IMG/VR virus record: IMGVR_UViG_3300013901_000015
Coordinates: 1-64,000 of that record
Source of the DNA: a virus
Lineage: Duplodnaviria > Caudoviricetes
Reading direction: 5' to 3' (one strand)
DNA: 64,000 bases
In this document: positions 1 to 64,000 of the stretch, one piece after another
How the letters are laid out: every line of letters begins with the position of its first letter
How positions within the stretch are numbered: position 1 is the stretch's first letter
Program-made: the position numbers and the translations under genes
The notes under the pieces: generated by a model
The model's input: only the letters and a program-made list of their open reading frames with translations
Database searches by the model: none
Told to the model about the DNA's origin: nothing

Positions 1-630
1 TATGACTTCCAGACTGCCCTAGAAATGGTGAAGACCATCCTCGCCGACTACATCGTATCGAACGAGCAGACCATGGGCGACAACATCATCTACTACGCTG
101 ACAAGACGGACGATGTGGTGGAGTTTACGCTGAACGCCTCTAGAAGATGCAACGGAACGCTGACCGACACGCTAGCCAGAATGGTAGCCAAGTATGTGGA
201 GGACTACATGATATTCCAGTGGTGGGTGAAGACCACCAATCAGAAGCAAGCCGAGCCATACCAAAGTTTCATGACGATGGACGAGCAAGCCATCAGAAGA
301 TGCTTTGTGCTGAGTGGTCCAGTGCTGCCAACGGTGCCTTACACGCAACATCTTTCCGCCAAGGTGGATGGTAGCGATGCGGACGGCGGAATCACTATTC
401 GCATAGACGAGGATGACGTAACCCTGTCTTACAGCATAGACGATGGAGCCATAGATGATATTGAGGCACGAAGCAACGACAATAGCATCTTGGAAGTTCA
501 CCGCATACAGGAACCTCAAGCCTTCTGGTTGAAGCCAAAGAACACAGGCGTGGCATACGTAACATTGTTCTCCAGACACAGCGACAAGCTGAGCGTGGAG
601 GTGGAAGTAACCGTAGCAAAGGAGGTATAA
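1..630 (+). CDS. Virion structural protein, head-tail adaptor-like (probably 5'-truncated by the window)
   Basis: Frame is open from base 1 (first ATG at 25); lies upstream of the terminase; resembles the next ORF (YV/HY..D/G..LF/YQ/EWW/YF pattern); Ig-like C-terminus. Confidence 0.5.
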   Translation, partial: YDFQTALEMVKTILADYIVSNEQTMGDNIIYYADKTDDVVEFTLNASRRCNGTLTDTLARMVAKYVEDYMIFQWWVKTTNQKQAEPYQSFMTMDEQAIRRCFVLSGPVLPTVPYTQHLSAKVDGSDADGGITIRIDEDDVTLSYSIDDGAIDDIEARSNDNSILEVHRIQEPQAFWLKPKNTGVAYVTLFSRHSDKLSVEVEVTVAKEV

Positions 631-631
631 T

Positions 632-1240
632 ATGGAATTTAACCCATTGCACCCAACGCATATTTTGAGAGAGCGAGGATGGAAGCCAGAGCCTAACCCA
701 TTCTTACCTCGTCCGCCGAAACCTGCACACATCTACTTTGACAAGCATATTTTCATCTATGCCAACCAATTATGGTACGACATTGATGCCACCACGAATA
801 TGATTGGCAGGGCGAGACGAGGAAGCGACTCAAAACAGGATGAGATTATTCCGACTAGCGAGAACGACAAGGAACGACCGATGTTCTACCGATGGTTCGA
901 CAAATATCTTAAGAAGGTGGAAGGGATGCTTTCTGCCTACATCATGAAGCCAGAAGGCAGGGTGAGAGACAACGCCTTGAACGAATGGGAAGAGAAGGAA
1001 ATGTGGCTGAGGATGCCCGACTCTTGGGACGATGCCCGATTTGACGAGCTGGTGCAGAACATTCACCATTATATTTCGACCGGTGCGCTGTATGAATACT
1101 TTATGCTCACGCTGACAAGCAAAGACCCTCTGACTGCCGACAAGGCTCAGCAACTGGCAGATGACGAACTCGACATCATAGATGCGGCTAACGCCACCAA
1201 GGCAGGAAGCTTGGTGCATCCGATGAAACCGTTCGGGTAA
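632..1240 (+). CDS. Head-tail connector/adaptor-like virion protein
   Basis: 202 aa, GGAGG 6 nt upstream, in the packaging operon; weak similarity to the preceding ORF. Confidence 0.5.
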   Translation: MEFNPLHPTHILRERGWKPEPNPFLPRPPKPAHIYFDKHIFIYANQLWYDIDATTNMIGRARRGSDSKQDEIIPTSENDKERPMFYRWFDKYLKKVEGMLSAYIMKPEGRVRDNALNEWEEKEMWLRMPDSWDDARFDELVQNIHHYISTGALYEYFMLTLTSKDPLTADKAQQLADDELDIIDAANATKAGSLVHPMKPFG

Positions 1241-1276
1241 TGTTTAGTGTGTAGTGTTTAATGTTTAATTAGAACG

Positions 1277-1672
1277 ATGGATGATTTCGATTTTCAGACC
1301 GTAAGGGAACTTAAGAAGGAAAGGGCAGAAAAGGCAAAGGCTGTACTACCTGTAAAGAAGAGCGCACAGAAGGAATTTCTGCGTGACTTCTTGGCTCGCC
1401 ATCAAGAGAAATTTGAGGAGAAGATGAATGAGCTAGCCGAGTACGACCCTAAGACCTACGTAACCATCTACAAGGACTTGATGAAGCACATGATACCAAA
1501 GCAGAGCGAGGTGAGCGTGACGCATGGACTGGATGAGGACTTCAAGCAGCTTGCTGCGATGGGTATGACGAAGGTGAGCAACGACAAGGCTCTGGACATG
1601 GAGAGCGTACCTAAGATACAGGACGCTGACTTTGAGGAGCTAAATGACTTGGGAAATGGCACAGGTAACTGA
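1277..1672 (+). CDS. Probable terminase small subunit
   Basis: 131-aa helical protein directly upstream of and overlapping TerL. Confidence 0.55.
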   Translation: MDDFDFQTVRELKKERAEKAKAVLPVKKSAQKEFLRDFLARHQEKFEEKMNELAEYDPKTYVTIYKDLMKHMIPKQSEVSVTHGLDEDFKQLAAMGMTKVSNDKALDMESVPKIQDADFEELNDLGNGTGN

Positions 1673-3791
1673 AAAGGAAATAGATGACCTCGTACTGGAG
1701 AACCGAGCAAGGTACGAAGAGATATACGGAACTTATAATCCGTGGACTGGCGAAAACTGCTACGACATGGAGCACAGGGAAGTGTTGGAACTGCCCGACT
1801 TCATGATCAAGAAGATGTGGGTACCAAGGGAATGTATGCGTACCTTATTATATAGGGGACTCAAACAGGTGGGCAGTCTGAAAGAATACATCATACAGGT
1901 GTGGGGACGAGAGTATAACGAGAAAAGCTATTACACCAAGCAGCTCATTATGGTGCTGACCTTCGAGATTATGAAGGTTAGATTCAGGGAAGACCCCGAG
2001 TTTGCGCTATATGCGACCGACAAGATTGAGGATAAGGTGACAGGTAACATGATACCTTTCAAGCTGAACTATCCTCAGCGAAAGCTATTGAAGATATTCG
2101 AGGACTTAAGAACGAGTGGAGCCGCTATCAGAGTGGTGATCCTGAAAGCAAGACAGTGGGGAGGCTCTACATTGACCCAGCTCTACATCAAATGGCTGCA
2201 AGACTTTCGCCGAGACGGATGGAACGCCATCGTGCTAGCCCAGCAGAAGAACACGGCGAAGAAAATCAAGGCGATGTATCGAAAGGCTCTGGAGCATCAA
2301 CCAGGGTGGACACTCGGACACAGCGGTGCGAAGCTGCAATTCTCGCCTTACGAGAACTCGCCTGACGACTTCCAAGTTACGGATGGCATAAGGGCGATAA
2401 GACGAAGCACCCTGACAGTGGCATCCTTCGAGAACTTCGATTCGGTGCGTGGTAGCAACTTCCACTGCGCCCACTATTCGGAGGTGGCTTACTGGAAGAA
2501 GACACCAGAGCACGACCCTGAGGGCGTGATTTCGTCTATCTCTGGTGGTATCAGAAACCAAGAGGACAACTTGGAGGTATTCGAGAGCACAGGAAAGGGT
2601 AACTCGGGATTCTTCTACGAGAAGTGCCAACTCGCCATGGACCCGAAGAACAACGATGCTTACTCCTTCCTCTTCATCCCTTGCTTCTTCATAGAGCACG
2701 ACATGGAGGAGGTGAAGGACGAGCGAGCCTTTGCCCGATGGCTCTTGCAGAACAGAGACAAGACCACCAACCCTAAGGGCTACCGAGAGACAGGCAAGTT
2801 CTTCTGGAGAATGTGGGAGAAGGGCGCTTGCTTCCAAGCCATCGAATGGTACAGGAATTTCCGCAACAAGTTCACCACTCATTCCTTCTGTGCCACCGAG
2901 GCACCAGTAGATGAGGAAGATGCCTTCCGTAACTCTGGTAACTTGGTATTCAATCCTTATTCGATAGACGACCTGCAGAAGAAATACAAGCGTGAGCCTC
3001 TCTATACGGCGGACATCATGGTGAATACAGCAGTGAAGAACGACCAGACCATCGCCAAGTCGAAAATCAGCATACGAACCGACGGCATGGGCGACTTGAA
3101 GATTTGGGCGGTTCCAAACGTTCTGCAAGTAGAAAACAGATATGTGGTAAGCGTGGATATTGGTGGTAAGAGTTCGACATCGGACTACACCGTAATGACC
3201 GTGATAGACCGTTTTGGCATGATACCGACCATCAAGGGCAAGCCTAGGGTGGTGGCTAGGTACCGAGGTCACGTAAGGCACGACAAGCTGGCATGGATGG
3301 CTGCGGCTCTGGCTCACTACTACGATGATGCCATGCTGGTGATTGAGAGCAACACTGCCGACCGAGAGAAGAACAACAACACGGAAGGTGACCACTTCGG
3401 AAGCATTCTGAACGAGATAGCGGACTACTACGATAACCTTTATCAACGCACAACCAGCCCAGAGGACGTGAGTGATGACGTACTGGCTAAGTATGGATTC
3501 CAGACCAACAAGCTTACCAAGGGATGGGTAATCGACAACCTAGAGCAATTTGTGGACGATATGCTTTGGGATGAGCCTGACAAAGAAATGTATCATGAGC
3601 TGAGAATCTATGAGCGACATGACGATGGTAGCCTTGGCAATATCGTAGGCAACGGAAACCACGATGATGTATTGATGAGTACAGCCATCGGTCTCTGGGT
3701 TAGCGCAAACGACATGGAGAAACCTCAATGGAAGAAGAAAGACAAGTTGAGTTACGGAGGCGATGGTGTTCACTCGGTAGCCAAGATATAA
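1644..3791 (+). CDS. terL: Terminase large subunit
   Basis: Walker A-like ILKARQWGGST, Walker B-like AHYSEVAYW, coupling motif FESTGKG, RuvC-like nuclease YVVSVDIGG..SDYTV and HDDVLMS; start may be 1656. Confidence 0.92.
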   Translation: MTWEMAQVTEKEIDDLVLENRARYEEIYGTYNPWTGENCYDMEHREVLELPDFMIKKMWVPRECMRTLLYRGLKQVGSLKEYIIQVWGREYNEKSYYTKQLIMVLTFEIMKVRFREDPEFALYATDKIEDKVTGNMIPFKLNYPQRKLLKIFEDLRTSGAAIRVVILKARQWGGSTLTQLYIKWLQDFRRDGWNAIVLAQQKNTAKKIKAMYRKALEHQPGWTLGHSGAKLQFSPYENSPDDFQVTDGIRAIRRSTLTVASFENFDSVRGSNFHCAHYSEVAYWKKTPEHDPEGVISSISGGIRNQEDNLEVFESTGKGNSGFFYEKCQLAMDPKNNDAYSFLFIPCFFIEHDMEEVKDERAFARWLLQNRDKTTNPKGYRETGKFFWRMWEKGACFQAIEWYRNFRNKFTTHSFCATEAPVDEEDAFRNSGNLVFNPYSIDDLQKKYKREPLYTADIMVNTAVKNDQTIAKSKISIRTDGMGDLKIWAVPNVLQVENRYVVSVDIGGKSSTSDYTVMTVIDRFGMIPTIKGKPRVVARYRGHVRHDKLAWMAAALAHYYDDAMLVIESNTADREKNNNTEGDHFGSILNEIADYYDNLYQRTTSPEDVSDDVLAKYGFQTNKLTKGWVIDNLEQFVDDMLWDEPDKEMYHELRIYERHDDGSLGNIVGNGNHDDVLMSTAIGLWVSANDMEKPQWKKKDKLSYGGDGVHSVAKI

Positions 3792-3795
3792 GAAG

Positions 3796-3830
3796 AATCC
3801 CCACCCTGCTATCACAGCTGAGTGGGGATT
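3796..3830. terminator. Bidirectional hairpin between terL and the convergent lysis operon
   Basis: AATCCCCAC...GTGGGGATT followed by TTTGTT. Confidence 0.7.
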
Positions 3831-3895
3831 TTGTTATGAACAACATAAATTTAAAATAAATAAACAATCTTTCAACAAAACAAGAAAAACAACTA

Positions 3896-4204
3896 TCACA
3901 ATTTATCTAAGAATTTATCCAAATCTTTTGCATACCAGAACTTCTCGGTGAAGCCCTTTCGCTTCTTGCCTTCTGGAAGTCTGCCATCCTTGACTAACCT
4001 TCGGAAGGTGGAAGGACGAATGCGAGTGTAGGAACAGGCTTCGGCGAAGCTCATTCCCTCATCCTTGTTGGCGATCATGTGGAGGAAATCGAGCATCATG
4101 AAATTTTGAAGTTTGTTCGTGAGGCACCTGCCCGAGCGAATGCGGTCGTGCAACTCCATAAGTATGGAATCAATAGCCTCCAGTTCCTTTGAAATCTCAG
4201 CCAT
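3896..4204 (-). CDS. Excisionase/AlpA-like HTH protein
   Basis: C-terminal MSFAEACSYTRIRPSTFRRLVKDGRLP..G...W motif typical of MerR/Xis-like winged HTH. Confidence 0.65.
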   Translation of the reverse strand: MAEISKELEAIDSILMELHDRIRSGRCLTNKLQNFMMLDFLHMIANKDEGMSFAEACSYTRIRPSTFRRLVKDGRLPEGKKRKGFTEKFWYAKDLDKFLDKL

Positions 4205-4207
4205 AAG

Positions 4208-4657
4208 CTAACACTTTTTGTTGTGATACCACCAAATGAGGGTTGACACTCCAAGGACTAACGCCAAGAGAATACAGATAATAGATGCCCTACCTATATC
4301 CATCAGTCGCTGTTCGTTCTTGGTGAGCGTTCTCTGCACAGGATATGGGACGGAAACGGAATCTTGCTTGATGATGGTATCTAGCTTCACCTTATATATA
4401 TTATGGTAGCGGTCACGGAAGGTTATCTTCGTGTGGTAGATAGTATCGCCCTTCTGGTACATGAAAACGGAATCTTTTAGATATACGCTATCCAACTTGT
4501 GGAAGGTATCGGTGTGGTTCACGTATTCGGTGTGATACTCTGGCACCTTGATATACTCTTTGCTCTTGCAGCCATACAAGAGAAAAATGAGAAGCAAACC
4601 TAGCAGAGCACCAAGTGCTTTTGTCCATATATTTACATCATACCATTTCATACGCAC
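4208..4657 (-). CDS. Spanin-like lipoprotein (unimolecular-spanin architecture)
   Basis: N-terminal hydrophobic signal with lipobox LLYG-C, C-terminal TM helix; immediately downstream of the endolysin. Confidence 0.6.
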   Translation of the reverse strand: MRMKWYDVNIWTKALGALLGLLLIFLLYGCKSKEYIKVPEYHTEYVNHTDTFHKLDSVYLKDSVFMYQKGDTIYHTKITFRDRYHNIYKVKLDTIIKQDSVSVPYPVQRTLTKNEQRLMDIGRASIICILLALVLGVSTLIWWYHNKKC

Positions 4658-5193
4658 AAAACCTTTTTACATTTATCCGTCCACTTGGTTCGCTCGGAAA
4701 GTCCGTTGGTTCCACCATTGACTTTCTTTGTGACCTTCAATATATCATCTTTGTCGGCGAGGGCATTGAGACCTTTCTTCCACCAATACCACATGCCGCT
4801 CTTGACTGAGCCATTTTGAGTTTCGAGCAGTTCGGGTTGACTCATGATGTCGCCCTTGCAGAAGCCTGAGTTTTGATAAGCTTGGTAGTTGGCTCGTCCG
4901 GTCAACATCAAGAAACCTCGTCCACGATATTTGAGTCCATCGCCTTTCTGGGTGTTGCCTAACATCTTGGCTAGGTTGCCTTTGTCGTACTTGGAGAAGT
5001 AAGCTGGTTTGCCCACCTCCTTAAGTTGTCTTAATCCATTGGTTTCGTGCAAGACCTGTCCTAAGAAATATGCCATGCGAAGAGGTGTGTTAATCTCGAA
5101 GGTGTCCGCCCACATATTGATGTAATGCAAGTATCGGTCAACACGATTGGAATCACCGACAATCTCCAACATTTGTGCTCTCGTTATCTTCAT
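4648..5193 (-). CDS. Endolysin, glycoside hydrolase family 19
   Basis: TPLRMAYFLGQVLHET, GDGLKYRGRGFLMLTGRANY, TKKVNGGTNGL: GH19 lysin motifs. Confidence 0.9.
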   Translation of the reverse strand: MKITRAQMLEIVGDSNRVDRYLHYINMWADTFEINTPLRMAYFLGQVLHETNGLRQLKEVGKPAYFSKYDKGNLAKMLGNTQKGDGLKYRGRGFLMLTGRANYQAYQNSGFCKGDIMSQPELLETQNGSVKSGMWYWWKKGLNALADKDDILKVTKKVNGGTNGLSERTKWTDKCKKVLCV

Positions 5194-5639
5194 GCCTGTT
5201 CCTCCTCTGCCTTTGTTTGCTTCAAAATCTCAATCATAGCCTTGGCTATATCGTCTTTGTTCTCTAGGAGAATGCTAACGGTACGCTCTTGCTTTCGTAT
5301 CTCGGCTTTCTGCCAAGACTTCTCACGGACACTAACGAACTCGCAGAACACGCAATATCCAGCCCACACCATCGAGAAGATAGGTACAGGGCAGTTGGCA
5401 CAAGCGGCGATGATGTCTATGCACACTGCCACCATGAAGGGTGAAAAGTACTTGCGTGCCTTGTCGCACGTCTTCTTGAATCCTCGGCTGGTGGTAGCCT
5501 CGCCGTTCTCCTTGGCTTTCTTGATGCCAAAGAAGAGGTCAACGCCCATGGAAACAACAAGAGCACCCATACAGAGTGCGATGATCAACGCAACCCTATA
5601 TAGGTGCTCCTGAAGGAATGTTTGAAATATCTCTGTCAT
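5190..5639 (-). CDS. Phage holin
   Basis: 2-3 TM segments, VDLFFGIKKAK...TSRGFKKT..K, EFVSVREK pattern; upstream of the lysin; start placed at MTEIF (5639). Confidence 0.75.
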   Translation of the reverse strand: MTEIFQTFLQEHLYRVALIIALCMGALVVSMGVDLFFGIKKAKENGEATTSRGFKKTCDKARKYFSPFMVAVCIDIIAACANCPVPIFSMVWAGYCVFCEFVSVREKSWQKAEIRKQERTVSILLENKDDIAKAMIEILKQTKAEEEQA

Positions 5640-5669
5640 ATATACCATTAATGTTTTGATTAATGGCGA

Positions 5670-5707
5670 CAAAGGTAAATGATACTCCGATATGTTTTTC
5701 CGATACC
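5670..5707 (-). promoter_or_regulatory. Putative late promoter of the lysis cassette: GGTATCGG-N22-TACCTTTG
   Basis: Bacteroidota -7 element; same architecture recurs at 35182-35219. Confidence 0.6.
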
Positions 5708-5711
5708 ACGA

Positions 5712-6173
5712 CTACCCTGCTGTAACATACCAAAATATCTTGTCGGTGGGGTGATTGGTATCCTCATCAGAGAGAAAACTGACAGAAAGGTCGGTTATCT
5801 TGTTGATGACAGACTGCTCCGTTCGAGACCATTTCCTAACAAGTTCGATGTGATTGGAATAGACTAGGTTCATGGTGACGGCGAAGTCCCATAAGTTGTA
5901 GTCTGGGATAGCATCGGCTACCTTCTCGTATTCCTCCCTGACCTCCTCGTAGGAGAAGTATGGCGCAAAAGCCTTCTCTGTGTCGGAACGATAGTAATAC
6001 ATCTGTGCTATGCAACCTCTGGCTGATATTTCGTTGAAGTGGCTATTGCCGCTCATAAAGTAGTCTAGGGTTCGCATGGCAGACTCACGCTGAATGTTAT
6101 CGAAACCACACTCTCCATTCTCTAACATTCGCAGGGCATTTCTTGCCTTCGATAATAATGCTAATGATTCCAT
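5712..6173 (-). CDS. Conserved phage protein, paralog of 61484-61894
   Basis: Shared HF..., D..(V/I).MN...(N/D), ...(F/Y)(L/V).DED pattern with 61484-61894. Confidence 0.6.
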   Translation of the reverse strand: MESLALLSKARNALRMLENGECGFDNIQRESAMRTLDYFMSGNSHFNEISARGCIAQMYYYRSDTEKAFAPYFSYEEVREEYEKVADAIPDYNLWDFAVTMNLVYSNHIELVRKWSRTEQSVINKITDLSVSFLSDEDTNHPTDKIFWYVTAG

Positions 6174-6594
6174 AAGCGTATATGATAAGGGTTAATACTA
6201 TCAAGAAGTAGTGGGCAGGAAGCTGCTCGGGTGTCATGAACCAATGCTGGTACCACAGTCGGATGGCATTGATGCCTATGAAGTAGTAAAACGGAATGCG
6301 GATAATCCAACACCAGTGAAAGAAATAGCTCACAGGTATCATGGCAAACGGCATATACAGATAGCATAGCACGTACATCCAGATTACGCAACTGCCATTA
6401 TCATCTGTATCGAGGATGGTAGGTCTCGGATAATTGCTGTAATCATATACACCGTACCAGTGGCTTAGCATCAGAAGAAATGGTGCCAGCCAAGACAGGA
6501 ACTCATAAAAACAATAAATCTTGCGGCTCAGTATTACGCTACGCACGGCTTGCCGCTCCTCTTCCGTAAGAGGTGAATCGTTCTTTTGCTTCAT
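6097..6594 (-). CDS. Multi-pass membrane protein of unknown function
   Basis: 165 aa, about 4 aromatic-rich hydrophobic segments. Confidence 0.6.
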   Translation of the reverse strand: MKQKNDSPLTEEERQAVRSVILSRKIYCFYEFLSWLAPFLLMLSHWYGVYDYSNYPRPTILDTDDNGSCVIWMYVLCYLYMPFAMIPVSYFFHWCWIIRIPFYYFIGINAIRLWYQHWFMTPEQLPAHYFLIVLTLIIYAYGIISIIIEGKKCPANVREWRVWFR

Positions 6595-6740
6595 ATTACT
6601 TACGTTTTAAAAATAATTATGTAGAATTAATTACTAATTCCAGCTAAATATAGGTTAAATGTATTAATCTTCTGCAAAATTAAGCATTTCTAGACAAAAA
6701 GGAACATTTTTATGGTAAAAAGTTAAATATTACTATACAA

Positions 6741-6772
6741 TTTGGATATTTTCTAAATAAGTTGTATATTTG
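6741..6772 (+). promoter_or_regulatory. Bacteroidota sigma-A promoter
   Basis: TTTG(6741)-N20-TATATTTG(6765). Confidence 0.8.
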
Positions 6773-6794
6773 CATCATCTAAACAGACAAGTGT

Positions 6795-7250
6795 ATGGTG
6801 AGAAGAAAATTTGAGTTGACTTGCAAGATGCGAGAAGACCTAATGGAGGCTTATCGGGAGGTCTATACCAAATGCCGCACCCAGAGGGAGGCTTATGAAA
6901 AGACCGTTACCCATCCTGCCCCTCGCTTTTATGTTACCCCCAAACAAGCATACGACATGTTGCGACCGATGGTTATGGGCGACACTTCCAAGATAGAAAA
7001 GTTGTCGCCAAAGATTCGGAGCATGTATTTGGAGATGTTTAAGATATTAAATCAAATGACCCAAAAGCAAGAGTTTATGGGCAAGTCGCTCTGGTTCATC
7101 TGTCAGTTCTTGGTCTCTCAGCCAGCATCAGAATTTTATATCAGCGCAGATACGTTTAAAGATATTTTCCCCTCATTAAAGAAATATGGAAAAAATTACC
7201 ATTTCGAGGATATTAGGTCAAGACGGAAAAATAAGGAACTTAAGGGTTAA
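6795..7250 (+). CDS. Hypothetical basic protein (possible DNA binding)
   Basis: 151-aa ORF behind the promoter, coupled to the rhomboid gene. Confidence 0.6.
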   Translation: MVRRKFELTCKMREDLMEAYREVYTKCRTQREAYEKTVTHPAPRFYVTPKQAYDMLRPMVMGDTSKIEKLSPKIRSMYLEMFKILNQMTQKQEFMGKSLWFICQFLVSQPASEFYISADTFKDIFPSLKKYGKNYHFEDIRSRRKNKELKG

Positions 7251-7251
7251 G

Positions 7252-7695
7252 ATGGTTCTTAGCTTGGCTTGCATTGGTGGGTATTTCCTGCATACTGGAT
7301 TCTATGAGGGATGCCCATGGTGGAACCATCTGGTGTATAGCTTCTGCCATGCGAATGTGTTTCATCTTTGCATCAACATGATGGTACTCTGGAGCATCAG
7401 GAATAAGATTCCTCTGGCTGAGGCTTTCGGGGTGGCTGTAGTGGCTAGCTTTCTGCCGATGTATGTGGATGGTGAGACGATGGGGCTTTCGGGGTTCTTG
7501 TTTGGTGCTTTTGGGATTATGTGGGGAAGAACAGGAAGGTGGAAGGATGCCTTCGTAAAGGCGATGCCATTCATCGTTTGCACCATGATCGTGCCGAATG
7601 TGAACGGACTTCTGCATCTTTGGTGCTTCTGGTTAGGATATATAGTAGAATTTCTTCGTAATGTGTTTCATAAGTTTTTAAGGTTTAAGTTTTAG
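7252..7695 (+). CDS. Minimal rhomboid-family intramembrane serine protease
   Basis: HANVFHLCINM, catalytic GLSG, NGLLHLW His helix; start at MVLSL (7252). Confidence 0.8.
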   Translation: MVLSLACIGGYFLHTGFYEGCPWWNHLVYSFCHANVFHLCINMMVLWSIRNKIPLAEAFGVAVVASFLPMYVDGETMGLSGFLFGAFGIMWGRTGRWKDAFVKAMPFIVCTMIVPNVNGLLHLWCFWLGYIVEFLRNVFHKFLRFKF

Positions 7696-7705
7696 TTGAA
7701 ATGAA

Positions 7706-7738
7706 AAAGGCGACCGCTCGTAATGAGTAGTCGCCTTT
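7706..7738. terminator. Bidirectional terminator
   Basis: AAAGGCGAC...GTCGCCTTT between convergent genes. Confidence 0.75.
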
Positions 7739-7751
7739 GTGGTTTTGATGG

Positions 7752-10544
7752 CTAGTTCTGCCCTCGGAGCAGAGAACGGCGGTTTTGGATGACAACGACC
7801 GAGCCTTGGAAGGAATCGCTTGCCTTGAAGTCGGTCAAGGTGTATTCGAAAGTGAAGTATGCCCACGGCTTGCCAAGGAGACTAGTTAGCTGGCACCAGT
7901 TCTGCCCCGCATTGTTATTGGCTAAAACCTTTAAGGTAAGTTTTCCTTGTGTTGTCTTACGAATGTTACGAATCTCTCGAAGACTCTTCAAAATCATCGA
8001 ACTGCCCAGCTTCATCGGTCGAGTAATGATGGTGCCGCTATATAGATTCTCGTCTTCATTGATGTCTGGTTTGTCGGTCAAAGAATATACATTTCCGTCC
8101 TCATCCTGTATCAAGTTGTCAGGGTAATCATTGACTACTGCCTGAGCTATGATGCCGCTGTTATCCACGGCAAACGTATGGTCCACCATATTGTAGATGT
8201 ACTGGTACGACTTATCCTTGGCGAAGATGCGCAGGAGAGAGTCACGATAGTCGTAGGCGACAAAGCTATCTACCAAAAACTTTGCTATGCTTAGGTCGGC
8301 TACTCGGTTCAATGAGATAGGACCTTCTTCCAGACGGTAGTATCGCATTGGGTCTGCTTGGCGACCTCGCAACTGTTCGCTAACACATGCAACGCTTCCT
8401 CCGCTCGCAGCCATCAAGCCTTTCTTGGAAGCAAAGAATATCAGTCGGTCGGTAGGCACCAGAGGCGAGTTCTCCAAGCATACCTCTCTGGAGATAGGAT
8501 AGGTTGCGCTATACAGTCCCTCGCTGTTGACCGACATTCCGTAAATACCTTCACTTGTGAACACCAACAGTGGGTACTGACCAAACTGCCCTTGGCTCAC
8601 AGCCTCAGTGTTGGCTACGATGCCAAGAATCTTGCCTGTACCAACGGTGTTGTCGCCCGACGCTTCAAAGACGAAAGGATTGTTGACAACAGAGGTGAAG
8701 ATTTGAGAGTTTAAATCCTCAAAATCACCACTAACCGTAGGTATATCCATATCAGATATTTTTATACCGTTGTCAGGGGCAGGGAGATTTGCGAAACTAT
8801 ATGCTCCATTTAGCATTTTATGAGTATGCAGATTCACATGCCACCCTTTTTTCTCTCCCTTTACCATGATAATCATTTCCTTTGCGTATGGGTCTGGATA
8901 GAAAAGCCACCCTGTAAATATCATCGGGTCAACGTTGTCGCTTGTGTCCGACTTTACCCAAGTGTCAATTTGCTGATTAACGATGTGAGTATAATATTCG
9001 TATTCGATTTTAACACCCTCCTTGCAGTCCGCAAAGAAGTTGAAGCCCTCAAATGGATAGCGTGCAGTTCCTACCGTGTTAAGTCTATTGTTATAGGTAA
9101 ACAACTTGCTAGGAACGAGTTTTGCCCATCCGTAATAATCATCGACCTTTAGCTGTTCCTGTTCTGTCAATGTGCTTACCACACCATTGTCAATGATGTT
9201 TATATCAGAAACGCCTTCACTTCTTTCGGAAGAATCATGCCATTCGCCATCAATATACTTGGAGTCAAAATCTAGCGAAAACAACTTATAGAACTGAGTC
9301 TTTTCCAACAGCTCTTTAATAATCTTTTCATTCGTCTTGTAAACAGGCATCAGCCATTCGGATGCAGCCGGGTGATAACCACCTCCAGTGTAAGTGGAAT
9401 CTCTAAAACTAACAACACTTTCATGATAACTACCTCCACCGTTGTAGAAGATTGTATTGTCTGTCTCCATTGGGTCTTTGAACTTCCAATCTTCGTTTAA
9501 CTCGAATGGCATAACGTCATCGGTTGCAAAAACAACCAACTCCTTTACTATATCCGACCAATTATCCTTGTTGTCTATGATAGCCTTGAAAAAGAGACCA
9601 CTATATCCAATATGGTACATATATTTTTTAGTATCATATCCTTCTTCGTAGTAACCTCTACTGCTCTTTCCAGTTTCTACAAATTTGCAATTTCGAGAAG
9701 TAGAAGGATAACAAATAATAGGATTTGATATACGAGTGTAACTACCATCAAACATTTTAAGGGCAAATCTTACAAAGAAAGGGAAAGCAAATTTATTCTT
9801 GTCTTTTACCCAGTTTATCATCTGGCTGACATGACCGACAACTGCATTTTTAAAATCAGTTTCTTTATCTTGTTTTACAGAATGATGAAAAAATAAGTCT
9901 CCAGGAAAACTATATTTATTTTGATCATAATCTGTGTCGTAAAGTTTATGTAAGTCATCGCCACTACGATGATAAAAAGCATAACGATTAACTAATTCTA
10001 CGAAACTTTCTATATTGCAAACAAAAGAATCTTTTTTCAAATCATCCTGCTCTTTTTGCCAATTATCAGTGGTTCCATCTGTGTAGAACTCCACCTTTGG
10101 CTTAGGAAGTTCTGTCCCGAGGTCGCTATACGAATGTCCCTTGCATAGCATATAATGCAAGCCTTTGTCCGTTGCGCATACTAGCGTATTACCCACACTC
10201 TTCACGTCAAGCAGTTTTGCATCGAGGTCAATAGTCTGCTTGTTTTCCTCTCGCTTCTCAGTCTCTCCATTTTTGAAGTTAACATAGCAAACGAGTTGCT
10301 CCTTATCCTCAATGTAAGTGATTAGGTTGCGATAATCTGCCAGCTTATGTACATAAACTAGCTTACCTTCAAGTGGAACACCACCTGTGATGTCCACTGG
10401 CTTCTGTATAGGCACCATGCTTCCATCCTTGTAGATGATGCCATCGCTCTCCAACAGCTCTCCATCCTCGCAGATTGTGTCACTCGGAATGTTGGTCATT
10501 CCCTTACTGAAACTCAGTGTTTTTGTCTCTGTGTTTTGTTCCAT
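7752..10544 (-). CDS. Tail nozzle/stabilization protein (P22 gp10 / T7 gp12-like)
   Basis: 930 aa, beta-rich; N-terminal FSKGMTNIPSD..DGEL, C-terminal beta-propeller-like SQGQFGQYPLLVFTSEGIY. Confidence 0.6.
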   Translation of the reverse strand: MEQNTETKTLSFSKGMTNIPSDTICEDGELLESDGIIYKDGSMVPIQKPVDITGGVPLEGKLVYVHKLADYRNLITYIEDKEQLVCYVNFKNGETEKREENKQTIDLDAKLLDVKSVGNTLVCATDKGLHYMLCKGHSYSDLGTELPKPKVEFYTDGTTDNWQKEQDDLKKDSFVCNIESFVELVNRYAFYHRSGDDLHKLYDTDYDQNKYSFPGDLFFHHSVKQDKETDFKNAVVGHVSQMINWVKDKNKFAFPFFVRFALKMFDGSYTRISNPIICYPSTSRNCKFVETGKSSRGYYEEGYDTKKYMYHIGYSGLFFKAIIDNKDNWSDIVKELVVFATDDVMPFELNEDWKFKDPMETDNTIFYNGGGSYHESVVSFRDSTYTGGGYHPAASEWLMPVYKTNEKIIKELLEKTQFYKLFSLDFDSKYIDGEWHDSSERSEGVSDINIIDNGVVSTLTEQEQLKVDDYYGWAKLVPSKLFTYNNRLNTVGTARYPFEGFNFFADCKEGVKIEYEYYTHIVNQQIDTWVKSDTSDNVDPMIFTGWLFYPDPYAKEMIIMVKGEKKGWHVNLHTHKMLNGAYSFANLPAPDNGIKISDMDIPTVSGDFEDLNSQIFTSVVNNPFVFEASGDNTVGTGKILGIVANTEAVSQGQFGQYPLLVFTSEGIYGMSVNSEGLYSATYPISREVCLENSPLVPTDRLIFFASKKGLMAASGGSVACVSEQLRGRQADPMRYYRLEEGPISLNRVADLSIAKFLVDSFVAYDYRDSLLRIFAKDKSYQYIYNMVDHTFAVDNSGIIAQAVVNDYPDNLIQDEDGNVYSLTDKPDINEDENLYSGTIITRPMKLGSSMILKSLREIRNIRKTTQGKLTLKVLANNNAGQNWCQLTSLLGKPWAYFTFEYTLTDFKASDSFQGSVVVIQNRRSLLRGQN

Positions 10545-10548
10545 ATTT

Positions 10549-11298
10549 TTATTCTCCTAATAATATTTTAAGAAGTTCGTTAAACTTGTTGTCGTACCAT
10601 CGTGGCTGTGTCTCGTTCTGGTTCTTTGGAGAAACTTGGTTCTCGCCGTAAATGGTTCCCTTGGCAGTGATAACCTTGAACTTGTGAAGCTTGGACTTGC
10701 CTTGTCGGGTCTCCTCCTTCAAGAAACCTAGCTCAATCATTTTCTGATTGAACTTCAAAACTGACATCTTGAAGCCAAAGCGTTTGAGAAGTTCGGATGC
10801 AGAGTGCATCACGCCTTTGCTCGAAACGTAGTCTGGGGATGGAAGACCAAGAGGTTCTGCTACCTTCTGCATCAACAAGAGCGTAGATGCCTCGCTGAGG
10901 TTGAGGATTCGCTTGCATCCTTCTACCCACATCATACCTGCCTCTACTCTATCTTTTATCTGGGTGTTGATGGAATAGGCTCCAGTCTTTCGGATAGACT
11001 TCAAGATTTCCTTCACTCCTTTCTTGAACTGCTTAGCCTGTGGCTTGCGGCTTTGCATCAATACCTCGTAAAGACCGTCCTCGGTGAGGAACCAAGCACT
11101 CTGAGTTCCACCAGGGGTACAAACAATGTTTGTAACCTTTTCGTCTTCATCCACATTGCGCATCATGGTCGATACATCAGAATGCTCGATCCACTCTGCA
11201 ACATCTTTTGCCAAGAACAAAGGGTTCTCGGCTGTTCCATACACATCAATCTCCTTACCTAGGAAGATTGACTTACTAATCATTGTAATTTCGTTCAT
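10549..11298 (-). CDS. Antirepressor, BRO-N plus KilAC/ANT-like C-terminus
   Basis: PLFLAKDVAEWIE, FLTEDGLYEVLMQSRKPQAKQFKKGV..IL.SIRKTG; C-terminal ITAKG..YGEN..SPKN. Confidence 0.85.
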   Translation of the reverse strand: MNEITMISKSIFLGKEIDVYGTAENPLFLAKDVAEWIEHSDVSTMMRNVDEDEKVTNIVCTPGGTQSAWFLTEDGLYEVLMQSRKPQAKQFKKGVKEILKSIRKTGAYSINTQIKDRVEAGMMWVEGCKRILNLSEASTLLLMQKVAEPLGLPSPDYVSSKGVMHSASELLKRFGFKMSVLKFNQKMIELGFLKEETRQGKSKLHKFKVITAKGTIYGENQVSPKNQNETQPRWYDNKFNELLKILLGE

Positions 11299-11339
11299 GA
11301 TTTTATTTTACAATTAAATTTTGCTACTAGTCTTTTATT

Positions 11340-11591
11340 CTATGCGACCATGGACAGCTCCTTTGCCATATCAAGAGAAAGAGCATACTCTACTGTAGGT
11401 CTTCCTCCTTGTAGGTTTTCCCCCTTTTGGGTGAAAACCTCAAAGTCTTGAAATTCAACCAAATCACAACGTTCTATCTGCTTCTTAATACAAGAAGAGA
11501 AATCTTTTCCTACTCCTAAGAAAGAATGAAGCTCTCTTGCATTTACAGCCTTTCGACCGTCCTTCTCTGTAATCTTAATTATTTCTTCCAT
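11340..11591 (-). pseudogene. Truncated AntA/AntB-type antirepressor
   Basis: VNARELHSFL, GGRPTVEYALSLDMAKELSMV then an immediate stop; the family normally continues. Confidence 0.6.
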
Positions 11592-11592
11592 A

Positions 11593-11778
11593 TCACTCTT
11601 CTTTAAGTTCAATACTATGTTTTATTACATACTCAGCAGCCCTACGAGCAACACCACTGATGTAAGCCTTGTTGTGAGCAACATTGCCACTTGTCAGATG
11701 GTCTGCCCTGTCTGCTATGTCAGTGAGCCAAGAGACTAGCTTGTCTCTCAGCTCTGAATCTACCTTGTATTGCTTCAT
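11593..11778 (-). CDS. Hypothetical protein
   Basis: 61 aa, in the packed leftward operon. Confidence 0.6.
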   Translation of the reverse strand: MKQYKVDSELRDKLVSWLTDIADRADHLTSGNVAHNKAYISGVARRAAEYVIKHSIELKEE

Positions 11779-11981
11779 ACACTGTCCTTCAACTCCACTG
11801 GCTCATCGCTCCAGCTTAGCTCTCTTCCTATCAGCTTCTTGATTGAGCCTTTGGGGAGTGCGCCACTTCTTACCCCAGGAGTAGTCCAACACTTAATACT
11901 ATTTCCCCATCTTTCAGGTTTTTCTAGCATTATGCGTTCTGTACTATCTTTATCTACGCATACCCAACAAGTCATACTCAA
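11775..11981 (-). CDS. Hypothetical protein
   Basis: 68 aa, 4-nt overlaps with both neighbours. Confidence 0.6.
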   Translation of the reverse strand: MSMTCWVCVDKDSTERIMLEKPERWGNSIKCWTTPGVRSGALPKGSIKKLIGRELSWSDEPVELKDSV

Positions 11982-12367
11982 CCATCGCTTTCTTCTTTAA
12001 TACCGAAGACCGAACCATCATAGAAGGTGAATTCATCTAAGGCTTTATTATAAGCATGTATTTTTATGGTTGTACCAACATAAATATTTTCTATATCACA
12101 GCTTCCAATACAATATATTGCTTTGCTTACTTTTTGTTTTACCCACCCCACTGGCTGATGCTTCAACATTTCTTGCATACACTCCTCTGCGTTGGCAAAA
12201 GGACGGTACTTTGGTGATGGCTTGATGCGATACTCATTACAATCAGTATGTACAATATAGTTAGCTTCTTTCCATTGTTTCTCACCGAAAGAGCGTCTTT
12301 CTATCTCTTTCCCTTCGCTGAAAGCCTTAATAATAGGCAACAGCTGCTTTGCTTCATCACGATTCAT
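11978..12367 (-). CDS. Hypothetical phage protein
   Basis: LLPIIKAFSEGKEIE..., YRIKP.PKYRPFANAEEC; operon-coupled. Confidence 0.65.
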   Translation of the reverse strand: MNRDEAKQLLPIIKAFSEGKEIERRSFGEKQWKEANYIVHTDCNEYRIKPSPKYRPFANAEECMQEMLKHQPVGWVKQKVSKAIYCIGSCDIENIYVGTTIKIHAYNKALDEFTFYDGSVFGIKEESDG

Positions 12368-12395
12368 TGCTTATTTCCTTTCTTATTTAATAAAT

Positions 12396-12653
12396 TTACA
12401 TATGATAATTCTCTATTGCAAACGCAAGTGTCTCATGTAAATCACTTAACTCTTTATCAATATCAAAGTCGTCTAAGTCATTTGCGAGCATTGTCTCTAT
12501 TCTTTCAGCACATAGCTTAACGACCTTTCTTGATACAAATCTTGCGAAATCTATGCTATCTGTATCATCTATATCCTTCTGAATAGATTCACTATTGATA
12601 GGATAAGTTAGACTCCAAACGTAATTAAATTGTTTCTTTTCTGATATAAACAT
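12396..12653 (-). CDS. Hypothetical acidic protein
   Basis: 85 aa in operon. Confidence 0.55.
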   Translation of the reverse strand: MFISEKKQFNYVWSLTYPINSESIQKDIDDTDSIDFARFVSRKVVKLCAERIETMLANDLDDFDIDKELSDLHETLAFAIENYHM

Positions 12654-12658
12654 TTTTT

Positions 12659-12799
12659 TTACTCTTCCTCCAACTCTTTAAGTATTTTCTCACATTGTCT
12701 TTTAATGCCATCGGCAGTATTTACCTTGCCCATGTCTTCCAGTAGTTTACTTCCGCTAATCAAACCACGGATGTATATCTTTGCTCTTGCTATGCTCAT
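12659..12799 (-). CDS. Hypothetical protein (46 aa, MSIARAKIYIRG...)
   Basis: Translated by hand; GGAGG 7 nt upstream; overlaps the stop of the previous gene. Confidence 0.55.
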   Translation of the reverse strand: MSIARAKIYIRGLISGSKLLEDMGKVNTADGIKRQCEKILKELEEE

Positions 12800-13158
12800 T
12801 GCTTATCCTCCTTCTTTAATTCATTAATAAGGGTATCTGCAAACTTAACAGCCCATTTACAAGCGTCCCTCATACTCGGATTTGGGTCAATGCCCTCAAC
12901 AACAGGAGAAGCAAGTTCTCCAACCAAAGCAGCTTTAGCTATCTCATATCTACGCTGCTCCCAATCAATATAATTATCGCACATCTTATTCCATTGTGCG
13001 TAATAATCTTTTAGATTGTCTTCCTCGCTTTTATTAGAGTCTAACAAGAAGTTATTGAACTCAGCAACTACTCGTTCCTTGATTCTATATGATTCTGCTT
13101 TTAATTCTCGTACAGCTTCTGTTATTGATGTACTAATTTCAAAATCGATTACTATCAT
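12796..13158 (-). CDS. Hypothetical phage protein
   Basis: IDWEQRRYEIAKAAL...AVKFADTLINELK motif. Confidence 0.65.
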   Translation of the reverse strand: MIVIDFEISTSITEAVRELKAESYRIKERVVAEFNNFLLDSNKSEEDNLKDYYAQWNKMCDNYIDWEQRRYEIAKAALVGELASPVVEGIDPNPSMRDACKWAVKFADTLINELKKEDKQ

Positions 13159-13208
13159 ATTCTTTTCTATTTACCCTCTCCCTGCTGTCACCAAGGAGAG
13201 GCGGTTAG

Positions 13209-13447
13209 TTAATCTGTTACTCCGTATGCTTTAGGCAGCTTCTTGACAATATCGCCGCCATAAGCATTCTTGGTTAGCTCTACAAACTCTCTCACTGTAG
13301 TCTTATCATCAAGAGACAAACCATTGTTATTTACAAAGGATTCTCCACTCGTACAGTCTCACCTTCAACATTAGTTACTGTACCAAAATACACACCAGCA
13401 TCATAGCTTCTTACGATGCACTTCTTACCTAGAATATCTTTATACAT
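13209..13447 (-). pseudogene. Deletion scar joining two gene fragments out of frame
   Basis: 5' piece MYKDILGKKCIVRSYDAGVYFG...ENPL* (13331-13447); different-frame 3' piece ..GLSLDDKTTVREFVELTKNAYGGDIV..* (ends 13209) has no start. Confidence 0.55.
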
Positions 13448-13492
13448 AATACTTAAATTAATTTATATTCTCACTATTTAGCCCGAAGGCTG

Positions 13493-13666
13493 TTAAACAT
13501 TAAACAAAACACTTTTTAGCTTTGCTCTTAATTTATCTTTTAGTTCCTTAGCTTCATTCCAAGGAATACTTTTCCAAGTAAAAGCGTTGTAATTTTCTTC
13601 ATCCATACAACGCAATGCTATTAAAAGTAAATCTATCTCTTTGTCCTTCAATACAATTTGTTTCAT
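13493..13666 (-). CDS. Hypothetical protein (57 aa, MKQIVLKDKEIDLL...)
   Basis: Translated by hand; 4-nt overlap with the upstream gene. Confidence 0.5.
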   Translation of the reverse strand: MKQIVLKDKEIDLLLIALRCMDEENYNAFTWKSIPWNEAKELKDKLRAKLKSVLFNV

Positions 13667-14049
13667 TGGGTTACCTCCGTGTTATATTCTTTCTGAGCCT
13701 TTTGAACCTCGTAAACGAAACGATTGATGTTGATGCCGCAATCAACTACCTCCTGATTGTGCTTGACTGCATCGGCTATCAGATGGGTGCAATCTTCGGT
13801 GAAACCACAGATGCGGTCGCCCTCTATCGTGAACAGGTATTGATGGGTGTTGTAATAGGCGCACTCGCAGAGGTTGAAGTGATTGCCTTCGAGGATTCTG
13901 CGAACGTAGGGGTTGTTGAGGCGAAGGATTATCAGCTTGCCTTTGCTAGTATAGTACTTGTGGTACTTGATGCGGTCGTAGATGATTACCGCTATTCCTA
14001 GGAGGAACATTGCGGATGCCACGATGATTTCGATATCTTGTCTATTCAT
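13663..14049 (-). CDS. Hypothetical protein with N-terminal TM helix
   Basis: 128 aa, hydrophobic IIVASAMFLLGIAVII. Confidence 0.6.
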   Translation of the reverse strand: MNRQDIEIIVASAMFLLGIAVIIYDRIKYHKYYTSKGKLIILRLNNPYVRRILEGNHFNLCECAYYNTHQYLFTIEGDRICGFTEDCTHLIADAVKHNQEVVDCGININRFVYEVQKAQKEYNTEVTQ

Positions 14050-14723
14050 AACTTTCTTTTGATTTTGTCGATTGTTCTCTTGATGATTCCGTTCTCGTCT
14101 CGCTCGGGATATAACTCTTCGTTGACATCGTGGAGCTTGACGGATTGGATGCGATGAGTGTCAGGATCAAGACCATGGCTCTCGCAATAAAGCTTCCATG
14201 CCTCCAAGCCATGGGGCTTATTGGCATCTTCGGCGGCTTGTTTGGCTTCTTCCTGTCTTTTCTTCTCTTCCTCAGCCCTGCCCCTCGCCTCCAACAGGTC
14301 TTTCTCGTAATCGACCAAGGACATCATAAGGTCTTGGGGATTGACGGACTTTCCGTTGTTGAAGAGCTTGCGGTATTGCCCATTCTCGAAGCAAACAAAG
14401 AAATAATCTAGCTCGCCTGGAGTTAGGTAGAAATACTTGGCGCAAATGCGCTGCGCTAGCATCTGTATCTGAAAGTCGGTTACGCCTCCTTCTGTATCGT
14501 AGGCACCGAGGTAGCGAAAGAGCACTACCAATCGTCCCATGACCCAAGCGGTGAGATTTTGGAAGCCTCCATCCTTACGAATAGTGAGCATCGTCTTGTT
14601 GCCCTTGTTGATTGCTTCGGTGAAGGACATAGGACGAATGTAGCCCGGTCTGTCACTGTTGGAAGGCGCTATTGATGAGGTTTCTCGTGCGCTCTGCAAG
14701 GCGCTGTGCTCGTTGCTGTTCAT
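14046..14723 (-). CDS. Replication-associated protein (helicase-loader-like)
   Basis: Follows the initiator-like gene; LTPGELDYFF..FENGQY motif. Confidence 0.5.
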   Translation of the reverse strand: MNSNEHSALQSARETSSIAPSNSDRPGYIRPMSFTEAINKGNKTMLTIRKDGGFQNLTAWVMGRLVVLFRYLGAYDTEGGVTDFQIQMLAQRICAKYFYLTPGELDYFFVCFENGQYRKLFNNGKSVNPQDLMMSLVDYEKDLLEARGRAEEEKKRQEEAKQAAEDANKPHGLEAWKLYCESHGLDPDTHRIQSVKLHDVNEELYPERDENGIIKRTIDKIKRKL

Positions 14724-15129
14724 TGCTTGTCTTGTTTATGATTTCGTCATTCCAACACTCGCCGTTGAGGTAAGTGAGGGGGTCTTTTCTGTACACTGGG
14801 TCTGGAGTAGAGGCTACGTAAGCTGGAGTGGCTAGCAAGCAAGCTGTTTGTTGCTCTTCGGTAAGTCTGTCCCATTTCTGCTTGGCTTTCTTCTTGCCTC
14901 GTTTTTTTTGATACATTTCCCACCAATCTTCGAAGGAGTCGTTTTCTCCAATAAATACGGCATCTTGCACCTTTACAGCTAAGGATTTCGTCTCATTAAA
15001 CAGTTCGGCTTCCTTGTAATAGCGACCTGTAAGAGCGTAACGTGCTCCTTGAATGAAGGCTTCTTGCATCGTTTCGTTGTCTGGTGCAAATTTCTTTGCC
15101 TCTGCGTTGATTTCTTTTAATGTCTTCAT
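14653..15129 (-). CDS. Phage replication initiator-type C-terminal domain protein
   Basis: SFEDWWEMYQKKRGKKKAKQKWDRL...KDPLTYLNGECWNDE. Confidence 0.65.
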   Translation of the reverse strand: MKTLKEINAEAKKFAPDNETMQEAFIQGARYALTGRYYKEAELFNETKSLAVKVQDAVFIGENDSFEDWWEMYQKKRGKKKAKQKWDRLTEEQQTACLLATPAYVASTPDPVYRKDPLTYLNGECWNDEIINKTSNEQQRAQRLAERTRNLINSAFQQ

Positions 15130-15153
15130 AAGATTCTACATTTTAATTGTTAA

Positions 15154-15585
15154 CTATACCCAACCAGCACCTGAACTTTCCAACTCTCGCTTGCAGTAGT
15201 CGATGCTAATTTTGTCCTCTGGTTCCGGTATGGGAACGCCGTTCATAGAAGCGTAGTCGAGGAAATTTCGGATAACGGATGATGCCTCGGCGGTGGTGAG
15301 GGCTGAGATTGGCTTAAACTTATCGTTGCCTCGCTCGTCTTTCTCGCCTGTGAAGAATGGCACAGGGCAGATGTGAAGCTGAATGTTGCGCAAGGTGCTA
15401 TAGAAGGTGTCGCCGTTCTTCATCGCCCAATAGGAAATCATGAAGTGGATGAAACGCTGCTGATTGTCGGTCTGAACTGGGTGGAACTTCTTAATCTCTA
15501 GCTTGTACTTGCCATTCTTGGCTTTCTCTACTTCCTTGACGATTGCTAGATAATCTCTAGGATCATTGGGATTATATACGCTCAT
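15154..15585 (-). CDS. NinB/Orf-like recombination accessory protein
   Basis: Start placed at MSVYNPND; QTDNQQRFIH..I, SALTTAEASSVIRNF motifs; next to the recombination module. Confidence 0.5.
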   Translation of the reverse strand: MSVYNPNDPRDYLAIVKEVEKAKNGKYKLEIKKFHPVQTDNQQRFIHFMISYWAMKNGDTFYSTLRNIQLHICPVPFFTGEKDERGNDKFKPISALTTAEASSVIRNFLDYASMNGVPIPEPEDKISIDYCKRELESSGAGWV

Positions 15586-15593
15586 TGCTGTAT

Positions 15594-16310
15594 TTACATT
15601 AAATTGATTTCTAAATGTGGTCGGGCGTAATATGTAGGTACGCCCAAGACCTGTTGAAACTTGCTCACTGCCTTCTCTGGATTGAGGTGGCGAGAGGAAC
15701 CATGGATGAGAACTATCTGCTTGGCGGACTTCTCGGCTTCGCATTGCTGCAAGAACTGGATGCCATGGGCTAGGCTCATGTGGGAGAGACGGATGCGGTC
15801 GGCTTGGCTTGCGATGGTCTTGCCTTCGTTGACAGCCTTTTCTAGGAGTCCATCCTCGTAGTTGCATTCCATGAGATAGGTACGACAACCCTTGATAATC
15901 TGATGGAGATTGTAACAATCGGTAGCAAAGAAGATTCCACCAACCTTAGGGTGATAAATGAGATAGCCAAAGTTTAACACATCGTGTTCAACCGCAAAAG
16001 GTGTAATCCTGAAAGAGCCGAGGCTCTTGGTTTTCTCTTTATATATAGGCTTTGCACCTTTTACCTCATAGGCAACTTCCTTATTGGAATAAACATCTAT
16101 CCCTGCCTTGATGTATTCTGGGATGTGCTTGGCATGATCAGAATGAACGTGACTCACTAAGCACCCTACCACCTTGCTTGTCTTGTACCCGATGGCTCGC
16201 TTTACCTCTTTGAAAGGTACACCTGCTTCGAGCAGCAGGATTTCTCCTGAATCTGCTCGAAGGGCATACGCATTGCCAGACGATGAAGAGCCAATAATTA
16301 TTAGCTTCAT
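15594..16310 (-). CDS. Metallo-beta-lactamase-fold nuclease/hydrolase
   Basis: GSSSSGN, SHVHSDH, EHDV, ATD, ECNY, HMS, LIH motifs. Confidence 0.88.
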   Translation of the reverse strand: MKLIIIGSSSSGNAYALRADSGEILLLEAGVPFKEVKRAIGYKTSKVVGCLVSHVHSDHAKHIPEYIKAGIDVYSNKEVAYEVKGAKPIYKEKTKSLGSFRITPFAVEHDVLNFGYLIYHPKVGGIFFATDCYNLHQIIKGCRTYLMECNYEDGLLEKAVNEGKTIASQADRIRLSHMSLAHGIQFLQQCEAEKSAKQIVLIHGSSRHLNPEKAVSKFQQVLGVPTYYARPHLEINLM

Positions 16311-16316
16311 CTTTGC

Positions 16317-17252
16317 TTACTTGAAAGGGTTATCGGTTGGCTTTGCTTCTGCTACAGGAGCTTCTTGCATATCTCCAGAAGATGGCTGTTTGATTTCGCC
16401 TGTCTCAGCATCAACCGTTATCACTTCCTTTGCCTCGGCAAACTCTGCGTCTCGCTGCTGCAAGGCGGTAGGCTTCTCATCGGCATTGATAATCTGCTCG
16501 GCATCAACGGAGAGTTCTCCCCACTTGGTGAGAAGCTGACGGAGCACGGTCTTCTCTGCCATGTCTTGGAATCCTGCGTACCAGCCCAAGCCTCCACCTT
16601 CGCCATTGACAGACTGCTTGATGGCTACCTCCTTCAAACCTTGCCATGTAATCTTGTTGTTGAACTTGACCGTTGGCGAGAAGGTCTTGGCGAACTTGCA
16701 AACATCGTCTAGGCTCATATACATTATCTTCTCGAAGCCCGATGTTTCCTTGAAGTAGGCGAAGTAGCCAACTGGTACATCTGATGTCTTGGTTCCGCTC
16801 ACATCGAGTGCGCCCGTAATCTTGTCGAAGCCCTTGAATTCGCCTTCGTAGATGGTACCCTTGTTGATGTTGGTGTATTTGTTGGTGCGAAGGGCGAGGT
16901 TAACGTAACCTCTTGTACCGATTACGAGGGTTGGGGTCGGAACGAGCTGGCCTGTTACCTTGTCTTTGTTCTTGAAGACGATGATGTAAGCCTGTCCTAG
17001 CTGCTTATTGATAGGCAAGCGCAAACCTGCTGCCTTGACAGCCTCGCTCATGAGGGCGTTGGGGTCGCATAGCATAAACTGAGGGTCGGAGGTGAAGAGT
17101 TCCATCAAGCTTGTGGTGAATGCTCCTTTGTTCTCCTTCATCGTATTCTCCAAGAGGGTCTGGTAATAGCTATTGTTCATCACCGCTTGGAAGTTCTTTA
17201 CTGCAAGAGCCTTCTGGGAAGGCTGCTTTACTGATACTGCTGTTTCTGCCAT
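16317..17252 (-). CDS. recT: RecT/Redbeta-family single-strand annealing protein
   Basis: LPINKQLGQAYII.F, IGTRGYVNLALRT, MAEKTVLRQLLTKWG.LS. Confidence 0.88.
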   Translation of the reverse strand: MAETAVSVKQPSQKALAVKNFQAVMNNSYYQTLLENTMKENKGAFTTSLMELFTSDPQFMLCDPNALMSEAVKAAGLRLPINKQLGQAYIIVFKNKDKVTGQLVPTPTLVIGTRGYVNLALRTNKYTNINKGTIYEGEFKGFDKITGALDVSGTKTSDVPVGYFAYFKETSGFEKIMYMSLDDVCKFAKTFSPTVKFNNKITWQGLKEVAIKQSVNGEGGGLGWYAGFQDMAEKTVLRQLLTKWGELSVDAEQIINADEKPTALQQRDAEFAEAKEVITVDAETGEIKQPSSGDMQEAPVAEAKPTDNPFK

Positions 17253-17253
17253 A

Positions 17254-17463
17254 TTACTTACTTAAAAATTTTATTAATTCTTCTTTTGTCTTGAAACATT
17301 CGCTTTCCTTCTTTGTCGGGAAGACAGCGAACTTGTATTGTATGCTAGATGGTGACTCGCCCATCTGTTGGAAGAATACTCCCACGATGTTGGCACGGTG
17401 GATTTTATATCCATCCAAAAGATAGACGGCATCACCTATGTTATATTTGGTCTTAACCTCCAT
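17254..17463 (-). CDS. Hypothetical protein
   Basis: KYNIGDAVY...FKTKEELI, shared with the C-terminus of 30280-30798. Confidence 0.6.
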   Translation of the reverse strand: MEVKTKYNIGDAVYLLDGYKIHRANIVGVFFQQMGESPSSIQYKFAVFPTKKESECFKTKEELIKFLSK

Positions 17464-17466
17464 AGC

Positions 17467-19470
17467 TTACTCCATAACTGCCTTGGCAGGATATTCAACC
17501 TTTAGCTCTGGGTCGTTGGTGACATAGAAGCGAATCTGCTGACCGTCCTTGAAAATAGGATGGAGGTTGCTCTCGCATTCATCGAGCACCATGGGAACGG
17601 AAACATCGTAGAACTTGGAGATTGTATTTGCGATGTCGATTCCTGCATTGACCTTGGCTGCACCATTGAGACGAGAGTAAGGAACGCCATCATGGTAGCA
17701 CTCACAGAATGGCTTCTTCTCGCCGTTGAGGTCAGACTTGAAGAGAGAGAACTTGACAAACGAGAAGTGCTTGTTAACCTTATCCTCTAGGATTTGGCAA
17801 GACTTCTGGCTGTAGTCGGACGCAATATCCAACTTCTCGTCTAGTTCATCTATCTGCTGCTGATAGATTTTCTTATTCTTCTGGCATTCCTCAATGAGGG
17901 CGGTAACGTGGTCGTACTGCTCTTTCTTGGCTAGGCGAGAACGGAGGGATTCCATTTCCTCTTGTAGTGACTGAGATTGCTGCGTTAGGTCGGCGAGCAT
18001 CTTCTTCTGCTCCTCATCATCGGTTACAGGCTTGTTAAGCTCTTCCTCCAGTCGCTTGACCTCTTCGGTGGCTTGCTTGTAGTTGTCGTTCTCGGAGAGG
18101 ATCATGGTGTAGCTCTTTGGTACCTCCTTCTCTACCTCTGCGTAGTGGGCTTCGGCTTCTTTGAGTGCCTTGTGGGCTTCGGTGAGTTGGTTTGTGGTAG
18201 TGGTCCGGTCTTCCTGCAACTGCTCCAAGAGGGACTGATGCTTATTGATGTCGCTCTTGATATTACCAGCCAAGGTTACCAAATTCTTCAATCGTTTACC
18301 CTTGCGCTCATTGAAGCGGTCTTCGGAATCTCGTTTCATCTTCAAGACCTTCTCGGGTGGCAGAGGCTGACCGCAATGTGGGCAGAATGAATCTTCATCG
18401 TTCCACTCAAATTGCTCGGCTGAGGCTTCATCGTATAATTTCGCACCGTCCTTCTTCTGTCTCTCTAGGTCTTCCAACTGCTGATTGATGTGAAGTTCGG
18501 TATCTTTGAATCCGTCCATCTTGGCTTTGAGTTCATCGACCATCGCCTGTGCCTTGGATTTAGCGGTTCGGGCGGTGATGAGGTCGGAATTATGCTTTGT
18601 CTCTTGCTCGCCAGACTGAATGCGTGCGCCCTTCTCCATCTGGTCAATGCGGTTGCGCTGAAACTCCAGTTGCTTGCGGATGCCATCGTTGCGGACTTGG
18701 GCTGCGCCACCTGTCTTGATGTTGCTTATCTTGGTGTTAACCTCGTTATGCTTCATGGTCTTTTCGAGCAAGTCGGCACCAAGCTCAGCCCAATCTTCTT
18801 TCTCGGGGAGCGTCTTGGCTAGTTCTTCCAATCTAATAGGGATGCTGTCCAGCTGTTTCTGCACCTCGGATTTGCTGTACTTAAGATGATGGACGAGGGA
18901 CTTGATGCTCTCCTTCTTAAGAGCCTTGACGATAAAGTCGTAACGCTCTTCGCCGTTGGTGATTTCATCAACTGTTGCGTCTCCTCCTGCAATATCCTCC
19001 AAGAGGGAACGCTGTATCTCCCACCCCTCTGAGGTGAAAGCGGTTGGTGACGAGCAATAGCGAAAGGGCTTCTCGGCAAAGATGCCATCAATCGCCTTCT
19101 TGTAATCTCCTGCGGTGGTCACTTCGCCATCAATGAAGTACTTGTAGGTATTGGTACACTTGCTTTCCTTCCATGAATCAGTGAGCGTGCGCTTGAAGGT
19201 TACTTCCTCATCATCCACTGACAGGGTAAGGGAAACTTCATGAGGAATCTCCTTGATGATGTTGTGGTCTCGGTCGAACGTTTTGATGTCGAACGAACTT
19301 CCGTTCTCGTCAGTGCCGAAGAGGGCGTAAGTGATTGCCCGAACGATAGTGCTCTTGCCTCGTCCGTTGCCAGCTGAGATTGTGGTCAACCCCTCGCTAA
19401 ACTCAATCTCTTTGTCACGTATTCCACAAAAATTGAGTAGCTTAATCTTCTTGAATCTGATTTTCTTCAT
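17467..19470 (-). CDS. SbcC/Rad50-like coiled-coil ABC ATPase
   Basis: LLNFCG, Walker A AGNGRGKST, zinc-hook CPHC, signature LNGAAK, Walker B VLDECE; start MKKIRF. Confidence 0.88.
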   Translation of the reverse strand: MKKIRFKKIKLLNFCGIRDKEIEFSEGLTTISAGNGRGKSTIVRAITYALFGTDENGSSFDIKTFDRDHNIIKEIPHEVSLTLSVDDEEVTFKRTLTDSWKESKCTNTYKYFIDGEVTTAGDYKKAIDGIFAEKPFRYCSSPTAFTSEGWEIQRSLLEDIAGGDATVDEITNGEERYDFIVKALKKESIKSLVHHLKYSKSEVQKQLDSIPIRLEELAKTLPEKEDWAELGADLLEKTMKHNEVNTKISNIKTGGAAQVRNDGIRKQLEFQRNRIDQMEKGARIQSGEQETKHNSDLITARTAKSKAQAMVDELKAKMDGFKDTELHINQQLEDLERQKKDGAKLYDEASAEQFEWNDEDSFCPHCGQPLPPEKVLKMKRDSEDRFNERKGKRLKNLVTLAGNIKSDINKHQSLLEQLQEDRTTTTNQLTEAHKALKEAEAHYAEVEKEVPKSYTMILSENDNYKQATEEVKRLEEELNKPVTDDEEQKKMLADLTQQSQSLQEEMESLRSRLAKKEQYDHVTALIEECQKNKKIYQQQIDELDEKLDIASDYSQKSCQILEDKVNKHFSFVKFSLFKSDLNGEKKPFCECYHDGVPYSRLNGAAKVNAGIDIANTISKFYDVSVPMVLDECESNLHPIFKDGQQIRFYVTNDPELKVEYPAKAVME

Positions 19471-19768
19471 TGTTATCTGTTTTTGGTTGTGATACTTTTT
19501 CTCCTTTTTCGCAATGCTCCTTATAGTACTGCATGAATGCATCGCCATCGGCTTTTATGAAATCGGGGTTATAACGAATGGCTGATAGGATGAGATTCTT
19601 CATGTCTTCTTGTGAGGCATGAATGAAGGAATAGGCATCCTTCTCTTGCGTATCGCCCATGAGGATGATGCAGCGGAAATGACTTGCTGCATCCTTCGAC
19701 TTCTCTACCTTCTTAAGAATATTCTTGATTTGAAGGAGATAATTCTGCTTGATGTTCTTGTTACTCAT
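19442..19768 (-). CDS. Hypothetical protein
   Basis: 108 aa in operon. Confidence 0.55.
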   Translation of the reverse strand: MSNKNIKQNYLLQIKNILKKVEKSKDAASHFRCIILMGDTQEKDAYSFIHASQEDMKNLILSAIRYNPDFIKADGDAFMQYYKEHCEKGEKVSQPKTDNNEENQIQED

Positions 19769-19961
19769 TTTGTATGTTTATTAATATGTCGTTGAGTGTC
19801 TTGCTATAGGTAATCTTTCCAGCCTTGAATAAACTGGAAAGAATTGACGAGACATCTTTCTGTATCTCTGTCTTTAACTTGGAATAGAGCACACCATTTG
19901 GGATATGATGTTCATCGGGCATCAATGCTCTGATTTTGGCGATGATATACTGCTCGTCCAT
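19761..19961 (-). CDS. Hypothetical winged-helix-like protein
   Basis: 66 aa; LSSLFKAGKITYSKTLND wing-like ending. Confidence 0.55.
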   Translation of the reverse strand: MDEQYIIAKIRALMPDEHHIPNGVLYSKLKTEIQKDVSSILSSLFKAGKITYSKTLNDILINIQNE

Positions 19962-20194
19962 AGTTCCACAGCCTTTGGCAAATTGCCATCATTTTCTGAA
20001 AACGCATCACGAAGCATCTTAATCGAATCCTTGAAGCTAAAACCTTGTATAATACCACGTAAATCTCTCCGATTCTCGTTGTTGTAGGCGGTCTCTAACT
20101 TATCAAGGATGACAAGCAAGTTGTATTGTTCTTGCTTTGCTGCTTCAACAAGATTATTGTAATCCTCTACGGAAATTGTAATCATTGGTTCCAT
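19922..20194 (-). CDS. Hypothetical protein
   Basis: 90 aa, ITISVEDYNNL start motif. Confidence 0.5.
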   Translation of the reverse strand: MEPMITISVEDYNNLVEAAKQEQYNLLVILDKLETAYNNENRRDLRGIIQGFSFKDSIKMLRDAFSENDGNLPKAVELWTSSISSPKSEH

Positions 20195-20205
20195 AATAGT
20201 CTCCT

Positions 20206-20733
20206 TTATTTATCCGTTGAACCTAGACCGCTTCGAGTTCCGTTGACTAATCCTGTAATGAGATTCGTTTGTGGAACATAAACTATGCGTCCCTGGCAGA
20301 TGCGGCTATTGGCACCTATAACTATCTTGAAACCAAGAAGGCGAAGGATGCGATGCTTCAAGCGGAATCGTCCGAACTTGACGATTGCATTAACAGTTTC
20401 GCCGTATTGAGAATCTATCAATCCAACAATTACATCGGCATTGATGCGGATTCTTTCAGGAACCGTAGAGAACCATCTGAGCCACTTAGGATAGCAAGCG
20501 AATGCCAACATGCCCTTACCAGACTGACCGCTTCTTGGCTGAATGACCATGCAGAGATTGGTAGGGAGCGAAATCTTGAAACCCAAAGGGATATAGGCTC
20601 TTGTGTTGGGAACTGCCTCCACGTCACTGCTTGCGTAGAGGTCGTAGGCTGCATCCGTATCGTGTGCCTTGGTCGGCATGTGGAATGGAACAGCCTCCAC
20701 TGTGATGTTTGTACCGAAATTCTTCTTATTCAT
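20206..20733 (-). CDS. dut: Trimeric dUTPase
   Basis: DAAYDL, PRSG, GLIDSQY, RICQG, RSGLGST motifs. Confidence 0.88.
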   Translation of the reverse strand: MNKKNFGTNITVEAVPFHMPTKAHDTDAAYDLYASSDVEAVPNTRAYIPLGFKISLPTNLCMVIQPRSGQSGKGMLAFACYPKWLRWFSTVPERIRINADVIVGLIDSQYGETVNAIVKFGRFRLKHRILRLLGFKIVIGANSRICQGRIVYVPQTNLITGLVNGTRSGLGSTDK

Positions 20734-20738
20734 GTCTG

Positions 20739-21275
20739 TTATAAACTTATTCTTTTTTCTTTAGCCAACCTTTCGACTTCCTTCTGATAATATGATATAA
20801 GTTGGTTGTACTCGAATATTGACCAGTTCCTATTTTCTGTTCTTGCTCGTAACTCCACAAGGTTTACTCGCTGCTCTCCTATCTGCTTGATAAGTCCTCG
20901 GCGATACATCTGTATATTTCCTTGATTGAAAATATTGCAAGCCACACATTGCGGTCGGCAATTATCCTCACAGAATCGGGTGGACATATAACGGCGAGAC
21001 ATGTAATGCCCATTTTGGATTTCCTTCCATGGGAGAATCTTGCCACAACTGATGCAACGACAATAGCCTTTGGCATCGGAATATTTCAAGCGAATATACT
21101 TGGAGAAAACAGCATCTAACTTGTCTCTAAGTTTTGGCTTGCTAAGTCCTGCCTTGGCTTTCTTCTTCTCCTGTGACTTTGCCTTGGCTTCCCAAGGTGC
21201 GGTCTTCTTGAAAGGAGTCCTCTTCAATGATGTTCGTCTATGTAATGTCATATTTCTCTTCTTTTTGGATTTCAC
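20739..21275 (-). CDS. ninG: NinG/Rap-family recombination endonuclease
   Basis: LDAVFSKYIRL, CISCG, GHYMSR, NCRPQCVACN. Confidence 0.88.
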   Translation of the reverse strand: MKSKKKRNMTLHRRTSLKRTPFKKTAPWEAKAKSQEKKKAKAGLSKPKLRDKLDAVFSKYIRLKYSDAKGYCRCISCGKILPWKEIQNGHYMSRRYMSTRFCEDNCRPQCVACNIFNQGNIQMYRRGLIKQIGEQRVNLVELRARTENRNWSIFEYNQLISYYQKEVERLAKEKRISL

Positions 21276-21447
21276 TACTTCGGATTGCCTTCCTTATGCT
21301 GTTAATCTTAGAGTTGAGGATGGAAATCCGCCTATAACATAGCTCGAAGTGCTCTAGGGTACACCAAGGGTTTCTTTCGAGCTGCTTGTATATGTCGTAC
21401 ACCCTTTGCCTATATGTGGCGAGGGTGGTCTTTGTCAAGTCTATCAT
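21238..21447 (-). CDS. Hypothetical protein
   Basis: 69 aa, first ORF after the non-coding tRNA-like region. Confidence 0.55.
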   Translation of the reverse strand: MIDLTKTTLATYRQRVYDIYKQLERNPWCTLEHFELCYRRISILNSKINSIRKAIRSSEIQKEEKYDIT

Positions 21448-21577
21448 ATAGTATAATTGTTTACAGATTTATTTAAATCCTGCCTATCCTCACGGACTGG
21501 CAGGGAGTTGCTTTTTCAAATTCAAAATTATGAATTGCTGTGCCGCTGCACATAGCTTCTATGCGTGAATAAAATAG

Positions 21578-21687
21578 TCCTCGCAGTTGGACTTGAACCA
21601 ACGACCAAGTTGCACGGTTTGATAAGAATGCGTTAAGGATTTACACTTCTGTTACGTGCTTGCTCTAACCAACTGAGCTATGCGAGG
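21578..21687 (-). ncRNA. tRNA-like element with enlarged anticodon arm
   Basis: Acceptor CCTCGCA/TGCGAGG, D-arm GCTC-AGTTGGTTA-GAGC, T-arm GTTGG-TTCAAGT-CCAAC; anticodon stem GCACG/CGTGC closes a 38-nt loop. Confidence 0.8.
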
Positions 21688-22069
21688 AATGTTGAGGGCA
21701 TCGTGCGCAACCACGAATTTAAGAGCCATGCTCACCCACATTTCAGAAAATGCAAAAGTAGTATATCAGTTTAAACTATCAATTATGGCTGAACAATCAA
21801 CATTCACTCTACTTGCACTCTGCATTTCTGAATATATTGTAAGGACTTAATAACTTCTCTTTTTTCCAATGTGTCAAAGAACACTGCTATTGCTAGCTTA
21901 GATTGTTACTGATGCATTATATATAATAAGGTGTAAGGTAAAAGGTGTTGGTAGAATGCTCGCCCACAACATTTCCTTATGATTTAGGGTTTCCCCATGG
22001 ACTTTATCGCAGCTTTTGTCACCCCAACCGAACGAGATATTATAATAACAATTCACCAATAACGAATAG

Positions 22070-22141
22070 TGGGAAGTAGAGGAGTTGAACCTCTGTAACT
22101 TAGCGAATCGCACAGTATCCTAACCGTTGGATGAACTTCCA
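22070..22141 (-). ncRNA. Second tRNA-like element with degenerate anticodon arm
   Basis: GGAAGT/ACTTCC acceptor, D-arm ATCC-AACGGTTA-GGAT, T-arm AGAGG-TTCAACT-CCTCT; anticodon stem has mismatches and lacks U33. Confidence 0.7.
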
Positions 22142-22358
22142 AAAACCTCTCCTATCTGTCACAGACAAGAGAGATATTGACAAAGTAAGCACCGCTGTGC
22201 TATTCAAAATGCTATAAAAATACTCATATATTCTCAACATATGTATAGTCATCATTTTTAAACCTCTCCCATTCTCCCGAGCAGGAGAGGTATAACGCTA
22301 AAACAATCTATCATACACTACTATCATATAATAGTAGGATTATCTAAAAGCCAAACGG

Positions 22359-22568
22359 CTACTCCTCTATGAGTTCAGGATATTTGTCAACCTTGATTCC
22401 GCCATATTTACTAGTGGCTACTTTACGGATTGACTTTGACAAATCGCTGTTCGATCTGTACGCAATTGCGTTGTAAACTGCTGCTGTAGCACAACCCAGT
22501 TCTTTTGCGATTGGAGAAATTTTTGACCTTCTAATCAAAATTTTCGGTTTATATAACACTTTATCCAT
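22359..22568 (-). CDS. Cro-like HTH regulator
   Basis: IAKELGCATAAVYNAI HTH; divergent from the repressor; start MDKVL. Confidence 0.7.
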   Translation of the reverse strand: MDKVLYKPKILIRRSKISPIAKELGCATAAVYNAIAYRSNSDLSKSIRKVATSKYGGIKVDKYPELIEE

Positions 22569-22578
22569 ATTTTTTATG

Positions 22579-22586
22579 TATATTTG
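22579..22586 (+). promoter_or_regulatory. -7 element of rightward (repressor) promoter
   Basis: TATATTTG pointing to 22724. Confidence 0.55.
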
Positions 22587-22632
22587 CACACGTAAAACAT
22601 TATATAATCAGTTTCATACTGAATTACGGATG

Positions 22633-22640
22633 CAAAGATA
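22633..22640 (-). promoter_or_regulatory. -7 element of leftward lytic promoter
   Basis: CAAAGATA = TATCTTTG on the minus strand. Confidence 0.6.
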
Positions 22641-22723
22641 CATAATTGTAGGCATATAACCAAGAATATAGGCATTTATTTAGGGTTAATTCACTTATAT
22701 ACACATTTATAAACACTAAAGAC

Positions 22724-23104
22724 ATGGAAGGACTAAGAGATAGAATCAATGAGATAAAAGACTATTATAGACTGTCTAACAGAGGGTTTGCTAATGTTTT
22801 AGGCACAAAACCTGCTGCAACAAATAACTATTTGAACGGAACAAAGGAGCCGTCAATGGAGTTTATAGATGCTATTTTGTCTAAGTACGTGGACATATCG
22901 GCAGACTGGCTTCTTCGTGGCAAGGGAACGATGTTCTATAGCGACGAGCCATCCAACGAGGAAATCACTAGAGAACTGGCTGATGCGAAGGTAAAGATGC
23001 TTGTGCAGGAAGGTATCATAGATAGGCTTAGCAAGATTATCGAAAACAAGATTGAAGGCAAGCAAGAGTTTGTTAAGGAAAAGTGGGAGGGCAAGCTAGG
23101 CTGA
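22724..23104 (+). CDS. CI-like XRE HTH repressor (no S24 autocleavage domain)
   Basis: LSNRGFANVLGTKPAATNNYLNGTKEPS...ISADWLLRGKG.MF. Confidence 0.8.
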   Translation: MEGLRDRINEIKDYYRLSNRGFANVLGTKPAATNNYLNGTKEPSMEFIDAILSKYVDISADWLLRGKGTMFYSDEPSNEEITRELADAKVKMLVQEGIIDRLSKIIENKIEGKQEFVKEKWEGKLG

Positions 23105-23121
23105 TTCACCTTATACCAAAC

Positions 23122-23153
23122 AAAAGAGGAGAGCACTAGACTCTCCTCTTTTG
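23122..23153. terminator. Bidirectional terminator between repressor and integrase
   Basis: AAAAGAGGAGAG...CTCTCCTCTTTT. Confidence 0.8.
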
Positions 23154-24290
23154 TTATATCTTACCCTCTAAATTATCAAAAGCCGACTGCACATCTTTAT
23201 TGAGAGTTCGGGCATACCTTGTGGTTTGTCTCAAAGTTGTATGACCAAGCACCCTTGCCACGATGTTGATGGGCATCCCCTTAGATAGAAACAATGTAGC
23301 AGCAGTGGCACGCCCCATGTGCGTATGAAGTCTATCGACTCCGACCATCTGCCCGATTACCTTTAGGTAGTCGTTATACTTCTGATTTGAAATCTTCGGC
23401 ATCTTAAAGTCGTATTTCTTTAGTAGTTCTACGGCAGGAGTGAGAAGCTGAAACACGAAATCAGTGTCTGTCTTCGTTCTTTTTGAATGATAGAACATCT
23501 TTCCGCCCATTTCCTCGCAGTTGGTGTAATCGAAAGATTGCAGGTCGGAGTAAGCCATACCAGTATAGCACTGGAACAAAAACAAATCCCTAGCTTGCTG
23601 CAAGTGTGGCGTAGCCAAGTCTAAAGCCTTGATCGCATCGAACTGTTCTTCGGTGACACAATCCACATACTGCTTTTCTCCCTTGCCAATATGGAAAGGA
23701 AGAAACTTGTAGGGATTCTGCTCAATCAATCCATCTATCACCGCATCATTGATAAATAGCTTGAGATACTTATGATAGTCATAGATGGTTGACTGAGCCT
23801 TTCCTTGCTTATGGAGGTATTCATCCATCGCGCGAATCTTAGCCACATTGCAATCAGAGAAGGCAATAATCTTTCCCCATTCCTCCAAGAACTTGATGAA
23901 GACATCATAGCGTTTCTTGGTGTGCTCGCATACCTTGCGCTCCTTACGTCTCTTCTTGCAGTATTCCAGAAAGGTTCCGCTCATATCATCCTCTCCATTG
24001 AAAAGAGTAGGAATTACAGACAAGTCAGTGCATCCCATCTTGGTCATTTTGAGAACCACTGCCTCGCCTCTCTCTCTGAACGCATCCAACTGCTCGTTGA
24101 GTGCATCGGCATTCTTGCATTTGATAATCTTCTGTTGTTTGTCAGACCATTGTGTCGGGACAACCTTGATGCCGGTCGAGATGTACTTTCTTTCCGACTT
24201 GTAAGAGAACCTTAATTCGATAGAAACTGGCTTTTGTGCCGTTCCTCGCTTCAACCGATTGTGAATAATACTTAAATTTACTCTAGCCAT
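23154..24290 (-). CDS. int: Tyrosine integrase (Bacteroidales type)
   Basis: Arm-binding N-terminus RKYISTGIKV..QW; catalytic domain TGMAYSDL, K, HMGR, LGH, TRYA. Confidence 0.93.
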   Translation of the reverse strand: MARVNLSIIHNRLKRGTAQKPVSIELRFSYKSERKYISTGIKVVPTQWSDKQQKIIKCKNADALNEQLDAFRERGEAVVLKMTKMGCTDLSVIPTLFNGEDDMSGTFLEYCKKRRKERKVCEHTKKRYDVFIKFLEEWGKIIAFSDCNVAKIRAMDEYLHKQGKAQSTIYDYHKYLKLFINDAVIDGLIEQNPYKFLPFHIGKGEKQYVDCVTEEQFDAIKALDLATPHLQQARDLFLFQCYTGMAYSDLQSFDYTNCEEMGGKMFYHSKRTKTDTDFVFQLLTPAVELLKKYDFKMPKISNQKYNDYLKVIGQMVGVDRLHTHMGRATAATLFLSKGMPINIVARVLGHTTLRQTTRYARTLNKDVQSAFDNLEGKI

Positions 24291-24471
24291 TTTGATAACA
24301 TAATTTTACGAGGTTGATAACATTTTGATAACACACCTCAAATTTAACATTTAGTCTCAAAATAGCCGAATGGATTCATTTTCAAGGGTTTAGCTAATGT
24401 TGTGAAGAATACGGCACGTAAACACGTTTACAACAGGTATTTCTACGTTAACATTTGCCCTTAAAATGAAA

Positions 24472-24518
24472 AAAGCGGATATAAGTACTTGATAATAAGT
24501 AGCTTAAATCCGCTTTTC
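24472..24518. other. Long imperfect inverted repeat beside att core
   Basis: AAAAGCGGAT.TAAG.TACT...AGTA.CTTAAATCCGCTTTT. Confidence 0.55.
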
Positions 24519-24562
24519 TTTTAGATAATTTATTGTTCTAGCGTTATTGTTTTGCCTATTTC

Positions 24563-24578
24563 GTGATTCCGTTGGGGT
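24563..24578 (-). other. attP core matching the 3' end of a Bacteroidales tRNA-Arg
   Basis: Minus strand ACCCCAACGGAATCAC equals, from recall, the T-arm/acceptor 3' end of tRNA-Arg(UCU); about 270 nt upstream of int; no tRNA 5' half adjacent. Confidence 0.7.
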
Positions 24579-24630
24579 CACACGTAAAATTATCTAACAA
24601 TCTAACATTCAGCCACTTGTTTTACTACTG

Positions 24631-24662
24631 CAAAGATAATGATAACTTTTTTATAACACAAA
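24631..24662 (-). promoter_or_regulatory. Promoter firing across attP toward int
   Basis: Minus strand TTTG-N20-TATCTTTG. Confidence 0.75.
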
Positions 24663-24723
24663 TTTTTTGGTAATTTTCTTTGATATTTAGACAAAATCTA
24701 GATTGTTAACGAGTGTATAAAGA

Positions 24724-24755
24724 TTTGGATATTTGTCTAAGTTTGTGTACTTTTG
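24724..24755 (+). promoter_or_regulatory. Bacteroidota sigma-A promoter
   Basis: TTTG-N20-TACTTTTG. Confidence 0.8.
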
Positions 24756-24889
24756 CACTCGTCAATGACAAACTCCACTTTGAGTTGATTGAGCATTAGA
24801 TATTTATACCTGCATTCAATAGGTATCAAAATATAGGGGATTGATTAAATCGGTGGAGCGGTTTTTTCTTTCCCCGTTTTCTTTTCAAG

Positions 24890-25603
24890 ATGAACAAGAA
24901 TCTAAGATTAAGACTGGCTTTAGAAATGTTCGGCAACAAGGAGTTGCTGAAAGCTTTAGCTATGTTCTTGCTTATTCGCAAGAGAATAGGTTCTAACGTT
25001 CTCAAAGATTATAGCATAAACAAGTTGGTTAATTTACTAGGCGCACACGCACGCACGATTAAGAAACGCATGCATGTGTTGTCTCAGTATGGGCTTGTCA
25101 CGATAGTGGGAAAGACCCTTGTGTTGCGTTCCGTTGTGTCAAAACACGCAAAGCGCAATGTTAAGTTAGGAAAGATGGAGTATTCTACTCTAAAGAGTGT
25201 TGAGTATTCTCTGCAATCTATCTTGGTTGCAGTCATTCAAAGCAGAAAAGATTTCGCACAAAGGACTATTCGATATGCTCACGGAGCCAGCCACGACTAC
25301 AAGGTTGTTAAGGCTGCACGTAATGCTGCACGGAAGTTCGGGTACGGATTTGAGTATGTTGAGAAGGGGCTGTCATACAAGACCATTGCAAAGAAACTTG
25401 GAGTGAGTATCAAAACTGCGGTCGAAATCGTCAAATTTGCAGTAAAACACACAATTTTGAAGAAAACAAAGCATTTTATCTCTACTTATCTTCCTAAAGT
25501 AAACTTTATGGAAGGACTAGGCTATACATTTACTACTCGTAACTATGGGTATAATATTATGGCTAACACCTACTCAATCTCTCCATCCCTAGCCTTGGTA
25601 TAA
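24890..25603 (+). CDS. Basic winged-helix DNA-binding protein (Rep/regulator-like)
   Basis: Two HTH-like segments: SINKLVNLLGAHARTIKKRM and LSYKTIAKKLGVSIKTA. Confidence 0.6.
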   Translation: MNKNLRLRLALEMFGNKELLKALAMFLLIRKRIGSNVLKDYSINKLVNLLGAHARTIKKRMHVLSQYGLVTIVGKTLVLRSVVSKHAKRNVKLGKMEYSTLKSVEYSLQSILVAVIQSRKDFAQRTIRYAHGASHDYKVVKAARNAARKFGYGFEYVEKGLSYKTIAKKLGVSIKTAVEIVKFAVKHTILKKTKHFISTYLPKVNFMEGLGYTFTTRNYGYNIMANTYSISPSLALV

Positions 25604-25641
25604 TTAGATTGTAAAAAGTGCAGACTATAAATTTTACGTAT

Positions 25642-25947
25642 ATGAAGAATGAAACGAAGCTTAAGAAAGTAGTGAAGTTCCTTGATGAAAACGGCATCAA
25701 GCATGTGAAATCGAAAAATAAAGGGAAGGCAGGTCATAGTGACTTAGTTTTGCCTAGCTTTAGAATATACATCAAGCTCCAAGGCGAGGATGATGCGTTA
25801 TTCTACAAAAAGCACCATATAAGTGTGCATCCTGTATTTATCCGTGATTCAGAAACCCCGAAGTTCGTTATCGAAAAGATTCAGAATACAATCATCAGAG
25901 TTATGCAGGACAAACAAAAGTATTTCGAAAAATCAAAAAGACATTGA
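25642..25947 (+). CDS. Hypothetical protein, possible PD-(D/E)XK-like fold
   Basis: Start MKNETKL; SDLVLPSFRIYIKL pattern. Confidence 0.5.
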   Translation: MKNETKLKKVVKFLDENGIKHVKSKNKGKAGHSDLVLPSFRIYIKLQGEDDALFYKKHHISVHPVFIRDSETPKFVIEKIQNTIIRVMQDKQKYFEKSKRH

Positions 25948-25950
25948 GTT

Positions 25951-26640
25951 ATGGTACAAAGAACAAAGGAAGAAGAACTTAACATCGTCTTGAAGAACTA
26001 CGGCAAGCTCAAGTCGGAACGTGATTTCCTCAAAAAAGAGAACGAGGACTTGAAGAGCAAGTTGGCTCAGCAAGAAATCTTGTATAAGAATATGCTTGCA
26101 ACCTATTCCGAGAAATGTACTGACGATAAGTTTCGTAAAAGATATATAGCTTTGAACGATAAGTATAGAAAGCTACAAGAAAATTGCAAGAAAACACAGG
26201 AGTACATTGAAGAAAAGGCTGCAAAGTTGAAGTATCTTGCTGACGAAAACATCAAGCTAAAGAATATGCTCGATTCCCTGCGTGGCGCACTCTGTAGCGC
26301 ATACACTAGAGTTGATGATTTTTGCGATAGTCTGAATATCTCGAAACGTGGCGAGGATTGTCTTAGCCAAGGTGGCGAGGAAAAGATTGTTATTACTCAC
26401 CCCAAACAAGTCCCAGTGAGCGTTGCAGAGTATCAGCAGCAGCAATTCATCAAGTATATCCGTGATGTCGTTGACATTTACAAGAAGACCGGCACCCTCA
26501 ATGGGATAGCAAAGCTTGCGCAGAAATATGCGGTGTCTGCTATCACAAAGGTCAAGTTTTTCCAGTACAGACTAGACGAAGAACCTCTATCCGATAAGGA
26601 GATTCTAGAGGTTTACGAGAGACTAAAGAAGAAACAATAA
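25951..26640 (+). CDS. Coiled-coil hypothetical protein
   Basis: 229 aa with heptad-rich N-terminal half. Confidence 0.65.
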   Translation: MVQRTKEEELNIVLKNYGKLKSERDFLKKENEDLKSKLAQQEILYKNMLATYSEKCTDDKFRKRYIALNDKYRKLQENCKKTQEYIEEKAAKLKYLADENIKLKNMLDSLRGALCSAYTRVDDFCDSLNISKRGEDCLSQGGEEKIVITHPKQVPVSVAEYQQQQFIKYIRDVVDIYKKTGTLNGIAKLAQKYAVSAITKVKFFQYRLDEEPLSDKEILEVYERLKKKQ

Positions 26641-26660
26641 ATACTTTAATACTTTGAGTT

Positions 26661-26933
26661 ATGAAAAAGATTTTGTTGGCAGCAGTAGTTGTTGCAAGTT
26701 TGTTCGCTTCTTGCTCAGACGAGAAGACTTTCACCAAGAAAGATGGTTCTTCGTTTACTGCTCAGTCCTATGGATGGGCAAGTAAGGAAAACAAGGTTGA
26801 GGGTGTTGAGTACAAGCTGAATGTTCCAGATGTGGTGCTCTCTGTTGTGCTAAGCGAAACGATCATCGCACCAGTGCTTATCACTGCATACGATGTATGG
26901 GAGCCAGTATCTTATACAGAGTCAACCAAGTAA
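26661..26933 (+). CDS. Lipoprotein
   Basis: MKKILLAAVVVASLFAS-C lipobox; followed by hairpin GCCCTCTC-TTCG-GAGGGGGC. Confidence 0.75.
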   Translation: MKKILLAAVVVASLFASCSDEKTFTKKDGSSFTAQSYGWASKENKVEGVEYKLNVPDVVLSVVLSETIIAPVLITAYDVWEPVSYTESTK

Positions 26934-26972
26934 ACTAACTGCCCTCTCTTCGGAGGGGGCTGCTTAAAAGTT

Positions 26973-27209
26973 ATGCTTATGAGCAGCAGAAAAAACGAAA
27001 AGCATTACAAGAAAGAATCGTGGTCGGATAATTGCTATGTGTACATTATGATGCGCCGCTGCAATTTAAGTTGCTTTGACACTGGTAAGCCTTGCATAAA
27101 ATACCAAAACGCATATTGGAAAATAAAGCGTTGCCGATACTATTTCAAGGTAAAGCCAAGATTCCCGACCACGCTAGAAGCTTGGAAGAATAGAGTAAAA
27201 CCATTTTAA
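26973..27209 (+). CDS. Hypothetical basic Cys-containing protein
   Basis: 78 aa in operon. Confidence 0.45.
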   Translation: MLMSSRKNEKHYKKESWSDNCYVYIMMRRCNLSCFDTGKPCIKYQNAYWKIKRCRYYFKVKPRFPTTLEAWKNRVKPF

Positions 27210-27222
27210 TGTATAAACGATT

Positions 27223-27591
27223 ATGAAAACAAACGAGTTGAAGGATATTCTGCTGAAAGCAAAGGATGCTATTCAGAGAGGGGTTAACCATCGTGCTTTT
27301 GATATGAATAGTGTACTTGGTGGTATTGATAAAGCTGTGAAGTATCTTGATGGTGCCGACTTGATAGACCTCAACAAGGTTTGGCATCAGGCGAAAGATA
27401 AGATGCCGGACATCTATGGTGGGAGATTCAATGACTACCTGTGTGTGCATAAGTTCAGACCTTCGGGGCATACTCATCTAACACATGAAGAGAACTGTCC
27501 CGAGTTGGAGGAGTATCTAAAGAGGAACCCAAATGATTGGTGGTGCAATGTATGGAATTTACTGAAAAGTGAACACAATGAATTGAAGTAG
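27223..27591 (+). CDS. Hypothetical protein
   Basis: 122 aa. Confidence 0.6.
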   Translation: MKTNELKDILLKAKDAIQRGVNHRAFDMNSVLGGIDKAVKYLDGADLIDLNKVWHQAKDKMPDIYGGRFNDYLCVHKFRPSGHTHLTHEENCPELEEYLKRNPNDWWCNVWNLLKSEHNELK

Positions 27592-27601
27592 GAGGTGAAT
27601 A

Positions 27602-27946
27602 ATGAATCTATACAAAATGTATAAGCAGCGCATTCCTAGGAAATTGAAAAAGGCAGCAAAGTATGGTATAATACATAGCATAAATCAACGTACTATAAAT
27701 GCAGATGGTATATACAAAATGACAGAAGTGCATTCTTGGTCTATCCAAGGGAGAAGCACAAAATGGAAGGTCAAAGCCACATATAAGTGTGCCGCTGAAC
27801 ATAAGAGAATGCTCAACGAGAGAATGTCGTCGTGGCTGACTCGCAGAAAGGATGAGGAAGAAATGCTTGCTGAACTCAAAGAGAAGGAGCAGTATTTTCG
27901 AGGGAAAATCCCAGACATACCTTATACCGTCAAAGTTTCATTTTGA
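27602..27946 (+). CDS. Hypothetical protein (RIPRKLKKA motif)
   Basis: 114 aa, GGAGG upstream. Confidence 0.6.
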   Translation: MNLYKMYKQRIPRKLKKAAKYGIIHSINQRTINADGIYKMTEVHSWSIQGRSTKWKVKATYKCAAEHKRMLNERMSSWLTRRKDEEEMLAELKEKEQYFRGKIPDIPYTVKVSF

Positions 27947-27950
27947 ATAA

Positions 27951-27978
27951 AAAAGGAGAGCCTAGTGCCCTCCTTTTT
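27951..27978. terminator. Bidirectional terminator
   Basis: AAAAAGGAG.GC...GC.CTCCTTTTT at a convergent junction. Confidence 0.7.
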
Positions 27979-27979
27979 C

Positions 27980-28381
27980 TTATTCCTTGTTTTTGTCTCG
28001 ATCTCGTTTCTCCCTTATGGCTTGTCTTATCCACTCGGGTCTCTTGTTGCCCATAGCGTCTAGGAAATCATACATTTCCTCGTTAACGTGGATTACCACT
28101 CTGTTCACTAGGGCTTCCTTGCCCTTGCCTTTCCATCCGGCTCCCTCTCTGTAACCTCCCCACCCTGGGTGCAGGTTCTTCGCTTGCACCACCTTGCCTT
28201 TTCTCGTAAGGTTAAGGCGGAAGATAAGCTTCTTACCATTGTACACCTCGGCATACTGGGCATCGGGTGTTGTCTGTAGCACATTTTCGGCTACTGCCTT
28301 TATCTGCTCTTTCTTGTCGCTCAACATTTCCGTCTCGTCCAAGATGCACAAATCATCATATACTACGATTCTCGCTCTCAT
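27980..28381 (-). CDS. Protein with C-terminal ribbon-helix-helix-like DNA-binding segment
   Basis: GWGGYREGAG motif, then RVVIHVNEEMYDFL...WIRQAIREK. Confidence 0.6.
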   Translation of the reverse strand: MRARIVVYDDLCILDETEMLSDKKEQIKAVAENVLQTTPDAQYAEVYNGKKLIFRLNLTRKGKVVQAKNLHPGWGGYREGAGWKGKGKEALVNRVVIHVNEEMYDFLDAMGNKRPEWIRQAIREKRDRDKNKE

Positions 28382-28427
28382 AGCTTTCAGAAAATTGTGG
28401 GGAGTCAGTTACACTCCCCATTACCTT

Positions 28428-28496
28428 TTAACTCAATATTCCAACAATAATGCTGATGAAGAAGATTATCAGCACAAACCACTCCTGCTTGCTCAT
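28428..28496 (-). CDS. 22-aa single-TM microprotein (MSKQEWFVLIIFFISIIVGILS)
   Basis: Translated by hand; GGAGG 6 nt upstream; overlaps the upstream stop; followed by a hairpin. Confidence 0.5.
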   Translation of the reverse strand: MSKQEWFVLIIFFISIIVGILS

Positions 28497-28762
28497 TTAT
28501 CGCCTCCTTCCTCCTCAGTCAGTGAAACAATATCGTTAACGCTCTCGTCCTCAGTGAAGAAAGAAACCGACATATCCTCGTTGAGATAAGCCATCGCCAC
28601 GACTTCCTTGTGGGTGTTCTTGATGATGCAAACATCACCCCTTATCTCGCTCTGTCCCTTTAGGTAGCGGATTGCGGTCTCCTTTATTGCCAAAGGATTC
28701 AACTTCTTTGTCGTTGTGTCTCCGCTCATCGGGAACACAAATGTAAACTCCTGCTTCTTCAT
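28493..28762 (-). CDS. Hypothetical early protein
   Basis: 89 aa, coupled to neighbours. Confidence 0.6.
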   Translation of the reverse strand: MKKQEFTFVFPMSGDTTTKKLNPLAIKETAIRYLKGQSEIRGDVCIIKNTHKEVVAMAYLNEDMSVSFFTEDESVNDIVSLTEEEGGDK

Positions 28763-29136
28763 ACTGCACCCTCCATTGGTTTATATCTGAATATAAAATC
28801 TACTGATTGGTTGTCATAATTAACCTCGGCATAAGCATAGCGATTGAAGTCTTTCTTGTCGCACTTCTCAAAATCCAAACTATCATCTTGGAATAGCTTC
28901 CTGAAAAGAATGTTCACCCACTCCTTTCTTCGGATGTGCTTGCCTTTCTCACGTACAAATACGGCTGCAATACATGATGCGAAGAACTTGATTTCGCAAA
29001 GATTATCGCCTACGTATCCACAATATCGCCCATCCTCGTCACATTCACACTTGGAAAAATGCTCTCCTAACAAGCGAGAAACGATAAGAAACTTATCGTC
29101 CTCGCTAAAATCGTAATTAACTATTCTTCTACTCAT
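28759..29136 (-). CDS. Hypothetical early protein
   Basis: 125 aa, coupled to neighbours. Confidence 0.6.
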   Translation of the reverse strand: MSRRIVNYDFSEDDKFLIVSRLLGEHFSKCECDEDGRYCGYVGDNLCEIKFFASCIAAVFVREKGKHIRRKEWVNILFRKLFQDDSLDFEKCDKKDFNRYAYAEVNYDNQSVDFIFRYKPMEGAV

Positions 29137-29398
29137 TATCCACCTCCTTTTCTGTAATCAACAACTCCTCGAACACAGGGAAGTCGGTTACTTGGATTCC
29201 CCAGTTCTCGATATTGTTCTCTCCGTACTCCTCAACGTCCTCGCCCTCGTACTCGTCGGCATAGAAAGCTTTGATGCTCTCTTTCTCCTCTGCCATCTTC
29301 TCCTTGGCTGCGGTCTTGGTGGAATACACTCCCACAACCTCGAACGTGTCTTGGTCTTGGTTGTCTCGACCTTGCTTTGTCAACACAAATACTTTCAT
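29129..29398 (-). CDS. Highly acidic small protein
   Basis: Start MKVFVL; E/D-rich (YADEYEGEDVEEYGE). Confidence 0.6.
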   Translation of the reverse strand: MKVFVLTKQGRDNQDQDTFEVVGVYSTKTAAKEKMAEEKESIKAFYADEYEGEDVEEYGENNIENWGIQVTDFPVFEELLITEKEVDNE

Positions 29399-29430
29399 TG
29401 TTCTCATTGTTGCTTGTCTCCTATGTTTGA

Positions 29431-29565
29431 TTAATAAAATATCAACTGGCTCTGCAAGTCTTCGCAATACTGCTCTGCGTATGCTCTTGCGTCACTCTCA
29501 CTTGCGCCGCTATTCATTGCAGCGTAATAGGCATCGCTGTAGATGTCGTGCATTACTTCACTCAT
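29431..29565 (-). CDS. 44-aa acidic protein (MSEVMHDIYSDAYY...)
   Basis: Translated by hand; ATGA overlap with the upstream gene. Confidence 0.5.
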   Translation of the reverse strand: MSEVMHDIYSDAYYAAMNSGASESDARAYAEQYCEDLQSQLIFY

Positions 29566-29735
29566 ACGTCCTCCTCTGCTACATAACCTACTCCGCAAAT
29601 CTCTTTCTCCTCGTCTTCGTACACACCTTTGGTAACGTTGTCGCTCACCAAATCAACTGCGGTGTCCTCGTCCTCTGCTTCAACGAAAACAGAATACTTA
29701 ATCTGTTCGGTTACTTCAACTCTAAATCTTTTCAT
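29562..29735 (-). CDS. 57-aa acidic protein, DpnD/PcfM-like
   Basis: MKRFRVEVTEQIKYSVFVEAEDEDTA, translated by hand. Confidence 0.55.
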   Translation of the reverse strand: MKRFRVEVTEQIKYSVFVEAEDEDTAVDLVSDNVTKGVYEDEEKEICGVGYVAEEDV

Positions 29736-29859
29736 TGTGCAAATCCTTTCTTTTAAATGTTCAATTTATTCTTATCTTGGTGGGCTGCCAGTCTCTGCCA
29801 CTGGCTCGGTGGCTGTCTTGCGATTCCACTAGCCCTATATTAAGCAACAACAATTATTT

Positions 29860-30027
29860 CTATCTGATTGGTTGCAAAACCTTGCTCTTCGGGACGTTCT
29901 TGCCATTCAGTAAGTAATTCACTCTGTGCGGCTCTCTCTGCTTCACAAACGTCTCCTTGACCAAATATCTGCGGTTCAAGTGGTCTGCGATGGTTGCTCC
30001 CTTGAAACATTTCTCCAGTATTATCAT
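29860..30027 (-). CDS. 55-aa hypothetical protein
   Basis: Translated by hand (MIILEKCFKGATIA...); preceded by the 18-bp repeat. Confidence 0.5.
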   Translation of the reverse strand: MIILEKCFKGATIADHLNRRYLVKETFVKQREPHRVNYLLNGKNVPKSKVLQPIR

Positions 30028-30030
30028 AAC

Positions 30031-30276
30031 TTAGCCCTCCATCTGATAAAATGGAATTTCACCGTCTGAATTCTTCTTATTGGTGACCTCCATGGATTCT
30101 ATTTTCTGTAAGTCCATAATATCTACATATCCGTAGTCATGCTTGATGTATATGGCAAAACTATCTAACTCGTACTCTTCTTTGCTATACAAAGTTCTTG
30201 AAGACGTGGCGGTATAAAACTTAATTTTATCCCAGTCCTTTCTCTTCAACACGTTCTCTATTACTTGCTGATTCAT
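30031..30276 (-). CDS. Hypothetical early protein
   Basis: 81 aa, flanked by 18-bp direct repeats. Confidence 0.6.
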   Translation of the reverse strand: MNQQVIENVLKRKDWDKIKFYTATSSRTLYSKEEYELDSFAIYIKHDYGYVDIMDLQKIESMEVTNKKNSDGEIPFYQMEG

Positions 30277-30279
30277 AAC

Positions 30280-30798
30280 TTAGCCCTCCATTAATGATTT
30301 TACTAACTCCTCCTTTGTTTTGAAGATATACTTCTCGTCTGTGTATCTGCCTTGCGCTCCCATCAAGATGTATTTCTTCTCGATTCCTTTCTTGCCCTTT
30401 ACAAGGTTGATGTACAAGATTTCGTCCTTGGTTATCTTGTTATTATCCATTCTGTACACCTCCTGACCAACATAGAAGTTGCTCTGTAGGGTGGTCGCTG
30501 CGGTCGGGTAAATCTGATAATCTTCCAAGTATAAGAAGAAACCGGCATATAACTTGTTGCCACCATCTATGTCGCTCTTCATCTCATCGAAGATTTCTTG
30601 CTCGCTCTTCTCGTACTCCTCTAACTGGGTGTTTCCGTCCTCGTCCTCCACCTCTTTCTCTCCATAGGTGCAATATCCGCAACCATCAGTGTTTGCGATG
30701 TCCATACCTGCTGAAAGAGCCTTGACTAGGTCTTGAACGTTCTCCAACTCTCTTCCTACAAAGTTAGTATCTTTGAAAAATACGTCTGTTGTCTTCAT
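30280..30798 (-). CDS. Acidic hypothetical protein
   Basis: 172 aa; C-terminal domain shared with 17254-17463. Confidence 0.65.
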   Translation of the reverse strand: MKTTDVFFKDTNFVGRELENVQDLVKALSAGMDIANTDGCGYCTYGEKEVEDEDGNTQLEEYEKSEQEIFDEMKSDIDGGNKLYAGFFLYLEDYQIYPTAATTLQSNFYVGQEVYRMDNNKITKDEILYINLVKGKKGIEKKYILMGAQGRYTDEKYIFKTKEELVKSLMEG

Positions 30799-30828
30799 AT
30801 CTTATTCTCCTATAATTAAAATGGTTTG

Positions 30829-31158
30829 TTACTTGTTATTGATGATTCTTGCAGAATAAGTTCTGCCGATGATGTTATCTATCTTTGCTTGTCTCTGATA
30901 GTCGGTGCAGTCGGCAAAATCCTCTTGCCCCTCATAGAAACGTGCTGCGCTCTTCAATTCGTGAAGGCTTGCTTTGGTGAAGTCCTTGCTTGGATTCACT
31001 TGGCGAAGATTCTCACAAGTCTTGCAATACTGGATGAAGTCAATTAACTCCTTGCGCTCCGTCTCACGTGCGTGTGCGTGCGCATAAGAAGTGATGGCTA
31101 CCAAAGGTAGGGCAACTATCGTTGCCACTACCAAATATCTCTTAATGCTTCTTCTCAT
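30829..31158 (-). CDS. Hypothetical protein with N-terminal signal/TM
   Basis: YLVVATIVALPLVAITSYA. Confidence 0.6.
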   Translation of the reverse strand: MRRSIKRYLVVATIVALPLVAITSYAHAHARETERKELIDFIQYCKTCENLRQVNPSKDFTKASLHELKSAARFYEGQEDFADCTDYQRQAKIDNIIGRTYSARIINNK

Positions 31159-31372
31159 ATCTGATGATGTTTCTAATTGTCTGTGATAATGTATTGTAGG
31201 CTTGCTCGGATTCGTCTTGTGTCTCGTAACAAGCTATCGTCTTGTAAACGTCTCCGCTTCTGGTCTTGACCCCTAGCTGATATGGCTTGCGGTCTCCGAA
31301 GTAGTCCGTTACATCAAGAGAAACAAAAGTTCCTCGCTTGATGGTCTGCTTAATATATCCTTTCTTGCCCAT
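31142..31372 (-). CDS. Hypothetical early protein
   Basis: 76 aa. Confidence 0.55.
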   Translation of the reverse strand: MGKKGYIKQTIKRGTFVSLDVTDYFGDRKPYQLGVKTRSGDVYKTIACYETQDESEQAYNTLSQTIRNIIRYEKKH

Positions 31373-31376
31373 TGTC

Positions 31377-31562
31377 TTACGAATTAATCTTCTTGTTAAG
31401 TCTTAATAATGCTCTGTCTGTTTCCTCCGTAAATCGAACACTTGATTCTACAACTACATATTTGCCAGCTGCCTTGCGGTATCTGTGCTCCTTGTACGCT
31501 GCAAGGAGTATGGATATTGCGTTAAACTCCTTGTCTGTTAGTTCAATCTTAATTTTCTCCAT
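31377..31562 (-). CDS. Hypothetical early protein
   Basis: 61 aa. Confidence 0.55.
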   Translation of the reverse strand: MEKIKIELTDKEFNAISILLAAYKEHRYRKAAGKYVVVESSVRFTEETDRALLRLNKKINS

Positions 31563-31875
31563 ATGACATTAATTTTATGTCTATATTGTAAGGAAGTGTG
31601 TGCATTGGCTTATCCTCCTCGTTGGTGTACTTGAAGAAGTTCTTCGATTGGTCTCCTCCAAATTTATTAATGGTGGATTCTATCGTACCTTTGCATATCT
31701 GATGCGTTAACTCAACACTCCAATAATGGTAAATCGAAGAAAGTTGAAACTCCATCTTGTCTAGTCTAGCCAGTGCAATAAGCCCGAAATCGGGATTTAC
31801 GAACAACATGTTTTGACCTACGAAAATAGCGTCTATTCTGTTGGTTGCGTCCTTTGTTACTCTAATTACTTTCAT
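31549..31875 (-). CDS. Hypothetical early protein
   Basis: 108 aa. Confidence 0.6.
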   Translation of the reverse strand: MKVIRVTKDATNRIDAIFVGQNMLFVNPDFGLIALARLDKMEFQLSSIYHYWSVELTHQICKGTIESTINKFGGDQSKNFFKYTNEEDKPMHTLPYNIDIKLMSYGEN

Positions 31876-31888
31876 TGTCCTATTATGT

Positions 31889-32164
31889 TTAAATGTTCAT
31901 ATACTCTTCCTTGGTGTGGTGTCCATTAAACCAAATGTCGTTTGATTCCTTTACGTTACCTCTCCATCTGTCTACGTTGTGTAACTTATAGATGTTATCA
32001 ACATATCTATCGAATATGGATTTAACCTTATTAACCTTTTCGAGTACCTTGTTTCTAACCTCTTTGCTTGGTCTTCCGTCCTTCCATGAATCGCACATCA
32101 GATAATTCATGATGTATGTTAACTGCTTGTACAACTCATAAGGCGATTTTTTCTTATTCTTCAT
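31889..32164 (-). CDS. Hypothetical early protein
   Basis: 91 aa. Confidence 0.6.
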   Translation of the reverse strand: MKNKKKSPYELYKQLTYIMNYLMCDSWKDGRPSKEVRNKVLEKVNKVKSIFDRYVDNIYKLHNVDRWRGNVKESNDIWFNGHHTKEEYMNI

Positions 32165-32181
32165 TGTCTTGTATTGTTTGC

Positions 32182-32230
32182 GTGGGGAGTGCGCTTGCGC
32201 ACTGGGGGCGCTGCCCCCTTATCTCCCCAC
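32182..32230. repeat. T-shaped double-hairpin repeat, copy 1
   Basis: GTGGGG-AGTGCGC TT GCGCACT-GGGGGC GCT GCCCCC-TTATCT-CCCCAC. Confidence 0.85.
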
Positions 32231-32237
32231 TGGTTTA

Positions 32238-32330
32238 TTACTCATCGGGCAAATGCTTGCCTTTCTCTATTGCCATTCTAAAGATGAATCCAATAATGGC
32301 TCCAAGTACATAAGGTGTTATATCTAGCAT
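32238..32330 (-). CDS. 30-aa TM microprotein (MLDITPYVLGAIIGFIFRMAIEKGKHLPDE)
   Basis: Translated by hand; starts 1 nt after the upstream stop. Confidence 0.5.
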   Translation of the reverse strand: MLDITPYVLGAIIGFIFRMAIEKGKHLPDE

Positions 32331-32331
32331 A

Positions 32332-32535
32332 TCACTTGCCCTCCATTATCTTCTTGTTGTACTTGTCGATGTCTTTCTCCGCTCTGCCGATTGCCTTGTC
32401 TATCTGTGTCAAGGCATCCTCGTGCAAGTTATAGAAGTATTCGTTTTCTCCTCTCTTGCCCTTGTTTCTTCTGACAATACAATTAAGTATTACCAACTGG
32501 TCGTGAGTGAGCGAAATGTTGTATCTCTTCTCCAT
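32332..32535 (-). CDS. Hypothetical early protein
   Basis: 67 aa. Confidence 0.6.
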   Translation of the reverse strand: MEKRYNISLTHDQLVILNCIVRRNKGKRGENEYFYNLHEDALTQIDKAIGRAEKDIDKYNKKIMEGK

Positions 32536-32624
32536 AGTCTGTTCCTTTCTTTTAATTGTTATTACTTGTGCGGTCTCACGTCTTGAACGTGAAGTGCTCC
32601 TCTATTCGCTGACCGCTCCTTGAT

Positions 32625-32870
32625 TTACATCTTGCCAAAGTTGAAGATTCTAACAAACTGGTATAAGGTTTCTCTGTCGCAAAGGTGGTACAAGTCCTCA
32701 AAGATAAACTCCTTGCACTCTCTTGTGCCCTCTCTGTAGGTCTCCTGCATCTGCTTTGCGGTTGCGTTGCCACAATCTAGCCAGTACAAGAAGATAGCCC
32801 CTAATGATTCGTAGTCGTTACTCTCATCATAGAATTTCTTCTGCTGCTCATAAGTCTTGTTCTTTCTCAT
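32625..32870 (-). CDS. Hypothetical early protein
   Basis: 81 aa. Confidence 0.6.
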   Translation of the reverse strand: MRKNKTYEQQKKFYDESNDYESLGAIFLYWLDCGNATAKQMQETYREGTRECKEFIFEDLYHLCDRETLYQFVRIFNFGKM

Positions 32871-32882
32871 TGTCGTATATCT

Positions 32883-33002
32883 TTAAAAGTTCTCTACTAA
32901 GTTGTCTAGGGTGGATTCCTCTCCACTGCCTAGCCAGTTCTGAAAATGCTTGAGGGCTCTTCTTATTGTGGCAACCTCTTCTTGTGATAAGTTCTTTATC
33001 AT
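32883..33002 (-). CDS. 39-aa hypothetical protein
   Basis: MIKNLSQEEVATIRRAL..., GGAGG 7 nt upstream. Confidence 0.5.
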   Translation of the reverse strand: MIKNLSQEEVATIRRALKHFQNWLGSGEESTLDNLVENF

Positions 33003-33018
33003 TATCTTACCTCCTATA

Positions 33019-33189
33019 TTAATAGTTTAACTTGTTCTTTAATGCTATTATCTCCTCGATGAGGGATTCAGCGAAATGCTCGGGATATGCTCCAATTTTC
33101 TCGTAACTTTGAATCGTTGGGATTCTATTGTCTAAAGCGATGATAATTGTTTGTATCTCATCACTTGTAAGTGTTATTGTTTTCTCCAT
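33019..33189 (-). CDS. 56-aa hypothetical protein
   Basis: MEKTITLTSDEIQTIIIAL..., GGAGG 7 nt upstream. Confidence 0.55.
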   Translation of the reverse strand: MEKTITLTSDEIQTIIIALDNRIPTIQSYEKIGAYPEHFAESLIEEIIALKNKLNY

Positions 33190-33206
33190 TATGTGACCTC
33201 CTATAA

Positions 33207-33338
33207 TTAGTTATAAACTCCTTGATTGCACTTGCTAGGGCATCTACCCAACTTGCAAGTATAATAGTCGTAGTCTTGCGATATTGGCGAGTAGTGATAA
33301 ACTCTGTACTCGCAATCGCTGCAATATTCGTTTATCAT
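33207..33338 (-). CDS. 43-aa Cys-rich microprotein
   Basis: MINEYCSDCEYR...YTCKLGRCPSKC, translated by hand. Confidence 0.5.
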   Translation of the reverse strand: MINEYCSDCEYRVYHYSPISQDYDYYTCKLGRCPSKCNQGVYN

Positions 33339-33356
33339 TGTCTTGTGTCCGTTAGG

Positions 33357-33403
33357 CTCGGGGGAGGGCGAAGCCCTGGGGGCTTGCCCCCTTATCTCCC
33401 GAG
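33357..33403. repeat. T-shaped double-hairpin repeat, copy 2
   Basis: CTCGGGGG-AGGGC GAA GCCCT-GGGGGC TT GCCCCC-TTATCT-CCCGAG. Confidence 0.85.
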
Positions 33404-33407
33404 GGTG

Positions 33408-33572
33408 TTACTCACTCATTTCATATACCCAAAATGTAGCTATTCTTTTCTCACCTTGTGCGGTGAAAGATAGCTTTGCAAAATTGTCTGCATCCTCCTT
33501 GTTATCGAATTGTCCCGACACATCAGTACTCTTTGTTACATTGTACTGCTTGATAACTAAATACTTCTTCAT
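33408..33572 (-). CDS. 54-aa hypothetical protein, first gene of the early array
   Basis: MKKYLVIKQYNVTK...GQFDNKEDADNFAKL, translated by hand. Confidence 0.55.
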   Translation of the reverse strand: MKKYLVIKQYNVTKSTDVSGQFDNKEDADNFAKLSFTAQGEKRIATFWVYEMSE

Positions 33573-33943
33573 TCTGTTGTTGCTTTAATAATTAAACTTC
33601 CGTTACCTAATAAAAGTGGAGGTGTACGTTTCCGCCCAACGTCTGCAAGCTATATGCAGCCTAGCTCCCTCTCTTAACGTTCGTGGGTCAACGTGTTTCG
33701 ATATTTAACCAGTCTAACACGACTGGGTGTTTGCTTCCGTCCTAGAAGAGTGTTTGAGACTTCTTTGTCTTTGCGCCTTTTGCAGTTCTGCGCTAACTGG
33801 GTTGCATTTTCCTTTGATGTTTGAAGAGTTCTATCTCTCTGCCTTTTCCCGACTAATCTGTTACTTTATAGAGGTAGTTAAACGTGAAGTGCTAACGTGC
33901 CATCGTTCCTCTTTGAAATCTCGTTGTAACTTGATTTCGAGTG

Positions 33944-33975
33944 CAAAAGTATGATTATAATCTCACATTACCAAA
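33944..33975 (-). promoter_or_regulatory. Consensus promoter driving the small-gene array
   Basis: Minus strand TTTG-N20-TACTTTTG. Confidence 0.8.
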
Positions 33976-34092
33976 TATTTTGAGGGAAAAGTGTATTACT
34001 TTAATGTTCCTTAACCATAAATGTTAGTTTATTAACAGAATATTACACATTTTACTATATTGTGGTATTATAATATGATTTTAAGGCTAAAG

Positions 34093-34124
34093 TTTGGTTA
34101 TTACAGAAAAAAGATGTATCTTTG
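34093..34124 (+). promoter_or_regulatory. Consensus promoter for the XRE gene
   Basis: TTTG-N20-TATCTTTG. Confidence 0.8.
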
Positions 34125-34149
34125 CAGTCAAATTATAATAATACAGAAT

Positions 34150-34446
34150 ATGGATATAAAAGGCAAGATAAAGGAAAAAGGGTTTAGCATGGTATCTGTT
34201 GCGAAAGAAATGGGTATCACAAGAGAAACGTTGTATGCTAACATATCGGGGAATACAACATATAAAACTATGCGCAAAGTGGCTGACGTTATTGGCTGCA
34301 AGGTCTCGGAGTTCTTCGAGGATGAGGAAGATAAAAAAGGAGACTTCGCCAGTTACATTCGGTATCGTGGCATACATTACACTGCCGACACTCTGGACGA
34401 GTTCTTTAAACAAGTGGATGAGTTGAGGACTATCACCAAGGAGTAA
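34150..34446 (+). CDS. XRE-family HTH regulator
   Basis: IKEKGFSMVSVAKEMGITRETLY...KVADVIGCKVSEFF; start MDIKG. Confidence 0.85.
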   Translation: MDIKGKIKEKGFSMVSVAKEMGITRETLYANISGNTTYKTMRKVADVIGCKVSEFFEDEEDKKGDFASYIRYRGIHYTADTLDEFFKQVDELRTITKE

Positions 34447-34467
34447 GGGCGCAAGCCCCCTCGGGCG

Positions 34468-34514
34468 TGGGGAGCGGCGCCAGCCGCTGGGGGCGCTGCC
34501 CCCTTATCTCCCCA
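34468..34514. repeat. T-shaped double-hairpin repeat, copy 3
   Basis: TGGGG-AGCGGC GCCA GCCGCT-GGGGGC GCT GCCCCC-TTATCT-CCCCA. Confidence 0.85.
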
Positions 34515-34569
34515 AGGTTCTCTTCCCTCTCTCCCCTGAATATACCTACATACACTCCAAGATACATTT

Positions 34570-34613
34570 CATCGTACTTCCATCGGAGTTACATCGGACT
34601 TGTATCGGACTTA
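34570..34613 (+). repeat. Four 11-bp iteron-like tandem repeats
   Basis: CATCGTACTTC CATCGGAGTTA CATCGGACTTG TATCGGACTTA. Confidence 0.75.
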
Positions 34614-35181
34614 TCCAAGAAGAGCGCATTATACTTTGAGATACCCTCGAAATATCCTCTCTAGACCATTGTTTCTAGATTGGCGAAGAATCCAGCACAA
34701 AACAGAGAAAAGCCCCGAAAACGGCTGAAATTGGCTCTAGATGGGCTTAAAAATGGGCTTAAACTGGCTCAAAACTCTCGAATTTGGGAGAAATCTCGGG
34801 GAATCGGGCGAAAATCGCAAAAATCGCTGAAAATGACTTGACTTCGAGTGTAACAAGCCCAAGAATGGGAGGAACACAAGGTTAAATCTTCTTAACGACT
34901 GCCTTGTGCGTGCGTGCGTACCTATTAATGCAACTAGCCGAAATCGAGGTAAATGAGCACAAAAGGGCAAATTATCATTTATCTTTACACTTTTGTTTTA
35001 TACTGTCTCGGAAACGATTGAGACTAAACATCTAATAACCAACTACTTGTATTTTCTTTACAATAATCGCTTTATTTGACAAAATGGCTCAGTTTAGGGC
35101 TGAATAGGTGAATGGGGTGAGGGTAAAATGCGCCCCGACTAACACATTTATGAGGTTTTGAGGACAAATTACCCTCATCGT

Positions 35182-35219
35182 GGTATCGGCAAAAGCGACC
35201 TTCAAATATTATATATTTG
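35182..35219 (+). promoter_or_regulatory. Putative late promoter GGTATCGG-N22-TATATTTG
   Basis: Same architecture as 5670-5707. Confidence 0.6.
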
Positions 35220-35247
35220 CCCTCGAAATCATCAAATAATAGCTATT

Positions 35248-36033
35248 ATGACAGAAATATTACTTAGAATCCCAAAGGACTTGACTGCATCCCCAGTGAT
35301 GGCAGACAAGAAGGAGTGGGTATTGGGTGCTGCCAGTCTTGCAGCAGGTGTCGCTTCCTCCATCTTTGGCGCAAACAAGGCGAAGAAGGCAGCGAGAAAG
35401 GCGCAAGCCGAGAACACTTACAGGACGAACGCTGAAAAGGCATGGTACGATAAGAACTACAACACGGACTACCTAGACACCAAGGCAGGGCAGAATCTTA
35501 TGAGACGTGCCAAGGAGGTGCAAGATGAGTATGTTCGCAAGGCAGATGGCGCTGCGGCTGTTGGTGGTGGCACTGCCGCTTCCGTGGCGATGGCTAAGGA
35601 GCAAGCAAACAAGGCGATGGGAGACACGATTGCCAACGTTGCAGCCCAAGACACTGCAAGAAAGCAACAAGTGGAGGATGCTCATCAACAGAACGTAATG
35701 CAGTTGAGCAGAGAGAGACAACAGATTGAGCAAGACAAGGCAAATGCTACTTCTCAAGCGGCTCAAAATATGTCGAATGCCCTCTTCTCGGCAGGTGTGA
35801 ACCAATTGGGGTCAGAACTAGAAGGAGGTAAAGGACTGAATAAGAGCGGTTTAACCAATCCAACACCTACACTTGATAACAAAAATGTAACACAAGTGGC
35901 TGAGGGACTATCACAGAGAACCAACCCGAACGGATTATTGAATCCTTCCACCACTAGCGGACACACCTTGCTAGATGATGCGGTGGGAGTGCTCAACAAG
36001 AAGAAGCCAGTCGTGCCCCATGTTGGAGTGTAG
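35248..36033 (+). CDS. Ejection/DNA-transfer protein (P22 gp7-like)
   Basis: Hydrophobic LGAASLAAGVASSIFGA followed by Ala/Gln-rich helical body; start MTEIL. Confidence 0.65.
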   Translation: MTEILLRIPKDLTASPVMADKKEWVLGAASLAAGVASSIFGANKAKKAARKAQAENTYRTNAEKAWYDKNYNTDYLDTKAGQNLMRRAKEVQDEYVRKADGAAAVGGGTAASVAMAKEQANKAMGDTIANVAAQDTARKQQVEDAHQQNVMQLSRERQQIEQDKANATSQAAQNMSNALFSAGVNQLGSELEGGKGLNKSGLTNPTPTLDNKNVTQVAEGLSQRTNPNGLLNPSTTSGHTLLDDAVGVLNKKKPVVPHVGV

Positions 36034-36276
36034 GAGATAGGTAGAAGGTGGACGGACGAGCGACCGAGGCAAGGAGGACAGGAAGACAGGTGTAAACATC
36101 GACCCCAAGACCCCCACCCCCTTTGACCACCGTTGCAAATTATAGTAGATAAATACATAAATAAAAATGTCCTCCACCCCCACCCCCCTCTTTTCCAGAA
36201 TGGGTTTTCCGATTTTCCCCACCCCCTTAAAAATCGAGAAGTGTTAATAAGTTTAAACGTTTAAATAGAATAGATT

Positions 36277-37470
36277 ATGACATTAGAAGAAGCAAAGAAG
36301 CTATTGAAGAAGGAAGGTTTTGGATTTCGTAAAACATCACGCCCTCTTACTGTCTTTTCTAAGACTTTTGATAGATATGAAAGTCCTGAAATTGTAGAGG
36401 CTATGCACGTTCTTGTTAAAAACAAATATAATGTGATAATGGAGTCTCGCCTTTTTCACAAGCGCAAGGAACGCTTGAAGAGGGAGTTTGAGAAGAATAC
36501 TACAGCTCCTAGAGGAGACTCGTCAGGCATAAAAGGCGAAGGTGGCATTCCGTTGAGTGCAACAGAAGGAGTGCATTTAAAGTGGGCAGACAATAATAAC
36601 ACAGACGAGAATCCTGCCCTTGAAGAGTCTGCCAAGCTGTTCAACGATGCTTTGTTGGACGAGCAGGCTAAGAAGATTGAGCACTTGGACGAGCTTTCCG
36701 CTTCTCGCAACAAGATCATCGTGAAGCAGAGCAAGAAGATTAGCAAGCTAAGAAAGATTATTCGTGACAAGGATGCTGTTTTGTCTGACGTATCAGAGGA
36801 GCTTCGCCTTTCAAAGGTTCGTGAGGAGAATCTTACTTCCACCTGCCAGAAGTACTTGAAGGAGATTGAGGACTTGGGCAAGGAGCTGGCTGAGACTAAG
36901 AAGATGATTGGTTGGGTACGCAACGCTTCTAAGGAGTACTGCGACTATGGCGTGGATGCTAATAATTTAATCAAGGAGTTGGCTCGTTTGTATGTTATAG
37001 CCTGTAATGACGGTAGTTTCGACAAAGCAATGATTGAACGCTGCAAGAACTATCAGAAGTATGGATTCCATACAACTTGCAATAGAGAGACTATAAAGGA
37101 GATTGACGAAATCGCTAGCCGTCAAGAGTATATGAGAACTGCACCAGAGGAACCTTGTGGTGAGCCTAAGAAGTCAATCAACACAGGCGATTATATCTCT
37201 AAGGAGGAGTTGATGAAGATTCAAGAGGAGGTTGTCCGCAAAATAACAACGCCACCATTTTCTCCTATTTCTGAGATGCGTAAAGGTAATGGAATCCTAG
37301 ACCAGATGGTGGTTGGTGTTGACCTTGGGAAGGGAAAAGACTATACTTCTCATATCATTGTCATTCCAAATGATAATCCTGTCAGCAAGAAGCCTAATCG
37401 AGGACGAGATTATGGAAGGCTGCAAGGAAATGATGCGAATGAACATCAAGTTGATGCGAGATTTGTTTGA
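36277..37470 (+). CDS. Coiled-coil hypothetical protein
   Basis: 397 aa. Confidence 0.6.
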   Translation: MTLEEAKKLLKKEGFGFRKTSRPLTVFSKTFDRYESPEIVEAMHVLVKNKYNVIMESRLFHKRKERLKREFEKNTTAPRGDSSGIKGEGGIPLSATEGVHLKWADNNNTDENPALEESAKLFNDALLDEQAKKIEHLDELSASRNKIIVKQSKKISKLRKIIRDKDAVLSDVSEELRLSKVREENLTSTCQKYLKEIEDLGKELAETKKMIGWVRNASKEYCDYGVDANNLIKELARLYVIACNDGSFDKAMIERCKNYQKYGFHTTCNRETIKEIDEIASRQEYMRTAPEEPCGEPKKSINTGDYISKEELMKIQEEVVRKITTPPFSPISEMRKGNGILDQMVVGVDLGKGKDYTSHIIVIPNDNPVSKKPNRGRDYGRLQGNDANEHQVDARFV

Positions 37471-37487
37471 CGAATAATCGTTAATCT

Positions 37488-38861
37488 ATGAGTAAGTTTA
37501 GACCAAACAATAATAATAACAATAATGGTTCTCAGCCTCAGCAGCAGAGAGTGCCTATTGCCACTACTGGACCTAGCTACATGGTTCAGCAGATGGCGGC
37601 ACAGAACTTTGCGATGAGGAACGGAGGGCAGTTGCCTACTACTATGGCTGGTGCGCCGAATGGGAATGCTCCTGCGGTGGCTGCGGCTCCTATGAGCATG
37701 AACTTCTTTCAGCAGAATGGCGGTGCGACTGGCAAGTATGAGGCTCCTGTCTTGCAGCAAGAGCCTGACCTTACGCCTTCCACTCCTGCCCCTGCCCCAG
37801 AGTATGGGACAGAGGGAGTACAGTTCGCCAATCCTTCACAGCCTCAGCAGAATGATATGGATTCCTTGTCGGCTGCTCTGAATGTCTCTGGCGTTTCTCA
37901 TCCTCAGCAACAGGTTCCCGAGTTTCACGCCGACCCTTCACAGAGGGACGGAGGTTTCTTTGGGTGGCTCAGTGGCTTGATTCCAAAGAATAGACCGGGT
38001 ATGCGTGAGGGCGAGACTCCAGACGAGTATGATCGCCGAATCACCACCAACAGGGAGCGTATCGCTGCGTTCGCCGATGCCATCCGACACATGGCTAACA
38101 TAGTGAACACAGCAAAGGGTGCGCCTCTACAGCAGTTCAACGATCCTACTGCCATGCTCGAACAGGGCTATCAGAACAGGAAGGCTCAGAGAGCACAGAA
38201 AGCGGCGGCGGATGCCAATGCAGCTTACAAGATGGCTAACATGACCTTGAAGGAAAGGGCGGCTGAGGCTGCCGATGCTTACAAGCGAATATCTCTCGGG
38301 TACAAGGAATCGGCTGACAGAAGAGAACGAGACAAGTTCAACTACCAGATGGCTAAGGATGCTGCGGCGGCTCAAAGACAAGCGGAGCAGGATAAGCAGA
38401 AGCAGAGCAACTGGGAGAATCAGTTTAGATTCAGACAGCAACAGGCGGCTATCTCCAATGGTCTCAGACAACAGTCCATTGATAAGCGTGGAAGTGGTAA
38501 GTCTGGAGGAGGCGGTCGTGGTGGCTCTGGTTCTGGAAACAGCTATCCTTTGTACAACCCAGTTACAGGTCAGACCGAACACTTCAAGAACGAGAAGAGC
38601 TGGATTGCCAGAGCTAATGAACTTGGATATAAAACAGATACCCCTTCGTCTAGCACTACGAGCCAAGAGGTATATAGCAAAGATGGAGTTAAAAAGGTAT
38701 CAAATACTACCAGAGGCAATTCGGTTGCGGCTCAAATCGGTAAGCAGATGGCTCAAAAGAAAGCGGCTGCTAGAAATAAGCCAAAATCTACTCAAAAGTC
38801 AGGAGGAAGCGGAAAGGGTCACAATGCCCTGAACGCTTGGTTTAAGAAGAATAACAAATAA
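37488..38861 (+). CDS. Internal virion/ejection protein
   Basis: 457 aa, Q/A/G/P-rich low complexity, directly upstream of the giant gene. Confidence 0.6.
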   Translation: MSKFRPNNNNNNNGSQPQQQRVPIATTGPSYMVQQMAAQNFAMRNGGQLPTTMAGAPNGNAPAVAAAPMSMNFFQQNGGATGKYEAPVLQQEPDLTPSTPAPAPEYGTEGVQFANPSQPQQNDMDSLSAALNVSGVSHPQQQVPEFHADPSQRDGGFFGWLSGLIPKNRPGMREGETPDEYDRRITTNRERIAAFADAIRHMANIVNTAKGAPLQQFNDPTAMLEQGYQNRKAQRAQKAAADANAAYKMANMTLKERAAEAADAYKRISLGYKESADRRERDKFNYQMAKDAAAAQRQAEQDKQKQSNWENQFRFRQQQAAISNGLRQQSIDKRGSGKSGGGGRGGSGSGNSYPLYNPVTGQTEHFKNEKSWIARANELGYKTDTPSSSTTSQEVYSKDGVKKVSNTTRGNSVAAQIGKQMAQKKAAARNKPKSTQKSGGSGKGHNALNAWFKKNNK

Positions 38862-38875
38862 AACATATTACATAT

Positions 38876-41800
38876 ATGGGATATGACAGAATAGATTCGA
38901 TGTACGATGCACTATCCAAGGATGGCGCACAGATTGGTACTAGACAACAATTCAAGAAACTCATGCTAGCGCCTGGTAAGCAGGGCTATAAGAACCGACT
39001 GGGCTTCTATAATGCGATGAAACAGGACGGTGCCCAGATTGGTAACTCATACGAGGACTTTGCTCGGGCGATGGGGCTTCATGCGGTGAAGCCTCAGCAA
39101 GCTAGAGCACAGAAACCTGTGTCTCAGCCTAGCAAGCCTATGACTACTGCAGAGAGGGCAAGGCAGATTGGTCAGGAGTATATGCAGGGAAAGGCAGGAA
39201 AGAGCAAACAGGCTAGTGCTGGCAACACTTCTAGCACCGACTATATGAAAAACTGGCAGTTGATGCACAAGCGCAATGACCAGATGACTCCAGTCGAGCA
39301 GATGCAAGCCAACACCATGCGTTCTCGCATGCAGCAAGCACAGAAACAGGCTAGTCAACAGGAGCAGCGCAGGGCGAACCCTATCAGTCAGAGCAGAATC
39401 ACGCCGACTGCACAGAATTTCAACGAGACGATGCAACAGCTTTCGTCTTCACAAGCAAAGAGGGCTAGAGCGGTGCAGCAGCGAGAGGATGATGCCAGAA
39501 ACTTGGCTCAATATGAGGTGGAGGGCAATCAATTTGCTCATAACGATGGCAAGTTTGGAACCATTGCGCCAGAGATTGATTCTCTAGTTGCTCCTTCAAT
39601 GAAGGAAGCGGACGATCTGTCTTGGACTCAGTATCAGCAGGACTTGAAGAATGCTGGCAATGATGCTTATCTGAGAAACAAGGCTTGGAAGGACTTGCAG
39701 GACAACAGAATTAAAAACCGCCAGAACGTACTTGCAAACAACCTTAGTGCAAAGTTGCAGGAAATCTACTCTCAGAAAGGGCTGCAGGAGCACATTGTAC
39801 AGAGTGCAGATAAGCTGAATATGGGCGTTGAGGAGTATGTGGATAAATATGTTACCCCTCAGATGATGCAGCGTGCTCAGAATATTCTCGGCGTGAAGAA
39901 TATCGAGGAGATTTTGCCTCAGAGTGCCACGGAATACGTGGTGAGAAGACTCAGCGACTCTATCTTGGGTACTTTGTCGGCAGGACAGGATAAATCGAGA
40001 GAACAGATTGCCAGAGAGCAGGAGGCGATGGCTATTTCTGACGGATTGGAAGAAATGCCTACAGTAAAAGGTTACAAGGCAAACGAAGGCTACAAGTCTG
40101 GTGCCGGCGCACGATTTGCTTCTACGGCTGCTAACATGGCGATGGACTCCCCTATCCTCGGAATGACAGGCGGCGCAGCTAATATGTCGGTCGATTTGGG
40201 TAAGCAGGTACTGATGGGAGGTCTCGCCAAGGCAGGATTGGTGAAGATGGGTGCCAAGCTGACCGCACAGCAGTTGGCTTTCAAGGCTGCCAATATGACT
40301 ATGGCGCAGAAGATTGCTTCTGGCTTGGTGGAAGGCTCGGCAAAAGGTGCGCTCAACTTGGGTGGTTACTCTAGTATTACGTCTGCACTCGGACAGGCTT
40401 CCACTGGTAATGATACTTCTTTGTCGGCATTGGGAAAAGCAGCATTGGAAGGCTTCGAGCACGGTGCCACTACTGGTGCGATGTTCGGCGTGTCGGGTGC
40501 TATCATGGCTCCTTGGGTGTCCAAGTTCGGCATCAACGGATTGGAGACTAGCACAGGAGAGAAATGGTTGCACGGCGCACAGAAGCTTGGTGCCACTGGT
40601 GTAGGTCTCGGCGTGGAGGCAGGAACAATGATGGTCGCAGACAATATCACTGGTGACAAGGATATTTCCGTAGGCACATGGTTGGAAGACTTGGTGATGG
40701 TGGGCGCATTCAAGGCAGGAGAACCTAAGAATTACGCCCATATCGGTAGTGCTCTATATGGTCTTGTGCATAACACCAACAACACCTTCCGTGTGGGAAA
40801 AGACCAAAACGGCAAATGGCGTACGGTGGACATACACATGACGAAGGACGAGCAGAACGAGTTGATGAACTCTGTTTCTGGCAAGAACCTCGTGGAAACA
40901 TTCCAGAAGGTGGATAAGTCTAGCCTCAACTCAAAGACTCCATTGGATAAGAGTATCACCAAGCAAGCTTATCAAGACTTCATGAACGACCCTAACGTAT
41001 CGCAGAGCACCAAGGAGAAGGTGAATGCGGCGATGGGATTGTTCAATACAACGAGTGCCAAGAGCTACCGTAGTGTGAACGATGTGCAGAACAAACAGAT
41101 TCTGGAGTATTCGAAGAACGGTACCTTGCTCACTCGTACCTCTTATAAGAATGCAGATGAACGCCGTGCCATCCTATACAAGCAGAAGTTATATAGAGAC
41201 AACGAGGAAATGAGGTCTTTAGCAGGTTACTCTAAATTGAAAGACTTACAACCGACTGACGAGAACGGAGAGGTTACACGGCTCGCCTTTGCGTTTCTTA
41301 CAGACAAGGGGTATAATCCAAACGAGACTGTTACGGAGGCTAACAATGCTCGATTAATTGCAGGGTTGCGAGACAAGAACAGCGACCTGTACAAGGAATG
41401 GGAGAAGTACGTGGATAGATTCGGTTCCCTCGGTATGCTGATTTCCGATACAAGAACGTGGAAGAATGGCTTGTTGGAGGTATTCATCGGAGACAGAGAA
41501 ATAAGCCTTGACACCATCATGCGCAAAGACCCAATGAAGCGTACGGATGAAGAGAATAAGATTTTCTATCAAGTAAAGGATGCTTTAGAGAGCGAACTAT
41601 TCCCTAACGGTAAACCTCATGCCGATCAGAGCGAAACACAGGGACAGAGTGTTGCCGAGGACAACAACCTTGGAACCGACCAGCCTAACGGAGAGGCGGT
41701 GAAGCAGGAGTTGAACGGACTGAGACAGGCTGAGACTGAAATGGACGTGCTGATGCGAGACAATGATGTGTTCAGCCAGAACTTCAAGAAGCTACAGAGC

Positions 41801-44800
41801 CAGGGTCTTACCAATCCTCAGATTTATGATTGGATGGTTCAGAACGGACTGACACAGGAACAGTTGGAACCATTTGCCCATTATATCAATGCGAACGCTA
41901 GAGTGCAGGGTATGCAGGAGGCTACCAAGCAGAAGATTGAGGAAGTGGTGAGCGGTGTCGTGCAGGATTGGTCTTACCATGGAGAGCTGAACGGTCAGAA
42001 GATGAACGGCGAACAGGTGGTTTATGTGCAGGACAGCGAAGGCAGAACCTTGATTGTTGGCTCTGGAGACGTGGCATTTGACTCTACCACTGGGCGTGCG
42101 AAGGAAGACGTGGGCGATCTGCTTATCTGCTTCGACCCTAACACCAAGGAAATGGTGTACTTGAAGAAGGATGATGTTACCTTTATGCAGACTCAGAATC
42201 CCGATGATTTCGGCAATGAGTATCGCCAGAGATTGCAGATGATTAACTCTCAGCCTTACAATGAGGCTGCTCAGGAACAGGCGATGCAGGATGCAGGAAA
42301 GTCTGAAAATCAGAATCAATCGGAATCAATCGGAATCAATCAGAATCAAAATTCGGAATCAAACGGAAGCGAGAAAGCACCACAAGTTGATACCACTTCG
42401 CCAGAAGCTAGTACCATAACGGCGAAAAATAATACCACAAAAGAGGGCTTAGCACCACAAGAGCAGCCTCAGCAGACCAGAAAGTTTGCAGATGGCACCG
42501 ATGTGCCTATGACCAAGGACAGCAAGGGAAGACCTACGCCCGACTATGGAGCGATGAAGCCAGAACAGGCGGCTGAGATTCTTTCGCAGGACTTCGGAGA
42601 GAACGCCGAGAAGGTGGTTGATGGGCAGATTAAGAAAGCCGAGAAGGCTTTGAAGGATGCCGAGAAGATGAAAGTGGACTACACCGCCGAGCCTAACGAC
42701 ATCTTGGAACAGGAGCAAGTGAAGGCTCAGACCGTGGAAGCTGCAAAGAAACAGCTTGAACAGGCGCAGAACATCAAGAAGGCGATGACTGCCAAGGCTG
42801 TGGCGGAGACCGTTGGCAAACCTACCGATGAAAAGGTGGAGGGTGCTAACGAGGCTAGCAGCGAGGTAGCCAAGAAGTTCCAGAATGCGCCGAGATTGCA
42901 AGGCAACCACGTAAGCAAGCGTCTGCCAAACGGCGATAAGATTAGCGGACACTATGAGATTGTTCCTGCCGAAAGCTTGACTCCTTCGCACGATGTAATG
43001 AATGACTATAAGAAGTCAGAGGGCTTCCCTGTGGATGCAGAGGGAAGAACTATAAATGATAGAGACTATGAGCACGACAAGGCGGCGCAACAGACCACCG
43101 ACCAGATGGCTCAGAAGTACAGCGGACAGGCGATTTCTCAGGTGCCTACGGTATCTGACGAGGGTATCGTTTACGATGGCAACGGAAGAACCATGGCAGG
43201 ACAGAAGGCTGCGAAGAACGGTACAGATGCTGAATACATCGAGGACTTGATGGACAATGCCCAGAACTATGGCTTCACCAAGGAGCAGATTGAGCAGAGT
43301 GGAATCGAGCATCCACGTCTTGTGATGGTAACTGATGAAAGATTGCCTTATGATACGGCTACCTTCTCCATGTTCAACAGAAACGAGAAGAAGACGCAGA
43401 GCAACACCGAGCAAGCTGTGGCTAAGGCTAAGACCTTGACTAGCGACGAGGTGGGTGCCATCGTTGCCGACATTGAGGGAAATGGTAGCTTGGATGCTTT
43501 CTTTAACAATTCCAAGGCAATAAATGACTTGGTGAAGACGTTAGTAAGTAAAGGTGTCATCGGACAGAACGAGGTGGCTGGCTTCATGGATGGTCCAGAC
43601 AGACTGTCGGCGCAGGGCAAGGAGTATGTGAAGAACCTCTTGCTTGGCTCTGTGTTCAAGCCAGAGACTATCCGTATGCTTGGAGTGGATAGCAAGATCA
43701 AGAACGCTGCCATCAATGGCATTCGTGCCATCATGGATAACTTGAAGCTGGGCGACTACTCTCTGCGTGACGAGATAGACCAAGCCATACAGTTGCTCTA
43801 CGAGGCTGGAAGAAACAAGATGAGCGTGGATGACTTGCTGAAACAGAGCAGTGCCTTCGAGGAGAACGCTAGGGATAGATTCCCGATGATTGCACAGGCT
43901 ATGGCTCAGGCTCTGGAGGATAAGCCTACGACTTTCAGAGAGTTGATGAGCGAGTACAACAACATCGCCAAGAACTACAACACGAACGAGGGCACCTTGG
44001 GATTCTATGATAAGTTAACGCCTGAGCAGGTTGTGGAGGAGTTCCTCAACGCTAGCAAGGCTATCAAGAACAATAACATCAAGCTATATGGAAAAGAATC
44101 AGAAACTGAAAGAAGCAATGATGCTGCTGGCAATGAAGAACCTTCAAATGAAGCAGGAGGTGCAGCTGGCACAGAAGGAAATGGGAATGCTGAAACAGAA
44201 CCAGAAATAAAGGTTAAGAAAGCATTGAAGCGCATCGCTACCGAGATTACCAAGCAGACAGGTATCGAGGTGGTGACGGATGAGCAAAAAGCCAAGAAAG
44301 CACTTGATGAAACAGAAAACATCAAGGTACAGCGTGCATCCGCAGGTAGCACAGTTAGTGGTATGGAAAAAATGCCAAAGGGTTTGCAAATGAATCCTAG
44401 CGTATTGACCGACCAGATACTTAACTATCATGGCGATCATATCGCAAAGCTACTTGGTGAAGTACCAGAGGATAGTACTGTTAAGTATTTCTCTGCACAC
44501 AATGGAGTTTGGTATTTCTACCGAGTAGATCATGACCGCAATATCATCCTTGATGGTGCCATTTCTGCCAACAAAGACAATTATCGTGAATACGAACAAA
44601 AGATAAAAGAGTATTATGGAATTGACGGCGGCGCAGAAGCTATTTATAATTATGTGCAAGAAGCAGGGTTTGACACAGGAGCAAACCGCAATTTGCATGA
44701 CTATTTTCTCGAAGGAGGAAATACGAGACATTCTGCAATGGGTGAGCGACCTAATGAATCGCAAGGGGAAGCCAGAGTTGAAGACAACAGAACTTCTGGA

Positions 44801-47800
44801 CGAACTTTACGACAGGGCTCTAGCGAAGAACAAAGCGGAGCGATTAAGGAGTTCCGTTCTGCCAACGGTGAGGTCTATGGATTCACGGTAGATGGCAAGA
44901 TTTATCTTGACACCAAGAAGATGAAGCCTGAGACCCCTCTGCATGAGTACACCCATTTGTGGACTGAGGCTTTGAGGAACGGCAACCCTACAGAGTGGGA
45001 GAACGTGAAGAGTCTCTTCGATGAGGTTGAAGGACTGAAAGAGGAGGTTCAGAAGCTGTACCCTGAGCTAAAGGGCGATAACCTTTACGAGGAGATGATT
45101 ACCACATTCTCTGGTCGTGAGGGTGCCAAGAAGCTTGAAAAGGTTGTGCGTGGTCTCGCTAAAGAGGATGGAAAGACCGTAGAGGAGAGAGCCAAGGCTA
45201 CAGGCTTTATCACCAAGGTGAAGGAAGCTTTGCAGAAGTACTGGAAGGGTGTGGCTGACATGCTTCATATCCACTTCACTTCTGCCGAGGAGGTTGCCGA
45301 CAAGGTTCTTGCTGATTGGGCTAGCGGCTTCAACCCAAATAAAGCTTTCGATGTAAATGACAGAGATGGCGATTATACGAAGAATAACGTTGAATACATT
45401 GTTAAAAATACAAAACTCCCATTTGGCAAAAAATACGGAGAAGAACTATCTCAAGAAGAAGTCAAGTCGTTATTCTATGGGGATAATGATTACTCAAAGA
45501 AATACGGCAAACTATTCGATAGAGTTTACGATGTTGCTCGAAAACTAGGTATAAAAATTAGCTTCAAAATACCACCAGAAACTTATAGTGCTTATGGTCT
45601 AGCTGATTTGGATAACGTATATCTAAATCCTATACTTCTTGCAAGAGGAGAGCATAAGGTTTTCCCAAACAAGAAGTATAGCCTTTACGTTAAAGAAGAT
45701 ACGCTTCCACATGCAATGTTGCATGAGTTAATACATTCTGTTACAGCCTACGCTTTGGAAAGATATGAAAGAGACAAGGATAGTATGCCTAAAGAACTAA
45801 GGGCAGCTGCGGAGTCTTTGATAGATTTGTATGAAGCTACGAGAAAGGCAACTCTGGATTACGTTAATGAATATGGAAGAGAGAATGAACAAGAATTTAT
45901 CGCTGAATTATCTAATCCTAATTTTTGTAAGCTTCTAAAGAAGACAAATGTTTGGACTAGAGTGAAAGATGCGATAAAGCAATTCTTCTTCCCTCTGATT
46001 TCTTCCGAAAAGAATGTGTTGGATAAGTCGTGGAAGGAGACAAACTCTTATAAAGAGCTTTCTTCTTTACTTGATGACTTTTTAGAGCATAGTGACAAAG
46101 GTCTATTTGAAGAAGAGATTGGTGTGCAGAACGGTGAAATCAAGGGCAAGGAAGAAGCTAAGGAAGAACCTGTTCCTATCATGCCGAAGCCTGTAGATCC
46201 TAGCAACCCTATAGAAAAGGCGGCTGAGGACTACAAGAAGGAGCATCCTTTGAGCGAGGATGAAATATTGAACACTACGGCGTTCGATGGTTTGCCTGAA
46301 GACCAGAAGCAGTATTGCATTGATGCGGCTTTGGACTATCTGAATGGCGAGGACACTTCGGCTATTTCCGAGGCTTACTATAGAAACGCCTACGAGAAAC
46401 GTTCTAGCCGTCCTGCCGAGACAGCGAAGGTTGCCAAGGCAGACAGCGAGACTGTCAAGGCTGGACAGGCTGAGGTTTCTGCCGACCCAATGGAAGGAAT
46501 CAAGAATGCCGCAGAGGGATTCGAGCAGGAGAAGGCTGAGAGGGAAAGAAAGCAGAAGGAGGCTACCCAGAAGGTTCTGAACGTTATCAAGGCTTCGAAC
46601 GAAAAGGCGAAGACCAGAAAGCAGTTGGAGGCAGAGAAGAATGCAGCGGACAATGAGTTTGAGGCATTCATGAAGGAACTACGCAAGAAACAGAGCGGTC
46701 AGCTTAACTCTGGCTTCATCGACCAGAACTTGATTGAGGCGGCACCAAAGATGTTCTCTCTTGCAGCAAAGTGTGCCTACACTCGTATCAAACTGGGCAT
46801 GTATGATGCCAAGGAGGTGGTGAAGGATTTGCGCAACCGCTTCAAGGATGCTTTCGATGGATTCGACAAGCGAGACGTGGAAACCTTCTACTCTGAAATC
46901 ATGAACCAGAAATGGCGTGATGGTGATAAGAGAATGAGCCTCAACGAGTGGGCAGAGCATTACAGAAAGCTTTCTCCTGAATATAAGGAGAAACTGGAAG
47001 GCGACTCGAAGGATGCCGAGGAAAGGAAGATGAGCGAAAAGAAGTTCATTGACCGTGTGAACATTCGACTTGGATTCGGACAGAAGATAAACGGCATCGT
47101 TGAATTGAGAAAGATGGCTGAGGAATGCGGCTTGAAGGATGTGAAGGACACAGACCTTCAGGAATTGGCAGAGACTGCCATTGTGCAGAGAGCTAGAGGT
47201 ATCGCTTCGTCTGCATCCACAAATGATGCCAAGAAGTTTGAACTCATCAAGAAGCTTTACGAGAATCAGCCTAGCCTCAACCAACGTGATTCTGAGCGAG
47301 TGATGAAGCAGCAGTATTCTACCCCTGCCCCATACGCTTTCTTGGCAGACATGTATGTGAAGGGAGGCGGCAAGGAGGTGAAGAGCGCATTGGAGCCTAG
47401 CGCAGGAAACGGTATGCTTACCATCGGCTTGCCTATGGACGTGGTGCATGTGAACGACATTGACGCTCAACGTTTGGCGAACCTGAGAAGACAGGGCTTC
47501 AAGAACGTGACGAGTCAAGACGGTACTCAGCCTTTCGCCGACAAGGACGTGGACGTGGTGGTAACTAACCCACCATTCGGTAGTGCAACGCCAAAGGAGT
47601 ATGACGGCTACAAGATTTCCTCTCTGGAGGGTCAGATGGCTATCAATGCCTTGGAGAGCATGAAGGACGATGGTCGTGCTGCCATCATCATCGGCGGCAA
47701 GACGGAATACGCCAAGAACGGAAGTCTGAACCCAAAGGATAAGGCTTTCCTTGGTTATCTCTATAGCCACTATAATGTGGAGGACGTGATAAATGTGGAT

Positions 47801-50800
47801 GGCAGTCTCTACGCAAAGCAGGGAACGACCTACCCTACACGTATTATTTTAATAAACGGAAGACGCAAGTTCGACCCAGAAAACAAGGTGTACCCACCAG
47901 TGGAGAAGAACGCTAGAGCAGAATCCGTGAAAGATTATGACGAACTTTATAAAAGAATAAACGATGACATACTACGTAGCAAAGACAAATCCGTGGATAT
48001 TCACGGAGAAGAAAAGCGAAAAGGTGACAATGCAGGTGGTAGAACAAACGTTTCTGATTCTACTAAAGAGAATGGTGGACGAGTCGGACGAATGGGAGAC
48101 GAAGGAGTTTCTGACAGAACTCCTGCAAATCCTAAACAGACTGAACTGGACACAAGCACCCGACCTGTGGAGCAACGAGAAGATGCCAACGGAGGAACAA
48201 CTGAGAGTGCTAGCGATGGAAATAGTAACCCAGACACAAGAGGGGGACAAACTTCTGTACCACAATCTGAACGAACCGATGGAAGTAGCGGACGAGGAGA
48301 CAACTCTATCTCTGGAGGAAGCAACACTAGCGCAACTGATAACGGAACAGATGGACGAGAGCGTGGAGTACGACTACAGTCCTCAGATGTTCAATCAGTA
48401 AGCAACACTCCTACCCAACCAAAGGAAGAGAAGAAACAAACTTTGACTACAGAGAAGGTTGCATATACCCCTAGCAGTCATTCCATGTCGCTCGGTGCCG
48501 TGGTACCAGCTAGACAAAAAGAGGCACTTGAAACGGTATTGAATAAGCTTGGCGATGCCGACCAATACTTGGTAGATAACCTTGGCTATAATGACAAGGA
48601 AGATTTGTACGCACATCTCGCCGCCGAGCAAGTGGATGCTGTTGCCTTGGGATTAAAACAGATGGAGAAAGGCAATGGCTTCATTATTGGAGACCAGACT
48701 GGTATAGGTAAGGGAAGACAAGCTGCTGCCATCATTCGTTATGCGGTTAAGCAAGGTAGGATTCCAGTATCGTTCACCATCAAGCCTAACCTTTTCTCTG
48801 ACACCTATCGTGACTTGACAGACATTGGTAGTCCTGAATTGCGTCCATTTATCCTAGCCTCCAGCAAGGATGGCAACATTAAGGAGAACTACGATGAAGA
48901 GGTGAAAGGACTTGACGGAAGGGTTACCAAGGTAAGAAAACAGCGCATTATATATAATGTGCCAAGCACTACAGAAACACAACGAGTATTAAAATATATC
49001 GCAGAAAACGGAAAATTGCCAGAGGGATATGATTATATCCTCACCACTTATTCGCAAATCAGAACGGGTTTGCAGGAATATAAGGGTGGCAAGTGGAAAG
49101 ATAAGAAAAAGATTAATGCAGCTGACCGCAACGGACAGTTGAAGCGTGATGCTATTGAAAAACTCGCAGAGAACAGTATCTTTATACTTGACGAAAGTCA
49201 TGATGCCGCAGGTGAAGGAAGCGGAAGTGCATTCATTCAGAAGGTTTTGCCAAAGGCTAAGGGCGTAACATTCCTTAGTGCTACCTATGCAAAAACTCCT
49301 GATGCGATGAAACTGTATGCCTTGAAGACAGACTTGGGCAGTAAGAGCAAGGACGAAAAGGACGAAAAGGATGATGCTTCTTGGAAAATTCTGAATGCCA
49401 TCAAGAAAGGTGGTACCGTGTTCCAAGAGATTATGAGCCAAGCCTTGACACGAAGCGGTCAGATGATTCGCCGTGAGCGAGATATGACTGGCGTAACCAT
49501 CGACTGGAATCCACTTACCGAGGACGAAACAGAGATTCAAGCACAACGAGACAAGTTTGACAATATCTTTGGTATATTCAACGACATATTGAACTTCCAA
49601 CGTACTTACGTGGATGCCAAGTTGGGGGAAATGAGCGATGATGCCGCATTAATCCAAGGTAGCGTGGACCACACACCTGGAACAAAGGATATGGGTATCG
49701 GCAACGTTACATTTGCAAGCAAAGCTTACAATGTAGTACAGCAAGCACTCTTCTCCATCAAAGCTGAGAAGGTGGCAGACTATGCCATCGAAGCCATCAA
49801 GAACGGAGAGAAACCTGTTATCGCAGTAAACAACACCATGGAGGGTATGACAGACGAGTACCCGATGGGAGAAGTGATGGATATGCCAGACCTTAATACT
49901 ACCCTTATGAAAGGTTTGGAAGGTATATTGAGATACACCGAGAAGAATGAATATGGAGACCGAGACAATAAGGTATTGAGACTTGAGGAACTTGGCGAAG
50001 AAGCAGTGGCACGATATAACGAAATCAAGGAAAAGATAGCATCTGCCACAAGCGGACTGAGCATCAGCCCTATTGATGTAATCAAACACAGGTTGGAGCA
50101 AGCTGGCTATCGTGTGGGAGAGCTGACTGGTAGAAACACCGAGTTCGTATATAATGAGGATGGAAAAGTGGTAAGACAAAAGCGCACCGATACCAACAAG
50201 AATGCCTTGGCAGACCGATTCAACAATGGTGATCTTGACGTGCTTATCTTGAACCGTTCTGCCTCAACTGGTATTTCTCTTCATGCCTCTACTAAGTTTA
50301 AAGACCAAAGACAGCGCACCATGATATTCGCTCAGATGCAAGGGAATATCAACGAGGAGGTGCAAATGCGTGGTCGTATCGACCGCACAGGACAGGTAAG
50401 ACGAGGAAAGTACGTTTACTTAGTTTCATCCATCCCAGCCGAACAACGACTGATGATGATGTTTAAAAATAAGCTGAAATCATTGGATGCCAACACTACT
50501 TCTTCGCAGAAGAGTAAATTTAACGAGGTAGATGTGCAAGACTTCACCAACAAGTATGGTGACGAGATTGTTTTGCAGTATATGGCACAACACCCTGAGT
50601 ATTACAATAAATTAGCAGACCCTCTTGGTTGGGGGTTCATGGAGTATGCCCAAGATGGTTTGTCGCTCACAGAGTTGAAAGAGAAAACAAAATCAACCAT
50701 TACTTCACCTGCATACGAAGTAATGAAAAGACTTACCTTGCTACCAGTAAAGGAGCAGGAAGTGGTATTGAAGGATATATCTGACACCTATGCTCAAAAG

Positions 50801-53800
50801 ATTAAGCAGTTGGATGACATGGGCATGAACGACCTTGAAATAACTGACATGCCTTTGGAGACTAAGACCTTAAAGCGTGAAGTATGGAAGGAAGGTTCTG
50901 ACCCTGGCGGCGATAATGCCTTTGCTGATAACACTTATATCGAAACCGTTGAAATGAATGTATTGAAGAAGCCTATGAAGGCTGACGAGGTACAGTCAGC
51001 GCAGAAGAAGATGCTTGACGGAAAGGATTGGGAAACATGGAGAAGCGATAAGATTGCCGAAATCAAGAAGGCGCAACAAGCCAAGATTGAGGAAACAAAG
51101 GCAAAGATGGCTGAGCAGATGGAAAAGAAAGCTGCCAAGACAGAAGAGAACACTCGCAAGGCTCTGGAGAAGCAAAACGAAAAACTCCAAAAGAGAATAG
51201 ATAAGGGTGAAGAACTTAAACCGGGAGAGCATGTCTTAACGGAGGATGAAATCGACAATAGAATTAGTGCTGTTGTGGATGATGTTAAGCGTAAAATGTT
51301 GGATAAGCAGTCGGAAGCTATTGCTGGAGTAAACACTAAATACGAAATGTTTATCGGTCCACTATATGTTTTTGACCCTGACAAGACAGTTAGCGTTCCT
51401 ACCGATTGGTATCTGGAAGACGCTAGTCCTTCTACTTATCCTGAGTTTGGTAGAGTCATCGGATTCAAGTATGACAAGAACTATAATCTTGGCTCATCTT
51501 CCATAGTGATTGCTACAACTGATTCTAGAAAACGTGTAGAAATTCCTCTGACAAGACCAAAGGCACTTAGTAGAATAGAAACGGACACCGAAAGATTCGC
51601 CAAGGAGTGTAATGTTATCACAATGAACTCTTGGGATAGACTGATTCCAAAGAAAGACCGCACTACTGGGCGCATTATCACAGGAAATATGTTGGAAGCT
51701 TTGGCTGACAACAAGAATATCGGTCACTTGGTTTCTTACACTACCGATGATGGGAAAGTGAAGCAAGGCATCTTGGTACCTGATAGCGTGAGCACTGAGG
51801 AGATTACAGGTAACATGCCTATTGCCAAGGCTTACAACTGGTTTACCAAGAAAGAAGGTGGAACTGAATTAAAGTCCACTGACGGAAATTTAAGATTAGC
51901 CAAAAACTTTGGCTCCATGTACACCCTCTATGTGCCAGCTAGCAGAAAAGAAGGTGGTAAGTATTATCTGAACAAAGAGTTACTCGACTTAGTACACGGT
52001 CATAACTTCCAGTCGAAAGGAAAGAACTTCTGGGCTACATTCGATGCAGAAAAATTGCACGATGTGCTTCATATCTTGAATGGTATGGAAGTTCAGGTGA
52101 AGACCCCTAAGGACTTCGAGGAAAGCAGAACCCACTTCCGTGAGGATCGAGGCATTCAGTATTCTAAAACAGATGCAAAAGATGTTAAGAATAGTAGAAT
52201 CATTCCCGAAGATGTGGATAAAAGTGTATCTTCGCAGATTGAAAAAACTTATGACTCTGCCATCGAAGAGGCTTATAAATATGTCAGTGAGAAAGACAAG
52301 ACTAGACTTCATTCTGATGTTGAGCGAGACTTGCGTGAGTTCTCAAAGATGCGCAGAGAAGATATTGTTAATGATATAAAACAAAGAGAATATGATTTTA
52401 GGGAGTGGGAACGTAGCGGAGCAACGCCTGATAAGGGAGGCTTTGTCGGATATAGATATGCTCGGTTTAAAGCTGCCGAAGCAGCAGCCAAACGAGAGCT
52501 GGACTATAGAGACGCTAGAGCAAAGCATCTCTCAGATACTTACGGATTGCAAGAAGGAAGAGAAAACAATCTTGATGAGGTGGCTCGAATTTATCGAGAA
52601 CTTCAAGAAGAGAAAGATAAGGGACGAGATGCGTTGTTCTCAAAAGCACTGGATATTGTAAAGCGACTAGGCACTGAGTTTGGTGGCATAAATGATGCCC
52701 CTGCAGAAAACTATGCTGGTGTATCTACCACTCAACGAGAGGTGGCTTTGTTTATTGATACGCTTGCAAGAACTAGTACGAGAAGAGAAGCCACTGCTAA
52801 GACTTTGCTTCACGAAATGATACACCAAGCTACGGTTGGCGCCATAAACCTTGTGCGTAGAGGAAATGCAGAAGGCTTACTTACACCTAAGCAGATTGAT
52901 GCCGTAAATACCATTTTGGATATTTATGACAAGGCTGTGGCTGATGGTAGAATTCATTATCAAGAAGGTGTCAAAAGCGACTATGGAGGCAAGAATCCTT
53001 ATGAGTTTGCTGCTCAAATGGCAGATACTGTTCAGCGCAAAAAGCTTGACTTTACATTTGGACAGAAAGTAATGAATGCCTTTAAGGAACTGTGGAATAA
53101 AGGCGATAGGTCTTGGAAGGATGCCTTCAAAGATGCTTGGGGAAAACTCTTAGAGACATCTGATAAGAAAAAGATGGATAAGGCAATCAGCGACATCATG
53201 GAGGATTTCAATGAGACTATTGATGATATTTCTATGAGAGATATTGAGTCTAGAGGAGGAACCTTCGCTGACAAACTTTCTAACGATTCTCCTGTTTCTT
53301 CCCACATTGCCCAACTGTCAGAAAAGGTAGGTGACAAGGTGAACATGGTTCATTCTGCCGATGAGGTAACCAACAAGCAAGCAAAGGAAGCCATCGAGGA
53401 AGGCAAGCATATCACTGGCTGGTATGACGAGAAGACTGGCGAGGTACATCTTTACATGCCTAATATCCACGACCGGTACACTGCCGAGAAGACTATCTGG
53501 CATGAGGTTGTGGGACACAAGGGAATGAGAGAGTTGTTTGGTGAAGACAGATTCAACAGGTTCCTGCGTGATGTGTGGTATGACTTGGATAAGCCTGAGA
53601 ACGCCGACTTGAAGAAGTTGGTGATGGAGGAAATGAAGTACAATCCGTTCAATGTGTATAATGCCATTGAGGAGGGTATCGCCCGACTTGCCGAGGAAGG
53701 AAGAGGCGAGGCTGGTTTCTGGAGAAACTTAAAAAATAAGGTTTCTGACTTCTTGCACGAAATCGGTTATCGCATGGCTCCTAACACCAAGGATGTGAAG

Positions 53801-56800
53801 TATCTGCTCTGGTTGAGCAAGAACTTGCAGAAGAATCCTAACGATCCTTACTGGAAGATGAGAGCCGAGGCGGTGAAATACCGTCTCGACCATGAGGATG
53901 TGCCTGACGTTATCGCCAAGGATGGTATGTTTCAGAGTAATGATGGCAAGGCTCGGGACTTGGGCGACTTGCCTAAGGCTGAGTACCAAGAGGCAACTGA
54001 CGGAAAGATTCATTTCCGCACTACCCCATCGGCTGGCACGGCTCTTGATAGATACCATCGTTCGCTTGATGAGCACGGCTATATGTTCACTGAGAGTTAT
54101 ATGGACAATATGCTTTCGCTTAAGAACTTGATGACGGCGATTGCGCCTGGCAAGAAGATTGAGGATATTGCCTCTTCGGAGAATCCTTATATCTTGCAGA
54201 ACACGATGCAGGGAGCGATGAGCGATGCGGCAAGAATGTTTGAGCGCAACGTGATGAAGCCTCTCGACAAGGCGATGGCAGGGGTGCTTGATGCCTTCGA
54301 GGGCAAGAATGACGATGAGAAGATTCGTAACTTCAACCTCTACATGATTACCAAGCATGGTTTGGAGCGCAACCGTATCTTGTATGTGCGTGATGCCTTG
54401 AAGGACATGCGCATGGACGAGAAAAAGAAGAAGCTTGCCGATACCATTGAGAATGATTGGGGCAACGAGAAGGCGACACTTGACGAGAAGTTGGAGCGTG
54501 GCGACATCGACTTGAAGGAGTATTACAAGCAGATGGATGACTTCATCCGTACTTACGTGGATGAAACGAATAAGTTTGATGCCGGCGAACACGACTATTC
54601 GGGCATTCACGCCATTCAGAAGGTGGAGAAAAGTTCCGACCCTTACGATGATGCGGAGGCTATACAGAGCGTGATGGACTCTGAGGGCAGAATGGAGGAC
54701 ATCAAGAAGGGCGCAGTGAAGGACTATTGGGATAAGGTGAAGACTGCAACCCAGTATTCCATCGACTGTGACTATAGGAACGGACTGATAAGCAGGGAGC
54801 TGTATGGTCATGTTTCGGAGATGTTCAACTGGTATGTGCCTCTGAGAAAGTATGACGAGGCTACGGCGGAAGATACATACGGATATATCACCGAGAAGGG
54901 CGACCCTAAATCTTACATCGGCAAGACGATCATGAGGGCAAGGGGTCACAAGTATCTGAGTGAAACGAACATCTTGGCTCAGATTGGAGCGATGGGCAAC
55001 CGTGCCATCAAGAACGGCGGACAGAATGCCATCAAACAGGCGTTCGCTAGATTCATCAGAAACAACTCGAACAATAATCTTGTGACGGAAACTAGCGTTT
55101 GGTATGTAAGCGACCCTATCACTCAGACCACCGTGGAGCGTTACCCAGATATTCCTGACGATGCGACTGCTGACGAAATCAGCCAGATTGTTAGCGACTT
55201 CAATATGGAAATGAAGGACTTGGCATCGAAGGGATTGGCTACGAAGGTGTATCGCAGAGGAAGAATCGGGTATAAGTTCCAGAGAGCGGAGAACAAATCT
55301 CAGCATATCGTTGATGTGATGATTGCAGGAAAGAAGCACTCCTTCATCGTGAACGGAAACCCTAGGGCTGCACAGGCTCTGAATGGATTGCTGGAGCATA
55401 AGAATGAGACTGGCATCGGTAAGATTGCTGGCAAGATTTCTAGATTTATGGCTCAGACCTGTACGTCTTACAACCCAGAGTTTGTGATGAGAAACATGAT
55501 TCGTGACTTCGAGTTTGCTTCTTCTAACCTCTTGGCTAAGGAAGGTGCAAGATATACTGGTATCTTTGAGAAGTACTATGCGAAGGTTGGTATCATAGAG
55601 GGTATCAGAAATTCTAAGCTGAGCGACTTCAAAGACACAGGCGGTTTCGGCTTGTTTGTCAAGTATCGTAACGGAACGCTTGACACTTCCGACAAGATTC
55701 AGAGATATTTCAAGGAGTTCATGGAGAACGGCGGCGAAACAGGTTGGGTACAGATTAAGAGCATGAAGGAATGGACGGAAGAGTATAAGCGTGACATCAA
55801 GGCAGAGCGCAACAAAGCTGTCAAGGTAGGAAAAGGATTCTACAATGCCATCTTTAAGAACTTGGAAAATGTGAACGAGATTGCCGAGAACATGGCTCGT
55901 TTCGCTACCTATTGTGCCAGCAGAGACAGCAATCGTTCGGTAGTACGTAGTGCTTACGATGCGAAAGAGGTGTCAACCAACTTCAACCGACATGGTTCTG
56001 GTAGTGAAATCAAGAGCTTCAAGAATGGTGAGATGGGATGGTTCGAAGAAAAACGCAAGCAAACCTATCGCTACACCTCTGCTTGGTTCAGAAATACCTC
56101 TATGTTCTTCAACGCAGGTATTCAGAGTACCAACTTGCTTGTAAAGAACTTGAAGAACAATACAGCTGGCACCTTGGGATATATTGCAAGCGGTCCTATG
56201 ATTAGCGGTATGGCTATCGCTCTGCTCAACAACTTCCTTATCGCCAACGAGGACGAGAAAGACCGCAAGGGAGTGAAAGACCCATACGGCGAGTTGCCAG
56301 ATTACATCAGAAGAAACAACTTATGTGTATATGTGGGCGGCGGCGAGTTTGTTACCATTCCGCTTGCCATCGAGGAAAGAGCCTTCTATGGACTTGGCGA
56401 CTTGGTGGCAGGACTTACATTCTCGCCTAACATTAGCGGACAGAAGAACCCTTTCTTGGATGCAGTGGGCTGCATGTCGCAATTAGTTCCTGTGGCTGAT
56501 TACCTTGGCAATGCTTCATTTGGTAAGCATCCTGTTCAAGAGACGGTGAAGGCTGTGATGCCTTCGGCTACCTCGCCATTTATCGAATGGGCTTACAACA
56601 GCGACTGGAAAGGTGCTCCTATCGAACGAGACAACAAGTTTGACGAGAATCAGCCAGCTTGGATGCTCGCTTACAAGGGTACTCCTGACGTGTTGTTGGA
56701 CTTAAACAAGAAGGTTAATGCGTGGACTAACGGTGTAGCCCCAGGTAATGAGGATATGCTTGGAAACAGCTTCTTGGATGCGGTTACTAATCCTTCGGGA

Positions 56801-57256
56801 TTGCAGCACTTCTATAGTAGTTATCTCGGTGGTGCGGCTACCTTTGCGGAGCGCACGCTTGGGCTTATCAAGCATGGCAAAGATACCGAGACCAAGGATG
56901 TTCCTTTCGTCCGTTCTCTCTTCTATACGCCGAGCGAGCAGACTAGCTTGCAGAGGACGAAGAGCAAGTGGTATAACTACAAGGACGAAATGGAGGTTAC
57001 CATGGCGAACGTGGATAGACTGAAAGCGAAGAACGTTCCGATTGACAAGAGACTATCGAACATCGGGGAGTATTACCACTTCCAGAACTCGAAGGATGCT
57101 GTGAAGGTAAGAGTGATTGAGCTTGCCGAAAAACAGATGGAGCAATGGAAGAAGCTGAGAGACAAATCCTCTGATACCGAGAGCATCAAGTTTGCTAATG
57201 AGAATATTGACAGGATCATGATGGATGCGGTGGAACAGCTGGATAAGCTGAACTAA
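38876..57256 (+). CDS. Giant (6126 aa) polyvalent ejection protein: DdrB-like ParB, four zincin motifs, N6-adenine MTase, Strawberry-notch SF2 helicase, LPD38-like C-terminus (DarB-like)
   Basis: ESLTPSHD/RDY (about 42970); HEYTH 44942, HELIH 45722, HEMIH 52811, HEVVGH 53501; LEPSAGNG and NPPF (47567); GDQTGIGKGRQ (48689), ILDESH, STGISLHA, QMRGRIDRTGQ; C-terminal YIRRNN...IPL. Confidence 0.9.
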   Translation: MGYDRIDSMYDALSKDGAQIGTRQQFKKLMLAPGKQGYKNRLGFYNAMKQDGAQIGNSYEDFARAMGLHAVKPQQARAQKPVSQPSKPMTTAERARQIGQEYMQGKAGKSKQASAGNTSSTDYMKNWQLMHKRNDQMTPVEQMQANTMRSRMQQAQKQASQQEQRRANPISQSRITPTAQNFNETMQQLSSSQAKRARAVQQREDDARNLAQYEVEGNQFAHNDGKFGTIAPEIDSLVAPSMKEADDLSWTQYQQDLKNAGNDAYLRNKAWKDLQDNRIKNRQNVLANNLSAKLQEIYSQKGLQEHIVQSADKLNMGVEEYVDKYVTPQMMQRAQNILGVKNIEEILPQSATEYVVRRLSDSILGTLSAGQDKSREQIAREQEAMAISDGLEEMPTVKGYKANEGYKSGAGARFASTAANMAMDSPILGMTGGAANMSVDLGKQVLMGGLAKAGLVKMGAKLTAQQLAFKAANMTMAQKIASGLVEGSAKGALNLGGYSSITSALGQASTGNDTSLSALGKAALEGFEHGATTGAMFGVSGAIMAPWVSKFGINGLETSTGEKWLHGAQKLGATGVGLGVEAGTMMVADNITGDKDISVGTWLEDLVMVGAFKAGEPKNYAHIGSALYGLVHNTNNTFRVGKDQNGKWRTVDIHMTKDEQNELMNSVSGKNLVETFQKVDKSSLNSKTPLDKSITKQAYQDFMNDPNVSQSTKEKVNAAMGLFNTTSAKSYRSVNDVQNKQILEYSKNGTLLTRTSYKNADERRAILYKQKLYRDNEEMRSLAGYSKLKDLQPTDENGEVTRLAFAFLTDKGYNPNETVTEANNARLIAGLRDKNSDLYKEWEKYVDRFGSLGMLISDTRTWKNGLLEVFIGDREISLDTIMRKDPMKRTDEENKIFYQVKDALESELFPNGKPHADQSETQGQSVAEDNNLGTDQPNGEAVKQELNGLRQAETEMDVLMRDNDVFSQNFKKLQSQGLTNPQIYDWMVQNGLTQEQLEPFAHYINANARVQGMQEATKQKIEEVVSGVVQDWSYHGELNGQKMNGEQVVYVQDSEGRTLIVGSGDVAFDSTTGRAKEDVGDLLICFDPNTKEMVYLKKDDVTFMQTQNPDDFGNEYRQRLQMINSQPYNEAAQEQAMQDAGKSENQNQSESIGINQNQNSESNGSEKAPQVDTTSPEASTITAKNNTTKEGLAPQEQPQQTRKFADGTDVPMTKDSKGRPTPDYGAMKPEQAAEILSQDFGENAEKVVDGQIKKAEKALKDAEKMKVDYTAEPNDILEQEQVKAQTVEAAKKQLEQAQNIKKAMTAKAVAETVGKPTDEKVEGANEASSEVAKKFQNAPRLQGNHVSKRLPNGDKISGHYEIVPAESLTPSHDVMNDYKKSEGFPVDAEGRTINDRDYEHDKAAQQTTDQMAQKYSGQAISQVPTVSDEGIVYDGNGRTMAGQKAAKNGTDAEYIEDLMDNAQNYGFTKEQIEQSGIEHPRLVMVTDERLPYDTATFSMFNRNEKKTQSNTEQAVAKAKTLTSDEVGAIVADIEGNGSLDAFFNNSKAINDLVKTLVSKGVIGQNEVAGFMDGPDRLSAQGKEYVKNLLLGSVFKPETIRMLGVDSKIKNAAINGIRAIMDNLKLGDYSLRDEIDQAIQLLYEAGRNKMSVDDLLKQSSAFEENARDRFPMIAQAMAQALEDKPTTFRELMSEYNNIAKNYNTNEGTLGFYDKLTPEQVVEEFLNASKAIKNNNIKLYGKESETERSNDAAGNEEPSNEAGGAAGTEGNGNAETEPEIKVKKALKRIATEITKQTGIEVVTDEQKAKKALDETENIKVQRASAGSTVSGMEKMPKGLQMNPSVLTDQILNYHGDHIAKLLGEVPEDSTVKYFSAHNGVWYFYRVDHDRNIILDGAISANKDNYREYEQKIKEYYGIDGGAEAIYNYVQEAGFDTGANRNLHDYFLEGGNTRHSAMGERPNESQGEARVEDNRTSGRTLRQGSSEEQSGAIKEFRSANGEVYGFTVDGKIYLDTKKMKPETPLHEYTHLWTEALRNGNPTEWENVKSLFDEVEGLKEEVQKLYPELKGDNLYEEMITTFSGREGAKKLEKVVRGLAKEDGKTVEERAKATGFITKVKEALQKYWKGVADMLHIHFTSAEEVADKVLADWASGFNPNKAFDVNDRDGDYTKNNVEYIVKNTKLPFGKKYGEELSQEEVKSLFYGDNDYSKKYGKLFDRVYDVARKLGIKISFKIPPETYSAYGLADLDNVYLNPILLARGEHKVFPNKKYSLYVKEDTLPHAMLHELIHSVTAYALERYERDKDSMPKELRAAAESLIDLYEATRKATLDYVNEYGRENEQEFIAELSNPNFCKLLKKTNVWTRVKDAIKQFFFPLISSEKNVLDKSWKETNSYKELSSLLDDFLEHSDKGLFEEEIGVQNGEIKGKEEAKEEPVPIMPKPVDPSNPIEKAAEDYKKEHPLSEDEILNTTAFDGLPEDQKQYCIDAALDYLNGEDTSAISEAYYRNAYEKRSSRPAETAKVAKADSETVKAGQAEVSADPMEGIKNAAEGFEQEKAERERKQKEATQKVLNVIKASNEKAKTRKQLEAEKNAADNEFEAFMKELRKKQSGQLNSGFIDQNLIEAAPKMFSLAAKCAYTRIKLGMYDAKEVVKDLRNRFKDAFDGFDKRDVETFYSEIMNQKWRDGDKRMSLNEWAEHYRKLSPEYKEKLEGDSKDAEERKMSEKKFIDRVNIRLGFGQKINGIVELRKMAEECGLKDVKDTDLQELAETAIVQRARGIASSASTNDAKKFELIKKLYENQPSLNQRDSERVMKQQYSTPAPYAFLADMYVKGGGKEVKSALEPSAGNGMLTIGLPMDVVHVNDIDAQRLANLRRQGFKNVTSQDGTQPFADKDVDVVVTNPPFGSATPKEYDGYKISSLEGQMAINALESMKDDGRAAIIIGGKTEYAKNGSLNPKDKAFLGYLYSHYNVEDVINVDGSLYAKQGTTYPTRIILINGRRKFDPENKVYPPVEKNARAESVKDYDELYKRINDDILRSKDKSVDIHGEEKRKGDNAGGRTNVSDSTKENGGRVGRMGDEGVSDRTPANPKQTELDTSTRPVEQREDANGGTTESASDGNSNPDTRGGQTSVPQSERTDGSSGRGDNSISGGSNTSATDNGTDGRERGVRLQSSDVQSVSNTPTQPKEEKKQTLTTEKVAYTPSSHSMSLGAVVPARQKEALETVLNKLGDADQYLVDNLGYNDKEDLYAHLAAEQVDAVALGLKQMEKGNGFIIGDQTGIGKGRQAAAIIRYAVKQGRIPVSFTIKPNLFSDTYRDLTDIGSPELRPFILASSKDGNIKENYDEEVKGLDGRVTKVRKQRIIYNVPSTTETQRVLKYIAENGKLPEGYDYILTTYSQIRTGLQEYKGGKWKDKKKINAADRNGQLKRDAIEKLAENSIFILDESHDAAGEGSGSAFIQKVLPKAKGVTFLSATYAKTPDAMKLYALKTDLGSKSKDEKDEKDDASWKILNAIKKGGTVFQEIMSQALTRSGQMIRRERDMTGVTIDWNPLTEDETEIQAQRDKFDNIFGIFNDILNFQRTYVDAKLGEMSDDAALIQGSVDHTPGTKDMGIGNVTFASKAYNVVQQALFSIKAEKVADYAIEAIKNGEKPVIAVNNTMEGMTDEYPMGEVMDMPDLNTTLMKGLEGILRYTEKNEYGDRDNKVLRLEELGEEAVARYNEIKEKIASATSGLSISPIDVIKHRLEQAGYRVGELTGRNTEFVYNEDGKVVRQKRTDTNKNALADRFNNGDLDVLILNRSASTGISLHASTKFKDQRQRTMIFAQMQGNINEEVQMRGRIDRTGQVRRGKYVYLVSSIPAEQRLMMMFKNKLKSLDANTTSSQKSKFNEVDVQDFTNKYGDEIVLQYMAQHPEYYNKLADPLGWGFMEYAQDGLSLTELKEKTKSTITSPAYEVMKRLTLLPVKEQEVVLKDISDTYAQKIKQLDDMGMNDLEITDMPLETKTLKREVWKEGSDPGGDNAFADNTYIETVEMNVLKKPMKADEVQSAQKKMLDGKDWETWRSDKIAEIKKAQQAKIEETKAKMAEQMEKKAAKTEENTRKALEKQNEKLQKRIDKGEELKPGEHVLTEDEIDNRISAVVDDVKRKMLDKQSEAIAGVNTKYEMFIGPLYVFDPDKTVSVPTDWYLEDASPSTYPEFGRVIGFKYDKNYNLGSSSIVIATTDSRKRVEIPLTRPKALSRIETDTERFAKECNVITMNSWDRLIPKKDRTTGRIITGNMLEALADNKNIGHLVSYTTDDGKVKQGILVPDSVSTEEITGNMPIAKAYNWFTKKEGGTELKSTDGNLRLAKNFGSMYTLYVPASRKEGGKYYLNKELLDLVHGHNFQSKGKNFWATFDAEKLHDVLHILNGMEVQVKTPKDFEESRTHFREDRGIQYSKTDAKDVKNSRIIPEDVDKSVSSQIEKTYDSAIEEAYKYVSEKDKTRLHSDVERDLREFSKMRREDIVNDIKQREYDFREWERSGATPDKGGFVGYRYARFKAAEAAAKRELDYRDARAKHLSDTYGLQEGRENNLDEVARIYRELQEEKDKGRDALFSKALDIVKRLGTEFGGINDAPAENYAGVSTTQREVALFIDTLARTSTRREATAKTLLHEMIHQATVGAINLVRRGNAEGLLTPKQIDAVNTILDIYDKAVADGRIHYQEGVKSDYGGKNPYEFAAQMADTVQRKKLDFTFGQKVMNAFKELWNKGDRSWKDAFKDAWGKLLETSDKKKMDKAISDIMEDFNETIDDISMRDIESRGGTFADKLSNDSPVSSHIAQLSEKVGDKVNMVHSADEVTNKQAKEAIEEGKHITGWYDEKTGEVHLYMPNIHDRYTAEKTIWHEVVGHKGMRELFGEDRFNRFLRDVWYDLDKPENADLKKLVMEEMKYNPFNVYNAIEEGIARLAEEGRGEAGFWRNLKNKVSDFLHEIGYRMAPNTKDVKYLLWLSKNLQKNPNDPYWKMRAEAVKYRLDHEDVPDVIAKDGMFQSNDGKARDLGDLPKAEYQEATDGKIHFRTTPSAGTALDRYHRSLDEHGYMFTESYMDNMLSLKNLMTAIAPGKKIEDIASSENPYILQNTMQGAMSDAARMFERNVMKPLDKAMAGVLDAFEGKNDDEKIRNFNLYMITKHGLERNRILYVRDALKDMRMDEKKKKLADTIENDWGNEKATLDEKLERGDIDLKEYYKQMDDFIRTYVDETNKFDAGEHDYSGIHAIQKVEKSSDPYDDAEAIQSVMDSEGRMEDIKKGAVKDYWDKVKTATQYSIDCDYRNGLISRELYGHVSEMFNWYVPLRKYDEATAEDTYGYITEKGDPKSYIGKTIMRARGHKYLSETNILAQIGAMGNRAIKNGGQNAIKQAFARFIRNNSNNNLVTETSVWYVSDPITQTTVERYPDIPDDATADEISQIVSDFNMEMKDLASKGLATKVYRRGRIGYKFQRAENKSQHIVDVMIAGKKHSFIVNGNPRAAQALNGLLEHKNETGIGKIAGKISRFMAQTCTSYNPEFVMRNMIRDFEFASSNLLAKEGARYTGIFEKYYAKVGIIEGIRNSKLSDFKDTGGFGLFVKYRNGTLDTSDKIQRYFKEFMENGGETGWVQIKSMKEWTEEYKRDIKAERNKAVKVGKGFYNAIFKNLENVNEIAENMARFATYCASRDSNRSVVRSAYDAKEVSTNFNRHGSGSEIKSFKNGEMGWFEEKRKQTYRYTSAWFRNTSMFFNAGIQSTNLLVKNLKNNTAGTLGYIASGPMISGMAIALLNNFLIANEDEKDRKGVKDPYGELPDYIRRNNLCVYVGGGEFVTIPLAIEERAFYGLGDLVAGLTFSPNISGQKNPFLDAVGCMSQLVPVADYLGNASFGKHPVQETVKAVMPSATSPFIEWAYNSDWKGAPIERDNKFDENQPAWMLAYKGTPDVLLDLNKKVNAWTNGVAPGNEDMLGNSFLDAVTNPSGLQHFYSSYLGGAATFAERTLGLIKHGKDTETKDVPFVRSLFYTPSEQTSLQRTKSKWYNYKDEMEVTMANVDRLKAKNVPIDKRLSNIGEYYHFQNSKDAVKVRVIELAEKQMEQWKKLRDKSSDTESIKFANENIDRIMMDAVEQLDKLN
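44088..44210 (+). CDS. Nested +1-frame ORF, 40 aa (MEKNQKLKEAMMLLAMKNLQMKQEVQLAQKEMGMLKQNQK)
   Basis: Translated by hand; amphipathic helix; overlies a G/A/E/N linker of the giant ORF. Confidence 0.45.
   Translation: MEKNQKLKEAMMLLAMKNLQMKQEVQLAQKEMGMLKQNQK
44616..44891 (+). CDS. Nested +1-frame ORF, 91 aa helical protein
   Basis: Start context AGATAAAAGAGTATT-ATG; globular composition; the main frame here is linker-like. Confidence 0.6.
   Translation: MELTAAQKLFIIMCKKQGLTQEQTAICMTIFSKEEIRDILQWVSDLMNRKGKPELKTTELLDELYDRALAKNKAERLRSSVLPTVRSMDSR
47964..48401 (+). CDS. Nested +1-frame ORF, 145 aa acidic helical protein
   Basis: Start context AAAAGAATAAACG-ATG; coincides with the G/S/R/T linker between MTase and helicase. 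Confidence 0.65.
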   Translation: MTYYVAKTNPWIFTEKKSEKVTMQVVEQTFLILLKRMVDESDEWETKEFLTELLQILNRLNWTQAPDLWSNEKMPTEEQLRVLAMEIVTQTQEGDKLLYHNLNEPMEVADEETTLSLEEATLAQLITEQMDESVEYDYSPQMFNQ

Positions 57257-57261
57257 AATAA

Positions 57262-57292
57262 AAGGAGTGGGCGCAAGGCTCACTCCTTATTT
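57262..57292. terminator. Terminator after the giant gene
   Basis: AAGGAGTG...CACTCCTT-ATTTTT. Confidence 0.8.
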
Positions 57293-57946
57293 TTATCTAT
57301 AATATATATAATCTTGGTTCTTCTTTTTATAGCAAAAATAGATATAATAAATAATTGTATATAATACTGCTTCTATCATCGTCAAGAGAATAAACATCCA
57401 AGCCTCGTTATGATTGGAAGGGAAAAATATGTAGTTAAATTTTAATTGGACACTAATCCATAACACTAAAAACGTAACTACGTAGAATCCAACAACAATA
57501 GATACGACAAAAGTCAAAAAATGCTCATCATATTTTCGGTAAATATAATCAAGCAAATTCAATTCTTTGGTATAATACGTTCGTGCAACTATAAAAGGAG
57601 AGCAAACGACTGGGTAGAACAAAGAGATGGTTATCATCTCGCTTAAATAGTCCTCTCCAAAAAAATAATAATCCAAAAGAGCCATCATTGAGCAGCAAAC
57701 AATATTCGATAATGCCCAATACAAATATCTATATTTTATTCGATGGTAACCATGTTTTTCGCTTCCTAGACCTTTAGAAAGCATAAAAGGAATTAGTATA
57801 GCTATGATAGGGAAAGCTTGTTGATAAATTAAATCTCTCCCATTTTTGAAAAACATATACAATTCTGGCACTAGCATTAAAGCCCATACCATATATCTTA
57901 TATACCTATTTAATAAAAATCTCTTGATACCAGATTTCTGTTCCAT
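57293..57946 (-). CDS. Polytopic membrane protein (AT-rich moron)
   Basis: 217 aa, about 6 TM segments. Confidence 0.7.
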   Translation of the reverse strand: MEQKSGIKRFLLNRYIRYMVWALMLVPELYMFFKNGRDLIYQQAFPIIAILIPFMLSKGLGSEKHGYHRIKYRYLYWALSNIVCCSMMALLDYYFFGEDYLSEMITISLFYPVVCSPFIVARTYYTKELNLLDYIYRKYDEHFLTFVVSIVVGFYVVTFLVLWISVQLKFNYIFFPSNHNEAWMFILLTMIEAVLYTIIYYIYFCYKKKNQDYIYYR

Positions 57947-57949
57947 ACA

Positions 57950-58186
57950 TTATTTATTATTATGCTGCATCCTATACTTTTTACTATAGCAAATGTGGCA
58001 AGGAGTTCGAAAGGAGCTGTCGGCTTCCTTTTTACTAATCTCTACAATAGCCCCTCCGCAATTTCTTAAACCTTTACAATACTCTGTTTTATGGTATCTT
58101 CTTGAATAAGAACCAGTACATATATAAACAGTATCTGTACAAGATGCCAACAAACAGAGCATTATTGCAATCAATATTTTCTTCAT
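57950..58186 (-). CDS. Small Cys/His lipoprotein (putative Zn-binding)
   Basis: LLAS-C lipobox; YICTG..YH...C.GL..C...RTPCHIC. Confidence 0.7.
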   Translation of the reverse strand: MKKILIAIMLCLLASCTDTVYICTGSYSRRYHKTEYCKGLRNCGGAIVEISKKEADSSFRTPCHICYSKKYRMQHNNK

Positions 58187-58187
58187 A

Positions 58188-58496
58188 CTAAGCAAAAATA
58201 TGTTTGATTATATGAAATAAAATATCATATATCGCACAAGAACCTAATAGCGAAATTAATGTTTTATACTCGTTCTTCTCACTTATGCAGCGATTAATAA
58301 GTAAGGCTACTGGTATGATGATTATCATATCAAGCAAAACTATTCCTGCTTCTGAGATTAATTTTACAATAGGCGTTGGGTGGTACAAATCATCAGCCAC
58401 ACCTTCATCCCAACCAAATACAGCTTTATAATCGCTGACTAATCTTAAGATAAAGCATCCTAGAAAGACATAAATTGATAATAGTAATTTCTTCAT
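58188..58496 (-). CDS. Small membrane protein
   Basis: 102 aa, 3 hydrophobic segments. Confidence 0.6.
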   Translation of the reverse strand: MKKLLLSIYVFLGCFILRLVSDYKAVFGWDEGVADDLYHPTPIVKLISEAGIVLLDMIIIIPVALLINRCISEKNEYKTLISLLGSCAIYDILFHIIKHIFA

Positions 58497-58507
58497 ATTT
58501 ATAATTT

Positions 58508-58954
58508 TTATTTTAAATCACGACATGTTATTGTAATATTTCCAAAAGGCATGCTATTACAATCTACATAAGTATAATTAAATTTAATTCCAAGTTTTGC
58601 TAAGTATGAGACATATTGAGAATATGTTACAGAATTGTCCCAAGTTCTTATTTCCCTCTTCCAACCAGTAATGACATTTTTCTTAATTTCAGACAATATA
58701 TAATTTCTCTGAGAATCAGTAAAATCATTATATCTGTCCGCCATTTTGTAATGATAAGAGAGCGTCCACCCTGTAAATGTTACATACATAAGAGTTGTAG
58801 TATCATCCACACGAATCGGTGTTTGTTGATTCATTTCCCTACACATACTCATAAAGTAATTTTTTAAAGTATTCTTTTCTTTTGGTGAAATATACTGCGC
58901 ATAGTTATTTATTGCCACTATACAGAAAAGTAAAAGTGTTATAATTTTCTTCAT
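58508..58954 (-). CDS. Secreted/periplasmic protein
   Basis: Signal peptide MKKIITLLLFCIVAINNYA-Q; -7 element TACTTTTG at 58986-58993 (minus strand). Confidence 0.65.
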   Translation of the reverse strand: MKKIITLLLFCIVAINNYAQYISPKEKNTLKNYFMSMCREMNQQTPIRVDDTTTLMYVTFTGWTLSYHYKMADRYNDFTDSQRNYILSEIKKNVITGWKREIRTWDNSVTYSQYVSYLAKLGIKFNYTYVDCNSMPFGNITITCRDLK

Positions 58955-59212
58955 ATTGATAAATGTTATAAGCGTTATTTTCTGGCAAAAGTAGTAAAAA
59001 TATCGGTAAGTTGTATCGGTCATGCCGGGGTTTCTTTAAAATTTAGAATAATACTAAATAAGTGAGCAGTTTCTTGCTCATCGTAAATCATTGATTTTCA
59101 ATAGATATTTGCTTACAAATTTATTTTTGAGCATAGTTAGGTCACGCCGAGGATTTGGAGTACCTTTGCAACAAGTTCAATAGTGGACGAAACGATTAAT
59201 CTATCATTTTTT

Positions 59213-60205
59213 ATGGAAAGCAAAACTTATGTTTTCGGAAATGAAGGTACTAGCGGCAACAATGGTATGCTAGGACTTCTTGCGCCACTGCTCCAGAAGC
59301 AGGGCGTTGACCCAAACGTGCTTCTCGCCATGAACAGCAAAGGCAATGGTGGCTGGGGAGATTGCGGTGGTATGTTTATCTGGGTTATCTTCCTGTTCTT
59401 CTTGATGGGATGGGGTAACAACGGTTGGGGTGGCAATGGCTTCGGCGGTGGTCGTGGTGCAGGTCTCGCCAACGAAATCAACAATGACTATGGTCGCTCT
59501 CTCTTGATGGATGCCATTGGTGGAAATCGCAATGCCATCAGCAACTTGGCTACTCAGCTGAATTGCACCGAAGGACAGATTCAGAACGCCATTAGCAACC
59601 TTACCTCTCAGGTTCAGAACGTGGGCAATCAGGTGGGTATGAGCGGTATGCAGACTATCAACGCTTTGCAGCAAGGCAATATGCAGATTGCTTCTCAGCT
59701 CGCAGACTGCTGCTGCAAGGTGAACAACAACATCACGGCAATGGATGGTAACATCAAGTTGGCGATGTGTCAGCAGACTGGCACCTTGAACAACGCCATC
59801 AACAACGTGGCTGTAGGTCAGGAGCGTGGTTTCTCTAGCGTGGCTTACGAGACTCAGAGACAGACTTGCGACATTCAGAACGCCATCAAGGACAGCACTC
59901 AGACCATCGTGGACGGTCAGAGACAGGCAGAACTCAGAGAGATGCAAGACAAGCTCGACCACTTGCGTGAGGAGAACAGCACATTCAAGTCTAGTGCGAT
60001 GACCTCTCAGATTGTGGGTCAGGCTCTTGCTCCTGTTAACCAAGTGCTAGCAGGTTTGCAGAGCGAGGTGGCAGGTATCAAGTGCAAGTTGCCAGAGACC
60101 GTAACAACTCCTTACAGCCCTTTCACGGCGGTGCCTAATTGTATCGCTGCACAGTATGGGCTTTACGGTTTGAACGGTTTGAACAACGCTGGTTTCTGGG
60201 GTTAA
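59213..60205 (+). CDS. Gly-rich single-TM protein with long Gln/Asn-rich coiled coil and CCC motif
   Basis: FIWVIFLFFLMGWGNNGWGGNGFGGG, LADCCCKV; start MESKT; -7 element TACCTTTG at 59161. Confidence 0.75.
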   Translation: MESKTYVFGNEGTSGNNGMLGLLAPLLQKQGVDPNVLLAMNSKGNGGWGDCGGMFIWVIFLFFLMGWGNNGWGGNGFGGGRGAGLANEINNDYGRSLLMDAIGGNRNAISNLATQLNCTEGQIQNAISNLTSQVQNVGNQVGMSGMQTINALQQGNMQIASQLADCCCKVNNNITAMDGNIKLAMCQQTGTLNNAINNVAVGQERGFSSVAYETQRQTCDIQNAIKDSTQTIVDGQRQAELREMQDKLDHLREENSTFKSSAMTSQIVGQALAPVNQVLAGLQSEVAGIKCKLPETVTTPYSPFTAVPNCIAAQYGLYGLNGLNNAGFWG

Positions 60206-60224
60206 ACTAAGAAAGGAGGCTACT

Positions 60225-60569
60225 ATGGTATGGATGAATCCATTTGCATGGGTGAACCGTAGAGGCTCGGCGGCTATCGCTTCACAGGGCGTGACGGTGA
60301 ACACGGACAACGTTGTCTTCTCGTTCCGCAACCACGCCTTCGTGAATGCGAACTACAGGGGAACGATTTTCGTGAACTTGATGCAGTCGATTCCGACTGG
60401 CACGACTACAACGCTGCCAATCCTTTTCGAGACCAACGGCGTAACTCAGGCTGTGACTAAGTACAATGGCGAGGCTCTTACGGTGGCTGATATTCCTGGT
60501 ACTGGCGTGTTACAGTTCTGGTTTGAGAGAGACACTAACACCCTTCAACTGATGACGGGTATTGTTTAA
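60225..60569 (+). CDS. Beta-rich hypothetical protein
   Basis: 114 aa, Thr-rich; GGAGG upstream. Confidence 0.7.
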   Translation: MVWMNPFAWVNRRGSAAIASQGVTVNTDNVVFSFRNHAFVNANYRGTIFVNLMQSIPTGTTTTLPILFETNGVTQAVTKYNGEALTVADIPGTGVLQFWFERDTNTLQLMTGIV

Positions 60570-60597
60570 CAAGATTGAATAGATAGGAGATTACATT

Positions 60598-61098
60598 ATG
60601 TTTTCTGGACTAAGACAAAATTCATTGTTCTATGTCTTGGATAAAGGCGAGAACCCGACTTTGAGAATCGGACAGGTTGTTTCGGTAAGCAATCCGCAGA
60701 CCAAGTACCCATCGTTTAACAATGGCTTCACGCCTCAGCCTATGGAATCTGTGGTAGATGTGAAAGTGAAAATTGGCGATGAGGAGGTGGACTTCAAGCA
60801 GTTGCCAGCCAACGGACAGATAGCCAACGACAAGAACCTTGTGGTGAGTGAAAGCAAGGATGCGATGAGTGCGGAGGTGGATGCGATGCTGAGGACTTCT
60901 AGGGCGATACTGGAGAGCGTAGATTACCATGAGAAGGTTGTAAAATCTTGCGAGGGAATGCTACTGCAGCTCAACCCCCAGATAGCCAAGGAGAAGGAAC
61001 AGGCGGAGAAGATTTCGAAGCTGGAGGGCAAGGTTTCTGGCATGGAAGGAAAGCTTGACCGCATGATGGGCTTGCTCGAAAAGGCAGTCAACAAGTAA
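60598..61098 (+). CDS. Hypothetical protein, beta N-terminus plus coiled coil
   Basis: 166 aa. Confidence 0.7.
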   Translation: MFSGLRQNSLFYVLDKGENPTLRIGQVVSVSNPQTKYPSFNNGFTPQPMESVVDVKVKIGDEEVDFKQLPANGQIANDKNLVVSESKDAMSAEVDAMLRTSRAILESVDYHEKVVKSCEGMLLQLNPQIAKEKEQAEKISKLEGKVSGMEGKLDRMMGLLEKAVNK

Positions 61099-61136
61099 TC
61101 TCCTACTCTATCCATTCACTAAAGAATCTTTGAATT

Positions 61137-61418
61137 ATGGTTATGATTGAGATTACGGAAGACAAGTTTGATGACTTGTACGAGAACATCGAGAGTATGC
61201 TTCGCTTCGGTGGCAAGGCTATGACTTGCCTTGACAAGATGAAACATGAGAAGGAAGACCGATATGGCGAGCGGAATCCGATGCCAGACTACCGTGGACG
61301 ATGGAGACACGGCTATCGTGAGGATGAGAACTACGAGGAAAAGGAGAGGCGTGAGCGCATGGAACGTGATGCGCCCGACTATCGTGGTGGTGGCTACCGT
61401 GGAGGTGGCGGATATTAA
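61137..61418 (+). CDS. Hypothetical protein with R/G/Y/E-rich disordered tail
   Basis: 93 aa, ends YRGGGYRGGGGY. Confidence 0.65.
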   Translation: MVMIEITEDKFDDLYENIESMLRFGGKAMTCLDKMKHEKEDRYGERNPMPDYRGRWRHGYREDENYEEKERRERMERDAPDYRGGGYRGGGGY

Positions 61419-61483
61419 CTAAGTAAAGGTTTGGTTCCGACATTAATGCCGGTGCCAAACTTTTCTTTTAAAGGATTACTATT

Positions 61484-61894
61484 ATGAGAAAATACAGACA
61501 ATCGCTGAATGCCTACGATTATCAGCCAGAGGAAATGAAGTCTTATCTCAGACACAATGGTTGGCACTTCAATAAGAAGATGTGCGAATGGGCAGTGAAG
61601 CAAATGCGGAAGAATGGGAAACCTATCAAGCCGATGAACAACGAGGAGATGGAAGAACTTCTGCACAAGTATGAGATAGAGCTAGAGAATAACGTGGGGC
61701 ACGATGCTTGCTACATCGCAAACATGTGCCGAGCCGATTTCTATGCTTCTTCGATTACAGATGAAAAGGGGTTGGCTCAGTTTGTCAAGGACTATGTGGA
61801 TGACGAGGATCAACAGGACGGATTCATCTTCAATCGGTTCTATGCGGACTGCTCGCTGAATGGCGTTGGCATTCCTTGGGATGAAATATTGTAA
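61484..61894 (+). CDS. Conserved phage protein, paralog of 5712-6173
   Basis: YLRHNGWHFNKKMCEWAV...YVDDED. Confidence 0.7.
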   Translation: MRKYRQSLNAYDYQPEEMKSYLRHNGWHFNKKMCEWAVKQMRKNGKPIKPMNNEEMEELLHKYEIELENNVGHDACYIANMCRADFYASSITDEKGLAQFVKDYVDDEDQQDGFIFNRFYADCSLNGVGIPWDEIL

Positions 61895-61899
61895 GAGAT

Positions 61900-62289
61900 A
61901 TGACTGAGCAGGAGATATATCTGGAGAGGTATGACTGGACAGTGCATGTACTATATGATGTGCGGTCTAGAGATGCTATGTATGTTAGAAGGTGTCTTCG
62001 AGATTTGGGATGCAGGGGCGTTCCTCTCGAAGATGCCTCTAATCTCGTGCTCAGAGGTGAGGCTAACAAGGGGCTCACCTACTCGAATGTTTCTTTGAGG
62101 AAAACGGTGGTGGCTATCGGATGGACTACTTCATCTGGGGAGTATGCCAACAGCCTCAGTCATGAAATGCTGCATGTGGTTCAGCACATATCGGAACTAT
62201 ACATTATTAATATGTATGGGGAAGAAGCTTGTTATTTGTTGGGGGGATTGATTCAGACAAGCAGTAAGCACTATTTAGATTCTATATAA
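61900..62289 (+). CDS. HExxH zinc metallopeptidase-like protein
   Basis: NSLSHEMLHVVQHI...EEACYLLG. Confidence 0.7.
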   Translation: MTEQEIYLERYDWTVHVLYDVRSRDAMYVRRCLRDLGCRGVPLEDASNLVLRGEANKGLTYSNVSLRKTVVAIGWTTSSGEYANSLSHEMLHVVQHISELYIINMYGEEACYLLGGLIQTSSKHYLDSI

Positions 62290-62370
62290 ACTAAGCGAAA
62301 ATTAGTATTCAGAGGGTACAAGTTACAGATATTTTTGTTACTTTTGTGGGAAAATAACGCTTTAACAAAT

Positions 62371-63888
62371 ATGACAGAACAAGGAACGAACATCATTACA
62401 TGGATTAGCTGCATCATCATTTGTGGTGCATTTTTGGTATTCTTCTATATCACGAAGACTGCCAAAGAAGAGTTTTTACAAAAACACAAACGAACTATAG
62501 ATGCTTTCCCTTCTATAGTCTCCACTCTTGGTGTGTTTGGAACATTCCTAGGCATTACCATAGGATTGGCAGGATTCGATGTGAGTGATTTAACAAGAAA
62601 CATACCTATATTGTTGGGTGGATTGAAGACGGCTTTCTTCACTTCACTTTGTGGTATGGGTGGTTCCTTGATTCTTCGCCATTGCTGCACAGACATTAAG
62701 TTTGACAAAGAAGATGGAGGTATCTCTTCTACTGATGCTGCAATCAAGGAACTTGGCAAGGGGGTTAGAGAAATGAGTACTACATTGGTTTCAACTTTGG
62801 TTCAAAACAGAAATGAAATGAGCCAGATGGGTATGGCACAAGCTTCATTCTTTAACCAAATTCTTGAAATCAACAAATCTATTGCTGGCTGTGTAACCAA
62901 CATTGACACAAAATTAGCTCGTATCTCTTTGCTAGAAGGAGAACAATCCACATCGCTAAATACTATATCTTTACTTGCCTCTAACTATGAAGCGAGTAAT
63001 AAACGTATAGAGGAATCACTCGGAGAAATCGTTGACGCACAGTCTTCCAATGTTTCAACTTTTGATGAAATGAATGAGGAGCTAAAGAAATTCAGCCAGA
63101 TTTTGCGTTCGGAAGTAGATGACATCGAAGACAAGATGGAAGCAACCAACAAGCTACTTACCGATAAGTTTGATGAGTTTAGCGAATTGCTTAAGAAGAG
63201 TAATACCGAAGCCTTGGTTGAAGTTATGAAAAAGGTTACTGAGGAGTTCCAAAAACAGATGAACGCCCTTATCAGTAGATTGGTACAGGAGAACTTCGCT
63301 AAGTTGAACGAGAGCGTTGAGAAACTAAACACATGGCAGGAAGAAAATAAGGCTATGATTGAAAGCCTTACCAAGCAATATCATCAGATGGAAGAGGATT
63401 TCGAGGATTCTTCCAACACGATGCAAGAGGTTTCAGAAAATGCTCAGAAGCTAGTAGGTAACGGTGGAAGACTTGCGCAACTCGTTACAGCATTAGAAGA
63501 AGCCATGGTTAATGACAAGAAGTTTATTGAAATATCAAAGAACCTATCTGAATCAGCTTCACTTGCCAAGGACGGAATTGAGAAACAAGATGCCATCACT
63601 AACAAGTTGAACGATTGGGTGCATGGTGTACAGGTGTTCAAAGATGATGTTCAACGACTTATCAACAAACTGGAGGAATTGAATAGCATCAGAAACTATA
63701 ATGAGCAATTTTGGCAGTCAACAAAGAAGAGCATGGAAGATGGCGTAGGTATCATTCAAAGTGGTAGCGAAGAATTGAACAAACAGATTCTAAACATCGA
63801 CAAGAGTTTCTACAATAGACTAAGTGCAACTTTGGCTAGTCTTGATAACCTCATTGCTTCAATGGCTGGTAAATATATCAACAGATAA
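62371..63888 (+). CDS. zorA: ZorA-like MotA/ExbB channel protein with long helical tail
   Basis: Three TMs including PSIVSTLGVFGTFLGITIGL and GGLKTAFFTSLCG, then about 370 aa of coiled coil; -7 element TACTTTTG at 62339. Confidence 0.75.
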   Translation: MTEQGTNIITWISCIIICGAFLVFFYITKTAKEEFLQKHKRTIDAFPSIVSTLGVFGTFLGITIGLAGFDVSDLTRNIPILLGGLKTAFFTSLCGMGGSLILRHCCTDIKFDKEDGGISSTDAAIKELGKGVREMSTTLVSTLVQNRNEMSQMGMAQASFFNQILEINKSIAGCVTNIDTKLARISLLEGEQSTSLNTISLLASNYEASNKRIEESLGEIVDAQSSNVSTFDEMNEELKKFSQILRSEVDDIEDKMEATNKLLTDKFDEFSELLKKSNTEALVEVMKKVTEEFQKQMNALISRLVQENFAKLNESVEKLNTWQEENKAMIESLTKQYHQMEEDFEDSSNTMQEVSENAQKLVGNGGRLAQLVTALEEAMVNDKKFIEISKNLSESASLAKDGIEKQDAITNKLNDWVHGVQVFKDDVQRLINKLEELNSIRNYNEQFWQSTKKSMEDGVGIIQSGSEELNKQILNIDKSFYNRLSATLASLDNLIASMAGKYINR

Positions 63889-63890
63889 AT

Positions 63891-64000
63891 ATGGCAAAAA
63901 ATAATATTTGGATGTCTGTATCAGATCTTATGACAGGATTAATGGTAATATTTCTTTTCGTTGCCATTGCTTATATAAGTAAGGTACAGGAACATTCGGT
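63891..64000 (+). CDS. zorB: ZorB-like MotB/OmpA protein (5' fragment)
   Basis: MAKNNIWMSVSDLMTGLMVIFLFVAIAY: W-x-S-x-S-D-L-M TM with the conserved Asp. Confidence 0.75.
   Translation, partial: MAKNNIWMSVSDLMTGLMVIFLFVAIAYISKVQEHS

Follow-up and report, generated by a model that had tools for sequence, protein, structure and literature searches.

Intrinsic (Rho-independent) terminators, unidirectional ones included, and the hairpins that protect 3' ends after Rho-dependent termination share a GC-rich hairpin and a U-containing tail, and intrinsic terminators stand at operon ends, upstream of units that are to stay silent. In T4-type phages, PeSL (promoter-early stem-loop) cassettes combine a strong promoter with a terminator in sense orientation (Arbiol et al. 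2010, PMC2839356), and they recur as same-orientation stem-loops among the small nonessential early genes of a mosaic region (PMC2839356). The promoter hairpins of phage N4 are compact and GC-rich and lie on one defined DNA strand, and their nonconserved stem bases need only pair (PMC4496689). Integron attC sites fold in a strand-specific manner, conserve structure more than sequence, and keep one orientation along an array of small genes. The primase (ssi) sites G4 oric and RSF1010 ssiA and ssiB carry one or more hairpins and, just 3' on one strand, a defined start sequence.

The three T-shaped, GC-rich repeats analyzed here resemble each of these systems in part. They belong to a temperate gut phage of Prevotellaceae (75.9 kb; the window is the whole 64,000-nucleotide stretch analyzed), lie on its plus strand, and flank the region that controls lysis and lysogeny (Table 1). 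We tentatively read them as polar, rightward-acting terminator or insulator elements, of which copy 3 would end the immunity operon and shield the late operon; within a family of strand-polar elements specific to this phage lineage, they are best taken as the elaborate members. As with intrinsic terminators, an orientation-dependent effect is predicted. Unlike them, the phage elements have a branched fold and a short, near-invariant tail (UUAUCU) in place of the T-run of phage and host terminators, their extra copies lie antisense inside another operon, and the family is limited to a 4-kb region of one lineage.

The sequence GCCCCCTTATCTCCC occurs exactly three times, in the window as in the whole 75,878-bp genome, each time on the plus strand, and the three copies are the strongest GC hairpins of the genome. 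A covariance model run on the window recovered these three alone (64.7, 63.3, and 47.7 bits; next match, 10.7 bits). In each copy, an outer stem of 8 bp (GTGGGGAG/CTCCCCAC) encloses hairpin 1, which varies, hairpin 2, which is conserved, and a TTAT linker; comparison of relatives indicates that hairpin 1 directly abuts the outer stem, that 2 nt (CT/GT) precede hairpin 2, and that TTAT is an unpaired junction strand. The preliminary description had located all three copies and had correctly noted their fixed orientation, although copy 3 follows an oppositely transcribed gene. It had also correctly named the hairpin 1 stems (TGCGC/GCGCA, GGGC/GCCC, and CGGC/GCCG) and the outer stems (GTGGGG/CCCCAC and CTCGGG/CCCGAG), the latter now refined to 8 bp from relatives; the AG..CT pairing it assigned to hairpin 1 is not conserved among them.

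The three-way junction is the minimum-free-energy structure of copies 1 and 3, as DNA or RNA and on either strand (z = −2.4 to −4.9), while that of copy 2 is a competing rod. A switch between T-shape and rod was rejected, as the alternative rod is impossible in copies 1 and 3 and so is not conserved. In a transcript, the GC-rich hairpin folds at −30 to −33 kcal/mol (z = −2.2 to −4.9). Hammerhead or other small ribozymes would need junction strands longer than those seen (0, 2, and 4 nt), no tRNA model matches at the copies, and the coexistence of three different hairpin 1 sequences in one genome led us to discard sequence-specific duplex binding there.

Table 1. Coordinates of the T-shaped repeats and of neighboring features (positions in the window)
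Feature	Position	Strand	Details
Copy 1 (A-type)	32182..32230	+	Outer stem 32182-32189/32223-32230
Copy 1, hairpin 1	32190-32201	+	TGCGC-TT-GCGCA
Copy 1, hairpin 2	32204-32218	+	GGGGGC-GCT-GCCCCC
Copy 1, TTAT	32219-32222	+	
Copy 1, neighbors			Stop of minus-strand 30-aa ORF (32238-32330) on one side, ATG of minus-strand gene 31889-32164 on the other
Copy 2 (A-type)	33357..33403	+	Outer stem CTCGGG../..CCCGAG
Copy 2, hairpin 1	33365-33377	+	AGGGC-GAA-GCCCT
Copy 2, hairpin 2	33378-33391	+	GGGGGC-TT-GCCCCC
Copy 2, TTATCT	33392-33397	+	
Copy 2, neighbors			4-5 nt past stop of leftward gene 1; 18 nt ahead of ATG of gene 33207-33338
Copy 3 (B-type, universal member)	34467..34514	+	Outer stem GTGGGGAG/CTCCCCA; begins 20 nt past stop of plus-strand HTH gene
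Copy 3, hairpin 1		+	CGGC-GCCA-GCCG
Copy 3, hairpin 2	34489-34503	+	
Copy 3, TTAT	34504-34507	+	
Extra hairpin H0	34447..34458	+	GGGC-GCAA-GCCC; between HTH stop codon and copy 3
Pyrimidine-rich, G-poor tract	34515..34600	+	Immediately past copy 3; GGTTCTCTTCCCTCTCTCCCC...; C 31%, G 12%
Simple hairpin	28397..28421	+	GTGGGGAGT-CAGTTAC-ACTCCCCAT; stem sequence is the outer-stem sequence; A/T-rich runs on either side
Cro/CI-type HTH gene, 98 aa	34150..34446	+	Sole gene of rightward immunity operon in this phage
Rightward promoter, −7 box	34117..34124	+	TATCTTTG; TTTG at −33; drives HTH gene
Leftward early promoter, −7 box	33944..33951	−	TACTTTTG; TTTG at −33
Leftward gene 1, 54 aa	33408..33572	−	Family ending ...WVYEMS*
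Late promoter	35177..35219	+	ATCGTGGTATCG box and −7 box TATATTTG; first virion operon
Iteron-like repeats	34583-34615, 34735-34775		Adjoin element cluster
Canonical phage terminators	27947-27982, 23119-23155, 57262-57300		A-tract/hairpin/T-run

The element is present in more than 200 related Prevotellaceae phages and prophages, with compensatory changes that keep all three stems; the covarying, strand-fixed structured signal of the preliminary description is real and not a chance repeat. Across 49 distinct relatives, 94% of cells are paired, compared with 54 to 68% in slid controls, and three of the four hairpin 1 pairs show double changes; covariation of hairpin 2 and the outer stem is seen in relatives at a greater distance. 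The core unit starts with a small GC(GNA/GNNA)GC hairpin, which a pyrimidine linker of 2 nt joins to a strong GC hairpin with TTATCT(C/T)C after it, and in the T-shaped form an upstream GGGGAG pairs with CTCCCC of the tail. More distant relatives carry, in the leftward operon, simpler units made of a GC hairpin and TTATCTTC. Strand polarity is nearly absolute: over 120 loci, GC hairpins directly followed by TTATCT number 218 on the plus strand and 0 on the minus strand, and covariance-model matches fall on the plus strand in 149 of 149 and 92 of 93 cases. TTATCT itself is near-invariant over at least eight different stems, and in the one clade with a TTATCC tail (L367-L374), A and B copies have changed together. 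G.T wobbles inside the stems pair in the plus reading only, the counts of G.T and A.C at the distal outer-stem pairs (10 vs 8) being uninformative.

Rfam, where a match would have spoken against the preliminary description, gave none at gathering thresholds over the window and none at E ≤ 1 over 31900-35300. Distant blastn of the 31- to 36-kb region against GenBank phages returned nothing, an alignment-based search for related loci reached close relatives only, and a 15-mer scan with CCCCTCCTTATCTTC gave mostly chance matches outside this phage group. The motif is absent from 150 other genomes from the family of the Candidatus Segatella violae host and lies only inside the prophage in four host genomes; its restriction to prophages removed a host (REP-like) repeat from consideration. 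No PF01797 (Y1 HUH transposase) match was found that would fit REP/RAYT or IS200/IS605-type hairpin ends. A CRISPR-repeat mimic (RNA anti-CRISPR) was rejected because the exact pattern never forms an array in 185k species genomes. TTATCT and its surroundings resemble a DnaA box or IHF site at 6 to 7 of 9 positions at most. The T-shaped repeats are, on well-supported grounds, an uncatalogued structured motif with real covariation.

Gene context separates the two types. The B copy is universal: in close relatives (79 of 80) as in more distant ones (39 of 40; both exceptions being loci too short to test), it lies on the plus strand, 10 to 40 nt after the last gene of the rightward operon of HTH gene with or without membrane or lipoprotein genes, and 0.7 to 1.5 kb before the first late gene. 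Those membrane or lipoprotein genes are inserted between the HTH gene and B, the genes ahead of B being highly variable, and one relative, L381, has two tandem HTH-plus-lipoprotein modules with a T-shape at the end of each. A GGC-GNNA-GCC hairpin equivalent to H0 also precedes B copies in relatives. A copies are optional and in relatives are mostly tied to the leftward gene 1 family; on the strand that serves as template for the leftward genes, they keep a constant 17 to 19 nt to the next ATG. Copies 1 and 2 are antisense within the leftward early operon. Across copy 2, gene 1 and the gene that follows share a frame with 23 open codons; a loose test finds this in only 14 of 71 relatives, and we rejected a stimulator of stop-codon read-through or frameshifting. 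Ordinary Bacteroidetes −33/−7 promoters serve both operons, the leftward early one being followed by a leader of ~365 nt conserved in more than 80 relatives, and no such promoter lies beside the copies. Between the HTH gene and the late promoter there is no other plus-strand terminator candidate. The elements are confined to the ~4 kb that rightward transcription must cross toward the late operon and occur nowhere else in complete genomes.

In plus-strand RNA, each element would read as a hairpin followed by a U-rich tail (UUAUCU(C/U)C has 4 to 5 U in 8), and B copies carry a further U/C-rich run past the closing stem. In minus-strand RNA, it would read as a hairpin followed by A-rich sequence; the DNA upstream of the hairpins is T-rich, so that this RNA has no U-tail. 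The elements should consequently stop, or stabilize the 3' ends of, rightward transcripts only. From the anatomy, conservation, covariation, strand polarity, and gene context, we infer both termination itself and the rightward transcripts that A copies would meet. Copy 3 would terminate the rightward immunity operon (HTH gene with or without moron) and keep this constitutively transcribed unit from reading into the late virion operon, which lies 0.7 kb further on. With copies 1 and 2 in the nonterminating orientation, early transcription would run through them unhindered, and they would stop only antisense or rightward read-through; copy 3 and all B copies lie in sense orientation at the 3' ends of transcription units, unlike copies 1 and 2. 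The tract past copy 3 could be a U-rich tail and/or a Rho-entry region. Its place is taken in relatives by GAGGATTTTAC, GAGGATTCTTC, or ATTGTTCTTC, U/C-rich tracts follow B in every clade (GAGGATTTTAC, GGTTCTCTTCC, ATTGTTCTTC), and several relatives have, just ahead of the tract, a CCTC...GAGG helix able to close the whole branched fold. The simple hairpin at 28397, within the leftward gene array, has the look of a terminator that acts in both directions, and it may represent a reduced relative of the T-shaped repeats.

At the level of sequence and context, polar termination is supported by the place of B at the operon end, the ending of each tandem module, the lack of another plus-strand terminator candidate before the late promoter, the U/C-rich tracts past B, the plus polarity, the T-rich upstream flanks, the plus-only wobbles, the restriction to ~4 kb, and the contrast between optional A and universal B copies. 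The preliminary description had set a strand-specific terminator against its own proposal, and such a terminator is close to what the context appears to favor most. Five observations argue against it. UUAUCU is a poor U-tract, unlike the canonical A-tract/hairpin/T-run terminators of the phage and of the host genome sample, which have TTTT runs. A mere requirement for U-richness does not explain a TTATCT so little varied over so many stems. In about 60 relatives, no full-consensus plus-strand promoter that could feed A copies lies within 2.5 kb to their left. The conserved 3' arm of the outer stem implies that the RNA, if RNA is involved, extends past UUAUCU. Finally, several paralogous simple elements conserve 2- to 3-bp GCGAAGC minihairpins, which according to the Hirao/Yoshizawa minihairpin work are reportedly stable in DNA and hardly so in RNA.

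The near-invariant TTATCT, the U-tract that is poor beside host terminators, and the GCGAAGC-type minihairpins led us to keep a rival in which the elements act as folded plus-strand DNA and the minihairpin-hairpin-TTATCT unit is read by a replication, priming, or recombination protein. We consider this possible if unlikely, and unlikely to the same degree when it is widened to include a dedicated factor needing both fold and TTATCT. The plus strand would be exposed, for example, when it serves as lagging-strand template for a fork that moves rightward out of the replication module at ~25 kb, where a weak match to a DnaD-like loader (24890-25603) in a rightward operon would make it the lagging template here; this match is marginal (E about 8e-4). 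The strict single-strand polarity, whatever the local gene direction, agrees with a folded-DNA signal, as do the near-invariant 6-nt tail 3' of the hairpin, the clustering within ~4 kb beside iteron-like repeats, and the hairpin 1 cores of d(GCGNAGC) or GC-GNNA-GC type; the preliminary description had rightly pointed to compact loops and a minihairpin, and the GNA/GNNA loops and GCGAAGC-type units, the latter recalling d(GCGAAGC) minihairpins, belong to a kind familiar from stable DNA hairpins. Among the phage's own proteins, RecT, an SbcC-like protein, and NinG/Rap all act on branched DNA. However, no primase, PrimPol, Toprim, or HUH protein was detected, and domain searches for partner enzymes (RNA polymerase, Y1 transposase, PrimPol, and Toprim) were all negative; G4 oric and the RSF1010 ssi sites differ in this from the phage elements, for which no primase or dedicated replication protein was identified. 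The G.T wobbles fit RNA better than DNA, stems of 4 to 8 bp extrude poorly from duplex DNA, and a replication signal would not need its universal copy exactly at an operon end.

A main role as conserved linkers in homologous recombination, in the manner of PeSLs, with immunity and early cassettes swapped between coinfecting phages and any transcriptional effect secondary, is doubtful, though compatible with polar termination. The copies are indeed conserved islands between highly variable genes: in these intergenic gaps of the window, most relatives match only at 32160-32250, 33340-33420, and 34420-34520. Replacements the size of a gene adjoin the motif (relative L194 has a different gene 1 from the window, copy 2 being 98.7% identical), the genes ahead of B vary widely, a T-shape bounds each tandem immunity module of L381, direct orientation is what unequal homologous exchange would produce, and both copies changed together in the TTATCC clade. 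PeSLs provide a precedent in which, as here, repeated same-orientation stem-loops are plausible substrates for modular shuffling, but PeSLs have a promoter and sense orientation and the phage elements have neither, lying antisense in the early operon with their fixed spacing to the next ATG. Some breakpoints lie instead at ordinary gene boundaries, at a distance from the motif, and recombination alone does not explain compensatory changes that keep three stems around an invariant unpaired TTAT.

RNA-RNA cross-talk, in which pairing and duplex cleavage would make lysogenic and lytic transcripts antagonistic, is improbable. Because these direct repeats lie in units transcribed in opposite directions, the immunity-operon mRNA has at its 3' end a B sequence (plus RNA) complementary to the A sites that the early-left mRNA contains. 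In the window and close relatives, A and B are identical over ~30 nt (hairpin 2 and TTATCTCCCC), with a potential duplex of 30 to 48 bp, and hairpin-borne antisense control is common in phage immunity regions (OOP, sar, c4, and P4 CI). Yet many relatives have no A copies, within a genome, A and B usually have unlike hairpins 1, their stems differ in relative L192 and in distant clades, where the common sequence is only about 10 to 11 nt, and the concerted tail change of clade L367-L374 is equally explained by gene conversion. An anti-RBS small RNA was also rejected: some early genes have a Shine-Dalgarno region of GGAGATAA type whose reverse complement is TTATCTCC, a match treated as coincidence because only about 15% of early genes have the site and the TTATCC-tail clade keeps its GGAGATAA sites.

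The preliminary description had also offered N4-type promoters, in which the extruded plus strand would direct a phage polymerase to start leftward transcription beside it; we find this highly improbable. Leftward genes have the plus strand as their template, the distance from A copies to the next ATG is constant, and the GNA triloops resemble N4 promoter hairpins; like those promoters for the virion RNA polymerase, the phage elements are short, GC-rich, and compact in their loops and lie on one strand (PMC4496689). The N4 promoter is, however, a single hairpin centered at −11, and the phage fold is a double hairpin and three-way junction with a 3' TTATCT (PMC4496689). No cognate polymerase was found: PF00940 (single-subunit RNA polymerase) has no match in the genome (control genomes being uninformative), and Pfam and PDB sequence searches with the 6126-aa virion protein revealed no T7/N4-like RNA polymerase domain. 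Gene placement also differs. Both operons have ordinary promoters, the A copies are dispensable, and the sole universal copy follows an operon, with no gene to its left to drive, and would be antisense to the HTH operon.

Another of its suggestions, attC-like sites at which a tyrosine recombinase would insert and excise small gene cassettes through a folded single strand, matches the shared orientation, the conservation of structure above sequence in hairpin 1, and the small variable genes between copies but is barely credible and largely refuted, since the sole tyrosine recombinase, encoded 9 kb away, is a generic phage integrase with scores of 46 to 52 bits against Xer/integron models with cut-offs of 220 to 335 bits, the alignment shows a three-way junction with a TTAT linker and no GTTRRRY box, R'/R'' or R/L box-plus-bulge architecture, or extrahelical bases, the cassettes between copies span 1 to 6 genes and whole promoters where integron cassettes are single promoterless ORFs, and the homology breakpoints, whose mapping to the motif the preliminary description proposed to test, are not fixed at one point within it.

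The carriers of this element are common temperate phages of Segatella/Prevotella, major human gut bacteria in which phage regulation is essentially unstudied. In every relative examined, the element stands where the lysogeny module gives way to the virion genes, and it thereby offers a handle on how these prophages stay silent. On either reading, the motif could join motif libraries. If it is a polar terminator, it would provide a compact, orientation-dependent insulator part for Bacteroidales genetics. If, instead, TTATCT and the DNA-type minihairpins mean that folded DNA or a dedicated factor is at work, the element would represent a new class of signals, both structure-specific and strand-polar, that would organize replication priming, recombination, or factor-dependent one-way termination in and about the immunity region of Bacteroidales temperate phages.

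The strongest GC hairpins genome-wide are those at three sites in the leftward early operon (copies 1 and 2) and at the end of the rightward helix-turn-helix (HTH) operon (copy 3). GCCCCCTTATCTCCC occurs three times in the window and three times in the entire genome, on the plus strand each time, and a covariance model built from relatives' sequences matched only these copies in the window (64.7, 63.3, and 47.7 bits; next match, 10.7 bits), in agreement with the preliminary description of three T-shaped repeats. Comparison with relatives gives an 8-bp outer stem (GTGGGGAG/CTCCCCAC), hairpin 1 with a variable stem directly 3' of the outer-stem 5' arm, a 2-nt linker (CT/GT), hairpin 2 (GGGGGC-loop-GCCCCC), and an unpaired TTAT. 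This three-way junction is the minimum-free-energy structure of copies 1 and 3, whether folded as DNA or RNA (z −2.4 to −4.9); in copy 2, a rod fold competes with it.

The covariation described earlier was also borne out. Across 49 distinct sequences, paired cells amounted to 94%, versus 54 to 68% with slid partners, and three of the four hairpin-1 pairs showed double changes. Hairpin-1 stems among relatives include TGCGC, TGGC, CGGC, GGGC, GGGGC, GGGCGC, and GGCC. In a Tannerellaceae relative (L192), all three stems are changed and TTATCT is retained, with wobble pairs that are G.T when the plus strand is read. Reduced, one-hairpin T-shapes at four related loci (L059:1678-1719, L046:578-619, L163:6363-6404, and L115:2396-2440), in which the hairpin 1 5' arm is fused to the hairpin 2 3' arm, look like slippage deletions between two similar hairpins.

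The T-shape elaborates on a core "hairpin + TTATCT" unit, its CTCCCC tail being paired with a GGGGAG further upstream. The leftward operon of more distant clades carries simpler units, one GC hairpin followed by TTATCTTC, always on the plus strand and often with a GCGAAGC-type minihairpin and TT upstream. When the 5 kb ahead of the late gene was searched at 120 loci for GC hairpins with TTATCT immediately 3', 218 were counted on the plus strand and 0 on the minus strand. They fall into 32 distinct variants with at least seven different stems (GGAGGGGC, GGAGGGAC, GGGAGGC, GGGGC, GGGGCGG, GGGGGC, and GGTGGGC), and an eighth, GGGCC, was found in L192; some of their G.T wobbles pair in the plus reading only. 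Tail variants are rare (TTATCC, TTGTCT, TTAACT, and CTATCT), and in one clade TTATCC is common to both the leftward-operon and HTH-operon copies of the same genomes. Matches in five whole phage records are restricted to this ~4-kb region, and the hairpin-bearing form is restricted to this phage group.

An exact-pattern scan of IMG/VR returned 112 stretches, typically with two same-orientation copies 1.1 to 2.4 kb apart, and, when species genomes were scanned, prophages with the element were found in Segatella copri, Candidatus Segatella violae, Leyella stercorea, and a Tannerellaceae MAG. Within those host genomes the motif is confined to the prophage, and it was not found in 150 further genomes sampled from the Segatella violae host's family; a host repeat was therefore rejected, and the element belongs to the phage. 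The phage itself is temperate, with a full IMG/VR record of 75,878 bp rated complete by CheckV, of which the window is the first 64 kb. Besides a tyrosine integrase, it encodes RecT, an SbcC-like ATPase, NinG/Rap, dUTPase, Bro-N, a large terminase, and a 6126-aa polyvalent protein with ParB-like, methyltransferase, Strawberry-notch helicase, and LPD38 domains. A 930-aa open reading frame has no Pfam family, its closest protein-atlas clusters being virion "stabilization"/crAss muzzle-like proteins. Near the integrase, a 110-nt Rfam tRNA match (46 bits), which ARAGORN does not call, could represent a tRNA that has been interrupted or what is left of an attachment site.

Features of the repeat region and of the wider phage genome
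Feature	Position	Strand	Remark
Copy 1	32182-32230	+	
Copy 2	33357-33403	+	
Copy 3	34467-34514	+	
Leftward promoter	33951	-	
Rightward promoter	34117	+	
Leader	33573-33940	-	~365 nt, untranslated
Gene 1	33408-33572	-	
Gene 1 and next gene	33207-33572	-	same frame
Cro/CI-type HTH gene	34150-34446	+	98 aa
Small GNRA hairpin	34447-34458	+	between HTH gene and copy 3
Late promoter	35177-35219	+	upstream of virion genes
16-nt boxes	33878-33893; 32583-32598		
Operator-like boxes	33929-33946; 34836-34853; 35208-35231; 24748-24765		
Shine-Dalgarno sites	33002-33020; 33189-33207	-	
Iteron-like repeats	34583-34615; 34735-34775		non-coding
Rightward operon	24748-27946	+	
237-aa protein	24890-25603	+	
Canonical terminators	27947-27982; 23119-23155; 57262-57300		
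Tyrosine integrase	23154-24290	-	
tRNA match	21578-21687	-	
930-aa ORF	7752-10544	-	

Divergent Bacteroidetes-type promoters (TTTG at −33, TAnnTTTG at −7) open the leftward and rightward transcription units. Leftward, the leader is followed by gene 1, copy 2, six small genes, copy 1, and, as far as 27980, further small genes without a known family; rightward, the HTH gene is followed by the GNRA hairpin, copy 3, ~650 nt of non-coding DNA, the late promoter, and the virion genes. Copies 1 and 2 are wedged between minus-strand genes, with a stop codon 4 to 7 nt off and the next ATG 17 to 18 nt off, and their orientation relative to their genes is opposite to that of copy 3. Gene 1 and the next gene share a frame, with one TAA and 23 open codons through copy 2, probably by chance, since the open frame is found in only 14 of 71 relatives.

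Several other signals were noted. The leader is conserved in >80 relatives despite variable surrounding genes and has no match in Rfam; it may be a structured RNA or regulatory region. A 16-nt box, TT(G/A)AACGTGAAGTGCT (AGCACTTCACGTT as mRNA), is present both in the leader and between genes of the leftward operon, in a gap of 89 nt, a placement like that of nut-type sites. Operator-like boxes (GATTTCGAGTG; TACTTTTGCACTCG) recur at the promoters of the leftward unit and of the rightward operon at 24748 and in the late-promoter region, which suggests that one repressor controls several promoters. Strong Shine-Dalgarno sites, unusual in Bacteroidota, where such sites are rare, precede a few early genes (TATAGGAGGTAAGATAATG), and GGAGATAA-type sites are found at ~15% of relatives' early-left genes. 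Right of copy 3, where non-coding DNA from 34660 to 35250 is conserved, direct repeats (three ATCGGA(G/C)TT at 11-nt spacing, and TGGGCTTAAA/TGGCTCAAAA repeats with phased A-tracts) may form an origin or a binding array. The rightward operon may be a replication module; its 237-aa product has weak HTH_36 and DnaD-like helicase-loader matches.

Copy 3 is the universal copy, here called B. Among loci taken through the first late gene, 79 of the 80 from close relatives and 39 of the 40 from more distant relatives have a plus-strand T-shape 0.7 to 1.5 kb upstream of this gene, the remaining locus in each set being too short to test. The gene preceding this T-shape is sometimes the HTH gene itself but more commonly one for a membrane protein or lipoprotein downstream of it, as is typical of lysogeny operons made up of a repressor and "moron" genes. 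The leftward-operon copies, called A, are optional: they are missing entirely in eight relatives and elsewhere mostly accompany a gene-1 family ending ...WVYEMS. One relative (L381:1321-3948) carries a tandem pair of differing HTH+lipoprotein immunity-type modules, both of which end in a T-shape with the same ~300-nt segment behind it, an arrangement that looks like a recombination product at the repeat.

We tentatively read the repeats as polar terminators or insulators acting on rightward transcription only, giving this somewhat less than an even chance. The plus-strand RNA of the unit has a strong hairpin and then UUAUCU(C/U)C, and the minus-strand RNA has A-rich sequence after the same hairpin, so that the element would stop or end-protect rightward transcripts only. 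The B copy, the sole terminator candidate between the immunity and late operons on that strand, would end the constitutively expressed immunity operon before the late operon. U/C-rich, G-poor sequence lies 3' of B in all clades, and a CCTC...GAGG helix available in several relatives can enclose the entire branched fold directly before this tract. The A copies would be the same element in the sole orientation tolerable to the leftward operon, blocking only antisense or read-through transcription that runs to the immunity region and late genes. A possible source of it is the converging rightward operon, whose promoter has TACTTTTGCACTCG in common with the leftward promoter. Polar termination accounts for where the elements lie and how they are oriented, for their confinement to one region, and for A being dispensable.

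Several features are unexplained by polar termination and lend some weight to a signal in folded plus-strand DNA, which we consider appreciably less probable. The phage's other terminators have the canonical form (A-tract, hairpin, T-run), as do those in 148 kb of Leyella stercorea DNA, and none has the TTATCT tail that the repeats carry. A pure U-richness requirement would not account for a near-invariant TTATCT across at least eight stems, and the conserved outer-stem 3' arm implies that RNA must continue past UUAUCU. No full-consensus plus-strand promoter feeding the A copies was found in about 60 relatives. The 2- to 3-bp GCGAAGC or GC-GNNA-GC minihairpins also suit DNA, being famously stable in that form and marginal as RNA. 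Like the priming signals of G4 and RSF1010, the repeats combine a hairpin with a defined 3' sequence; if a fork set out from the weakly DnaD-like replication module at ~25 kb, its lagging template would be the plus strand, and the iteron-like repeats lie directly right of copy 3. However, searches for a primase, PrimPol, Toprim, or HUH protein were negative. The invariant tail and the DNA-type minihairpins leave some probability with this more novel reading.

The copies are conserved islands within a mosaic region and are adjoined by gene-sized replacements; they may therefore also serve as recombination linkers, as may the promoter-early stem-loop (PeSL) cassettes of T4-type phages (PMC2839356), a rather doubtful role but one compatible with polar termination. 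RNA-RNA cross-talk is unlikely: the RNAs of A and B are complementary, since these direct repeats belong to units transcribed in opposite directions, but many relatives lack A, and the A and B stems differ in distant relatives. The N4-like hairpin promoter first suggested is highly improbable, as no cognate polymerase was found and the universal B copy does not fit it, and the attC-like site proposed with it, lacking both an integron integrase and the defining boxes, is the least credible of all.

The repeats belong to a more extensive family, so far uncatalogued, of strand-polar structured elements in temperate Prevotellaceae phages. Their context is most consistent with a function in one-way termination and insulation where the immunity module ends.

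Follow-up and report, generated by a model that had tools for sequence, protein, structure and literature searches.

The 18-kb gene for a giant polyvalent protein of the tailed phage record IMGVR_UViG_3300013901_000015 is very probably dual-coding at three inter-domain linkers, each of which would encode a small protein in the +1 frame. This reading comes from positions 1 to 64,000 of the record (hereafter the window), in which the giant gene occupies 38876-57256 on the plus strand (6126 aa; the main frame), and from a comparison with about 100 related loci. The nested genes, all on the plus strand, are termed A (a micro-ORF, 44088-44210, 40 aa from an ATG, or 44031-44210, 59 aa from a TTG), B (44616-44891, 91 aa) and C (47964-48401, 145 aa, covering the linker between methyltransferase and helicase). 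Their products are predicted to be a helical peptide of approximately 40 aa, a four-helix protein of approximately 76-91 aa and an acidic alpha/beta-helical protein of approximately 145-160 aa, respectively.

The giant is a large polyvalent protein, since several unrelated effector domains, an LPD marker and a methyltransferase-helicase dyad are combined in one polypeptide; Pfam matches to ddrB-ParB, MTase, AAA_34 plus Helicase_C_4 and LPD38 all fall into the single ORF. The ddrB-like ParB domain (aa 1352-1480; 42929-43315; PF18763, E 2e-9) is followed by a conserved main-frame block at aa 1650-1737, with gene A at its end, and by another conserved stretch, approximately 90 aa long (aa 1821-1910; 44339-44608; main-frame w, as defined below, about 0-0.08), which always precedes gene B. 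The N6-adenine MTase domain (about aa 2780-3036; 47213-47983; weak matches to Pfam MTS/UPF0020) shows 87-93% identity between lineages and ends with the invariant motif YDELYKRI.DDILR. Downstream of the C linker lies a helicase of the Strawberry-notch type (48431-50848; PF13872, E 5e-18, and PF13871, E 4e-28, as well as alignment), with the parts AAA_34 at aa 3264-3547 and Helicase_C_4 at aa 3746-3991. The LPD38 domain, a marker of large polyvalent proteins, is found at 56279-56908 (PF18857, E 1.7e-24). All these domains are on the plus strand. The genome has a size of approximately 75 kb and the record also carries an integrase, while the PHROG search returned no function for the neighbouring genes of the giant.

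The starts of A, B and C are all offset by 1 modulo 3 from position 38876, i.e. they lie in the +1 frame of the same strand, and each is a complete out-of-frame ORF with its own start and stop embedded in the giant ORF. An earlier inspection of these letters without comparative data (the sequence-only reading) had assigned them to this frame, which agrees with ORF calls and frame offsets. It had also described the main frame as degrading there into a G/S/R/T/E linker and the start contexts as A-rich; indeed, the main frame under the three ORFs is rich in G/S/R/T/E/D/N and poor in V/L/I/M/F, and the sequence upstream of the starts is A-rich. Its statement that each ORF directly follows a domain-like block is correct for B (the block of about 90 aa) and C (the MTase) but applies only loosely to A, which starts approximately 257 aa past the end of the ddrB-ParB match.

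Judged from the window alone, the three ORFs are no longer than chance allows. When codons were shuffled synonymously so that the giant protein stayed the same, every trial left the +1 frame open over A (100%; 14% when A was extended to its TTG), against 30% over B and 9.5% over C, and 33% of the shuffles of the giant gene contained a +1 run of at least 146 codons. Such openness is expected because TAA, TAG and TGA in the +1 frame need a T at the second main codon position, that is, codons for V, L, I, M or F, which the hydrophilic linkers do not supply; the openness of A is uninformative, as every shuffle stays open. The case beyond chance rests entirely on related sequences.

For gene C, an open +1 ORF is present in 80 of 80 related viral loci, which represent 71 unique sequences; it varies in length together with the linker (146-182 aa) and its N-terminus shows a conserved M[TI]YY. 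Amino acid identity is higher in the +1 than in the main frame in every divergence bin, e.g. 68% versus 46%. In the W-based scan of the whole 18.4-kb gene, C was the only stretch in which main codon position 1 was the most polymorphic and position 3 the least; in the scan based on L006, the regions of C and A were the only well-supported stretches with flipped codon-phase polymorphism. We also computed the nonsynonymous/synonymous ratio (w) for each frame. In the L006-type giant, w is lower in the +1 than in the main frame in just two stretches, C and A. Over C the values are 1.84 (main) and 0.27 (+1), the opposite of the flanking controls, in which w amounts to 0.12-0.17 for the main and 1.2-2.0 for the +1 frame. 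Random recoding of the nested C protein left the main frame open in 0 of 2000 cases, and the +1 frame was open in 0.3-12% of recodings, depending on the lineage. Both frames over C thus stay open across diverged relatives beyond what composition explains. Profile searches retrieved 140 called proteins (E down to 1e-73). Even distant family members, at 22-31% identity, are nested in a main frame that is open. Segatella MAGs carry nested copies as well, and BS-TP4 (PQ571277), a cultured Bacteroides phage (PMC12694917), contains a nested ORF resembling C. The AF2 model of C, built with 14 sequences, reaches pLDDT 83.7 and pTM 0.80, bearing in mind that helical sequences can score well.

In 77 of 77 loci, gene A occupies the same position as a +1 ORF that is 35-76 aa long (in most cases 35-46), always with a conserved core of 27-33 aa (motif M..Q..K-E-A-M-M-[LF]..A.K-N-L) and an invariant ATG, although the invariance of the nested ATGs has little power, as the nucleotides around them are also highly conserved. 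In two lineage groups, w in the +1 frame is 0.21 (p 7e-6) and 0.18 (p 6e-5), calculated from approximately 35-75 variants in a stretch of some 100 nt; the main frame (0.74 and 1.39) and likewise the +2 frame showed no significant deviation in the same groups. In five lineages gene B is open and its ATG keeps its position. Conservation of the +1 protein is confined to an N-terminal core of 76 aa (44616-44843); the 15 C-terminal residues, which are not conserved in this frame, overlap the following main-frame domain. The selection signal for B differs between lineages: in the W-type lineage, variants are distributed over the main codon positions as 15/2/4, with w of 0.13 in the +1 frame (p 4e-6) and 0.95 in the main frame, the pooled +1 value is 0.44 (p 1.4e-4), and the L062-type lineage shows a weak constraint (w 0.66, not significant). 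Furthermore, a conserved Trp of B is lost in one lineage. The probability of an open +1 frame over B is about 0.3 per lineage and that of an open main frame, given the nested protein, at most 0.003, and across the five lineages both frames are kept open beyond what composition explains. AF2 predicts a four-helix bundle for B (pLDDT 85.1, pTM 0.71; again, helical sequences can score well).

These data show purifying selection on the +1-frame amino acid sequence of A, B and C, while the main frame over the linkers evolves like a non-coding frame, yet remains strictly stop-free. The linker segments of the giant therefore serve only as flexible spacers between the flanking domains, and their G/S/R/T/E composition is largely a shadow of K/E/Q/L-rich proteins read one base earlier. 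It might still be argued that the long +1 ORFs are compositional by-products of hydrophilic linkers that cannot give +1 stops, and that no product is made. The shuffling results given above agree with this, as does the ordinary main-frame polymorphism of other long +1 runs in the giant (e.g. 56748-57023 and 52392-52661). However, composition does not explain the excess of +1-synonymous changes, the higher conservation of the +1 than of the main frame, the confident predicted folds of C and B or the free-standing copies that have retained the +1 frame alone; we regard an origin by chance as extremely unlikely, and for C it is already contradicted. A constraint on the nucleic acid instead of the +1 protein has an almost negligible probability. 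RNA structures or packaging and recombination signals could in principle lower the variation at main third positions, but the three-base periodicity fits the +1 codon phase, the substitutions are +1-synonymous or conservative, and lineages with only 23-32% amino acid identity still keep the hydrophobic pattern and the predicted fold. Periodicity and protein-level conservation at low nucleotide identity contradict such a constraint.

With respect to expression, no -7 promoter box was seen upstream of any nested start, so that ribosomes would have to initiate internally on an mRNA that is heavily translated. We suppose that A, B and C are made by initiation at the conserved ATGs behind A-rich leaders of the Bacteroidota type, without a Shine-Dalgarno sequence, and that these starts are used on the late mRNA of the giant itself; the small proteins would then appear in the producing cell along with the giant virion protein. 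Programmed +1 ribosomal frameshifting, by which the +1 segments would become alternative C-termini of truncated giant isoforms, is the other conceivable route. Phage structural genes often give two products by frameshifting, and the nested ORFs do lie on the mRNA and strand of the giant. But in the window a +1 stop precedes the ATG by one codon (C) or three codons (B), which leaves no room to shift and speaks against a programmed frameshift site for these two genes. Moreover, the ATG at the start is kept in every lineage, the free-standing copies start at the same Met, and inspection of the start region revealed no slippery motif. Hence, frameshifting is very unlikely.

Free-standing homologues were found for C and B, in line with the view that the nested genes have been kept by overprinting. 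The C homologues reside in Bacteroidota mobile-element loci, where the main-equivalent frame contains 4 stops and the nested frame none. The loci of P0113, P0119 and P0105 also encode a TraG-type coupling protein, a DdmD-like protein and HicA, and a second, independent free-standing copy is present in L092. Mobile-element loci with C adjoin restriction-type and DdmD-like defence genes. The free-standing B copy (L187) encodes 76 aa, starts 100 nt after a tRNA-Arg gene and has a broken main-equivalent frame. MTase, helicase and upstream block are missing from the loci of the free-standing C and B copies, and both proteins can apparently work without these domains. That copies left the giant and persist in mobile and defence islands of Bacteroidota, or beside a tRNA gene, further suggests that C and B can function autonomously.

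As to the origin of the nested genes, the sequence-only reading had suggested, besides a partner role for the small proteins, that whole genes were absorbed during domain accretion and kept by overprinting. The selection on the +1 frames in both-frame w analyses, the open and conserved +1 frames in homologous giants and the stand-alone homologues of C and B support the maintenance by overprinting. An absorption would mean that the genes were once free-standing between separate MTase, helicase and other genes, and were swallowed when these neighbours fused by reading through. The existence of free-standing copies fits, and so does the combination of predicted folded, constrained nested proteins with unconstrained main-frame spacers, which would make the spacer frame the newer one. 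Nevertheless, in the C tree the free-standing copies sit inside nested clades (support 99/99 and 95/59) and all deep branches sampled are nested, although this tree is midpoint-rooted with long branches, so that its polarity is not secure. Furthermore, no free-standing outgroup was detected among 1.84 billion representatives, and a distant MTase-helicase dyad has no +1 ORF but a linker with many +1 stops. We therefore do not favour absorption and consider it rather unlikely. The linkers may instead be cradles, in which A, B and C arose de novo by overprinting, took over the constraint and escaped at least three times (C twice, B once); this is a plausible origin that still falls somewhat short of an even chance. 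New folded proteins could emerge in the linkers because these are automatically stop-free in the +1 frame, and the escaped copies would have become autonomous genes in conjugative and defence islands and in chromosomes of Bacteroidota. Neither family C nor family B had a relative outside this context in our searches.

The functional assignment is more speculative. None of the three proteins gave a significant match in Pfam, PHROGs or fold searches. For B, the similarity to helix-turn-helix families stays below significance (Pfam Sigma70_r4, E 0.12, with 12.4 bits where the cut-off is 24.1; phrog_1373, E 0.049), and the structures matching its model are no more than generic helical ones, the best being a designed protein (Z 8.0; Foldseek E >0.5). 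The fold of C has no match in PDB or BFVD (Foldseek E >1; best VIA Z 3.6). The sequence-only reading had proposed that the small proteins act on the adjacent enzymatic or toxic domains as inhibitors, immunity proteins or chaperones, in the manner of effector-immunity or toxin-antitoxin pairs; this role is hypothetical, and the free-standing copies of C and B occur in loci that lack those domains. With low confidence, we suggest that A, B and C may be accessory factors of a DarB-like injected anti-restriction machine, e.g. folding or packaging helpers or co-injected anti-defence factors. An analogy comes from phage P1, where the loading of DarB into the head is assisted by separate small proteins. 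The giant shares with P1 DarB/Dar and the polyvalent proteins a DdrB-type ParB domain, the fusion of an adenine MTase with an SF2 helicase, and LPD38, but its helicase is of the Strawberry-notch type, which we count as a difference from P1 Dar and the described dyad, and neither PHROGs nor Pfam relates A, B or C to proteins of the Dar system. Large polyvalent proteins including the MTase-helicase dyad were described by Iyer et al. 2017 (PMC5512222); the word "overlapping" does not occur there, and the only passage on a reading frame deals with small ORFs that lie in the neighbourhood of a polyvalent gene and not inside it. C resembles the DNA-mimic anti-restriction proteins T7 Ocr and ArdA in being small, very acidic (pI 4.2 and charge -18 in the window; pI 4.05-4.4 and net charge -18 to -25 in the family of 145-182 aa) and present in phages and mobile-element loci near defence genes; the searches gave no sequence or structure match between C and any solved protein. 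C could conceivably act as an acidic decoy, a suggestion of low confidence, and the overlap may account for part of its acidity.

Genes nested out of frame are well known from tiny viruses and from lambda Rz/Rz1, in which a complete gene lies in the +1 frame inside another, both frames are kept and both products come from one mRNA. Our case shares with lambda the embedded +1 gene in a tailed dsDNA phage. In contrast to Rz1, a lipoprotein that forms a pair with Rz during lysis and whose overlap encodes constrained protein in both frames, the present three nested genes lie within one 18-kb putative virion-protein gene over unconstrained, disordered linkers, and they have no sequence or fold relation to Rz/Rz1. 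Among small viruses, phiX174 E in D and B in A as well as tombusvirus p19 in p22 are examples of overprinting (PMC8227390, PMC3494269, PMC11044054), with which A, B and C share out-of-frame dual coding, asymmetric constraint and a narrowly distributed nested product. But the small-virus cases are usually ascribed to genome compression in tiny genomes and their de novo product is usually disordered, whereas here the genome has about 75 kb, the nested product is predicted to be folded and constrained, and the host frame is disordered.

To our knowledge, only few long, conserved and folded nested genes have been recognised in large tailed phages, and they are invisible to standard annotation. Within a widespread family of gut Segatella/Bacteroides phages, a single gene would hide three nested genes, each over a linker that earlier domain analyses took as empty spacer. 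In the cultured phage BS-TP4 this can be tested directly, since the nested ATGs can be knocked out without changing the giant protein. The same sequence is seen in a nested state with two open frames and in a free-standing state that has kept the +1 frame alone, which offers a natural experiment of unusual clarity on the evolution of overlapping genes. In addition, three unannotated protein families, one of them of about 150 aa and without a recognisable fold, would be co-expressed with a DarB-like anti-restriction machine, and the coding content of giant polyvalent proteins has probably been underestimated.

The giant gene (38876-57256, + strand), called as one ORF of 6126 aa in a virus record that also encodes an integrase, carries a ddrB-type ParB domain, an adenine methyltransferase, a Strawberry-notch-type helicase (AAA_34 and Helicase_C_4) and LPD38 according to Pfam. 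This combination in one ORF places the product among the large polyvalent proteins and gives it the DarB-like MTase-helicase dyad described for them (Iyer et al., 2017; PMC5512222). The sequence-only reading had placed three small ORFs in the +1 frame of this gene, at sites where the main frame degrades into linker. All three are present in +1, namely A (44088-44210), B (44616-44891, behind a conserved block of about 90 aa) and C (47964-48401, between the N6-MTase and the helicase), and the main frame is hydrophilic and of low complexity beneath each of them. Searches of A, B and C against Pfam and PHROGs returned only sub-threshold noise, and blastn against phages gave no match.

Judged from the genome of the window alone, such ORFs are unremarkable. 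A stop in the +1 frame requires T at the second position of a main-frame codon, which only V, L, I, M and F codons can supply, so that a hydrophilic linker is open in +1 almost automatically. After synonymous shuffling of this single genome, in which the giant protein was preserved, the +1 frame was still open in 100% of the trials for A, in 30% for B and in 9.5% for C, and 33% of the shuffles contained a +1 run of at least 146 codons. The chance reading suggested by these statistics was dropped after the comparison with relatives described below. The giant gene also contains long minus-strand ORFs (39596-40741, 46679-47770 and 53729-55399, corresponding to 381, 363 and 556 aa), with open runs of up to 747 codons. 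These antisense ORFs and the other long +1 runs were considered as genes as well, but the polymorphism there is of the ordinary main-frame type; hence, they were treated as chance, and the antisense ones look like shadow ORFs.

One check that had been proposed for the nested ORFs was to compare the nonsynonymous/synonymous ratio (w) in both frames across related giants, and for C the relatives overturned the chance reading. The +1 frame is open over the entire MTase-helicase linker in all 80 related viral loci that were compared, which comprise 71 distinct sequences, and the encoded proteins begin with a conserved M[TI]YY and measure 146-182 aa, their length tracking that of the linker. At all divergence levels the +1 product is better conserved than the main frame (e.g. 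68% versus 46% identity), with 79 columns conserved to at least 90% in +1 versus 36 in the main frame. If +1 is the selected frame, polymorphism is expected to peak at main codon position 1 and to be lowest at position 3. In a scan of the 18.4-kb gene based on the window's version this pattern occurs only in C, and in a scan based on L006, a relative with a 5238-aa giant, only C and the A region show it with good support. The values for C, which were also computed in a κ-weighted version, are 1.84 in the main frame and 0.27 in +1, whereas the flanking MTase and helicase segments show the opposite (0.12-0.17 in the main frame, 1.2-2.0 in +1). Moreover, random synonymous recoding of the C protein left the main frame open in 0 of 2000 trials, which means that both frames are actively kept open. 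In the related locus L060 (10830-11375, the equivalent of C) a 21-nt tandem expansion, whose repeats encode E-E-[TM]-Y-R-N-Q in the nested frame and G-G-N-V-Q-K-S in the main frame, lengthened both products (182 aa for C) and broke neither frame.

A similar picture was obtained for the much shorter A. The 77 loci retaining the upstream anchor all contain a +1 ORF here whose ATG occupies the same position; it encodes 35-76 aa (mostly 35-46) and shares the core K-E-A/M-M-M/A-[LF]..A.[KR]-[NE]-[LV]. Many residue differences in the main frame (G/S, N/H, G/R) are third-position changes that are synonymous in +1. Two separate lineage groups gave +1 ratios of 0.21 (p 7e-6) and 0.18 (p 6e-5), without significance in the main or +2 frame. 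When a sliding scan was run along the entire L006-type giant (5238 aa), the +1 ratio fell below that of the main frame only in the A and C regions. The 76-aa versions belong to two lineages (L051, 8703-8933, and L060, 8112-8342), in which A runs on because of a different linker behind it.

The module carrying B is rarer. Five lineages share the position of an ATG from which its +1 frame is open for 69-91 codons; they are represented by the window with L099 and L102-104; by L105; by L062, L093, L106, L107 and L110; by L108 and L109; and by L094, L095 and L111. In the lineage of the window, 15, 2 and 4 variants fall on main codon positions 1, 2 and 3, and w is 0.13 in +1 (p 4e-6) and 0.95 in the main frame. 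The signal is weaker in the L062-type lineage (+1 ratio 0.66, not significant), and the pooled value is 0.44 (p 1.4e-4); the domains flanking B show main-frame values of 0.07-0.10. The final 15 residues of B in the window reach into the next conserved domain and show no conservation as a +1 product. This end forms the disordered tail in the AlphaFold2 model, which is otherwise a four-helix protein (pLDDT 85.1, pTM 0.71) whose fold searches yielded only generic helical bundles. At the level of comparative sequence data, three segments of the giant gene are thus shown to be dual-coding, with amino-acid selection acting on +1 and a main frame that is kept open and is otherwise free to vary.

Stand-alone homologs of the nested ORFs, another proposed check, were found for B and C through profile searches. 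The free-standing B copy (L187, 4068-4474) is intact with 76 aa and lies about 100 nt downstream of a tRNA-Arg(TCT) among ordinary chromosomal genes (RadA-like, QueC, thioredoxin-like); possibly it is all that is left of an integrated element. Stops disrupt its main-equivalent frame, 12 over the 157-codon call and 5 of them inside the B part. The gene caller had merged the tRNA region into this 157-aa ORF. At L188 (1-7119 of a 48-kb metagenome contig) no stop interrupts the main frame over 2373 codons, but the stored calls give the nested B and antisense ORFs instead of the N-terminal part of the giant, which illustrates how such loci get misannotated.

For C, the profile search yielded 140 called proteins, none with Pfam domains, and the majority represent the nested frame called on short contigs; the family comprises only 23 representative clusters among 1.84 billion proteins. 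No match was found by tblastn against GenBank phages and PLSDB plasmids. AlphaFold2 modelled C from just 14 sequences with a pLDDT of 83.7 and a pTM of 0.80. Comparison of the model with solved and viral predicted structures gave only E values above 1 with Foldseek against the PDB, a best Z of 3.6 in the VIA wide search and nothing in BFVD, and a feature search of the ESM Atlas retrieved only unrelated eukaryotic clusters with low recognition. Three of the called proteins (P0113, P0119 and P0105) are ordinary free-standing genes in Bacteroidota loci, where the nested frame is intact, the main-equivalent frame contains 4 stops and other parts of the giant are absent; their neighbours include a TraG-type coupling protein, a DdmD-like protein, a restriction-type helicase and HicA. 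L092 represents a second, independent free-standing copy. In L081 (genes upstream of 6001) and L087 (genes upstream of 8001) the C homologue is preceded by a DdmD-like protein of about 1230-1270 aa (PADLOC E 1.8e-20), a 667-aa protein without assignment and a restriction-type SF2 helicase, with HicA and an A1S_2505-type phage protein nearby and a TraG-type coupling protein in L081. These gene contents look like a defence or mobile island.

Distant members, 22-31% identical to C of the window, still sit as nested ORFs over an open main frame, between an MTase C-terminus and a helicase N-terminus. A maximum-likelihood tree places the free-standing copies within nested clades (support 99/99 and 95/59), and hence nesting looks ancestral in this midpoint-rooted tree with long branches. 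A supposed relic of the MTase C-terminus in free-standing copies was dropped as proof of their descent from the giant, because the similarity is due to conservation of the nested frame. Across lineages C is 23-32% identical, compared to 87-93% for the MTase domain (47213-47983) and 53-59% for the helicase N-domain (48431-49555), a contrast that points either to mosaic recombination at the junction or to rapid evolution of C.

Nested C is also present in MAGs of Segatella copri and Ca. Segatella violae. L183 (CAAGQJ010000014.1), a contig assigned to 'Bacilli bacterium', carries a giant gene and nested C that are near-identical to the Segatella copri copy; it is probably a phage contig that was put in the wrong bin. 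The cultured Bacteroides salyersiae phage BS-TP4 (PQ571277, gp3), which was found in 31% of metaviromes (PMC12694917), has a 114-aa +1 ORF at the MTase-helicase junction that starts with MEQKYYVAK and gives a weak but collinear match to the C family. The linker of a far more distant dyad (28% identity; labelled Acinetobacter phage MD-2021a) contains many +1 stops.

The three nested proteins would be initiated internally and made off the giant's own mRNA, together with the giant. In the window, the ATGs of B and C are preceded at a distance of 1-3 codons by a +1 stop, which argues against a frameshift fusion, and the leaders of the nested starts are A-rich. The Bacteroidota -7 box (TAnnTTTG) was absent from the + strand within 1 kb upstream of A, B and C, and no internal promoter is proposed. 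Over the whole window this motif occurs 66 times versus 44 ± 7 expected and is nearly absent from the + strand of the giant's first 10 kb. A test for synonymous constraint at the nested start codons had too little power, because neighbouring sites are invariant too.

The nearest known arrangements are lambda Rz/Rz1 and the overprinted genes of small viruses (PMC8227390, PMC3494269). Unlike in these systems, the nested genes here occupy linkers of a giant polyvalent virion protein, and the phage measures about 75 kb. The embedded frame is the folded and constrained one while the host frame serves as spacer, and three such genes share one host gene and were repeatedly exported as autonomous genes. 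No description of nested ORFs in polyvalent proteins turned up in our literature searches. For C, which is strongly acidic (pI about 4.1-4.4), fast evolving and able to survive alone beside defence genes, an anti-defence or accessory role would fit.
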